DNA of 63,951 bases, the filler included, from Reclinomonas americana ATCC 50394 (lineage: Eukaryota): assembly GCA_048213135.1 (NCBI GenBank). It is 9 parts of 3 records of this genome, joined end to end, with 100 filler letters (N's around TTAATTAATTAA, not from the genome) between each part and the next. Parts side by side here need not be neighbours in the genome. Positions count along the whole stretch, not along the records: positions 28,507 to 44,434 come from PS015616.1; 8 more parts are not named here. One strand, written 5' to 3'. Position numbers and translations under genes: made by a program. Below, piece by piece: positions 1 to 63,951 of the stretch (positions within the stretch are counted from its first letter, which is position 1; each line of letters opens with the position of its first letter). The notes under the pieces were generated by a model. That model did not search any database. It was not told the DNA's origin and worked only from the letters and a program-made list of their open reading frames with translations.

Positions 1-13196: not shown

Positions 13197-13580
13197 GCGC
13201 GCATCTTTGGCAATGGACCTCCCATTCGAGTCCCGCCAGTGCGGACGGGCGCCAAGGTGGCCGCGCGATCGCTGATTGGACCCAGCATTGTCGACTGGTG
13301 AGTGAGTGGAGAAGCAATGCCCCCGTTGCCAGCCTTCCTGCTCATTATCTGCGCACAGGTACCCCGAGGCACTGCCCGTGCTGCCGGGTCTGTACCAGAG
13401 TGCGCTGCAAGTGCGTGCCGCTGAGCGTCTCGATCGCCTGCGAAGACGGTTTGCTTGCTTTCCATGCGTGCGCGCACTGGTGTGTGACACTCTCTGACTC
13501 GCTGCTGCAGTGGAAAGGGCCCGCCAAAGAAGGGCGCCGGCAAGCGTGCGCAGAAGAACAAGGCCAAGGCCAAGAAATAG
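13197..13580 (+). CDS. MRPS33: Mitochondrial ribosomal protein mS33 (MRPS33/Rsm27 family); first exon probably lost in gap
   Basis: Three exons splice to ARIFGNGPPIRVPPVRTGAKVAARSLIGPSIVDWYPE...ERLDRLRRRGKGPPKKGAGKRAQKNKAKAKK*. RIFG, RTG.K, W/YYP and RGKGPPKKG.GKR are the family motifs. Confidence 0.85.
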
Positions 13581-13589
13581 ACTCTTTCC

Positions 13590-13815
13590 TCCAACGTCAC
13601 TCACGTGCGCTCTCTGCCTCGTTCTACAATGTAGTTTCTGCTGCGTAAGAGCCACCTGTCATGTCCAGGCCAAGATGCTTACTCTCTCCGACTTGTCACT
13701 CACGTGCGCTCCCTCGCTCTGCGACGTAGTTTCTGCTGCGCAAGGGTCACTTGACATCTCATTGCGATGTGTGCAGCCGAGGCCAGGAAGTGGACTCACT
13801 CTCCGACTTGTCACC
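13590..13815 (-). repeat. Inverted copies of the 11938-12165 repeat
   Basis: 13767-13797 is the exact reverse complement of 11938-11968 (31 nt); weaker similarity extends on both sides. Confidence 0.8.
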
Positions 13816-14764
13816 TCCTCCCTCTCTCCCTCTCTCTCNNNNNNNNNNNNNNNNNNNNNNNNNNNNNNNNNNNNNNNNNNNNNNNNNNNNNNNNNNNNNN
13901 NNNNNNNNNNNNNNNNNNNNNNNNNNNNNNNNNNNNNNNNNNNNNNNNNNNNNNNNNNNNNNNNNNNNNNNNNNNNNNNNNNNNNNNNNNNNNNNNNNNN
14001 NNNNNNNNNNNNNNNNNNNNNNNNNNNNNNNNNNNNNNNNNNNNNNNNNNNNNNNNNNNNNNNNNNNNNNNNNNNNNNNNNNNNNNNNNNNNNNNNNNNN
14101 NNNNNNNNNNNNNNNNNNNNNNNNNNNNNNNNNNNNNNNNNNNNNNNNNNNNNNNNNNNNNNNNNNNNNNNNNNNNNNNNNNNNNNNNNNNNNNNNNNNN
14201 NNNNNNNNNNNNNNNNNNNNNNNNNNNNNNNNNNNNNNNNNNNNNNNNNNNNNNNNNNNNNNNNNNNNNNNNNNNNNNNNNNNNNNNNNNNNNNNNNNNN
14301 NNNNNNNNNNNNNNNNNNNNNNNNNNNNNNNNNNNNNNNNNNNNNNNNNNNNNNNNNNNNNNNNNNNNNNNNNNNNNNNNNNNNNNNNNNNNNNNNNNNN
14401 NNNNNNNNNNNNNNNNNNNNNNNNNNNNNNNNNNNNNNNNNNNNNNNNNNNNNNNNNNNNNNNNNNNNNNNNNNNNNNNNNNNNNNNNNNNNNNNNNNNN
14501 NNNNNNNNNGTGCATGCGTGAGTGATTCACAAAGCACATTCGCATCTCTCTCACACTTCTCTCACACACACGCACACACACTCTCTCACACTCACACACA
14601 CTCTCTCAATCAGAGTGCCAACATGTCACACCAAACTCAACCCGCCCTCCCTCTCATCCACTCACACACACAAACACACACACGAACACACACACACACA
14701 CTCACCGACACTTCAGCGAGCGACCTGAAGAACGCCATCTGACTCACAGTCACAAACACAGAGA

Positions 14765-15155
14765 CGGACAGATGCACGACGCGAGCTGCACTGTTCAAAC
14801 GCAATCTGTCCGTGTCACAGATTTCTCTCGCGCAACAATCACAAGATCTATCATGCACACACAATACGATGATTGCCGCACTTGCTGCAGAGCACAAGAG
14901 AGTCAATCGCACGAAAAGTGAGCAGGGACAGATGCGTGGCGCGAGTGCGTCTGTCCATTATGATCTGTTCGTGTCACAGAGTTCTCTCGCGCAACAATCA
15001 CAAGATCTATCCTGCATGCACATACGATCATTGCCGCACTCGCTGCAGAGCACAAGAGAGTCATTCGCGCAGAAGGTGAGTAAGGACAGATACGCGGCGC
15101 GAGTGCGTCTGTCTACACGCAATCTGTCCCTTGGCCTCCCTTTGCAACAATCACA
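14765..15155. repeat. ~160-bp tandem repeat (about 2.5 copies) upstream of kinase
   Basis: GGACAGAT.C..G.CGCGAG...TCTCGCGCAACAATCACAAGATCTATC recurs near 14766, 14926 and 15084. Confidence 0.8.
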
Positions 15156-15364
15156 GTGAGCAAAGTGACTTCTCTCTTACGCATTCTCACACTTTGTCTT
15201 TCTCTGCGTTGCTCTCACTCTCTCTCACACACACACGCAGGGAGACCGAACGCTCTCTCCTCTCTCTCTCTCCCTCAGTCTCACTCTCTCTCTCACTCTC
15301 TTCTCTCTCTGTCTCTCACTCTTCTCTCTTTCTCTTCTGTTGTTGTTGTTATATATTTTTAGTT

Positions 15365-18144
15365 ATGGCAGCTGCGCCTTCGTTTCTCCCGGTGTCAGCG
15401 GGTGTTCCTGAGGAGATTTTCGAGATTTTGGAGGTGATTGGCGGAGGAGCGTATGGACGCGTGTACAAGGCGCGCGAGAGGGCCAAGACTGCGCGTGTGG
15501 TCGCGCTGAAGGTGTGTGTGTGTGAGGGAGAGAGAGGGAAGGGGGAAGGGGGAGAGGGAAGGGAGGGAAGAGATGATGAGAGAGACTTGTCTGTTCTCTT
15601 CTCTTCATTGTGTCTGTCTCTTGTCTCGTAGAGAGAGAGAGAGAGAGAGAGAGAAGAGAGAGGGAAGGGGGAGGAAGGGAGTGAGGGAAGAGAGATGAGA
15701 GATGAGAGAGACTTGTCTGTTTTCGTGGTGAGAGAGAGAAAGAGAGAGAACGAGAGAGAGNNNNNNNNNNNNNNNNNNNNNNNNNNNNNNNNNNNNNNNN
15801 NNNNNNNNNNNNNNNNNNNNNNNNNNNNNNNNNNNNNNNNNNNNNNNNNNNNNNNNNNNNNNNNNNNNNNNNNNNNNNNNNNNNNNNNNNNNNNNNNNNN
15901 NNNNNNNNNNNNNNNNNNNNNNNNNNNNNNNNNNNNNNNNNNNNNNNNNNNNNNNNNNNNNNNNNNNNNNNNNNNNNNNNNNNNNNNNNNNNNNNNNNNN
16001 NNNNNNNNNNNNNNNNNNNNNNNNNNNNNNNNNNNNNNNNNNNNNNNNNNNNNNNNNNNNNNNNNNNNNNNNNNNNNNNNNNNNNNNNNNNNNNNNNNNN
16101 NNNNNNNNNNNNNNNNNNNNNNNNNNNNNNNNNNNNNNNNNNNNNNNNNNNNNNNNNNNNNNNNNNNNNNNNNNNNNNNNNNNNNNNNNNNNNNNNNNNN
16201 NNNNNNNNNNNNNNNNNNNNNNNNNNNNNNNNNNNNNNNNNNNNNNNNNNNNNNNNNNNNNNNNNNNNNNNNNNNNNNNNNNNNNNNNNNNNNNNNNNNN
16301 NNNNNNNNNNNNNNNNNNNNNNNNNNNNNNNNNNNNNNNNNNNNNNNNNNNNNNNNNNNNNNNNNNNNNNNNNNNNNNNNNNNNNNNNNNNNNNNNNNNN
16401 NNNNNNNNNNNNNNNNNNNNNNNNNNNNNNNNNNNNNNNNNNNNNNNNNNNNNNNNNNNNNNNNNNNNNNNNNNNNNNNNNNNNNNNNAGGAGGAGAAAG
16501 AGACCGCTCGTCTCTTTTCCTCCCTCTCTTCTCTGTGTCTGTCTCTTGTTTGGTTTGAGAGAGAGAGAGAGATGAGAGATGAGATAGACACTTGTCTGTT
16601 CTCTTCTCTTCACTGCGTCTGTCTCTTGAAAGGTTGAGAGAGAGAGAGAGAGAGAGGGAGGGAGTGAGGTAACAGATGAGAGATGACACTTGTCTGTTCT
16701 CTTCTCTTGCTGTGTCTGTTCTTGAAAGGTTGAGAGAGAGAGGGAGGGGGGGGAAGAGATGACACTTGTCTGTCTTCTCTTCTCTGTCTCTGCCTCCTAT
16801 TTGGTTTGAGAGACACTTGTCATTTCCTCCCTCTCTGTCTCTGCATCCTGTTTGGTTTGAGAGAGAGAGAGAGGAGAAACGAGAGGAGATGAGAGAGGAG
16901 ATGAGGGATGAGATGAGGGATGAGAGATGATACTGGAGTGAGAGAGACCACTCGTCACTTGTTTGTTCTCTTGTCCTCTCTGTCTCTTGTTTGGATTGAG
17001 AGACAGAGAGAGACTGCTCGTCACTTGTCTTTCCCCCCTCTTTTCTGATTTGTCTGTCTCTTGTTGGGTTTGAGAGGGCGAAGGAAAGAATCCACTCATC
17101 TGTTTCTCTTCCTCCGTTCTCTTCTCGTCTCTCTTCCCTTCCCTTTCGTCTCTCTATTCTCTTCTCTTTGCTGTGTCTGTCTCTTATCTCGGAGAGAGAG
17201 AGAAGCAAAGATAGACCACTCGTCGCTTGTCCTTTCCTCCCTCTCTTTGCCTGTCTCTTGTTTGGATCGTCACTTGCCTTTCCTCCCTCTCTTCTCTTTG
17301 TCTGTCTCTTGTTTGGTTCGAGAGAGAGGGCGAACTAAAGAATCCACTCATCTGTTTTTCCCTTCCCTCTCGCCTCTTGTTCTCTTCTATTCTCTTTGTC
17401 TCTTGTTTCGTTTGTCAGACAGAGACCGCTCGTCACTTGTCTATTCCTCTCTCTCTTCTCTGTGTCCTGTGAGTTCAGAGAGAGAAGCCACTCGTCTCTT
17501 CTTCTTCTCTTCTCTTTGTATGTCTCTTGTTTCGTCACTTGTCTCTCTTCTCCTCTCCTCTCTCTACTCTTCTCTCGCTTCCTCTTCCTCTCATCCCTCC
17601 CTCCTTCCCCCCTTCCCCCCTCCCACTCACCCACATCAAACCCCACAGGTTCTCCCCCTCGACCTCACTCCCGAAGGCATGGACGTTGCGTCCCGCTCCC
17701 CTTCCCCTCATATACCTCCTTCTCCCTCACCCCCCTTCACCCCACCAGGTCCTCCGCAAGGAAATCGAATTCATGAGAGCCTGCGACCACCCCAACATTG
17801 TGCGCTTCCTCGGCGCCTACCAAACCCCCGAGCGTCTGTGGATCGCCATGGAGTACCTGGGTGGCGGCTCGGTGGCGCACGTGTACGAGGCCATGGAGGC
17901 GCCGTTCCCCGAGGAGGTTATTGCGTACGTGGTGCGCGAGGTGCTGAAGGGGCTCGTGTACCTGCATTCGCGACGCATGATCCACCGCGACATCAAGGGC
18001 GGCAATCTGCTGCTGGGCACGCGCGGCGAGGTGAAGCTGGCGGATTTTGGCGTGTCGGCGCAAATGTTCAACTCGTACTCGAAGCGCAACACCATGATTG
18101 GGACGCCGTATTGGATGGCGCCGGAGGTGGTGGAGAGGGATAGA
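15365..18144 (+). CDS. STE20-family (GCK/MAP4K/MST-like) Ser/Thr kinase, subdomains I-VIII
   Basis: Exons 15365-15511, 17649-17684, 17749-18144. Motifs IGGGAYGRVYK, VALK, HPNIV, IHRDIKGGNLL, DFG and the STE20 signature GTPYWMAPE. Later kinase exons are missing, probably in the 18738-18837 gap. Confidence 0.93.
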
Positions 18145-18837
18145 GTTGCGTGGGGAGGGGGAAAGGGGAGAGGGAAAGGGGGAAGGATGAAAGGGAGGAC
18201 AGTAGGAGAAGGGAGGGGAGAGGCGAGAATTGAGGAATTGAGCGAGGAAGCGAGTGGAGTGTCCGTTGTGTCCAGCAGTGTCAAGTTGCACCGATTGCTG
18301 GAGAAACAGGAGATAGATAAACACCGCGACAGACAGGCAGACAGACGGACATACAGAGAGAGGGAGACCGTTACTGAGAGACATTGGGCACGAGGGGTCG
18401 GTGTTTGTGTGTGGAAGGGCCTTCTTCCACAATGGAGAAGTGGAGTATGACATTTGGAAGTGCTTCTTCTACTCCTTCACTTGGAGCAAAGCATCCTGCT
18501 GCAAGAAGAGAGTGTTGACCCTCAGCGAGATGCTGTGTTCAAGATATTTTGGCGGAGAGACAGAAAGACATCTGAGGCACTGATGAAATGATACAAGCTG
18601 ACGGCAAGACACAAAGAGAAGTGCTGATAGTGGGAACAACAGACTTCACGCCTTGTCTCGTCAGCGCATCCTCCACCATTTCTTTCGCGACCTGCGTTCT
18701 CGTCTCACTCTCCCCCCTCCCTCTCCCTCTCCCTCTCNNNNNNNNNNNNNNNNNNNNNNNNNNNNNNNNNNNNNNNNNNNNTTAATTAATTAANNNNNNN
18801 NNNNNNNNNNNNNNNNNNNNNNNNNNNNNNNNNNNNN

Positions 18838-18907
<70 letters not shown>

Positions 18908-18908
18908 G

Positions 18909-18966
<58 letters not shown>

Positions 18967-19340
18967 TTGAGAAGAGCTGGGGGTTGACAGCCCCCCCACG
19001 CATAACGGTGTGATGAGCACTCACGACGTCCTTCTTCGGGCTTCAGCCAGGCACGCGAGCAGCACTTGCACAGATAGCGAGTCACCATGTGGCAAGTGTC
19101 TGCGAGCACAGATGAGTTCTGCAGTGCACTCACAAGCAGGTATGCACATGCTCACTCTTCCGAAGAGTGAACTGGCCAGGCACGCGAGCAGCACTTGCAC
19201 TGATAGCGAGTCACCCCAGTTGCTTAGAGTGTCTGTGAGTACGGATGAGTTCTGCAATACACCCACATGCGCTGATGCGCCAACTGTAATGCTCACGTCT
19301 CTGCAACATACTTTGCCCTTTCCCTTCAACGCATTCGCAG

Positions 19341-19869
19341 GCCGTGGCCTCCCCCGCCCCCTCTCAATCACAATGGGACTACCCACACGTCGTCGCCGGC
19401 GACGAGGGCGGTGTGCGATTGGCATTGAACCCAGCCTACGCGTTTCGTACCAAATCCCTTTCCCTCTCACCCCACCCTCCCCCTCATCCCTCTCCTTTTC
19501 AGAAACGAAACCATTCGCTCACCCAGCGCCCCCTGCTCCCCACGCCAAGCCGCCGAAATCGACGACCTGCTCACCCGTGTGGGTGAACTCGGCCGCATGC
19601 CCCTGCTTGACATTCGCGAACTGCCCGCCGCTGTGCTCGCCAGACCACACGTGCCAGTGAAACTCGGTGCCGACATGGCCAGCTGCGTACGCCGGGCGGC
19701 CGCTGCCGCCGCACCGGGACGTGACGGCGGCAACTTTCTGCTCAGCAACACGTGCCGTCTGTTGAGCACCACGGAGAACGAGGTGGCCGGCTCGGTGGAG
19801 GAGCAGCACAAGATGGCAGAGTTGAGGAGGAAGCTCACGGTGGTGTTGAAGACGGTGTGTGATGCATGA
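19341..19869 (+). CDS. Two terminal exons, probably the C-terminal tail of the STE20 kinase
   Basis: 19341-19441 plus 19503-19869 splice in frame to ...EIDDLLTRVGELGRMPLLDIRELPAAVL...EEQHKMAELRRKLTVVLKTVCDA*. Same strand, directly after the gap. Confidence 0.55.
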
Positions 19870-20432
19870 AAAACAACGCAAGCGCTCGAAGGGTGTTGAT
19901 GTGTCACGGCAAGGACCATCTCCGCAACGGGGAGAAGGAGAAGGGGAGAAGGAAAGGAGGAAGAGGAAAGGAGAAGGAAAAGGGAAAGCAGGGAAACAAC
20001 GCAGAGACGAGAACGCAGACCAACGAGATTTCCTTTCCTCTCTTCCTTCTCCCTTTCTTCTTCTCCTTTCCCCTTCCCTCCTCCCTTTTCCTTCTTTCTT
20101 TCCTTCTGCCTTTTCATTTCCTCTTTCTCGTTCTCCTTTCCCCTTCCCCTGTTCATCCTCCCCTTCTCCTTCTCCCCTTTCTTTCTCCCACTTCACCAGC
20201 AGCACAGAGAAACAGTCGTCGACGTCGCCAGATGCTTGAAAATGTGGCGTACAGGACGTGAGGAGGTCAAGGATTGCCAAGTATGTGAGTATGTGGCATT
20301 CACGACGCGAGTTCTGCAAAGGGACATGAGTAGAAGGCCCACTTGGGCACTTCGTGCTCGACACATTGGACGACTTTGTGTCCCCTGGTCCTCTTGATTC
20401 TTTTCCTGTCGGTTTTTCTCTCAGTGAGCAGA

Positions 20433-23400
20433 ATGTCAGGCACCACTTGCCGCCACTGTGGTGCCTCCGAGGTGGACCTCAACGAGGCTGGCGAAACTGT
20501 GTGCACACAATGTGGAGAAGTTCAGTCTCTCTCTCAATCTCACTCTTTCTCTTGGTCTCTCTTGTCTCTTTTCACTCATTGTGCATGTGCGTTGTGTAGG
20601 TGTTGTCCACACTGCACTTGGTGCACGATTTGACTGCTCCAAAGGGATCTTTTGTGGGCAATGCACCAAGGTCGAGTGTGAATTCGATGATTGATTCCTC
20701 TGTCTCTCTCCCTACTCTCTGTCTCTTCTCTCTGCCTCTCTCAGTCTCCCCTCTTACTCACCCCTCTCAAGCTCATCTCTCAGTCTCCCCTCTCTCAGTC
20801 TCCCCCTCTCAGTCTTCCCCTCTCTGTCTCTCTCCTCAATCTCTCCTCTCAGTCTCTCTTCTCAGTCTCTCCTCTCAGTCTCTCCTCTCAGTCTCTCCCT
20901 CTGTCTCCCTCACTCAGTCTCCCCCTTCTCACTCTCCCCCTTCTTACTCTCCCCCTTCTTACTCTCCCACTTCTTACTCTCCTCTCAAGCTCATCTCTCA
21001 GTCTCCCCTCTCAGTCTTCCCCCTCTCCGTCTTCCCCCTCTCAGTCTTCCCCCTCTCCGTCTCCTCTCTCACTCTCCCCTCTCAGTCTCTCCTCTCTGTC
21101 TCCTCTCAGTCTTCCCCCTCTCAGTCTTCCCCCTCTCAGTCTCCCTCCTCTCTCAGTCTCCCCCACTCGTCTCTCCCCTCTCACTCTCCCCTCTCACTCT
21201 CCCCTCTCACTCTCCTCTCTCCTCTCTCAGTCTCCTCTCTCAGTCTCCCCCTTCTCAGTCTCCCCCCTCTCAGCTATTCCTTTATAATCTCCTCTCTTCA
21301 TTGTCTCCCTCTCTCACTTCTCACTCTCTCTCTCCCACCGACAGTCAAAACAAAGCCCAAAAGTACGCCCGTCGCGCGGCCATGGAGAGCATTGGCGACG
21401 TCTGCAATCGCCTGCATGCCGAGGCATCGCGCGCCGAAGTCCAGTTCATGGTGTACCACTGTGTAGGTTTGTTTCGCTCATCTTCCTCTCCCCATTTCCC
21501 CTCCACCCACAACTCCTCCCCCTGCCAGACAAATGCTGGACCCGCCGTCGCACCGTGCAAGTCTGCGCCCTCGCCTGCATCTACATTCTCCGACGTGGCT
21601 CGGAAGAACCGCTGACCATTAGCGAATGCGCACGGGCGTTGGACGTGGAGATTCCGGTGCTGGCCGACGCCGTGCGCCAGGTGTGTGGCAAGCTGAAGCG
21701 TCAACTGCCCGACGTCAACCTGGCCGGCCACGTGTCGCGCATGGCCAGTCGCCTCGGCCGTGTGGTCGAGTCGGCGGCCAAGCTGACGGCGGTGATCAAA
21801 ATGGCGCGCCAGGTGCTGCGAGTGGCCATGGATCGCGGCTTGGATTCCGGTCGCCATCCGCTCACTGTGGCGTCGGCGTCGCTGGCCTTTGCCGTGCACG
21901 TGACGGGTGCGGTGCCGGGGGTGCAGACGCAGACGCAGGTGTGCAAGACTGTGTCGGAGCTGGTGGGCCGCGGCTACAGTCAAATGTCCGAGCGGGTGAC
22001 GGAGCTGAAGGAGGCGGTGGTGAGGAAAGGGGAGAAAAGGGGAAAGGGGACAAGGGGGGGAGGTGATCAAGAGGATCTGTGATTCACTGTCTTGTTTCTG
22101 TGGTGGCCGAATGGAGGTTGACACCGGATACCATTTTGCCGATCTTTTCTCATTGTTCTCGTCCATTCCGCGACAGATTTGTCACGATCACGTGCTCTCC
22201 TTTGCTATAATGGGTGCATTCTTTGCTTTCTTTTGAGCTGTTTCTTTATCTGCAGTCTACGCGATCAAGTCGATCTACGACTGTGTCTCCTCTCCTTTTG
22301 TGTGTCAGACTTCTCATGCTCACCATTCCTGTGTGCCTTTCTGTTATAGAGCTTCCCTCCGTCGCTGGTCGATTCTTGTGTAAATTGTTCCATTGTCCCT
22401 TCATCTCGCTTGTAGACTCTAGTCGTCCTGTCTTGCCACATTTCTCTCGCTTTCTGCCGTCCAGTACCTTGATTCCATCCATGTGTTCTTTTCGTCGCAC
22501 TCTCCCCTGTCCTCCAGCTCTTCCCTCGTTTACCAATCACCACACTGCATCTCATTATGCTCCATCCCTCTTTCCCTCTCGTGTGCCTCCATCAGTTTGC
22601 TATGTTCTTGTCCGTCATTCACTCTCTCTCTCTCTCTCTCTCTCCACCTCCTTGTCTGCTTCCTTCTCCTACTCCCTTCCCCTCCCTCTCCCTCATTCCC
22701 CTCCCTTCCCCCTCCCACAGGCCGCCGTCGGTCGCACCCTCCCCGTCTACAAAACCATCAGCGGCCGCGACATCCCCTCCACCGTCGGCTGCGAGCGCGT
22801 GCAGTTCATTCTGCGCCACTACGAGATGCTACAGCAACTCGCGCAGCGACAGGCGGAGCAGAAATCGAGAGAGGAACAAGTTACCTCCACGACGACTGTC
22901 GCCACCACCGCCGAAAGCACACCTGCTCCTGTTCCGCATCCTCCCCCACCTCCTCGCCGACTCCGACGGCGTCAGCGCGACCTGCTTCAGTCGTTGGATC
23001 AACCGAAGTACTTGCGCAAGGAGGAAGCTCGGCGTCGACGTCGAGCTGCACTGCTCGAGGAGGCGGAGCAAGTGCTGCGCAGAATATCCGCAGTCGGAGG
23101 TGACAATGGCGATCGCATTTTGCGCTTGGACAAGCACTTGCAGTCGTATGTGCGACTGCTGCTGTCCGGCGTTCCGCGGACGCTGATTTTGGATGGGTTC
23201 TCGGAGGAGGCGCTGTTGGCGCTCACGGACCCCGCCACGGCGCGGGAGGAGGACAAGAGCGAGGATTTGTCGAGCACGGTGTCTGCGGAAGAGATGCAGA
23301 GAATTCTGCTCGCCAAGCAAGTTGCGCGAATCTCTCTTTCTCTCTCTCATTGTCACTTTCCCTTCTCTCTGTTCCTCCCTTCTTTTCTCTCTTCTCCTCG

Positions 23401-25857
23401 TTTTTCCCCTTCCGTTTCTCACTTCTCCCTTCTGTCTTCATCTCGTCTTATTCTTTCCTCTCTTCATCTCCTCCATTATCCCCTTCGTCTCCCCTTCATC
23501 TCTCCCTTCATCTCTCCCGTCATCTTTCCCTTCTTCTCGCACCTCGTCTCTTCTTCACTCCTTTCTTCTTCATCGTTTCCATCATCTCTCCATTCATCTC
23601 CTCCTTCATCGTCCCCTTCTCCGTCCTGCTCCTTTCTCTTCTCGTTCCACTTCCTCCTGTTCCTTGTCCTCCCAGATCTTTTGCTATTCCGTGATCATCC
23701 CCTTCCCTCCTTGTTCTATTTCTCTGCTCCTTCCCATCTCTGTCCACTGTTTCCTCCCCTTTTCCGTCAACCCCCTTTCCCCCAGTTCTTTTCCGTCAAC
23801 CCCTTTCCTCGGTATTTCTTTGTCATCTTCCATCTTCTCTTTCGTTGTTTTCTCCCTTCTGCTCTCTCTCTCTCTCTCTCTCGTCCGTCCTACTACTTCC
23901 TTCCTTTCCTTACCTACCCTTTTCCCTTTACTTTAATTTTACCCGTTCCCCGTACTACTTCCTTCCTTCCTTACTTACTTCGTTTCCGTTTTCCTTACTA
24001 CTTCCCCCCGTTCCCCCGGTACCTACCTTCCCCTTCCCCGTTCCGTTCCCCTTCCCGTCGTTACCCTTTACCCCCGTCCCNNNNNNNNNNNNNNNNNNNN
24101 NNNNNNNNNNNNNNNNNNNNNNNNNNNNNNNNNNNNNNNNNNNNNNNNNNNNNNNNNNNNNNNNNNNNNNNNNNNNNNNNNNNNNNNNNNNNNNNNNNNN
24201 NNNNNNNNNNNNNNNNNNNNNNNNNNNNNNNNNNNNNNNNNNNNNNNNNNNNNNNNNNNNNNNNNNNNNNNNNNNNNNNNNNNNNNNNNNNNNNNNNNNN
24301 NNNNNNNNNNNNNNNNNNNNNNNNNNNNNNNNNNNNNNNNNNNNNNNNNNNNNNNNNNNNNNNNNNNNNNNNNNNNNNNNNNNNNNNNNNNNNNNNNNNN
24401 NNNNNNNNNNNNNNNNNNNNNNNNNNNNNNNNNNNNNNNNNNNNNNNNNNNNNNNNNNNNNNNNNNNNNNNNNNNNNNNNNNNNNNNNNNNNNNNNNNNN
24501 NNNNNNNNNNNNNNNNNNNNNNNNNNNNNNNNNNNNNNNNNNNNNNNNNNNNNNNNNNNNNNNNNNNNNNNNNNNNNNNNNNNNNNNNNNNNNNNNNNNN
24601 NNNNNNNNNNNNNNNNNNNNNNNNNNNNNNNNNNNNNNNNNNNNNNNNNNNNNNNNNNNNNNNNNNNNNNNNNNNNNNNNNNNNNNNNNNNNNNNNNNNN
24701 NNNNNNNNNNNNNNNNNNNNNNNNNNNNNNNNNNNNNNNNNNNNNNNNNNNNNNNNNNNNNNNNNNNNNNNNNNNNNNNNNNNNNNNNNNNNNNNNNNNN
24801 NNNNNNNNNNNNNNNNNNNNNNNNNNNNNNNNNNNNNNNNNNNNNNNNNNNNNNNNNNNNNNNNNNNNNNNNNNNNNTCTGCTCCTTCCCATCTCTGTCC
24901 ACTCGTTCCTCCCTTTCCGTCTAACCCCTTTCCCCCTACGTTCTTTTCCGTTCAACCCTTTCCTCGTATTTCTTTGTCATCTTCCTATCTTCTCTTTCGT
25001 TGTTTTCTCCCTTCTGCTCTCTCTCTCTCTCTCTCTCTCGCCTCATCTCTTCTTCACTCCTTTCATTTATCCCGTCATCTCTCTCTATCTGTTCCTTCAT
25101 CTCCCCCGTCGACTCTCCCTCGTCTCCCTGCTTACCTCCCGCTTTCCCTTTCTTTTCACTTTCTCCTCTCCTTCTCTTTCCCCCTCTCTTTCCTTATTCT
25201 CCGCTTCCCCTTCTCCCTCTTATCCCCTTTTCCTTCCCCCTTCTCCATCTGCAGCCCGCCGAGGAGGGCCAGGTTCTCGACCTGGCCAAACTGCGCGCCC
25301 TGGTGGTGCATCACGTGGAACTGGAGCGTGAGATGGAGGACGATGATGATGACGATTACGATGACGACGATGATGGAAGGGGCGAGGATGATGACGATCC
25401 ATTTGCAAGTGATGCCAGTGGAGACGAGCCTTCCGAGCCTGCCTTGACGGCAGCAGCTCCAACTGTGGTATCTGTAACTGCTACGACTGCTGCTGCTGCT
25501 CCATCGTCGGTCCCGCCCGTTCCGCATGTGCGTGAGCCGAAAAAGCGCCCACTCCCACTGTGGCGCAAGTTGCGTCTTCGTCCGCCTCGCAAGAGCGCAA
25601 AACGCACTGCTGGTGCCGTCGCATCCGAGCGCACGGTGCAAGGTGGTCGAGTTGGTGACACGACTGCTGTCGCATCAAAGGTCACGACAGGATTCGAGGA
25701 GGAGGATGACGACGACTATGCCGACGAGCAGGAGGAGGCCTTTGGGGAGGACGAGGATGAGGAGGAGGAGGGCGGTGACGTTGGATACGGTGCACCGTAT
25801 GACGGCGAGGGCGACTGGGGTGGTGCTGAAGATTACGGATTCGAGGAGTATGACTGA
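20433..25857 (+). CDS. TFIIB-related factor, BRF2-like (Pol III TFIIIB subunit)
   Basis: Exons 20433-20519, 20600-20670, 21345-~21466, 21529-22019, 22721-23320, 25255-25857. Zn ribbon CRHC-x14-CTQCG; two cyclin folds (ALACIYIL; SGRHPLTVASASL); acidic tail. A gap lies inside the last intron. Confidence 0.8.
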
Positions 25858-25974
25858 TAGGAGACATGCGTGCACCATCAAAACAAGGAGGCGACAAGCA
25901 CTGCAATTGACAGTGAGAAGGCTGAGCACGTGACTGTGCGTGACAAGTGGACACGCGTGACAGAAGAGTGGAGA

Positions 25975-26340
25975 CCGATGGTGCATGAGTCGCGACTCTT
26001 GTCTTTGGCTGTCAGAAGGGTGGAGAACAATTGGGCAATTGTCGCGGCTTGTGTCGCTGATGCATCAGTGAGTGAAGAACCACTCCTCTGCTTCTTTGCC
26101 TGACTGAACAGTGGAGAGCGATTGGGCATGAGTTGCGGCTTTGTGTCACTGAAGAACCCTAACAGAAGAGTGGTGAACGATTGTGCAAGAGTCGGGACTT
26201 TGTGTCGCGGACGCCACACTGAGTGAAGAGCCACTTCTCCTTGTCTTTGCCTTACAGAACAGTGGAGAACGATTGAGCATGAGTCGCGACATTGTGTCGC
26301 TGATTCGACACTGAGTGAAGAACCACTCCTCTTTGTGTTT
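25975..26340. repeat. Degenerate intergenic tandem repeat
   Basis: GCATGAGTCGCGAC / CAGTGGAGAACGATTG / GAGTGAAGAACCACTCCTCT motifs recur 3-4 times. Confidence 0.7.
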
Positions 26341-26633
26341 GAAGCGAGAGTTACAATGTCAGGATAGCGAGACTAGGCCAGCACGCAGCTGATTGGCTCC
26401 GTCTCCTGAGACTTTCACGGTCGGCAAGAGAGGGGGGAAGACTGAATGAAGTGCCTCATATCAGCAGCAATCATCCGAAATCATCGACACGAGCACCAAG
26501 TCTTCCCGGTCGCGGCTTGTTCTTTTTCCCCGCTTGTAAGAGTTCGCTCTTGGATATCACGATTCTCACTCATACCCCCAACACACTTCCCTCTTCCGCA
26601 TACACTGTTTTACAAAGCTGTGGTCGGCTGTCA

Positions 26634-28000
26634 TCACGTGCACAACTCACTGTGATGCCGCTCTGCACGACGCGCCTCCAGCTCGGCAATATTCTGCTGG
26701 CGCTTGATGCGAACCTGCTCCCGCTCGCGCTGCAAGTCAGCCTGTCTTCGCACGCGATCCTGCAGCTGGCGCGAGGCGACTCGTCTGTCACGCAAGCAGA
26801 GTTAGACACACACTCCCTTTTCCATTTTCCATTCAAAGAGAGACGCAACTTCCTCTCGTCCTTGGCATTGCGCTCCACCACCAGTCCATTTTCGCGACGC
26901 TGGTTGGCCTCATACCACTGCTCCCACTCGCGCTGTAACCGCTCCTGTCGCTGCCGCTCGCGCTCTGCAATAACCGCCGCCCGCTGGGCCTCCAAGTCGG
27001 CGGTATGATCGTCGGACGCGGCTGCACGAAAAGAAAGGAGTCAGTTTCACGCAGTGTAGGAGACCATCGACGACTCCACAAACGAACCCTTGGCCAACCG
27101 CTCCTGCTCTCGCGCCGCCGCCCGTGCATCCTTGTCGGCCTGGATGCGCTCCGCCTTCTCGGCATCCTCCAGCGCCTTCTCGTCCTTGAGCTGCAGCGCG
27201 TAGTTTGTGTCGTGCGCCGTGCGTTGCATCTCGCGCTCAAACTCGCGAGACAGGCGCTGCTTGCCGAGCTCACGCTCCATTTGCTTGCGCGTCTGCCGCT
27301 CCTGAATGCCATCGATAAACGCCTGCTCGCGCTTCTCCTTGTCGACCGACACGCGCAGGTACGTCTGCGCCTCCATAATCTTGCGCACATCCTCGCGCGC
27401 CGCCCACCGCCGCTGCACAATCTGCCGCGTCTGCTCCGCGCGTCGCACAATGCTCATGTCGCGTCGCTCCTCCGCCGTGAGCGAGTCCCACTTGACTTGC
27501 GCCTTCCACTCGTCCAACGAGTGCTCGATCCGCGTCGGCGCCATCTCCTCCGCCCTCCACCCGCTCAACTCATTCACACTATCGCCGTCGCCGTCGCCGC
27601 CCACCGACCCGCCATCGCCAGCATCACTCGACTGCGATGCCGGCAGCAGTGAATCGCGACGCGGGGGAGGTGGCGGAGGCGGAGGTGCACCGGCAGGCGA
27701 CGGGGCCGCCGCCACGCCATACAGCTGACTGCGTCGCTTGCGCACCGAGCCCGCCTGCTGCTCCGGCTCCAGCTCATTGACAAAGAACTCACTGACCTCC
27801 TCCGGTCGCCCAACTATGGCTTCTCCCTCGCGCTCGTCAGTGTCGATGAGAGGGACGAGCGCGTGTGCGGCTGCGGCTGCAGAAGCGGGGGTGATGGCGG
27901 CCGTGGCATCGCTGTTGCCAATGGCGGCGAGGCGGTCGCGATGGGCCTTCTTTTCCCGTGCCAGTCGCTCGGACTCGGCGACCACGCGGAGGGCGTGTTC
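26634..28000 (-). CDS. Charged coiled-coil protein, 3' exons, function unknown
   Basis: Long E/R/K/Q-rich helical ORF. Introns at ~27087-27022 and 26849-26785 restore a continuous coiled coil (…KDERK|RVASRQLQDRVRRQADLQRERE…). The 5' end is in a gap. Confidence 0.75.
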
Positions 28001-28587
28001 CTGGAAAGGGGAAAAGTGGGGAAGAGTGAGGGGAAGCGAGGGGAGGGATAAGAGAGGGGAAGGGAGAAGGATGAGAGGGTTTAGGTGAGGTTTGGTGAAG
28101 GATTAGGTGAGGATGAAGTGCGATAAGTGAGAGTGAGTGTGAGAGAGAGAGAGAGTGGGGGAGTGAGTGCGTGCGAGAGGAGAGAGAGAGCGTGAGTGAG
28201 TGAGTGAGTGAGTGAGTGAGTGAGTGAGTGAAGGAGGCAGCGAGTAAGTGCTCGGAATACATGACTCTCTCCCCTTCTCTCTCCCTCCCTTCTCCTCTCT
28301 CTCTCTCTCTCTCTACTACTACTATACGTACTACTACTATACTAACTTAAGTAACGTTAACTCTACGTACGTCCCTACCTACCTCCGTCCTTCCTCCCTC
28401 CTCCTCNNNNNNNNNNNNNNNNNNNNNNNNNNNNNNNNNNNNNNNNNNNNTTAATTAATTAANNNNNNNNNNNNNNNNNNNNNNNNNNNNNNNNNNNNNN
28501 NNNNNNCGTACCGTACTACGTACCGTCCGTTACGTTACGTACGACACGTAACTACTACTACCTCTCCTCCTCCTCTCTCCTCCCTTC

Positions 28588-28618
<31 letters not shown>

Positions 28619-29114
28619 CCTTTCCCTCTCCCTCCCTCCCTCCCTCCCTCCCTCTGTGTATGTTTCTCCGGACACACACACACACACACCAACAAATCAT
28701 CAGCCGCCGTCGCCTGCAACACAGCCTCGTGATGACTCATTCCAACAGCACAAAAATGCCTCTCACACACTCTGCGCACAAGAAGCAAATCCAACGTCAA
28801 ACCATCACAAAAACAAACAAACAAAGAGGAAAAATTCGTCCGAACCTCACACTCGACAAACACTCACCAAACAGACACTGATGCACTCACTGACTGACTG
28901 ACACACACTGCGCACAAACAACACACGCGCAAATGCACTTGCTCTCTCTCACACACAATGAGCAGCAATGGACAGTTCCGCACGCGCGAGCCGCTCTGTC
29001 CACTTACCGTTACATTTTGCCGCCCTTTTTCTCAAGCTTTGTTGGAGAAAGGAGAGACTCGTTGCGCTCCTTCTTCTCTGTCTGTCTGTCTTGTTTCTTC
29101 TGTTAGAGAGAGAT

Positions 29115-29539
29115 ATGATGGTGCAACGGCGGCAGCTCGTGCTGCTGTTATGTGCCTCGTGTGTGCTGGTGATGATGGCCTCGGTGGCGTTTGGTGGAAA
29201 GATGTTGCGTGATTCCCTTCGCATGTGCTCTTTCACAAGTGTTGCTATGTGTGTGTGCCTTTGTTGAGAGTCTCTCTGTGTGTGATTGTGTGCGTGAGTT
29301 GAGTGCATTCAATTTTTTGGTGGCCAGAGAGACGTTGCATTTTTGCACTTTTTCTCTCTTTTTTTGTCTCTCTGGCGCTCCCTGTTGCGCTTGTTGCGTG
29401 TCATAGATGTCTTTCCTGCCTCGTCTCACACTCTGTGTGTTTGTGTGACCACGGTGCACCAGTCGCTGTTTCTCTGTATCAAGAGTTTCTCTCACACTCG
29501 CCCTCTTTGGGTTGCGTGTGCGTACGTCTCACTATGTCG

Positions 29540-29580
<41 letters not shown>

Positions 29581-32500
29581 TGTGTGCGTCCTCTTCTGTT
29601 TTCCCCCCATTCTCCTTCGGTTGTCCGCCAGTTTGTCACTTTGTTCTCTGTCTCTGTCACTGTCAGTCTCTGCCTCTGTCTCTGAATCCGCCTGTTTGTC
29701 TCTCGTGTACTCGTCTCGCAGGCAGACTTCTATGTAGCCTCTCTCTCTCTCTCTATGTCTCTCAATTTCTCATTCTGATCTCTCTCTGTGCGGATGTGTG
29801 TGTGTATGCCCGTGTCTGTTCGTGGTCCATCTCTCTCTGTGAATCTCTACTCCTCTCCTCGCTTGCCGACGTTGCACACAAAGTATTCGCTCTAGCACGC
29901 ATATTTGCCATGTTGCTCCGTTCCCCCTTGTCCTTCAACATCTAGCACATTCCACATTTGCCTCATGGCGCGGATTCTGAACCCTCTATTGACATTATGT
30001 TCCTCCGTACTCTCCTGCGTCTCGATCTCTCCTCCCTATTCCTTTCTCCTTTTTCTCTCAGTGGTGCATTCTCCCACAGAAAACCTGCAAGCTCGATTCT
30101 CTCTCTCTCTCTTTCATATCTCATCTTGTTTCCTTTCTTTGCCCTCTCCTATTTTCTTGGTGTCCTTGGCCGTCGTCTCTGATTCTTATTCCACTCCCTT
30201 CAGTAATCTTTGCTAAATTCTATTACTCGTATCCCCTCCTGCATCCGTTACTTTCTTCTCTTTCTCCATCCCTTTCCCTTCTTACCTCCCTTCCTCTTCC
30301 CCCTTTCCCTTCTTACTTCCCTTCCCCATCCCTTTCCCTTCTTACCTCCCTTCCCCTCCCGCAGCATCACCTACAACATGTGGTTCGACCGCCTCCCCGT
30401 GCCACGCTCCTACTCGGTGGCCGGGTGGATCCTCACCGACGCTACTGCACCGCTGACCGACGTGCAACTCGTGAGCGGCGCCGGCAGCCAAGACAACGCC
30501 TCCTTTGCCGTCTACCTCAATCAGTGGGTCTACTGCGTGCAATGTGGAGTGCCGACGGCCAGCTTCTTTAGCATTCGTGTGCGGGTCACTGACGGCAGTT
30601 GCGGTTCCGCCTCTTCCTTTTTTCCCCCACCTTCTGCGTGCTGACGAAGACTGTTTTCTTGACCACACACACAGCCGGCTCCTCCTGGGAGGCACCGCTG
30701 ACGATCCCCGTCAACAAGCCACTGACAAACCTGCGCCTGACTGCGACACAGTTCACGTCACCGGCGCCCGTCGGCTCCACCCTCTCCACCATCCTCGTCG
30801 ACAACGACCCCGGTGTCGACCCCGTCGGCTTCTCGATCATGTCACAGACGCCGCCCAACTCGGTGCAGTTGGTGTCTGGCAACGTGCTGCAGGCGGCCAG
30901 TGTGCTCTCCACATCGGTGACGCTGGTCATCCAGGCCACCGAGCGCTCCACCAACATGAGCATCGTTGGAGTGCGTAATGAGACCATGTTTTGCCATGTC
31001 TTCTTTATCTCATGTGATTGCACGCACAGAACTTCACCATCTTCCCCTCTCTCACGATTCGCTTCGTGGCGACTGCCGGCTCGCCGCTGCCGCTCCCACT
31101 GGCGCCGCAGACGGTGGTCGGCTCGCTGTCATCCTCGCTCACTGGACCCGTCGTGTTCACCTTGGGCACCACGAACAGCCCCTTCGTCATTAGCGGGTCC
31201 CAGCTGATTGTTGGCGCGACCGGTATTCTCCAGAGCGCGCAGCCGATTATCTCGGTGACAATCTCGGCGGTGGCCACCAGCACGGGCACCTCGGCACAGG
31301 GCACGGTGCAGCTGCAAGGTGCCGTACACCCACTACCAATCGCGCTCTTTCTTTGATTAATTTTGCACGCACAGTTTCGCTGCCGCCCATCGACATTGTG
31401 ACGACACCGGCAACGCCGTCGCTCTACCTTCCAATCACCTTGCAGTCAGTGGTGGCGCAATTGACGGCCGTGCCCGCGGCGGCAGTGCAAAACGCGCTGC
31501 TCTTGTCGCTCGTGTCGCAGACGCCGGCGGGCATTGTGAGCCTGTCGGGCAACTCGCTCATTCTGTCGGGCACACCCAACGGTGTGCAGTCGGTGTCGGT
31601 GGTGGTGCGTGCCACGGACACGGTGACCAAGGCCTACTTCAACAAGACTCTGTCGTTGCCGGTGGTGTCGGGTGAGTGGGCGGGAGGGGGGGCGAAGGGG
31701 GCGAAGGGGGGAAAAGGGGGAAGGGATGAAGAAGCATTCATCTTTATTCTTCTTCATGTCTTCATGTCCGTTTTTCTTTCTCTCTCTCTCTCTCTCTCTA
31801 TCCGTCGTTCACGATGTCGATTCTGCTCTCTCGTGACTATCTTGTTTATGCCTCGTCTTGCGGGATTTGTCGATTTCTGTGTTGTTGTCAGGGTCTGCTT
31901 TCATCTTTGTTATATCTTGCTTCCTCCATGATGCCACAGCTGCTCAGACTCTTCAAACACTATCTCCTACTTTCGCTTTCTCACTTGTATCTCAGTGTGG
32001 TCGCATTGTGACTGCTCATTTATATCTCATACTTTCATGATAGCTTTCGCATTTTGCCAAATCTTTCCGTCCCTTTCTCACTCTCGCCCCTTTCTCATGG
32101 CCTCCAGATACATACCGTGTTGTGCTCTCTTGTTCACTGCAGATAGTTGGTCGTTTCCGTCTCTTCGATTTCTATCTTGCAAGCACACATCAATTTGTTG
32201 CTCCTCCTTTTATCCGTATTGTCTCCTTCCCTCTCTTTTCTCTTTTTGCATCTCTACTCTTTCCCTCTTATCTCTGCATCTCTTGCCTCTCGATCTCTCT
32301 CCTTTCCGTTTGGTTTCTCTTCTCGTCCATTTCTCTCCTGTCTCACCGTCTCTTCCTTTTCCCTTTGTCTCTCGTTCTCTTCTGTTACAGCCATCTCTGT
32401 CCCTCCTCCTTGCCTTTTGTTGCTTCCATTTCCCTTTGTTCCCTCTTGTCTCATCCTCCCCCCTCCACACAGCCCCTCCCGCCCCCACCCGCGTCAACTG

Positions 32501-35500
32501 CCAGGAGACGATGATCCCCTCGCCGCTGCCGAGCGGTGCGACGGCCTGCACTCTGGTCTCTGACGTGACCAGCAACATCTCCTTCCAGCTCGTGTCGCAA
32601 CAGCCGACTGGCTCAGTTTCCCTCTCCGGCAACAAGCTGGTGGTGGTCGGCGCCCTGAGCAGCATTGCGTCGCCGATCACGGTAACGGTGCGAGCCATCG
32701 AGTCGCTGCGCATGCAGTTTGTCGAGCGGTCGTTTGTGTTGCCGATTGGTGCGTGAATTTCACCGTCAATTGCGTTGAATGACAAGCTTCCTCTAAACTT
32801 GTCGCTTGCCGCAGGCACTCTGGCCAACCTGCAAATCACCTTGGCCACCACGCGCATGGTGCTTCCGGCCTCTGCTGGCGCTCTGGTCGGCACGCTGACC
32901 GTCGACACAGGTGCACCGGCCAGCGCCGTGCTGTTCACCGTGCAGGATTCGCCCAGCTTCTTCGCCATTGGCCAGGGCAACAAACTGGTGGTGGCCAGCG
33001 GTGGTCTCCCCCCGCAGGTTGTCTCGACGCTGTCGGTGACGGTGCAGGCCAGCATCAGCGGCACCACTGTCACCTCGCGCATGCTGTTCGTTGTTGGAGG
33101 TGAGTGCATCGGTGATGAAGAGACAACTCACCGGTCTCGCTCAAGGGCGACGACTCTTCATATCCCTTGGCTTATCTGCAATTCTTTCCTTGTTGTTTCC
33201 GACTCTCGTTCTCACGATTTCCTCCGGTGCATAACACAGCTGTCACTCCTTTTTTGCTTGTTGTCAGCATTCATTCTCTATTCTTTCCATTCATTATGAC
33301 GTCCTCTTTCTCTGCTGTTCCTCTCTACTTGCCGACCTGGACTCTACTCTTTGTTTTCACGAGTACGTAACACACCTGCAATCTGTTTTTTTCGCGCTCT
33401 GAGTGTCACTCTATTCTTTTCTTATTTCTCATCTCTCACTCCTGTTATTCGTCCTTGTTGAAACGGTTTCTCTTCGCCTGCCTGCATAACACCTGTCAGC
33501 TCTGCTCTCTTGTGCTCTCTATCGCTCTGCGCCCTTCTCTTCCCATAGCATCTCTTCACTCGCTCTCAATTAATTGCGATACTTTCTCATCGTTTGGTTT
33601 GCTTCTTCATTTTTCCTTTCTCCTTCAAGTGCATATTACTTTGGAAAGCACGTGCTCTCCAGTTGCTTTCTTCTCCTCTCTTAGCTCATTCTGTTTCGTT
33701 AAAGTGTCACCTATTTTCTCCAGTTTTCAACCTTGCTTTTTATCTCCTTTCCCCTCTCACCTCCCTTCCCCCTTCCCCCTTCCCCTCTCACCTCCCTTCC
33801 CCCTTCCCCCTTTCCCCTTTCCCCTTCAGTAAACAACCCCCCCCGCGACATCACCGGCGTCCTGGACCCCATCACCATCCCGCTGCCGGCAGCTTCGACC
33901 CTCTCCCTCGGCACCCTCACCATTGTCGACGACGCCGTCGACGTTGCCACGGACAAGCTGAGCATTGTGTCGCAGACACCGGCCGACGTGCTGCGCCTTA
34001 ACGGCAACACTGTGGAGGTGCAAAAGGCGCCGCCGAGTGGCACCCTGACGGTGCAGCTCACGGTGCAGGCGTCGGATCCGCTGACCGGTGCCGCCGTCAC
34101 ACGGTCGTTCCTGGTGGCTGTCGGTGAGCACTCAAACCTCAGATCATCGTCTTTCTTTTCATCCTCACTCACTTGTCCTCCTCACTCAGTCGACTCCTCG
34201 GCGGGAGAGACGGTGGCGCTGTCGGTCAGCGAAATCGCCGTGCCGATTGCCGACAAGTCCGTCATTGGCTTCGTGTCGGTGTCCGGCAGCGCCGGCCTGG
34301 CGTACACCTTTACGCTGCTGTCGCAGACGCCCGGCAACCTCTTCTCGCTGGCCTCAACCCAGCTGATGGTCAGCAATCTGTCCGCCGCCCCGTTCCCGAT
34401 GCAGGGTTCGGTGACGATTCAGGCCACCAAGACCTCCACCGGCGCCATTATCAACAAGTCGTTTGTCATTCTGTTCGACGACACCACCAAGCCGACGTCC
34501 AACACACTCACACTGTCGCTGAGTGGTGCTGGCACGTACCCGGTGCCGGCCACTGCCGGCGCGCAGATCGGCTCCGTGTCGGTCACCAATGCCAGCAAAG
34601 CCCCATACCTCTATCGCATCCTGTACCAGCGTCCGGTCGGCGCGTTTGCGATATCCAACACGACTGGTGCGCTGACGGTTGCACGCGCTGTCGCCGGCCG
34701 TGTCGGCCTGCGAGTGCGTGTCACCGATGCCAACGGGGCCGTCGGCGAAGCCGATTTCCTTGTGAGCGAAGGTCTGTCATCCATTCTCGCGCCTGCTTCA
34801 TTCACCAACTCATTCTTCTCGCACAGCACCCACCGCACCCGCCGCAATTGTCTACGCCATTGACGACCCACCGCTGCAGCTCCCGTTGCTGCCTGGCCAG
34901 CGCCTCCTCGGCCTCACCACCACCGATGCCAACTCGAACGAGAAGTTCACTTACTCACTGGCTTCGGGTGCTGGCTCCACGCACAACAGCCTGTTCATTG
35001 TGGACAGCGACGGTCTCTTTGTGACGGTCACTGGCGGCACCGGCATCCCCTCCGGCTCCATCACGTCGCCGATGCAGCTGCGCGTGCGTGTGACTGACCG
35101 CGACGGCCTGTGGTTGGAGCAGGCCCTGTCGCTCCCGTTCATCGATCCCACATTGTCGGGTCGCAAGACTCCCACCGACATCACTGTCAAGCCAACCACG
35201 TACCCCATCAATCCGCCTGCCGGTTTCTTTGTCGGCTCGCTCACTGCTGTTGGACTGGCCCCCACCGACACGGCAACATTCACCATTCGTGGCCAGTTCC
35301 CTGAGACCGCCGTCAAGCTCTCGCCGCAAGACAATGCCTCGCTGATCATTGATCAGCCGCCGTTCGGTGACTTGTCGATCAACTTCCGTGCCACCATCGA
35401 CAATGGCGGTGGCCGTCTGGACAAGATCCTGACCATCAAGGAGCTGCCGCTGACCAACACCACCACTCCGACTGCGCCGCTGGATTTGCGCCTCAAGTTG

Positions 35501-38500
35501 CTCTCCTATCCGCGCCCACTGCCGTTGCCCATTGCCGGCGGTTCGATTGTCGGCAGTCTGATCCCGGTGGACCCGAATTTCTTCGACACCTTCCTGTGCG
35601 CTCTCGTGGGCGGCGACGGCAGCAACGACAACAATTTGTTCCAGGTGTCCGACACCACGGTGCATGCCGCCGCCGGCCAGTGGCTGAGCAGCGGTCGCCA
35701 ATCGCCGCTGCACATTCGTGTGCGGTGCACCGACAGCGCCAGCTTCACTATCGAGAAGCAGTTTGCCATTCCCAGTTTCGTATAGGGCTGGAATATGAGA
35801 GAGTGCCGCTACGTTATTAACTCACGTCGCATGCCTGCAGTCAACAATGCGCCTACGGACATTTTGCTGTCGACAGTCGAGTACTGGGTGAGTAGCAGGG
35901 AATGGATCGACATGAGATGCATTCTGTGGCACACACGCTGACTGACCTGGATGTTCTTTTCCGCATAGTACCCGGCCGTCAAAGACTCCATCATTGGCAA
36001 ACTCACTGCAGTGGACGAGCCTGGCGATCAGCACACATTCACCATTCAGAGTCAGTCTCCGGCCAACTCTGTGGTGCTCAGTGGCCCCAACGGCAATCTG
36101 CTTTCAGTCTTTATGCCGCCGGCCAATCGTGTTCCCTTGCAACTCGTCATTCGAGGCACCGACAAGGGCAACGGAATGGTGCGTGTGTGACGAGGGCGCC
36201 AAGCTTTCGTTTTTTTTTTTGCAGGACTGCTGAAGATGACGTGTGCGTGTCTGCAGTACGTGGACCGTGCATTCCGCTTGCTGCCGGTGGGTGGTGTCGA
36301 CTATGTGCCACCCGGCGGCGACATCAGCGCCAGCTCCAAGTGCGATCCGAAAGTCCAATGCGTTGCGTGTGTTTCATCTCGTTTTTTTCCTCTGCACCTC
36401 GCTTTGCCCTGACAACAAACACCTGCAGAACGGCAATGGCTCGTGCGGTCTCGGCGCGCTCAGTCCCACCAAGTGCCAGTGCAATGCCGGCTGGTTTGGC
36501 GACAAGTGCGAGCGAGCCTGCGGCGAGTTCGATGTGTGCGTCGGTGGCTGCCGCGTCAACTCACGACTGGAGAAGGGCGCGCCTGACAAGTTTGGACGCA
36601 CCACGTGGACTCTGTATCGGTGCGAGCAGCCGTTCCGCATCTATGGTGCCGTCACCGACAATCCAGTGGCCCTTGATTATTTGTCTCGGTGAGGGAGAGG
36701 GAGGGAGAAAGGGAAAGGGAGGGGGAGGGGAAAGGGTAAGGGAGAAGGGAGATAGCATGGTGAAGAAGAGCAAGAGAGAGCGAGCTGAGTGGAGCAGAGG
36801 GTTAACAGAGACGATAATCAGCTGTGTTTACGGAGATGAAGAAGCAAATCGAGAGGAAATGCTGTGAAGCAGGAAGAGAGAGAGGGAGGAAAGAGCATGG
36901 CATAGGTGGGTGTGTTGACAGGAAATGCGACCAGAAAGATAGCACAAGCAAAAGAGCAAGGGAATGGTTATCAGAGACGATAATGAGCTTTGTTTGTGGA
37001 GCTCATCATCCCTCTTTCATTGCAGTTCCGGTGGCAACACCATTCGTCTGTACGATCCGGACCAGCTGGCTGGCACGCCGAACATTCTCGACATTGCGCA
37101 GAGTTTCGGTCTCTCCGTGGTCATTGGCTTGAAGATGCAGCCGGAGAAGATTCCCGATCGGTTCCCTGCCTTCAACTGTTGCGTAGAGCCCGTGTTCTCG
37201 GCTTCTACATGGCAAGTGCTCAGCAACTCATGCGCCTGTGCGCAGACACCACCGGAAGCCCGTATGAGGATCAGCAAGACGAGCTGGCCATTGGCGTCGT
37301 GAAGCGCTGGAAGTACCACCCCGCAGTTTCGTCGGTGTCACTCACAGTCTTTTTTGCTGCGAATCCTTACACACTGTCGCGCAGCTGCTGGCGTGGAATG
37401 TTGGCAATGAGGTGCAATGTGACATGTCATGCGTATATCTCCCAGTGTGCAAGATCACTCACTTTATTGTTACAGATGGAGCTGTGGACCGATGCGTCGG
37501 AGCACAGTCGTGTCTTCAAGGCCGTGGAGCGTTTGGCTGCCATGGTCAAGACCGAGGACCCGTCGCACGTGACCCTGACTTCAACAGTCACTGCCAAGGT
37601 GACACCGGAGCTGAAGGTTTGTTGGTAGGGAAAGGGAGAGAGTGGAAGAGGGGAGGGATTCTTTGGAGAGGAGACAGTGGGAGAGTGAGGATGAGAGAGA
37701 AGGGAGGAGAGCAAATGTGGAAGGGAGAGCGTGAAGTAGGAAGTGCTTGGAAAGTAAAGATGAAAGAGAAGGGGGAAGAGAGTGAGGACATTTGTTGATA
37801 GCGGTTAGGGAGAGGGTGTAGTAGGTTGTGCTTTCTTGGAGAGCAGACAGCGGGAGAGTGAGGATGAGAGAGAAGGGAAGAGAGCGAGTATGTCTGTTGA
37901 TAGCGGAAGGGAGAGGGTGTGGTAGGATGTGCTTTCCTGGAGAGGAGACAGTGAGAGAGTGAGGAACAGGGCACAGAGAGCGAGTGGACTACATGTTTGC
38001 GCACCTGCTTACTTGGCGTGCGTGTGCGCAGGATTCTCTACCACACATTGACATTATCGGTCGCAAGTTTCGTTCCATTGTCGGCGTGCATCATCGTAGT
38101 TGTCCACTCAAGCAACAATGTGTGTGCACAGTGCTTTCGGCCTCGCTCCCGACTTGCTGTTCACGCTCGATGCGTGGGGCTACGAGGGTGCCTACATGCT
38201 CACTGAATGTTTCGTGCACGTCGCCTCTTGTCGCCAGTCTCTCTTTCTGCACCACTCATCCATCGTATCTTGCGCAGTTGGCGTGCCCGGTTGGTGGGGC
38301 GGCGAGACCGACTTTGTTGAGTGCCAAGCGCGCCACCTGCAGTCATCCTATGGCATCGCTAACTGACCATGATTCTTTGTGACTTGCAGACCACGTGGGG
38401 ATCCCCGATTGAAGGCAGCTCGCGCGACAAGGCCGAATGGGTGTGTGACCGCAAATGTGAGCGTTCAGCACTTGTCCACTCTCCTCACCACAACTCCTGC

Positions 38501-40601
38501 AGGCTTGGAGAACGTACCAGACGACACGTTTCGACGCCAGAATTCTCGGCTCGTTCCACTTTATCTGGTGTGTGTGTGTGTTAGAGAGAGTCTGTGTGTT
38601 TGTGTTTGTGTTGGTGCGCCTCTGTGTGTGTGTGTGTGTGTGCGTGTGTGTGCGTGTGTGTCTGTGTGTGTCAGTGTGTTTTTCTCCCGCAGCCTTTGTC
38701 TGCCGTGTCTGCCTCTCGGTCTCCCAACCTTCTCCACCTGCTCTCCTCACTCTCCCACAACAGGGATGCGTACTACGATAACATGGCCACCTTCACGTGG
38801 TATTCGGGACTGATTGCACCGGAAATCGCCAGCGGCTACCCGCGCACGCAGCCTCTCGACGCCATCCGCTCGTTGTGGCTCGAGGATCAGAAGCTTCTGT
38901 GGGATTTTGCCGGCACGTGGACATCAGCACCCGTGCTGTGGTATGTGCCGATCACGGCACCGACACTGGCGCGCAACAAGGTCGACCCGCTGTCGCAGCA
39001 CACAGTCGACGGATGGGTTGACTCGTTCGATGTGCGCTGCGGTCCGCTGCGCTTCTCGTGGCAGGTGCGCACCGACGGTTCGCACGGCGACGACACGGCC
39101 GTGTCAAAGTGGCCCGACGATTTCACTGTCGTGCCGGTGGGCGAGGACAATCATCACCGTGTGACGTTCTTGGTGCCGTCGCGGCCGTGGAAGTATCGGT
39201 GAGGAAACGGGGAAAGGGAGAGGGGAAAGGGAGGGAGGAGGGAAAGGGAAAGGAGAAGGGGGAGAGAGAGAGCGAACGGTGCAGTGTAGTGAAGCAGGGA
39301 AAGCAGAACATGAGCGAATGCAGTTAGAGGACCAGAAATGTGGTGCAGATTATGATGGGACGCATTGCACTGGCACATGCGCGAGGGAACAAAAGTTGAA
39401 GGAAAGTTTTTGCAGGGAGGTACTAGTGCGCTGATTTAGAGGAGTGCTGAAATATTGAGGGCAGCGGAGAGTGGCTTGAAAACAGATCAGTTTTCTTTGT
39501 CGCTGTGGAGTGCAGGCGAAAGACAGGCAGACTTCTGCGCTTCGCATTCCTGTATACAAGCGTTCTCCTAGCGCAACATGACAGTCTGTCTTTTGTCTTG
39601 TGCATGCCACGTTGCAGTCATCTTCCTTTGCACTCTCCCTTCGGAGATTATAGTGCTGTTTATTGTCTTGTGCATATCACTTTGCCTTCATACTCTTCAT
39701 GTGGAATTGCAGTGCTGTCTCTTTTGCATGTCACGTTGCACTCATCGTTCTCACTCTCCATGTGCTCTTTACTGTCGTTTGCATGTCATTTTGTCTTCTT
39801 ACTCTTCGTGGAAACTGCAGTGCTGTCTCTTGTCTTGTGCACGCCATGTTGCCGCCGTCGTCCATCACACTCTCCCTGTGGAGATTGTAGTGCTGTCTCT
39901 CACTCTCCTTTTGTGCGCCACTACACTGCGAGCGAAAGACTGCAGTGCTCTCTCTCTCTCTCCTTTTGTGCGCCACAATGCTTCCTGCGAAAGATGGCAG
40001 TGCTCTCTCTTGCCCTCGCAACTTTGCAGTCATCCTCTTTCCCGCTCCTCTCTTCTTTGCATGCTACTTCACTCTGCACCTTATTCAATATGGAGAAGTT
40101 GACGTGCTCGCTCGAGCATGTCATATCCCATTCGCGCTTCATGGGTGCTCTCTCCCTCTCTCTCTCCCCACCTTCCTGTCACTGAGGCCTCTCATCAGCT
40201 GGCAGCCGTTCTTCAGTGCGGTTATCAGCGACCTAGATGGCCAAGATCAATCTGCTCTTACTCACTCCATACCAAGCCAATGATGTGCTCTATCGTGGAT
40301 ACTTGGCACTATACGGGGGCAACATTTTTCTCTCCTCTTTCTTTTTCTCTTTCTCCCTCGCACACTCTTGTCCGTTGCTGACATGCGTTCTGCACGCAGC
40401 CTGTACATGTACGTGCTGGACTCGTGCAACAATGGCGCCGTGGCGAACGTGCCGTTCTATGTCAATGGCGTGCAAGACGACACGCAGGGTGGCACCAAGG
40501 TTCAGTGTGGGAGTCATGCGAGGTGTGTGTGTGGGTGTGATTGTTGTGCACTCATGATGGAGTGTGTGCAGGAGGTTACGATCGGCACGGCACACGGTTG
40601 A
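29115..40601 (+). CDS. Secreted ~1,800-aa protein: signal peptide, ~13 cadherin-like repeats, EGF-like domain, clan GH-A glycoside hydrolase, C-terminal Ig-like domain; about 26 exons
   Basis: Signal exon 29115-29203. Repeats include NNAPTDILLS, FTYSLASGAGSTHNSLF, LVGGDGSNDNNLFQV and IRVRCTD..EKQFAI. EGF motif KCQCNAGWFGDKCE. GH motifs GGNTIRLYD, KYHPALLAWNVGNE, GAYMLTEFG, TTWGSPIEGSSRDKA, LGSFHFIW and YRLYMYVLDSCNNGAVANVPFYV. All junctions are GT-AG and in frame. Confidence 0.85.
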
Positions 40602-40984
40602 CCGGAGAGGTGGAAGCGATTTCAAGTTATGCGATTACTTACAATATAATCTTTTGCGGTTTGTCTGTCACTGGAGTGGGGGAGAAGAAGAAGGGCGAGA
40701 TGGAGAGGGTGTTGGAGTGGGTTGAGGAGAGAGAGACAGGCAGACAAGGAGTACTGTTCATGTTAGGAGAGAGTGAGTTGCTACTCGTTCGTCATCAGTT
40801 GAGCCACCACACAACATAATTCGGATCCGGAAGAGTAGTTCTGTGTGTTGCACGTGTCGAGCGCGTTGTTCGACATCTGTGGCTCGTTTCCCGAAACAAT
40901 CGGGCTTGCCGGATTTCATTTGTGTCAGGTATTGACAGGACGGACAGCATACAATTTGTTGTCTGTTGCCCACTTAGCGAGCAA

Positions 40985-43114
40985 ATGATAGTCAAGGCGA
41001 TTTACACGCCAAAGCGTGGAGAGCCGGGTTTGCCACTCAGCAAAGGTACTATTGCCTGTCATGGTGGTGGTGTTTGTGAGCTGATGATGACATGCATTCT
41101 TCCGCGACAGTGTTCGTATTTTTCAAAAAGGCCACGACTGGAGCGTGGGCACCAGTGCGACCTGTCGCAGAGTACGAGTGTGATCAAGTTGAAAGAGTCA
41201 AGAAGCTGCGGTACGTGCCAGGAAAGCAGCGCTGGCAAGTCAAGTTAAATTTGGAGTTTGGAGATTATCACATCGGGGTGTGTGTGTATGTGTGCTGGCT
41301 TGTCTGCAGCCCCTTGAATGAGATGCTGATGTGTTGATGTACGCGCAGTTCTATGTGGTCGATCAGGCTGGTCATCACGAGTGGCGAGTAAGTGCGGCGC
41401 ACGACGTAGTCGACGACGAGCAGCTTAAGTGTCAAGTCAATCGCATTCCTGTTCGTGAGCCCCGGCAGTCACCAGATGAGGAGTATCGGATGCGACTCAC
41501 AGCACAGCACGAGAGAGACGAACTGGCGGTTGCCGTTGACGACCTCCGCGAATGTTTGGAGACGATGCGCCAACAACACGAGAAGCAACTAGACGATGCC
41601 GAGAACACCATCAAGCTGCTCACAATCGACCTTCACAACATGCAATGCATCAACGAGCAGCTGCAAGCGCAGCTTTCGGAGCTTCGCGGTGAGGCCTGCC
41701 GAGCGGCGGCAGCGGACGAATATATCGAGCGACTCAAGGCACAGGTTGTCACGTTGGAGACGCGACTTGCCGCAGCCGAGGAGATGGCGGAGGAGGAGGC
41801 TGTACGAGCGGATGAGCAGCGGCGTCTGCTCGAAGAGACACAAGCAGAGTGCAAGGCCTTGGACGAGCGCGTCACCACACTCCGCAGCACAGTGGAACAG
41901 CTCAACAAGGACAAGCAGGTGCTCGAAGACGCAGCCGCCAAGAACAAAAAAGTACTGGAGGAGCGTGGCGCTGTGCTCCTGTGTGCGATGGAGCGGCTGA
42001 TTCGCCTCGACTTTTACGCGGACGTGGATCTCAATCGTTGGCGGTCATGCACCGCTGACCAGGACTCCGGCGTCCACGACAACTGCGAGCAAACTCTGCG
42101 AGAGGTACTTCAAGCAGCGGGCAAGGAGCTTGCCCGAGTGAAGGCGGAAGCGGAAACGAGTTGGGTGCCACTGGTGGAGGGAGCAGTCAATCTGTGCGAA
42201 ATGGCGTACGGTTGCGGTGAGGCGGAGCCAGGCACAGATATGACAACGCGCGTGGATTACCTCCTTCGATATCTACACCACGACATCGTTGTGGCCACTG
42301 TTGAATTCCAGGAAGAGCTTCTTGGACGGCCGTCGGCAGACAACCGCGACAAGAGCATGCTCGAACGACTGGGTGAGTGCAAGCGCGGTCTTTCGGAGCT
42401 GGCGGCGCGCGACCGAGCACGACAAGCGCGAGAGGAAGCCGAGTCGGCTTCGTCACTGCCAGCAGTTCCACTCTTCGTGGCACGAGCCGGGGGTGCCGCT
42501 GATCGTGAGCGGCGTGTGTTCCCCTCCGTTAAGGTGATCAACGGCGCCGCAGCTGGTCAATCGTCGCCTGCGTTCGATGCCGTCAAGGTGCAGCTTGCCA
42601 TGCGGCACGGCAGCAGCGTTGGCTGGGACTGGAGCGGCGGTGCAGCCGGTGCCGGTCCGGCTGTCGGCGTGATGCTGGTGCAAGATGTTGTCGGCCGTGG
42701 TGCCATTGACGCTGCGACGATTGCAAGTGTCGCGGCGGAGAAGAACGGTGAGCTTGAGTGCCTTCTCGACAGGGTGGCTGTCTGTCTGTCTGTGTGCTGA
42801 CCACGACGCACAGTGAACCTCATGGACGGACGATCGACGCTGGTTCTCATGGTGGACGAAGCACACGTGGCGTCCCTTGTACCAGCGGCGCGTGCAGCAC
42901 TGGTGCCAGCGGTGGTGTCGACGCAGGAGGACTTGTTCTTTGTGGTGTTGAAGACAGTGAACCAGCAGGGTGAGTGGCACACGCAGCGCAGTGCGTGGGT
43001 CAGAAGGTTGACTGACTCGATCCACACCACACAATTGCAGGCAAACTGGCACTTGCACTCACTGAACACGGCAGCATGGCGGTGCGCGAGGTGGTCAACT
43101 GGTTTGCAAAGTGA
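40985..43114 (+). CDS. Protein with N-terminal CBM48/AMPK-beta-like glucan-binding domain, long coiled coil and C-terminal alpha/beta domain
   Basis: Spliced N-terminus ...RWQVKLNLEFGDYHIG|FYVVDQAGHHEWRVSAAHDVVDDEQLKCQVNRIPV matches the W...L.L..G.Y...F.VD..W......N.I.V pattern. Heptad-rich region ~41480-41980. The last two exons end ...VREVVNWFAK*. Confidence 0.72.
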
Positions 43115-43608
43115 CGGCTGGCAGCAGGCGAACTAAACACGAACATTCACTGCCATCTCAGCTTGTCACGAGTACGTTGCATGAAACGAGTGATAGAATA
43201 TCTTGGCATGCAACATTCTCTTGGAATGTACCCTCACTCTTCCTTGACCACCCATGTGTTGAAAGGCTCAGCTCATCCAGCTTGTCACGTTGCAGCACGA
43301 AGTGCAACTTGGCAGCTGCCTCAATGATCTGTATCCACGCTCTTCCACTCTCTCTCTCTCTCCCTCGACCACCCCCATGTATTGACCAGGGGTTTGCTTC
43401 ATCACCGAAATGCCACAAGTCGTCCATCATGGCCGTTTGCTTGTGTGTTACCCGCTTCAACTTGCGTCAGGTGTTTCCAAATTTGGCAGTGATTCAGGCG
43501 CGAGCCGCGCACAAAACAATTGGACAAAGATTTTATCCGGTCGGCGCGCGCGCAAGGCGGTGATCATAGAGAGAGGGTTTAGAGTAGAAAAGAAAGAGAG
43601 AGACACAC

Positions 43609-44434
43609 ATGAGCCGCCTCAGCGTGCGATTGCTGCTGGCGGGCGGTGCTGCAGCCATCGCAGCGATTGCATTGTACATGCTGTGGCGCATGCGCCGTCG
43701 GAGGCGATCACCTGCGGCCATCACCTCTGCAACCACTGTCACCGCCTCGTCCACGACAACAACAACAACAACAACAGCAGTGAGCGGCACACAGCCACCA
43801 GCAGCACATGTGGCCTCCTCCACTGCCACTGCCACTGCCGCTGCCCCGCTGTCATCATCATCGGCTCCCTCCACCAAGCCACGCTCCAGCTCGCCTCCTG
43901 CGCACCCGAGTCAGCTCCCAGTGGCGCCAGTGGCGAAGAAACGTGCGTCTGTGTCGTGGGAGGGAGTGAGCATGGCGAGAGCGAGATGACTGACCGACTC
44001 TCTCACACACGCACACAGCCGCGGCGGCAGTATCAGCAGCATCGTCGGCGGCCTCGAGCGCCTCATCGACTCCGCCTCCACGTGAGAGCCTGCGTGGATC
44101 GCCAACTCCGCCACCAGCATCCTCGTTGCCGGCGCACATGATGACAGAGGGTCGCCGCGCGTCGCTTCCCATGGCCATGCCGACGCAGCCGCCACCGCCG
44201 CCCTTCAAGGCCTCATCTCCGCCATCGCGCGCCAGTGGCGGAGGCAGCGGTAACAGCCACGGTCGATCATCGTCGATTGACTCGCCACTGCGCTCGCCGG
44301 CTTCGTCGGCGTCGTCGTCATCAAGTCCGCTGGCGGCAACTGCGGCTGCTGCGGCGGCGGCGGCGGCGAGTGGAGGCGGTGGTTTGTCACGCAACTCGCC
44401 ACTGGCGGCCTCGTTCCGACGTCGCGTGGTGGCG
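43609..44434 (+). CDS. 5' part of N-terminally membrane-anchored, S/P/A-rich protein; truncated by gap
   Basis: MSRLSVRLLLAGGAAAIAAIALYMLWRMRRRRR is a hydrophobic anchor with a basic flank. Intron 43943-44018 keeps the frame. Confidence 0.6.
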
Positions 44435-44605
44435 NNNNNNNNNNNNNNNNNNNNNNNNNNNNNNNNNNNNNNNNNNNNTTAATTAATTAANNNNNNNNNN
44501 NNNNNNNNNNNNNNNNNNNNNNNNNNNNNNNNNNGAGTTGCTGTGGTGGATGTGAGAAGAGCTGGGGGTGGAGAAGAGGGAGTTGATCTGCACGCTACAC
44601 GAAAC

Positions 44606-45466
44606 GAGGCATATCCACTGGCCGTCATGTCGGTGGCCTTTGTGCGTCGTGTCGGACTCTCCGAGTGGCGACGGCGAATGAGTGGTTGGTCGGCAAGGAA
44701 GTGTGTGCCGAATGTGGTGGACATTGGTGACGGACCCTGCAGGGGAAGAGATGAGAGAAGGCCAACAAGAAATCAATGAGAGACGACACACCTTGCCAGC
44801 GTTCTCCGATTCAATGGGATCGCTCTTCTTCATCTTGACAAGCACGGGCTCTGGTGCACCCCACGGTCGCATGATGCTCCTTGTCCGATCGCCGTACGGC
44901 TGCTTCATCGTCTCCAGTGAGTAGCCGGTGTTGTCGTACACCGGAGCGTGTCTTGCCTGCGTGCACGCGACGTGGGATGAGAACGAGAGTGTGCGATGGA
45001 AGAGTGCATCTGTGTAACTCACCACGGCCGTGCGTGGACTGCAGCGAGCGGATTTGAGAGAAAGAGTGAGCAGAGTGGAGTCGAGAGAAAGCAGTGAGAA
45101 GAGAGGATGGACTCACGCATACGCCGCATGTGCTGTGGATTGTGCACGCACAGTGGCCTCGCTGACGAGGTCGATGAGTGGATTCACTGTTGGCGCCGGC
45201 CTGCACACACACACACGCAATGAGCAGTGTGACACTCACGACTGTCGAGGGAAGATTGCACACACGCACCTCGAGGGCATGCTCGGCACACGTGCATCGC
45301 TCACATACGAGGTGGGGTCTTGTGGCCCTGGTTCGTTGGCCGAGTAGCCTGAGCGCTTCGCCACTGGCTTGCTCTCCAGCGGCTTGACGTACGTGAAGGT
45401 GGCGGCGGAGCGGGTGTGATAGAAATCAAAGGGATCCGCCGAGGCCTTTAGCGGAGCCGCAGTCAT
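44606..45466 (-). CDS. Multi-exon low-structure protein with repeated (S/T)GY motifs; possibly a ciliary microtubule inner protein (SAXO4/PPP1R32-like)
   Basis: Five in-frame exons from ATG 45466. Motifs KRSGYSANE, DNTGYSLET, MSTTFGTHF and TASGYAS. The family assignment is weak and the 3' end is in a gap. Confidence 0.55.
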
Positions 45467-45902
45467 GACTCTGCGGAAGGGGAGAGGGTGGAGAGGGGAA
45501 GGATGAGGGAGAGAGGGAGAGAGGGAGAGCGGAGAGGTGCGTGCGTGCGGAATTTACCTTTTGTGTCGGGGATTTGCAGGTGGCGCGCGGAGGAAGGGCC
45601 TTGCGTGGTGGGTGGGTGGGTGGTGTATGAGAGTGGCGTGTGGTGGAAGTGTCAAGGGAACGAGTCTGTAAGCGCGTGGCGGCTCCCGCGAGTGTAGAAT
45701 CGAACAACGCACGGAAAGAGCGCGAGCGCGCTACGGTTTACGGTCTACACAAATTTGGGAGGGGGTGGAAAAGGGAAAGGGTGGGTGAAGGAGGGAGAGG
45801 GTGAAGGAGAGAGGGGGGGAGAATGTAAGGGTCGTGTTGCTTCTGCTTGGATATGGGTGCAAAGGAGGAACGAGATCAAGCAATTTCATTCAGTGGAATT
45901 CG

Positions 45903-47570
45903 ATCAATCAATCATGCAATCGGAGAATCGTCTTCCTCACCTTCCCTCGGCCCCGCACGCCCTTCTCGCCAGCGCTCCCTCTCGACATGCTCCACAGGAA
46001 GCGGCTCGCTCGCACCAGCGACGATGAACACTCGCGGACGCGACTTCCGCACCTGTTTCGACGCCTTTTTCCACATTCCCCGCGGCCTCCGTCGCGCCAC
46101 CAGTGTCGATGACTTCGTCGCCTTTCTGCAGCAGTGTCTGGGCGCGCAGGTTGCCACACAGAACCACTTGTTTCGGGACTTGTGTTGTTGTAAGCGTTTC
46201 GAATTACGCGGACCGCGCGGCAAGCTGTCCTCTGTCCGGATTCATTGATTCACTCGACAATCAATCATGCAATCGGAGAGCGCATCGTCTTCCTCACCCT
46301 CTCTGGGCCCCGCACGCCCTTCCCGTCAACGCTCCTTGTCCACATGCTCCACAGGAAGCGGCTCGCTCGCACCAGCCACCATGAACACGCGTGGACGCGA
46401 CTTTCGCACCTGTTTCGATGCCTTCTTCCACATTCCCCGCGGCCTCCGTCGCGCCACCAGTGTCTGATGAATTCGTCGCCTTTCTGCAGCAGTGTCTGGG
46501 CGCGCAGGTTGCCACACAGAACCACTTGTTTCGGGACTTGTGTTGTTGTAAGCGTTTCGAATTACGCGGACCGCGCGGCAAGCTGTCCTCTGTCCGGATT
46601 CATTCATCGATCAATCATGCAATCGGAGAGCGCATCGTCTTCCTCGCCCTCTCTGGGCCCAGCGCGCCCTTCACGCCAGCGCTCCCTCTCGACATGCTCC
46701 ACAGGTAGTGGCTCGCTCGCACCAGCCACGATGAACACTCGTGGACGCGACTTCCGCACTTGTTTCGACGCCTTCTTCCACGTTCCTCGCGGCCTCCGTC
46801 GCGCCACCAGTGTCTGATGAATTCGTCGCCTTTCTGCAGCAGTGTCTGGGCGCACAGGTTGCCACGCAGAACCACCTGCTTCGGGGACTTGTGTTGTTAG
46901 CGTTTCGAATTACGCGGACCGCGCGGCAAGCTGTCCTCTGTCCGGATTCATTCATCGATCAATCATGCAATCGGAGAGCGCATCGTCTTCCTCGCCCTCT
47001 CTGGGCCCCGCTCGCCCTTCTCGCCAGCGCTCCCTCTCGACATGCTCCACAGGCAGCGGCTCGCTCGCACCCGCCACGATGAACACGCGTGGACGCGACT
47101 TTCGCACCTGTTTCGATGCCTTCTTCCACGTCCCTCGCGGCCTCCGTCGCGCGACCAGTGTCGATGAATTCGTCGCCTTTCTGCAGCAGTGTCTGGGCGC
47201 GCAGGTTGCCACGCAGAACCACTTGTTTCGGGACTTTTCGAATTGCGTGAACCGCGAGGCAAGCTGTCCTCTGTCCGGATTCATTCATCGATCAATCATG
47301 CAATCGGAGAGCGCATCGTCTTCCTCGCCCTCTCTGGGCCCAGCGCGCCCTTCACGCCAGCGCTCCCTCTCGACATGCTCCACAGGTAGTGGCTCGCTCG
47401 CACCAGCCACGATGAACACTCGTGGACGCGACTTTCGCACCTGTTTCGACGCCTTCTTCCACGTTCCTCGCGGCCTCCGTCGCGCCACCAGTGTCGATGA
47501 ATTCGTCGCCTTTCTGCAGCAGTGTCTGGGCGCACAGGTTGCCACGCAGAACCACCTGTTTCGGGACTTG
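45903..47570 (+). repeat. Five-copy ~350-bp tandem array of the 5' end of the EF-hand gene
   Basis: TCAATCATGCAATCGGAGA with ATGs at 45914, 46267, 46617, 46965 and 47298 (spacing 353, 350, 348, 333). The copies are near-identical. Confidence 0.95.
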
Positions 47571-47809
47571 TGGAGGCGTGCGGCGGCGGCGGGAGCAGCT
47601 CCGGGGCGCAGTGGAACGAATGGAGCTGTGGCGCACTCGGATCGGCAGACGCATCATCCGCGCGCGGATGGGAAGCTGTTGTGGGATCAGGTGGTGCGAT
47701 TGTGTGATGCGCTCTTTGATTTTGATGAGGTGAGAAAGGGGCAAAAGAGAGAGAGGGAGGGAGGGAGGGAGAGAAAGGGAGAATCGTGTGTGTGTGTGTG
47801 TGTGTGCAA

Positions 47810-47904
<95 letters not shown>

Positions 47905-49034
47905 CAGTTGAGATTCGAGGATTCATGACCGCATCTTGTCTCGTTGCTCACGTGTGCACAGTGAGTGTGTGAGAGAGAGGTAGTGTGTAAGGTGTGAGTT
48001 AGGCGTTGCATAAGGCGGGTTAGGTGCATCAAGACTGCAGTCATGTTCTCTCATTTGCATGCTCTAACTCACGTCCACACACTCACAAACTTTCTCACAC
48101 ACTCCACTCACTCTCTCTCTCACTCACTCACGCACTCACTCACTCACTCACTCACTCACTCACTCACTCACTCACTCACTCACTCACTCACTCACTCACA
48201 CACTCACTCACTCACTCACTCACTCTCTCACTCACTCACTCTCTCACTCACTCACTTGCCCGATCTCACTCACTCACTCACTTGCCCGATCTCACTCACT
48301 CACTCACTTGCCCGATCTCACTCACTCACTTGCCCGATCTCACACGCTCGCTCACTCACTCACTCACTCTCTCACTCTCTCTGTCCCACCCTCCCTCCCT
48401 CCCTCTCTCTCTCTCACTCATTCACTCATATATTCTCCTACTTTGTTTCCCTTGCACTCCTCTCGCCTTTACTCAGTCTCCTACTCGCTTGCACTCCCAC
48501 TCTATTCATGCTGCATCCTTCGACTCCTTTCCACCTTCCCGGTCACAGATCGCACCTTTCCCTTCACTGCTCCACGCCATGCCCTTCACTTTCCCTCACC
48601 TTACCCTCTCCTATCGTGCAGCTCAACTACGTCGCCCGCATTCGCAATTGGTACATGGCCCTGCCGCCGGTGCGTGCTGAGTGGGTCTCCCGCGACGAGG
48701 TGCACACGTTGCATGGCAAGATCGAGCACGAAGGTGTGCGCGCGTGTCTCTGCAGTCGTCGTCATCTTCAATGGTTGCCTTACTTTCTTCCGTGTAGAAA
48801 TGTCGGAGTCGCAGTTGGATGAGTTCCTTAGCACGTACACGCACGTGGTGGATGGCGAGGAGGATGGCGATGATGACGAGGGCAGCGAGGCCGGATCGCC
48901 ATCGCGAATGACGTGGCGGGAGTTCATGCAGGGCGCGTTGGCGCAGTTCCCGACGCTGCGCGCCAATGCTGTGTCGCTGACGCACCCGTACATTAATGAG
49001 ATTCGGCTGGCGTTTGAGGCGTTTGATGAGAATG
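47298..49034 (+). CDS. Degenerate EF-hand (calmodulin-like) protein, first 3 exons; continues into gap
   Basis: Exons 47298-47729, 48622-48733, 48798-49034. Motifs [51 protein letters not shown] and [13 protein letters not shown]. Confidence 0.7.
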
Positions 49035-49259
49035 GTGCGTGATGGGAGAAGGGGCTTATGTGTGAGAAGATGTGTCGTGCGACTGACTGCTTGGTGGTGG
49101 TGGTGCAGAGAATGGCGTGATTGATATGGTATGTCGGAGGGAGGAGAGGGCGGGGAAGGGGTTTGGAAGGGGAAGAGTGTGAGATCTCTGTCTCTCGCTC
49201 TCCGTTGCTTGCAGTGTGTTGTCATTTCGATATGTGGGAGGTGCTGAACTCTCTCCCCT

Positions 49260-49470
49260 TCCCCCTTCGTCTTCCCCCTTCGTCTTCCCCCTTTGTCTTC
49301 CCCCCATCGTCTTCCCCCTTCGTCTTCCCCCATCGTCTTCCCCCCCATCGTCTTCCCCCCCCCCATCGTCTTCCCCCCCCATCGTCTTCCCCCCCCATCG
49401 TCTTCCCCCCCCCATCGTCTTCCCCCCCCCATCGTCTTCCCCCCCCCATCGTCTTCCCCCCCCCATCGTC
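49260..49470. repeat. Minisatellite (CATCGTCTTCCCCCC)n
   Basis: About 12 copies with variable C-run length abutting a gap. Confidence 0.9.
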
Positions 49471-49702
49471 NNNNNNNNNNNNNNNNNNNNNNNNNNNNNN
49501 NNNNNNNNNNNNNNTTAATTAATTAANNNNNNNNNNNNNNNNNNNNNNNNNNNNNNNNNNNNNNNNNNNNACTACCTCCTCTCCCTCCCTCCCTCCTTCT
49601 CCCCTCCCCTCGCCTCCTCTCTCTCTCTCCTCTCACCCTCCCCCTCTCCCCCTTCACTCTCCCTCCCCCTTCTCACTCTCTCTGCTCTCTCCTCTCTCAC
49701 AG

Positions 49703-52700
49703 CGACGACCAGCCGTCCACCGCGGACAACTCGGAACCGCCACTCCGATCGCGACAAGGAGCGCTTCTGTCGTCGTCTGCCGATAACGACGACGATCTCG
49801 AGCCGTTGTTGTTGTTGGAGTCGGGATCGATTTCACGCCCACCGCTGCCCACAATGAGCAAAACGGTGTGCCTCCCTCTCTTCATGTGTCCACACCCTCG
49901 CGCAACCTGCATCTCTGCCCATCCTTGCCCTTCTTCTCCGCCTCGCCTTCTCATCCTCCACGTGGTCTCACGTCTCGCTCTCCCTTTGACTGCTTCTCTC
50001 CCCATCCTCCGTTCTCCTCCTCTTCCTTGCTTCATCTTCCTCCTGCTGTCGCCTCACCTTCCACCTCCTTGTCGTTCTTTTCTGCTTCATCAATTGTATC
50101 ATCCCCATCCCTCTCCTCTTGCCTCGTTCGTCCCTCATATAACCCTCCTTTTTCCCACTCTCACCTTCCACGTCCTCATTTTTGTTCACTCCTCCTATAT
50201 CGTCTCTCCTCATGCTCCTCCTCCTTCCACCTTCCACCTTCCACCTTCCTCCTCCTCCACCTTCCACCTTCCACCTTCCACCTCCTCCTCCCCCTCCTTC
50301 ACCATTCCCTTCCTCATCCTTCTCCCTTCATTCCACGCACAGGCCAGCAAGCACGACGAGGAGGCGTGCACGCAAGACTCCTGCATGACCGACACGGTGC
50401 CGAAACCCAGCGCCGAGGTGCCGTCACTTCCTCACCTTTCTCTCTTGTGCTGTCGCTCATTCTCCTTTTCATTCCGCGCAGCTCTTTGTCATGCCCCGCT
50501 CTCCGCACGGGCAAGTCGCAGCCGCCGCCGCCACCACCACCACCACCACCACAGCGGCCATGGCCGCCCCTGCGCCCGCCGATGGACACCACAAGCTCGT
50601 GCCTGGTTGGTGGTCGCATCCTTCCCTTCTCTCCGTCACTCTTTACCTCACTGCACTCCACTGCACAGGCGCCAGCAGCAGTCTTCCGACCTCGGTGCAC
50701 CCTCGCACACCGCCGCGCCGTCCGTTCAGTCAGACGGGCGCACGCGCAAAGCACGGCGACGATGGCGATGACGACGACGACGACGACGCCGACGATCAGG
50801 ATGCCAAGCGTGCGGCCGAGGCCGATGCCGATGCGGCGGATGGAGCGCCGCCTCGCAAGCGTGCCCGTCACACGGCCACTGCCGTCGACTCACCGCACAC
50901 GATCCGCCCGAAGAGCCTGACGGCCAACATGGCCGGCGTCGCCGCGGCTTTATCACCGCCGCTGCCGTCCATTCCCCATCCTCCTCCCCCGCCGCCTCCG
51001 CCGCCGCCACCTCCACCCGCCCCACCGCTCAACATGGGAGCGCCGTTGCTTGACGCCTCGCTCTCGTCGTCTCGCTCCAACGGCTCGCACACGGCGCTGC
51101 TCGACGAGGCCGACGACACGGACGAGGAGCAGGTTTGCGTTTCTCAAGATTTCCATCGCAGCTGCTGTCGCTCATGTGCCACTCCTGCAGGTCATCAAGA
51201 GCATGGTGCTGCCGATGATGCCGCCGGCGTCGGCAGCCTCAGTGGCGCGCCCAGTGAGTCCGCGGCCGCCGGTGGTGTCGCTCCACGAGCACTACATGGA
51301 GGACGACAATCCACCGCCGCTGCCGATGAAGGCGTGCGCGCAGTTTACGCTGGGCGAGGTTGGTGGTGGCGAGGAAGTGGGGAGGTGGAAGAGCAGTCGC
51401 TCACTGTTCTCTGTGTCTGCAGACGCTGATCATGCGCAAGCTGTCGAAGGTGCTGTCGATGATGAACGAGCAGCAGCATCAGCTGCGCACGCTGGGCGAT
51501 CACGTGGTGGCTGTGGAGGGGTCGCTGGCCAATGAGGTGAGGGGTGACGAAAAGAGGCAACAAGGTGGTGTGGTCTGGTTCTAACCATGTTTCTCGTGTG
51601 CACAGTTCGAGACGCTGCAGAAAATGTTCCAGCACCCCGTCCATCCCTCGACTGTCGGCAGCATGTCACAGCTCTCCGACGCCTTCGAGGCCACTGTCAT
51701 GCGCTTCACCAGCTGCGATATCGCCGGTGCTGAGCTGCGCAAGTTGAGTGTCGCTCTGTCTATCTGCTTTTTCTGCCCGCTTCTCTGATTCTCAGCAGAT
51801 GCATGTGCTCGAGCTACTGGTTTGCCCTGCCGCTGTTTGCCACTCCAGCCGAGCTCGCCCGGTTTGTGCGCTCGCGTTTCTCGTGCGATCTGGTCGAGCT
51901 GGACGATCACCAGGAGGGTGCCTTTATTCGCCTCGCCAGTTCAAGGGTGTGCCTCTTATTTTCCTGCACCTCTGCCTGTTTATTCTTCTTCGCACTCGCC
52001 TGCCATCGCCTTTCCTTCCCACCCCCCCTCATCGCCTCCACAGCTGTCACAGGAATTGCAGCGCCTGCGCCATCTCGTGTACCGCGCCACCCAGCCGCTG
52101 CGAGTTGCGAGGGTGTCTGTCCGTCCTTCCCTTCTTCCCCCCGTGCTCACACTTCCTCCCTCGCCACGCAGTGCGACCCACTGCGCAGCATCCTGCGCGA
52201 GGTGTGGCGCCGTCGCCAGTCGGACCGCGAGGCGGACAACACGCCAGTGGAGACCTTTGTTCCGGTGCCCATGTGGCGCCGCGATGGTGCGCCGGTGCGC
52301 GACGCACTGCTCAAGGTGCTCCTCGACTGCCAGCGGTGCGTGGTCTTTCGCGGTCGCGCTCTTGCACATTATCGGGGGCGATCTCACTCCCTCCATCCCC
52401 ACACGCAGGCAAGACATGCAGTCGAACCCGGACTACGCACGCGCCCTGCTCACCTGGGAGCAGGTGGCGCTGAGCTGCGGTGCCGGCTCCAGCTCGCGCC
52501 GCGAAACGGAGAATGAGTTTTTCGTTCGTCTCCGCGGCATCATGCTCAAGTGCGAGCAGCTGGTGTCGTCGGACGATGCCGAACGCCTGCGTTTCCATCA
52601 GGTGCGGCGGTCGCGAGCAGAGATGGTGACTTGTCGCCGTGTACTGACCTGCAGGTGCAGTCGATGGCCACTGGCGCCAGCAAGGAGCCGTCGGAGATGT

Positions 52701-52710
52701 TGGAGTCGGA
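49703..52710 (+). CDS. Multi-exon protein of unknown function (P/D-rich disordered region, short coiled coil, helical C-terminal region)
   Basis: About 12 consecutive GT-AG exons stay in frame (e.g. TLIMRKLSKVLSMMNEQQHQL; CMCSSYWFALPLF; NEFFVRLRGIMLKCEQL). Both ends are unresolved. It may be the continuation of the EF-hand gene. Confidence 0.7.
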
Positions 52711-53144
52711 GTATGGTGGTCGTCCGTTGCGTGGTGTATGTTGGGGAGGGAGATTGGGAAAGTGGGAGACTGAATGGTGAGAGCGGGCAGGCATGTGCGC
52801 AAGACGGCGGTGGGCATGGAGCTTGGCGATATCGATGATGGAATTGGTCAGCGAGGTGGGTGAGAAGGGGGGTGATGGGGAAGGGGGGAGAAGGGAAGGG
52901 AGTGGTGGCTTATGTGTGGTTGCAGGCAATGGACTCGGTAGTCTGGATTTGGACGGAGACTTTGAGATGTGAGGGTTGTGTTTTTCGGGGATCCACGTGT
53001 GCGATAGCAAGGAGTACTGTGTGATGCATGAGAATGAAAGGAGATGGAGTTGATGCAATGGAGGGGCACGGAAAGGGGAAAGAGAAGAGTGATTCAAAGG
53101 CAAGGGGTTTGGCGACCATGGAGAGGGAGAAAATATAAGCCAAG

Positions 53145-53720
53145 CAATTCGATGAACAAAGATGAACGAAGGAGCAACAAAGAGAACAGAGTGGCGTGTG
53201 ACATGAAGCCAAGGAATCGATGAACAAGGATGAACGAAGAACAACAAAGAGAACAGAGTGGCGGGCGATAAGAAGCCAAGAGTTCAACGAACAAGGATGA
53301 AAACAATTGACGAAAGAACAACAAAGAGAACAGAGAGGCGTGGGACAGGAAGCCAAGGAATTCGATAAACAAAGATGAACGAAGGAGCAACAAAGAGAAC
53401 AGAGTGGCGGGCGATAAGAAGCCAAGAGTTCAACGAACGAGGATGAACGAAGAACAAAAAGAAAACAGAGTGGCGCGTGCCAAGCAATTCAACGAACAAG
53501 GATGAACGAAGAACAACAAAGAGAACAGAGTGGCGAGTGCCATGGAAATCGATGAACATGGATGAGGGCGCTTGATGAGCAACAAAGAGAACAGAGAGGC
53601 GTGGGACAGGGAGCCAAGGAAATCGATGAACAAAGATGAAGACGCCTGGCGAGAGCAACAACAAGGTGACCAGAGTGGCGCGTGACATGAAGTAAAGGAA
53701 TTCGATGAACAAGGATGCGC
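53145..53720. repeat. ~60-65-bp tandem repeat, about 9 copies
   Basis: GATGAACAAAGATGAACGAAG.A.CAACAAAGAGAACAGAGTGGCG...AAGCCAAGGAAT recurs throughout. Confidence 0.9.
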
Positions 53721-53768
53721 ATGCAGACGCCCGACGAAAGAACAACAGTATGAACTCCTCTTACAAAG

Positions 53769-55570
53769 TTACCAGTTCACTGCTGTCATACATGTCCGCG
53801 ATGTGCATACAAGTCGCGCGATTGATCTGCGAAGACGGGGGCATGGTGAGTGATACGAATAAGGCGGGCAGGCAGATCGCGAGCTGAGCGCAACTGAGGT
53901 AGTTGAGAATGTTCTCCCTGTGACGAAACACAAGAAATGAGTCAGCAAGTTTCGATTCACTCTCCCATCTTCTACGAAGCTCGTGCCAGAAGGGAGAAGG
54001 AGGGGAAAGGAGTGAAGGGGGAGGAAGAAGGAGGGGAAGGGAGTGAAGGGGGAGGGAGAAGGAGAGGATGGGATCACTACTCGGCAGTTTCTCTCCCAAC
54101 GTCACGATTCCTCGGCCTGCTCCCTCTTTCTTGTACACAGGCTGTGCAACATGATCGTGTTCTCTATCGTGCACTCGCTCATTGAGGAGTAGGAGGAGGA
54201 AGACAGGAAGGAGTGCAACGAGAAGAAACAAGAGAATTCATCAGAAAGACAGAATGAGAAGGAGAAGACAATGAGGAGAAGAAACAAGAGACAGAATGAA
54301 CTGGTGCGCTCATCCATGCGTTCTCACACGACCACTCACCAACTGTGTCAAGAACGGCGCCGACCGGCACAGGGGGAACAATGTGAGCGCATGCAAAAGA
54401 ATGAGGATAATGACACACTTGCAGACCTTGACCTGCATATAGGAGTCAGCCACGAGGTCGTGTGAAGAGAAGAAGGCACCGAGACGCACCTAAACAAGTC
54501 GTACTCCTCCTTGGAGAACTCGGCGTTGCTGTATCTGGCACGCTCGTACGCCTCCACGTATGCCTGGCAGGAGAAGCGAGAGAGATCCTGTATGCGGGAT
54601 GGAGAGGGAGCGCACAGAGAAAGGAGGTGAGGGATTATGCAAACAGAAAGTGCATGATCACGGTACCCGCACTTCTCCCAGTCCTCACACGGCGCACCAA
54701 TCTTCAACTCCCACCTCACTTCTCGGAGAAAGTAGGCAAGGACTTGATACAAAACTACTTCTTCAAGATTGACCAACATCCCGCTGACACCTCACGCGAT
54801 AACTCGATCCTCGCTTCTCCGAGATAGGAGGCAAGGACTTGATACAAGACTACTTCTTCAAGATTGACCAACATCCCGCTGACACCTCACGCAATAACTT
54901 CAACCTCACTTCATGGAGAGAGCACGAAAGGATTGACACAAATTATGTCTAACACACCTCACGCGATAACTTCCTCTTCGCTTCTCAGAGAGCTGGAAAG
55001 GACTGATACAAAAACTACTTCGTCACTCACTGCTTCTCTCAACCTTCCCCCTGCTCCCTCCAGCGACTCACCGGAAAATCACCCTGTAGTATATCCATGT
55101 ACTCCCGGACCGTCTGGTTCTGCCGCAGCTGATACCGCACCGGATTGATCTCGCTGGCCAGATCGACAATGTAGGTGTACGAAATGGAGATGTTCAACCT
55201 GCGCACACAAGAGAGTGAATAAGCGTGTGCGTGTGACCCTTTGAATCTCCTCTGCGCAAGCGCAACTTGAAATGACTGTTGTAATCGGCGGTGCCAGGCT
55301 TGCCCCAGCCGAAAAAGTTATCGCTGACGCTGTCGTGAATGTAGGCCGGTTCGGCGCGCAAATTGGCGCACTCGACACTCTCCTCAATCACAGTGTGGTA
55401 GATGGTCTGTGGCGCAATGAGGAGACGGAGGAGAGTGGGAGCGGGAGCGAGGAATACAAGACCTTGCCCATTTCCTTGCGGCGGATTGGCAGGTATCCGC
55501 GGGGGATGTGCGAGAGGCGTTTGCGGTGGACGACGGAGCGGTAGAGAGGGGTGGCGATGAAGAAGAAGAG
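53769..55570 (-). CDS. Dlt1-like membrane protein with DUF4129-like C-terminus; 5' end in gap, last exons tentative
   Basis: Spliced: LFFFIATPLYRSVVHRKRLSHIPRGYLPIRRKEMGK|TIYHTV..FGWGKPG..HFK|LNISISY..QTVREYMDIL..|..AYVEAYERARYSNAEFSKEEYDLFR. The IP..Y.PI, GW..PG and YERAR motifs recall fungal Dlt1. Confidence 0.6.
54715..55020. repeat. Intronic tandem repeat (~95 bp)
   Basis: AGGCAAGGACTTGATACAA.ACTACTTCTTCAAGATTGACCAACATCCCGCTGACACCTCACGC occurs twice, plus degenerate copies. Confidence 0.8.
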
Positions 55571-55658
55571 CTGTGGGAAAGGAGATGAGAGGGGGGAAGG
55601 CACGCAGAGAGTGGTTCAAGAGGAGCGTGAGATAAATGAGACTCACACACAGACAGAC

Positions 55659-55703
<45 letters not shown>

Positions 55704-56088
55704 TGAGAAGGAAGGAAGGGAAGGGTGGAGGAGACGTACACACGACGAGGCTGACGTCGTACCGTACACGTCCGTCGTTCGGTACCGTACGACGACGAAC
55801 GAAGAAGAAAAGAANNNNNNNNNNNNNNNNNNNNNNNNNNNNNNNNNNNNNNNNNNNNTTAATTAATTAANNNNNNNNNNNNNNNNNNNNNNNNNNNNNN
55901 NNNNNNNNNNNNNNAATGGAAGAAGCAAGCGAGAAAGTGCGACTGAGAGTATGTTATTCGGAAAACCGGAGCGAGTGAAGTAGGTGGTAAGCGTGACATT
56001 AATTACGTGACACTGATTAAGAGAGCCTGTGATGCGACTCTCTACGAGCTGTGATCGTTGCGTTCTCATCTCGCACGCGCCTCCGCAG

Positions 56089-58044
56089 GAACCATGGAAA
56101 ATCGTGAGCTCATTGGCGCAGCCGGTGGCATCGAGATGATCGCCAAGTGTCTTCGACTGTACGCACAACGACAATCCGTGGTGCTCGCCGCGTGCGGTGC
56201 TGCGTGGAACTCCACCATCAGTGCGTGCACCCCCTCCTGTCCCGATCCCTCTCTCTTATCTCTCATTGCAACGCGCGCACAGGTCATCCCACCAACAAGA
56301 ACAAGTTTGGTGCAGCGGGCGGAATCACCGATCTGGTGAATGTGGTGCGCATGTACGTGAACGACGCCAAGGTGACGGCCACGGCGTATGGAGCGATTTT
56401 GAGCACGATGATTGGTGAGGCGCATGTGCTGAACTTGCGCACTCGCACACCATGTTTCCCTCACCTCGGCGATTGTGCACACAGATGACGACAACCGTGC
56501 TCGTTTTGCCGCCGCAAACGGCATGACACAGCTGGCCGATGCAGCGCGTGCATACATGGCGCAACCGCGTATTCTGGCCGACATTTTCGGTGCTGCCCGC
56601 AATGCCACAGATCGTGCGTCATTCTCTGCTTTGCCTCCTGCTGCTGCAATGTTAACCTCTCCTTTTCTTGTTTGTCAGGAAACATCACCTGCCGAACGCA
56701 GTTTGCCGACGCTGGCGGCATGGAACTCATTGCCAATGCGCTTCGTCGTCATGCTGAGCACGCGGGCGTGGTGGAGGCCGCGTGTTGCGTGGTGTGGAAC
56801 AGTTGTGTGGGCGCGGCGGTGCCGATTCGGCAGCGCTTCGGGGCGGCCGGCGGCATTCAGCTGCTGGTGGAGGTTATGCAGAGGCACATTGAATCGGCCG
56901 CTGTCATCAAGGCGGCGTGTTGTGCCGCCCGCAATGCGACCATCGGTATGCAGCAGAGACTGGAGGGGATAAAGATGAAATTTTCGCTGACCGTTTCTTT
57001 GTCGCCGTGCAGAGGTGGCCGAGAACCGCACCCAGTTTGGCAATGCCGGCGGGATGGAGCAATTGGTGGCCGTCATTCGGCGACACATGCAAGAGGTGCG
57101 AGTGGTGACTCCGGCCTGCGGTGCTGTGCGCAATTACTCGGCCGGCGGTGAGCGCTCCATTTTGTTGATGAAGACGATGCTTCGAGTGACTCATTGCTCG
57201 CTCTCGCAGGAAATGCAAACAATCAGCGGCGGTTCGGCGAGGCCGGCGGCCTGCAGGTGTTGGTGGATGTAACGCACCGCCACTTGGAGGATTCGACGAC
57301 CATGGAGGAAGTCAGCGGTTGTGTGTGGAATCTCTCCTTTGGTGAGTGTGTGCGATGTAGGAAGGAGTCATGCCCGGGAAGCTCATTGCGCGACAGCGTC
57401 CGACAATCGGCGACGGTGGGGCGAGGCGGGAGGCATGGAGAGGCTGGTGCAGATGCTGGTGCAGCACATGAATGATGCGTCGACGACGTCGACGACGTGT
57501 GTGGCGGCGTGTTTGTCTGTAGTGGGTGAGCCGAGGGGGAGGGGGAAGGGAGGCAGGAGGGAAAGGGAAAGGAGAGGGCAGGGAGGCGAGAGAGGGAAGG
57601 GGGGAGAGGGAAGGGAGGCAGGGGGGAAAGGGGGAGGACATCCCTCTCCTGTTTGCTGCCTTTCCTCCCCCTTCTCACCACCACTCGCAGAGAACCCGGT
57701 CAATCAAAACGCCTTCGCGCAGGCGGGCGGCGTGGAAGTGCTTGTCGACATTATGCAGTGCTTCATGGACTCAAGAGAGGTGATGGAGGGCGCCTGTCCG
57801 GCTGCACTCAGCTGCTGCATTGGTGCGTTTCTCTCTCCCTCTCCCTCTCTTTCTGCGCCAGTGTTGTTTTTGCTCACCAACGGCAACTGCAGAGAATCCG
57901 GCCAATGTGCGACGCTTCGATGAGGCCGGCGGTTTCTCGAAGATTCAGCAAGTACGCGTCGCGCACCAAGGGTCTAACAAGATTCGCGACACTGCCGATC
58001 GCCTGTTGGCGCTCACTGCGCAGCTGCAACAGCCGAATGCATGA
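56089..58044 (+). CDS. Armadillo-repeat protein (aardvark/ARMC6-like), about 10 repeats visible; 5' end in gap
   Basis: Repeats N+..F..AGG.E.LV..M..H......V...ACGA..N. Exons 56089-56220, 56283-56414, 56485-56613, 56679-56945, 57013-57147, 57210-57341, 57397-57525, 57691-57822, 57893-58044. Confidence 0.9.
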
Positions 58045-58579
58045 GTGAAGTGTGGTAGACAGATGCAGCAGCAGTTCATCGTGCCTGCAGTGACGAGAAC
58101 CTCGCGTTAAATCAAGCACATCAAGGGACTTTTCACTGGGTGGCAGCCTGGTTCATCGCTCTGTCCAATGCGCGACAGAGCAGGTCGTCGGCTGCGCGGA
58201 CTGCGCAGGGCAAAGGTAAGTCGTCGTTGTCGAAGCTCTCATCCAGCCAGACATGTTGTAGTACGCACTTCTTGCCATGAGGGGCGAGTCGTCCTGGAGC
58301 TCAGCCGCAAGTCTCGATCTCTTCGGCGCCATCGCGATCAATCCACTTGCAATTGACTCGTGCACCACCTCGAAGCCCTCGATATCCTCGAGAGTTATCT
58401 CTACGTACCTCTGTGCCTCAGTCCCTCCTCACCCTCGTTGCGGGACACCACCTTACACCTCTCTGTAAATCTGTGCTGTCGATGTAAAGCCCATGGTTCG
58501 TAACTCGGGAAACGTGAAAAAATGTACGTGTGACGTGCGGGACAAAAAACAAATTGGCGCCAAATCAAACACGCACGCC

Positions 58580-59090
58580 ATGACGTCGAAGGTGCGGAAA
58601 CAGTTGGCTTTTGCTATGTTATCAACACGTTCCCTTAGCCACGGAGATTTTGTTGATGCACAGGTTCTACGAGGCCACACGGATGTGGTGAACGCAGTGG
58701 CAGTGACACCCGACTGCGAGCACATCGTGAGTGGCAGTAATGACAAGACAGTGCGAGTGTGGTTACTGGCGAGTGGCGAGGAGGTGTGCCGACTGGAAGG
58801 CCACACGGATTGGGTGCTTGCAGTGACAGTGACACCCGATGGCCAGCAGATTGTGAGTGGCAGTGATGACAAGACTGTACGAGTGTGGTCGGTGGCAAGT
58901 GGCGAGGAGATGTGCCGACTNNNNNNNNNNNNNNNNNNNNNNNNNNNNNNNNNNNNNNNNNNNNTTAATTAATTAANNNNNNNNNNNNNNNNNNNNNNNN
59001 NNNNNNNNNNNNNNNNNNNNAAAGATTGTGCTGCGGTGCTTCATCGGCGAGGACGCGGAGGCAGTTCTCTTCCGCGCGCCAATCTTTTGA
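58580..59090 (+). CDS. Intronless WD40-repeat protein, paralogue 1 (middle lost in gap)
   Basis: Same N-terminus MTSKVRKQLAFAMLSTRS and C-terminus IVLRCFIGEDA..LFRAPIF* as 61464-62588. Two repeats are visible before the gap. Confidence 0.85.
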
Positions 59091-61463
59091 GTTTGTAATG
59101 TACGTCGTGCGATGCCGATCCTTGCCTGCGGCAGTGTTTTGCTGAATTGCAGCTTGCTCTCGCTTGCTGCGAGGCTTTCTTGCAAAGGCAGGTGGGTCAA
59201 CTGTAAGCCGACAGCACAATCCAAACTGGATTTGAGAGAAACACGGTGGTCGCGGCGGCGGAGGTGGTGCGGGCCCAGTGAAGGTGCGCGCGTGGATTGT
59301 ATTGGCTCATTCTGTAGCCAATGAAACGAGCCACAAAGTGATGTTTGCGGATCTGCTCGGCGACCTTCCGTCGAGGAGAGCGGCACGTCCAAAGTCAAAA
59401 GTGCTGATTTTTCGCCAGAAATCGACCTTGTTGTCGTCGTGCCGACACCTTCCTCCGAGGCGCTGAGGTCACACCGAGGGTCATCTGAAAGGCCTCTCGC
59501 TGGGCTACTGTGTAAATTCAGAAAAAACAACGCCACTATTTCCTGTCGACCAGGAGGACTGAAACACATGCCGAGATCGACATTTCGCGCGCGAAACATT
59601 GCCTCGGAAATAACAACTCTGTCTTTCTTTTGTGTCGCGAGAGGGGGCCAACAGGGTCATGTGGGGGGCGCCGGCGCCGACCATGGCCAGCGGCCATGAT
59701 GTCGAGATGCATGACCTCGCGTCGCGATCGTGCCTCGTGTCTCCGCCAGCGCCCACTCGGCATTGGCGCCGGCAGTCTCCTGTCACCCCCACCGGGGCAC
59801 GAGCCGCCGCAGCTGCAGCGCACGTTGCACGAGCAAGTGTGCATGCATCAAGCGGCAGTGGCAGCGGTGTCGCGCAGCTGCAGGTGAGAACGTGCCCGCC
59901 TGCCTCTCGACACCGAGTTGTCTCTCTCGCTGTTCCTTGACCACAGTTTGGCGCACACCCCTCCGCCTCAGCCGCACGCGTTCTGGCGTCGTCGTCAGAC
60001 CCCCAGTTCACCATGCCGATGCCCAGTGATGCCGTGTTGTGGTCCCCGATGTTGCCGACGCCTCCTCAATCAATTCCGGTTAGTTTCCCGCTCGGAAGTC
60101 CGCCACAGCTGCCCCCTTCGCTCTACGGTGCGGCGATGCTGTGAGGTACTCATCACGAGGACTGCGCACTTCTCGCGTTCTGTCTGAATCACCCCCACGA
60201 GAAGGTGCTGAAGACGGGAGGGTATTTGCGAATCGCGCACTGCCCGGTGCAGGATGCACGTGCACTCGGCGGGCAAGTTGCTGTACCCGTTGAGGTGTTC
60301 ACCTCACCAGATGGTAGGTCATCTGGTTGCTTGTTCTTCGCATCATCACATCGCTCTGTTGCTCATTGATAGGTGTCACGCTGCGCGCAGCAATGAGACA
60401 CACTCCTCGGGCTGCTGTTCCCGCTGCTGGGCCACATGGCTGACGTTGTTCAGCGAGTATTCGAGTACAGTCGCGGTCGCGGCCACGGCTCACGCAGCAC
60501 CGACGTCAAGTTCCCGGCCGAATGGGGCGACGATCCACATACCTGGCGACCTCTGCAGGCCACTACCGAGATCGCGCTTTGTGTGCCGCCTCTCGCGTGC
60601 CTGTCGAAAGGCCGAGGAAACCTGTCGAGCCTACAAGGACGTGTACACTGGGCCGCTGGGCAGACTGTGGGTGCGAAGCGCGGCTCCTATGGTGCCGCCG
60701 GTGCCTGCGGCGGACGTGGAGATGACCGCGGCCGAGGCGGTCGGTCCCAACGGCGCGCAATGATCTTCCGATTATGTAATGCAAGAGCCTTCCTTTCCTC
60801 CACCAGCGAATGCTTTGCTGCTCCGTTTTCACGTGCAACGGTGGGAGAGAGAGTTTGGGTATACGTATGGTTCTCTTTTACTGGAATGGTCGCGAAGCTG
60901 GGAGGAATCATGTCACGGGGGGTCGGCGACGATGCATGAAATGTGAGGAATTCATGAGCAAAAAATTGACGGATTTCTCGGTCGCTCTTGGTGTCACGCG
61001 CGCAGCGCGACACCCACCGACTCACTCGCCGATGTTCTGAATTTACACAGTACCTGAAGCGCTGCTATACACGCTCATATGACGCACGTCGCCACAGACG
61101 AGGGCAGATGTGTCGGCACGACGCACACTTTGAGCGCTTCGATTTTTTCGCGCCGAAACCTGCGAGCTCCTGTCGGTTTTCTCGCGCCACGAGAAAGCAC
61201 GGCGGTCGTGCCGAGGCTCAGCACGTGCGCCCGTGAGTCGCGCGTCGAATGACCTTAGTCGGGGCGCAAGGAAGTGCGTGGGTGACGAGAACGAGCAATT
61301 TTGCGCGAGGGGGTGTCGATCTTTGACTCAGCCGATTTTCGCGCCCGACTTCAGTCGGCTTACTGACAAATCGACGAAGTTGACCCACCTGCCCTAACAA
61401 AAACAAATTTGGCGCCAAAAATCAACTCGGCCCAACTCCGTGTGAACACACGCACGCCTTGCC

Positions 61464-62588
61464 ATGACTTCGAAGGTGCGGAAACAGTTGGCTTTTGCTA
61501 TGTTATCAACACGTTCTCATAGCCACGGAGATTTTGTTGATGCACAGGTTCTACGAGGCCACACGAGTGTGGTGAAGGCAGTGGCAGTGACACCCGATTG
61601 CCTGCACATCGTGAGTGGTAGTAATGAGAACACTGTGCGAGTGTGGTCACTGGCGAGTGGCGAGGAGGTGCGCCGACTGGAAGGCCACACGTATTGGGTG
61701 CGTGCAGTGGCTGTGACACCCGATGGCCAGCACATTCTGAGTGGCAGTGAGGACAAGACTGTGCGGGTGTGGTCGCTAGCAAGTGGCGAGGAGGTGCGCC
61801 GACTGGAAGGCCACACGCATCGGGTAAATGCAGTGGTAGTGACACCCGATGGCCAGCACATTGTGAGTGGCAGTGATGACAAAACAGTACGGGTGTGGTC
61901 GGTGGCAAGTGGCGAGGAGGTGCGCCGACTGGAAGGCCATACGAATAAGGTGTACGCGGTGGCAGTGACACCCGATGGCCAGCATATTGTGAGTGGCAGT
62001 GGGGACAATACTGTGCGGATGTGGTCGGTGGCAAGTGGCGAGGAGGTGCGCCGACTGGAAGGCCACACGAATTCTGTGTATGCAGTGCCAGTGACGCCCG
62101 ATGGCCAGCACATTGTGAGTGGCAGTGGGGACAATACTGTGCGGATGTGGTCGGTGGCAAGTGGCGAGGAGGTGCGTCGACTGGAAGGCCATACGGGTTG
62201 GGTGCATGCATTGGCAGTGACACCCGATGGGCAGCACTTTGCGAGTGGCAGTTGGGACACGACTGCACACGTGTGGTCGGTTGCAAGTGGGGAGGAGGTG
62301 CGACGACTGGAGGGCCACACGAATTGGGTGACTGCAGTAGCAGTGACACGCGATGGCCAGCATATTGTGAGTGGCAGTTTGGACAGGACTGTGCGAGTGT
62401 GGTCCACGACGCGCGGCCATGCTTATTCCGAGCTGCAAGCTGCCCGGAATGCCCACCGAGCCATAAGCGAGATGCAGCTGCCGCCCGATGTGGACGGTGG
62501 TGACCCGCGGTGCCTCGTGGAGATCGTGCTGCGCTGTTTCATCGGCGAGGACGCGGGAGCCATTCTCTTCCGCGCGCCAATCTTTTGA
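61464..62588 (+). CDS. Intronless 374-aa protein with seven near-identical 42-aa WD40 repeats, paralogue 2
   Basis: 7 x LEGHTxxVxAVAVTPDGQHIVSGSxDxTVRVWSVASGEEVRR, enough for one beta-propeller. Confidence 0.95.
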   Translation: MTSKVRKQLAFAMLSTRSHSHGDFVDAQVLRGHTSVVKAVAVTPDCLHIVSGSNENTVRVWSLASGEEVRRLEGHTYWVRAVAVTPDGQHILSGSEDKTVRVWSLASGEEVRRLEGHTHRVNAVVVTPDGQHIVSGSDDKTVRVWSVASGEEVRRLEGHTNKVYAVAVTPDGQHIVSGSGDNTVRMWSVASGEEVRRLEGHTNSVYAVPVTPDGQHIVSGSGDNTVRMWSVASGEEVRRLEGHTGWVHALAVTPDGQHFASGSWDTTAHVWSVASGEEVRRLEGHTNWVTAVAVTRDGQHIVSGSLDRTVRVWSTTRGHAYSELQAARNAHRAISEMQLPPDVDGGDPRCLVEIVLRCFIGEDAGAILFRAPIF

Positions 62589-62915
62589 GTTTGTAATGTA
62601 CGTCGTTCCTTGCGGCAGCGTTTTGCTGGATTACAGCTTGCTCTGGCATCGACTTCACACAGTCGACAGTGGGACACGGAATTGTTTGTGTCACCATGGC
62701 GGTGTGTGCACCTCCTCTCTCTCTCTCACACACACACACACTCACTCTCTCACACGCTTCTTCTTCATTTTCTTCTTCTTCTCTCTCTCTCTCTCCGTCC
62801 CTCACTCCCTCCCTCNNNNNNNNNNNNNNNNNNNNNNNNNNNNNNNNNNNNNNNNNNNNTTAATTAATTAANNNNNNNNNNNNNNNNNNNNNNNNNNNNN
62901 NNNNNNNNNNNNNNN

Positions 62916-63085
62916 CTAAATTCTCGTCGCCATCCTCTTCATCTTCTGAAGACAGGCAGTGGAGAAGCACCACCACGCCGTCTTCCCACACGGGAACCAC
63001 ACCGCACATGCAGTGGAGTAGCGATGGGCGGCGGAGGCCGTCTTCGGCGTCGTCGCGGAGGAGAATGTGGAGGGCGTTTTCCCAT
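62916..63085 (-). CDS. Isolated probable exon, unknown gene
   Basis: Follows a polypyrimidine tract and CAG. The open frame WENALHILLRDDAEDGLRRPSLLHCMCGVVPVWEDG runs into a gap. Confidence 0.35.
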
Positions 63086-63916
63086 CTGGAGGGAGAGGGG
63101 GAAGGGAGAGGGGAAAGGGGGAGGGTATGAGAAGGGAGGAAAGGGAGAGAGGGGAAGAGAGGACAGCGAAAGAGGCAAGGCAGACGACGGATGACCAAGC
63201 GTCTGAACGAGATGTGAACAAGTGCCTATGAGAAAGAAAGAGCGTGCACAAGTGAATGTAATGAGTTAATGTGGAAACGAGAGAGTGCAACCATACTGAG
63301 ACAGAGAGACAGCTGGTGAGTGAGGATGAGAATGAGCAGAGAGACAGCTGGTGAGTGAGGATGAGAATGAGCACAGAGAGAGAGAGAGAGAAGGAAGGAG
63401 AGGCAAGATGAGAAGATGGAGAAGGCGAAACAATGAAGGAAGGATGTGCAACGAGAGCAGTGAGTGCCGATGTGTATGCGAGAGAGGGAGGCAAGGATGG
63501 AGGAGGCAACGATGAGGAGGCAGGCAGGAGAAGGAATGGTGCGCAAGTCTATGAACGAGATCAGCAAGTGCCAACGAATGTGTTAGAAAGAGGGAGAGAG
63601 AGAAGGGAGAGAAAGAGAGACAGAGACAGGCGAGGCAGGTGAAGAATTTACAAGTTTCTGAACTCGAGAACAGTGAGTACCACAGAGAGAGAGAGAGAGA
63701 GAGAAAGCGAAAGAAGGAGAAGGCGAAACACTGAACGAAGGATGTGCAACGAGAGCAGTGAGTGCCGATGTCTATGCGAGAGAGAGGGAGGCAAGGATGG
63801 AGGAGGCAACGATGAAGGAAGGATGTGCAACAAGATCAGCGAGTGCCAACGAGTGAGAGGCAAGAGAGAGGAGCCAATCAACAACAGCCGTGAGTGACTG
63901 CCACCAAGGATGGGGG

Positions 63917-63951
<35 letters not shown>

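What the first reader, a model, noticed from the sequence alone, without database searches (positions are those of the whole stretch)
29115..40601. Giant secreted cadherin-stalk/EGF/glycoside hydrolase fusion with bacterial-looking modules
Seen: signal peptide, ~13 cadherin-like repeats, one EGF, then a TIM barrel with both clan GH-A glutamates (VGNE, LTEFG) and a terminal Ig-like domain. No C-terminal TM helix is visible. From recall, the motifs TWGSPIE.SS.DKA and YRLY.YV.D...N.A.ANVPF.V belong to bacterial GH2-like/GH158 (beta-1,3-glucanase) proteins. The LV.G.GS.DN..F repeats resemble bacterial adhesin cadherin repeats rather than animal cadherins. Inference: a horizontally acquired glycanase on a long adhesive stalk, possibly for binding and digesting prey or algal glucan. 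I do not know of this architecture in eukaryotes.
Basis: partly seen in the sequence, partly recalled or inferred. Interest (0 to 1): 0.75.

Follow-up and report, generated by a model that had tools for sequence, protein, structure and literature searches.

The report
Bacterial-type glucanase on protist cadherin stalk
An intron-rich gene of an unidentified single-celled eukaryote puts a sugar-cutting enzyme that I found only in bacteria (family GH158) at the far end of a stalk of 13 cadherin-shaped domains; its sugar-binding pocket is changed, so what it cuts is still open.

Summary
Confirmed. Bases 29115-40601 (+) form one reading frame of 26 exons and 1813 residues in gap-free sequence: secretion signal, 13 cadherin-fold repeats, a six-cysteine EGF, and a complete GH158 module. 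The GH158 match spans profile positions 42-432 of 433 at E 1e-78, with the catalytic Asn-Glu and Glu intact. The 'terminal Ig' is part of GH158 itself.

Laminarinase activity is therefore only about even odds.

I found no eukaryotic GH158 and no protein of this build. The searches were weak for eukaryotes; no own genome was held and no RNA run was listed. The enzyme carries 11 introns and sits on a long branch with no donor resolved, so the gain looks old.

Earlier scan notes describe many such stalks with other tips in this genome, but no GH158 tip.

The parts
29115..29203 (+). Exon 1: start codon and N-terminal hydrophobic segment (secretion signal, or uncleaved signal anchor)
   Evidence: Hydropathy peak 2.69 in the window starting at residue 8; donor 29204 scores above the in-phase alternative 29189
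30365..36295 (+). Stalk of 13 cadherin-fold repeats (R1-R13, residues about 30-1295), exons 2-13
   Evidence: Leave-one-out profile test; coordinates; repeat profile hits cadherins in PDB; folds
30365..30712 (+). Repeat R1, keeps the bacterial LVSG.GS.DN..F loop
   Evidence: 43 bits on a profile of bacterial-type repeats
31377..34123 (+). Repeats R4-R7, about one repeat per exon (297, 276, 285, 294 nt) with phase-1 introns on both sides; diverged SQTP-type loop
   Evidence: Exon table; R7 model matches protocadherin at Z 10.7, rmsd 2.4, 94 aligned
34835..35773 (+). Repeats R10-R12 in exon 10; R10 and R12 keep the bacterial loop
   Evidence: 52 and 59 bits on the bacterial-type profile; phmmer of this exon finds 2423 proteins at E<=0.001
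36341..36509 (+). EGF-like module, C1311-C1344, split by intron 13 (donor 36362, acceptor 36428)
   Evidence: Six cysteines after donor correction; Pfam EGF_Teneurin E 0.001 for the exon-14 part
36600..40466 (+). Complete GH158 module (TIM barrel plus its Ig domain), residues 1375-1793, exons 14-25, 11 introns
   Evidence: 250 bits, E 1.2e-78, profile positions 42-432 of 433; reference protein L025 hits 9ORO and 6PAL; intron count
37406..37411 (+). Asn1489-Glu1490: acid/base motif at the end of the 27-nt exon 17
   Evidence: Aligned to N142/E143 of GH158(Pro) through L025
38205..38207 (+). Glu1574: catalytic nucleophile
   Evidence: Aligned to E229 of GH158(Pro)
38560..38803 (+). Strand-8 substrate loop F1624-Y1639 (spans intron 23): F278, W280 and Y291 equivalents kept; Lys283 position is Tyr1629, Glu285 position is Asp1631; loop two residues longer than usual
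   Evidence: Column counts over 165 bacterial-type domains; positions
40467..40601 (+). Short polar tail and stop codon (exons 25-26); no membrane helix or GPI-like hydrophobic end
   Evidence: Translation and hydropathy

Best explanation
One eukaryotic gene makes a protein that enters the secretory pathway and carries a GH158 retaining glycosidase about 55-60 nm beyond its N-terminus, on a calcium-independent spacer of 13 cadherin-fold domains and one EGF. The length uses about 4.5 nm per domain, recalled. The enzyme most likely cuts beta-1,3-linked glucan or a close relative (algal storage glucan, fungal or algal wall glucan) outside the cell or in a food vacuole, by double displacement with E1490 as acid/base and E1574 as nucleophile. 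The stalk gives reach or holds the enzyme on a surface or matrix. History: the GH158 gene came from bacteria long ago, filled with introns, and was joined by exon shuffling to a stalk module already common in the host genome. Shown: reading frame, domain order, family, catalytic residues, fold of two repeats, loss of calcium motifs. Inferred: expression as one mRNA, secretion, activity, substrate, stalk role, bacterial origin and order of events.
For: Frame and splice signals. Full-length GH158 match; 54 of 68 columns conserved in at least 90% of 66 bacterial proteins are kept. N/E/E and the aromatics W236, F278, Y291 are kept, and W77 is Tyr, as in 10 of 165 other domains. All three characterised GH158 enzymes I read about act on beta-1,3-glucan or carboxymethyl-curdlan. 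GC at third positions is 0.81 in the stalk and 0.75 in the GH, with 11 introns inside the GH, so it is a long-resident coding gene. Phase-1 introns at repeat ends. Bacterial precedent for cadherin plus beta-1,3-glucanase: S. degradans Lam81A, LPB/CAD/GH81/FN3/FN3 (PMC2386152, passage), and P0088.
Against: The Lys283/Glu285 loop is rebuilt: Lys in 141 of 165 and Glu in 145 of 165 other domains, Tyr and Asp here; loop length 14 against 12 in 152 of 165. Glu285Ala loses more than 99.8% of activity in GH158(Pro) (supplement passage). Identity to any bacterial GH158 is at most 34%, and the branch is long with no supported sister. The splice model is mine and has no transcript behind it. The N-terminal segment could be an uncleaved anchor.
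Confidence: 0.52

Rival explanations
1. Same gene and location, but the rebuilt loop has changed the job. The tip cuts another beta-glycan, or cuts slowly and mainly grips beta-glucan, so the protein is a prey-capture or matrix-binding fibre with a glycosidase-derived tip.
For: Lys283 to Tyr, Glu285 to Asp and a two-residue insertion; Glu285 is near essential in GH158(Pro). Earlier unchecked notes describe catalytically dead GH135 barrels in surface proteins of this genome.
Against: Both catalytic glutamates and the asparagine are kept despite 66% divergence. Asp1631 could take over from Glu285. Some bacterial GH158 domains also vary in this loop: 20 of 165 lack Glu there.
Confidence: 0.3
2. 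The N-terminal hydrophobic segment is not cleaved. The protein is a type II membrane ectoenzyme, anchored at its N-terminus with the glycosidase at the outer tip. This changes the location, not the chemistry, and overlaps with the best explanation.
For: Hydropathy 2.69 over 19 residues behind two arginines, no other anchor, and enzyme at the end farthest from it.
Against: The segment has the layout of a cleavable signal: basic start, about 14 hydrophobic residues, then small residues S-V-A-F-G (read from the sequence; rule recalled, no predictor run).
Confidence: 0.25
3. The GH158 module is not a gain of this lineage but is shared by a wider group of protists that my searches could not see, perhaps already with the stalk.
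For: Long branch, no donor clade, 11 introns. Earlier notes mention the same repeat type in euglenid secreted proteins (unchecked). The homologue search depends on shared exact words and scored only part of the candidates.
Against: No eukaryotic-looking GH158 among 89 long fusions. No relative of exon 24 in the protein collection or in metagenome contigs. No match to an intron-flanked motif pattern in metagenomes. No GH158 in 7 supplementary files of the Diplonema genome paper.
Confidence: 0.3
4. Two neighbouring genes (a stalk gene and a GH gene) that my model joins wrongly.
For: No transcript data. Introns 1, 5, 7 and 24 are 730-1201 nt and could hide ends.
Against: The introns between R13, EGF and GH are 81, 78 and 67 nt, too short for a gene end plus promoter. 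EGF and GH start lie in one exon. The GH half has no signal peptide of its own. The corrected junction completes the EGF.
Confidence: 0.05

Closest known systems
Glycoside hydrolase family 158: GH158(Pro) (PDB 9ORO, 9P25; PMC13195107) and BuGH158 (PDB 6PAL; PMC7157763)
   Same: TIM barrel plus C-terminal Ig domain over the full length; Asn-Glu acid/base and Glu nucleophile; W236, F278, Y291 equivalents.
   Different: Spliced eukaryotic gene; at most 34% identity to sampled members; Lys283/Glu285 loop rebuilt; enzyme at the C-terminal end of a 1300-residue stalk with an EGF. Most sampled bacterial members are single modules of about 430 aa.
Bacterial glycanases with cadherin-like modules: S. 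degradans Lam81A (LPB/CAD/GH81/FN3/FN3); GH158 fusions P0088 (Big_9, Cadherin_4, Cadherin_5) and P0066/P0067 (Cadherin_3, T9SS tail)
   Same: A beta-1,3-glucanase-type domain and cadherin-like domains in one secreted chain.
   Different: Few repeats; in P0088 and P0066 they follow the enzyme; no EGF; none of the 89 long GH158 fusions aligns to this stalk.
Bacterial 'cadherin domain-containing' surface proteins (Pfam PF00028 arrays with SLH, T9SS, RTX or dockerin parts; e.g. WP_236344901.1 Paenibacillus plantiphilus, WP_075063244.1 Ornatilinea apprima)
   Same: Same repeat type; R1, R10 and R12 score 43-59 bits on their profile.
   Different: Calcium motifs lost here (for example DxD in 2 of 13 repeats against 276 of 300); ten repeats have drifted to 7-23 bits; none of the 150 listed hits carries GH158 or the EGF motif.
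Animal and choanoflagellate cadherins
   Same: Cadherin fold (R7 model, Z 10.7 to protocadherin gamma A4) and an EGF after the repeats (that arrangement in Fat, Celsr and choanoflagellate cadherins is recalled).
   Different: No membrane helix or cytoplasmic tail after the repeats, no calcium linkers, weaker sequence match (best domain shown 18 bits, against 52 for bacterial-type repeats), enzyme tip.
GH2 TIM-barrel domain (Pfam PF02836)
   Same: Clan GH-A motifs; databases label bacterial GH158 proteins with this Pfam.
   Different: The reference protein hits GH2 structures at E about 1e-6 against 1e-104 for GH158; the window protein matches only the GH158 part of the GH2-GH158 fusion P0011; no N-terminal GH2 sugar-binding domains.

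Membership tests
GH158 | Full-length sequence similarity to characterised members, well above similarity to neighbouring families | tested here: met
   E 1.2e-78 over profile positions 42-432 of 433; profile members tied to 9ORO and 6PAL through L025. The profile set was picked by a motif taken from the window, but the match extends over the whole domain.
GH158 | TIM barrel followed by an eight-stranded Ig domain | tested here: met
   By alignment through the C-terminal YRL...N.PF motif. The spliced domain was not folded.
GH158 | Asn-Glu acid/base after strand 4 and Glu nucleophile after strand 7 | tested here: met
   N1489, E1490, E1574; defined in PMC7157763 and PMC13195107
GH158 | Aromatic platform W77, W236, F278, Y291 (GH158(Pro) numbering) | tested here: met
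   Y1413, W1581, F1624, Y1639; the first is Tyr rather than Trp
GH158 | Lys283 and Glu285 contacts to the -1/-2 sugars | tested here: not met
   Tyr1629 and Asp1631 in a loop two residues longer. These are not universal in the family (141 and 145 of 165), so this lowers 'works as a laminarinase' more than membership.
GH158 | Arg104-Asp382 tunnel salt bridge of the processive subgroup | tested here: inconclusive
   Lys1445 at the Arg position; the Asp column aligns to Asp1736 but to an Ala two residues later
GH158 | [quoted passage not shown] | not testable with these tools
   Needs an assay
GH2 | Similarity to GH2 barrels and N-terminal sugar-binding/Ig domains | tested here: not met
   No match to the GH2 part of P0011 at domain E<0.05; one GH2 sequence only, so a narrow test
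Cadherin repeat (Pfam PF00028, bacterial type) | Cadherin beta-sandwich fold | tested here: met
   R7 model pLDDT 86, Z 10.7, all 50 listed rows cadherins; R12 model pLDDT 88, listed Foldseek rows all cadherins but E only 0.011. 2 of 13 repeats folded.
Cadherin repeat (Pfam PF00028, bacterial type) | Pfam gathering score | tested here: not met
   Best single-exon score 13 bits against a cut-off of 28.8; whole spliced protein not scanned
Cadherin repeat (Pfam PF00028, bacterial type) | Calcium-binding linker motifs | tested here: not met
   Window repeats against 300 bacterial-type domains: N-terminal xE[ND] 0 of 13 vs 259; DxD 2 vs 276; LDYE-like 0 vs 149; [DN]xN[ED] 1 vs 272
Animal-type cadherin adhesion receptor | Membrane helix and cytoplasmic tail after the repeats | tested here: not met
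   No hydrophobic segment after residue 475; frame ends at 40601
EGF-like domain | Six cysteines with the C-x-C-x-x-G-W-x-G-x-x-C end | tested here: met
   C1311, C1317, C1323, C1333, C1335, C1344; depends on the donor at 36362

The most novel reading that the evidence does not exclude
This is the first eukaryotic GH158, old enough to hold 11 introns, with a rebuilt substrate loop that gives a new specificity or glucan-gripping behaviour. It is one tip in a protist-wide toolkit in which exon-shuffled, calcium-free cadherin stalks of bacterial type display interchangeable bacterial or phage-derived heads, a eukaryotic counterpart of bacterial fibrillar adhesins used to catch or digest glucan-walled prey at a distance from the cell.
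Probability: 0.3. Interest if true: 0.72.

Novelty: new variant of a known kind. Interest (0 to 1): 0.52.

Why it matters
GH158 was defined in 2019 and, in everything I could see, is described only from bacteria and microbiomes. A spliced, long-resident copy in a protist widens the family's range. It also supplies a natural variant at the very residue (Glu285) that a 2026 structural study found nearly essential, which makes the structure-function question directly testable with one recombinant domain. Beta-1,3-glucans are a large carbon pool, and how protists attack them is poorly mapped. The interest is limited by three things: bacterial CAZyme genes in protists are common, cadherin-glucanase fusions exist in bacteria, and the stalk seems to be a stock part in this genome.

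Tried and rejected
Data not available:
- No RNA holder was listed for 30360-39250, so no reads could be laid.
- No own genome is held, so paralogues could not be searched.

Searches that found nothing useful:
- Single GH exons found nothing useful in PDB, plasmids (chance-level hits only), the protein collection (0 of 144 candidates), the Atlas or Pfam.
- Viral contigs gave no GH158 by motif or with L025 (0 of 26 stretches), so no viral vector was seen.
- Metagenome contigs gave no relative of exon 24 (0 of 68) and no intron-flanked motif.
- The euglenid repeat relatives named in earlier notes did not appear in my profile search (17 hits among the 8000 candidates scored; none named as a eukaryote, domains bacterial-type, most unnamed). 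That search is too weak to contradict them.

Models rejected:
- An alignment of one bacterial protein with twelve exon pieces was misaligned and not used.
- My first exon-13 donor (36353) was rejected: it leaves five EGF cysteines and scores lower than 36362.
- Alternative splicing around exons 23/24 to restore the usual WGQKQE loop was considered; in-phase donors only lengthen the loop.
- Read-through into the downstream gene is formally possible in frame but was judged unlikely (see noticed in passing).

Trees: two trees (71 rows; 47 rows after dropping 24 long, fragmentary or near-duplicate rows) named no donor.
Full report
**The gene.** The window is eukaryotic DNA: intron-rich, with simple repeats, and cut into pieces by eight N-flanked TTAATTAATTAA linkers. 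The finding lies wholly within one piece without gaps, 28507-44434. I built the gene model by hand from the three-frame translation. It has 26 exons from the ATG at 29115 to the stop at 40601, all 25 introns are GT..AG, and the frame has no stop. Of the 25 acceptors 24 are CAG, and 22 have a branch-like YTNAY upstream, against 142 of 522 other AGs. Ten of 25 donors began GTT in that count, a donor style that an earlier unchecked note reports for this genome. One donor needed correction: 36362 scores better than 36353 and supplies the missing EGF cysteine, giving 1813 residues. No RNA run was listed, so the model is untested by transcripts.

**One gene or two.** The introns between the last repeat, the EGF and the enzyme are 81, 78 and 67 nt. 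The second half of the EGF and the first strands of the barrel share exon 14, and the enzyme half has no signal peptide. I put two separate genes at about 5%.

**The stalk.** Residues about 30-1295 hold 13 repeats of 88-108 residues. Each is recovered by a profile of the other twelve at 12-53 bits, and none of 200 shuffles reaches that score. Exons 5-8 carry about one repeat each between phase-1 introns, exon 9 carries two and exon 10 three, the pattern left by exon duplication.

Two repeats were folded. R7 (pLDDT 86) matches protocadherin gamma A4 at Z 10.7, rmsd 2.4 over 94 residues, and all 50 listed rows are cadherins. R12 (pLDDT 88) returns only cadherins in the rows listed, though at E 0.011.

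In sequence the repeats are nearest to bacterial-type cadherin repeats. Exon 10 finds 2423 proteins at E<=0.001, of which 150 were listed. All 16 of the 150 that I scanned carry PF00028, several with SLH, T9SS, RTX or dockerin parts. Two of nine looked up are named, from Paenibacillus and Ornatilinea. None of the 150 has GH158, the EGF motif or more than 1.5% cysteine. For most of them bacterial origin is inferred from their domains, not shown. The repeat profile scores up to 52 bits on one such domain against 18 bits for the best animal domain in the two alignments shown; the bacterial set was itself selected with the window's sequence, so this contrast is inflated.

The calcium motifs are almost all gone, so calcium-dependent cadherin adhesion is unlikely. 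A spacer role is the simplest reading. Direct polysaccharide binding is possible: PMC7326809 (passage) cites Fraiberg et al. 2011 for that in bacterial cadherin domains, a paper I did not read.

**The enzyme.** Single exons found nothing. The spliced protein matches all 114 of their reading frames, best L025 from Balneola at E 3e-50 over about 420 residues. L025 hits GH158(Pro) (9ORO) at E 2e-104 and BuGH158 (6PAL) at 3e-88, and GH2 structures at about 1e-6. A profile of 66 complete proteins matches residues 1375-1793 at 250 bits over positions 42-432 of 433, including the Ig domain, which both structure papers describe as part of GH158 (PMC13195107, abstract, passages and Results parts 1-2 of 3; PMC7157763, passages and section 7 part 1 of 2). 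Of 68 columns conserved in at least 90% of the 66, 54 are kept. Mapped through L025 to GH158(Pro) numbering, N142/E143, E229, W236, F278 and Y291 are identical and W77 is Tyr.

**The result against the simple reading.** The loop between W280 and Y291, WGQKQE in most members, reads WDAYYDNM here. Among 165 other domains Lys283 is kept in 141 and Glu285 in 145, and the stretch is 12 residues in 152, 13 in 12 and 14 in one; here it is 14 with Tyr and Asp at those positions. In GH158(Pro) Glu285 holds O4 and O6 of the -1 glucose and Glu285Ala loses more than 99.8% of activity (supplement passage). I found no other splice choice that restores the loop. Asp1631 may stand in, or specificity has moved. 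The tunnel salt bridge cannot be judged: Lys at the Arg104 position, and an alignment-dependent partner.

**Origin.** Identity to any sampled GH158 is at most 34%. In two trees (71 rows; 47 rows after 24 were dropped) the sequence has the longest branch among complete domains and no supported sister, so no donor can be named. The enzyme part has 11 introns in about 420 codons, the stalk 11 in about 1270, and both have high third-position GC. The gene is therefore neither contamination nor a recent arrival.

I found no eukaryotic relative. The 89 long GH158 fusions (796-2270 aa, from 6844 candidates) look bacterial where named or read, and none aligns to the stalk. The searches with exon 24, with the diverged repeats and with an intron-flanked motif gave no eukaryote. 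These searches need shared exact words or near identity and are weak for a sequence this divergent.

**In print.** A whole-word search for GH158 gave 38 papers. I saw all as listings and read passages of six (PMC13195107, PMC7157763, PMC6442616, PMC8861581, PMC8254974, bioRxiv 10.64898/2026.07.25.740686); none names a eukaryotic gene, the last placing GH158 in termite symbionts. The seven held supplements of the Diplonema genome paper have no GH158 (PMC10161547); its text (passages) and a choanoflagellate paper (PMC7971027, passages) show that bacterial CAZymes in protists are common. Searches pairing cadherin with glycoside hydrolase or protist groups showed no such fusion in their listings. 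The CAZy listing itself and subscription papers were not searchable, and bioRxiv supplements were closed. Bacterial precedents for the pairing exist: Lam81A of S. degradans (PMC2386152, passage) and P0088, P0066 and P0067.

**Context from the scan.** Earlier unchecked notes describe many giant genes in this genome with the same calcium-free, bacterial-type stalk and different heads (NHL, phage-like tip, polycystin-like anchor), an EGF-lipoxygenase, and dead GH135 barrels. I could not test them, having no genome. They agree with my own repeat results, and they moved my reading from 'enzyme and stalk acquired together' to 'old bacterial enzyme grafted onto a resident stalk'.

**Verdict.** The most likely function is a stalked, extracellular beta-1,3-glucan hydrolase (0.52), with changed specificity or a gripping role close behind (0.3). 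It is a new variant of known kinds: a known enzyme family in a new domain of life as far as I could see, on a known type of stalk, in an order I did not find elsewhere.

Noticed in passing
window 4856, 18782, 28451, 44479, 49515, 55859, 58965, 62860: Eight TTAATTAATTAA linkers between runs of 44 N: the window is a string of joined pieces, so genes across these points need not be neighbours. The first 50 bases after 28506 look like pyrosequencing noise (by eye).
   Followed up: partly
window 40985-43113 (+): Next gene: short N-terminal beta-rich part that by eye resembles an AMPK-beta-type glycogen-binding module (recalled; single-frame Pfam scans gave no hit), followed by a long coiled coil.
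   Followed up: partly
window 40597-40985 (+): A formal in-frame splice path runs from a GT inside exon 26 through 40799-40928 into the next gene (traced by eye). The bridging piece has third-position GC 0.50 and a Cys/Ser/Arg-rich translation, so it is more likely untranslated leader.
   Followed up: partly
window 45900-47570: Five to six tandem copies of a unit of about 330 bases with small differences, seen by eye.
   Followed up: no
window 17740-18300 and 21500-22050 (+): STE20-like protein kinase exon (Pfam Pkinase E 1e-38) and a TFIIB-repeat gene (E 7e-4), ordinary eukaryotic genes on other pieces of the window.
   Followed up: partly
window 58469-58969 and 61446-62585 (+): Two WD40-like genes begin with nearly the same sequence on either side of a linker: a recent duplicate or an assembly repeat.
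   Followed up: no
proteins P0001-P0010: Bacterial-type proteins with two GH158 domains in tandem; the first domain is very divergent and in eight of ten has a wholly different strand-8 loop.
   Followed up: partly
proteins P0012, P0016-P0019, P0037, P0064: GH158 fused behind a sugar-porter (MFS) transporter in several unrelated records; real fusion or read-through not checked.
   Followed up: no
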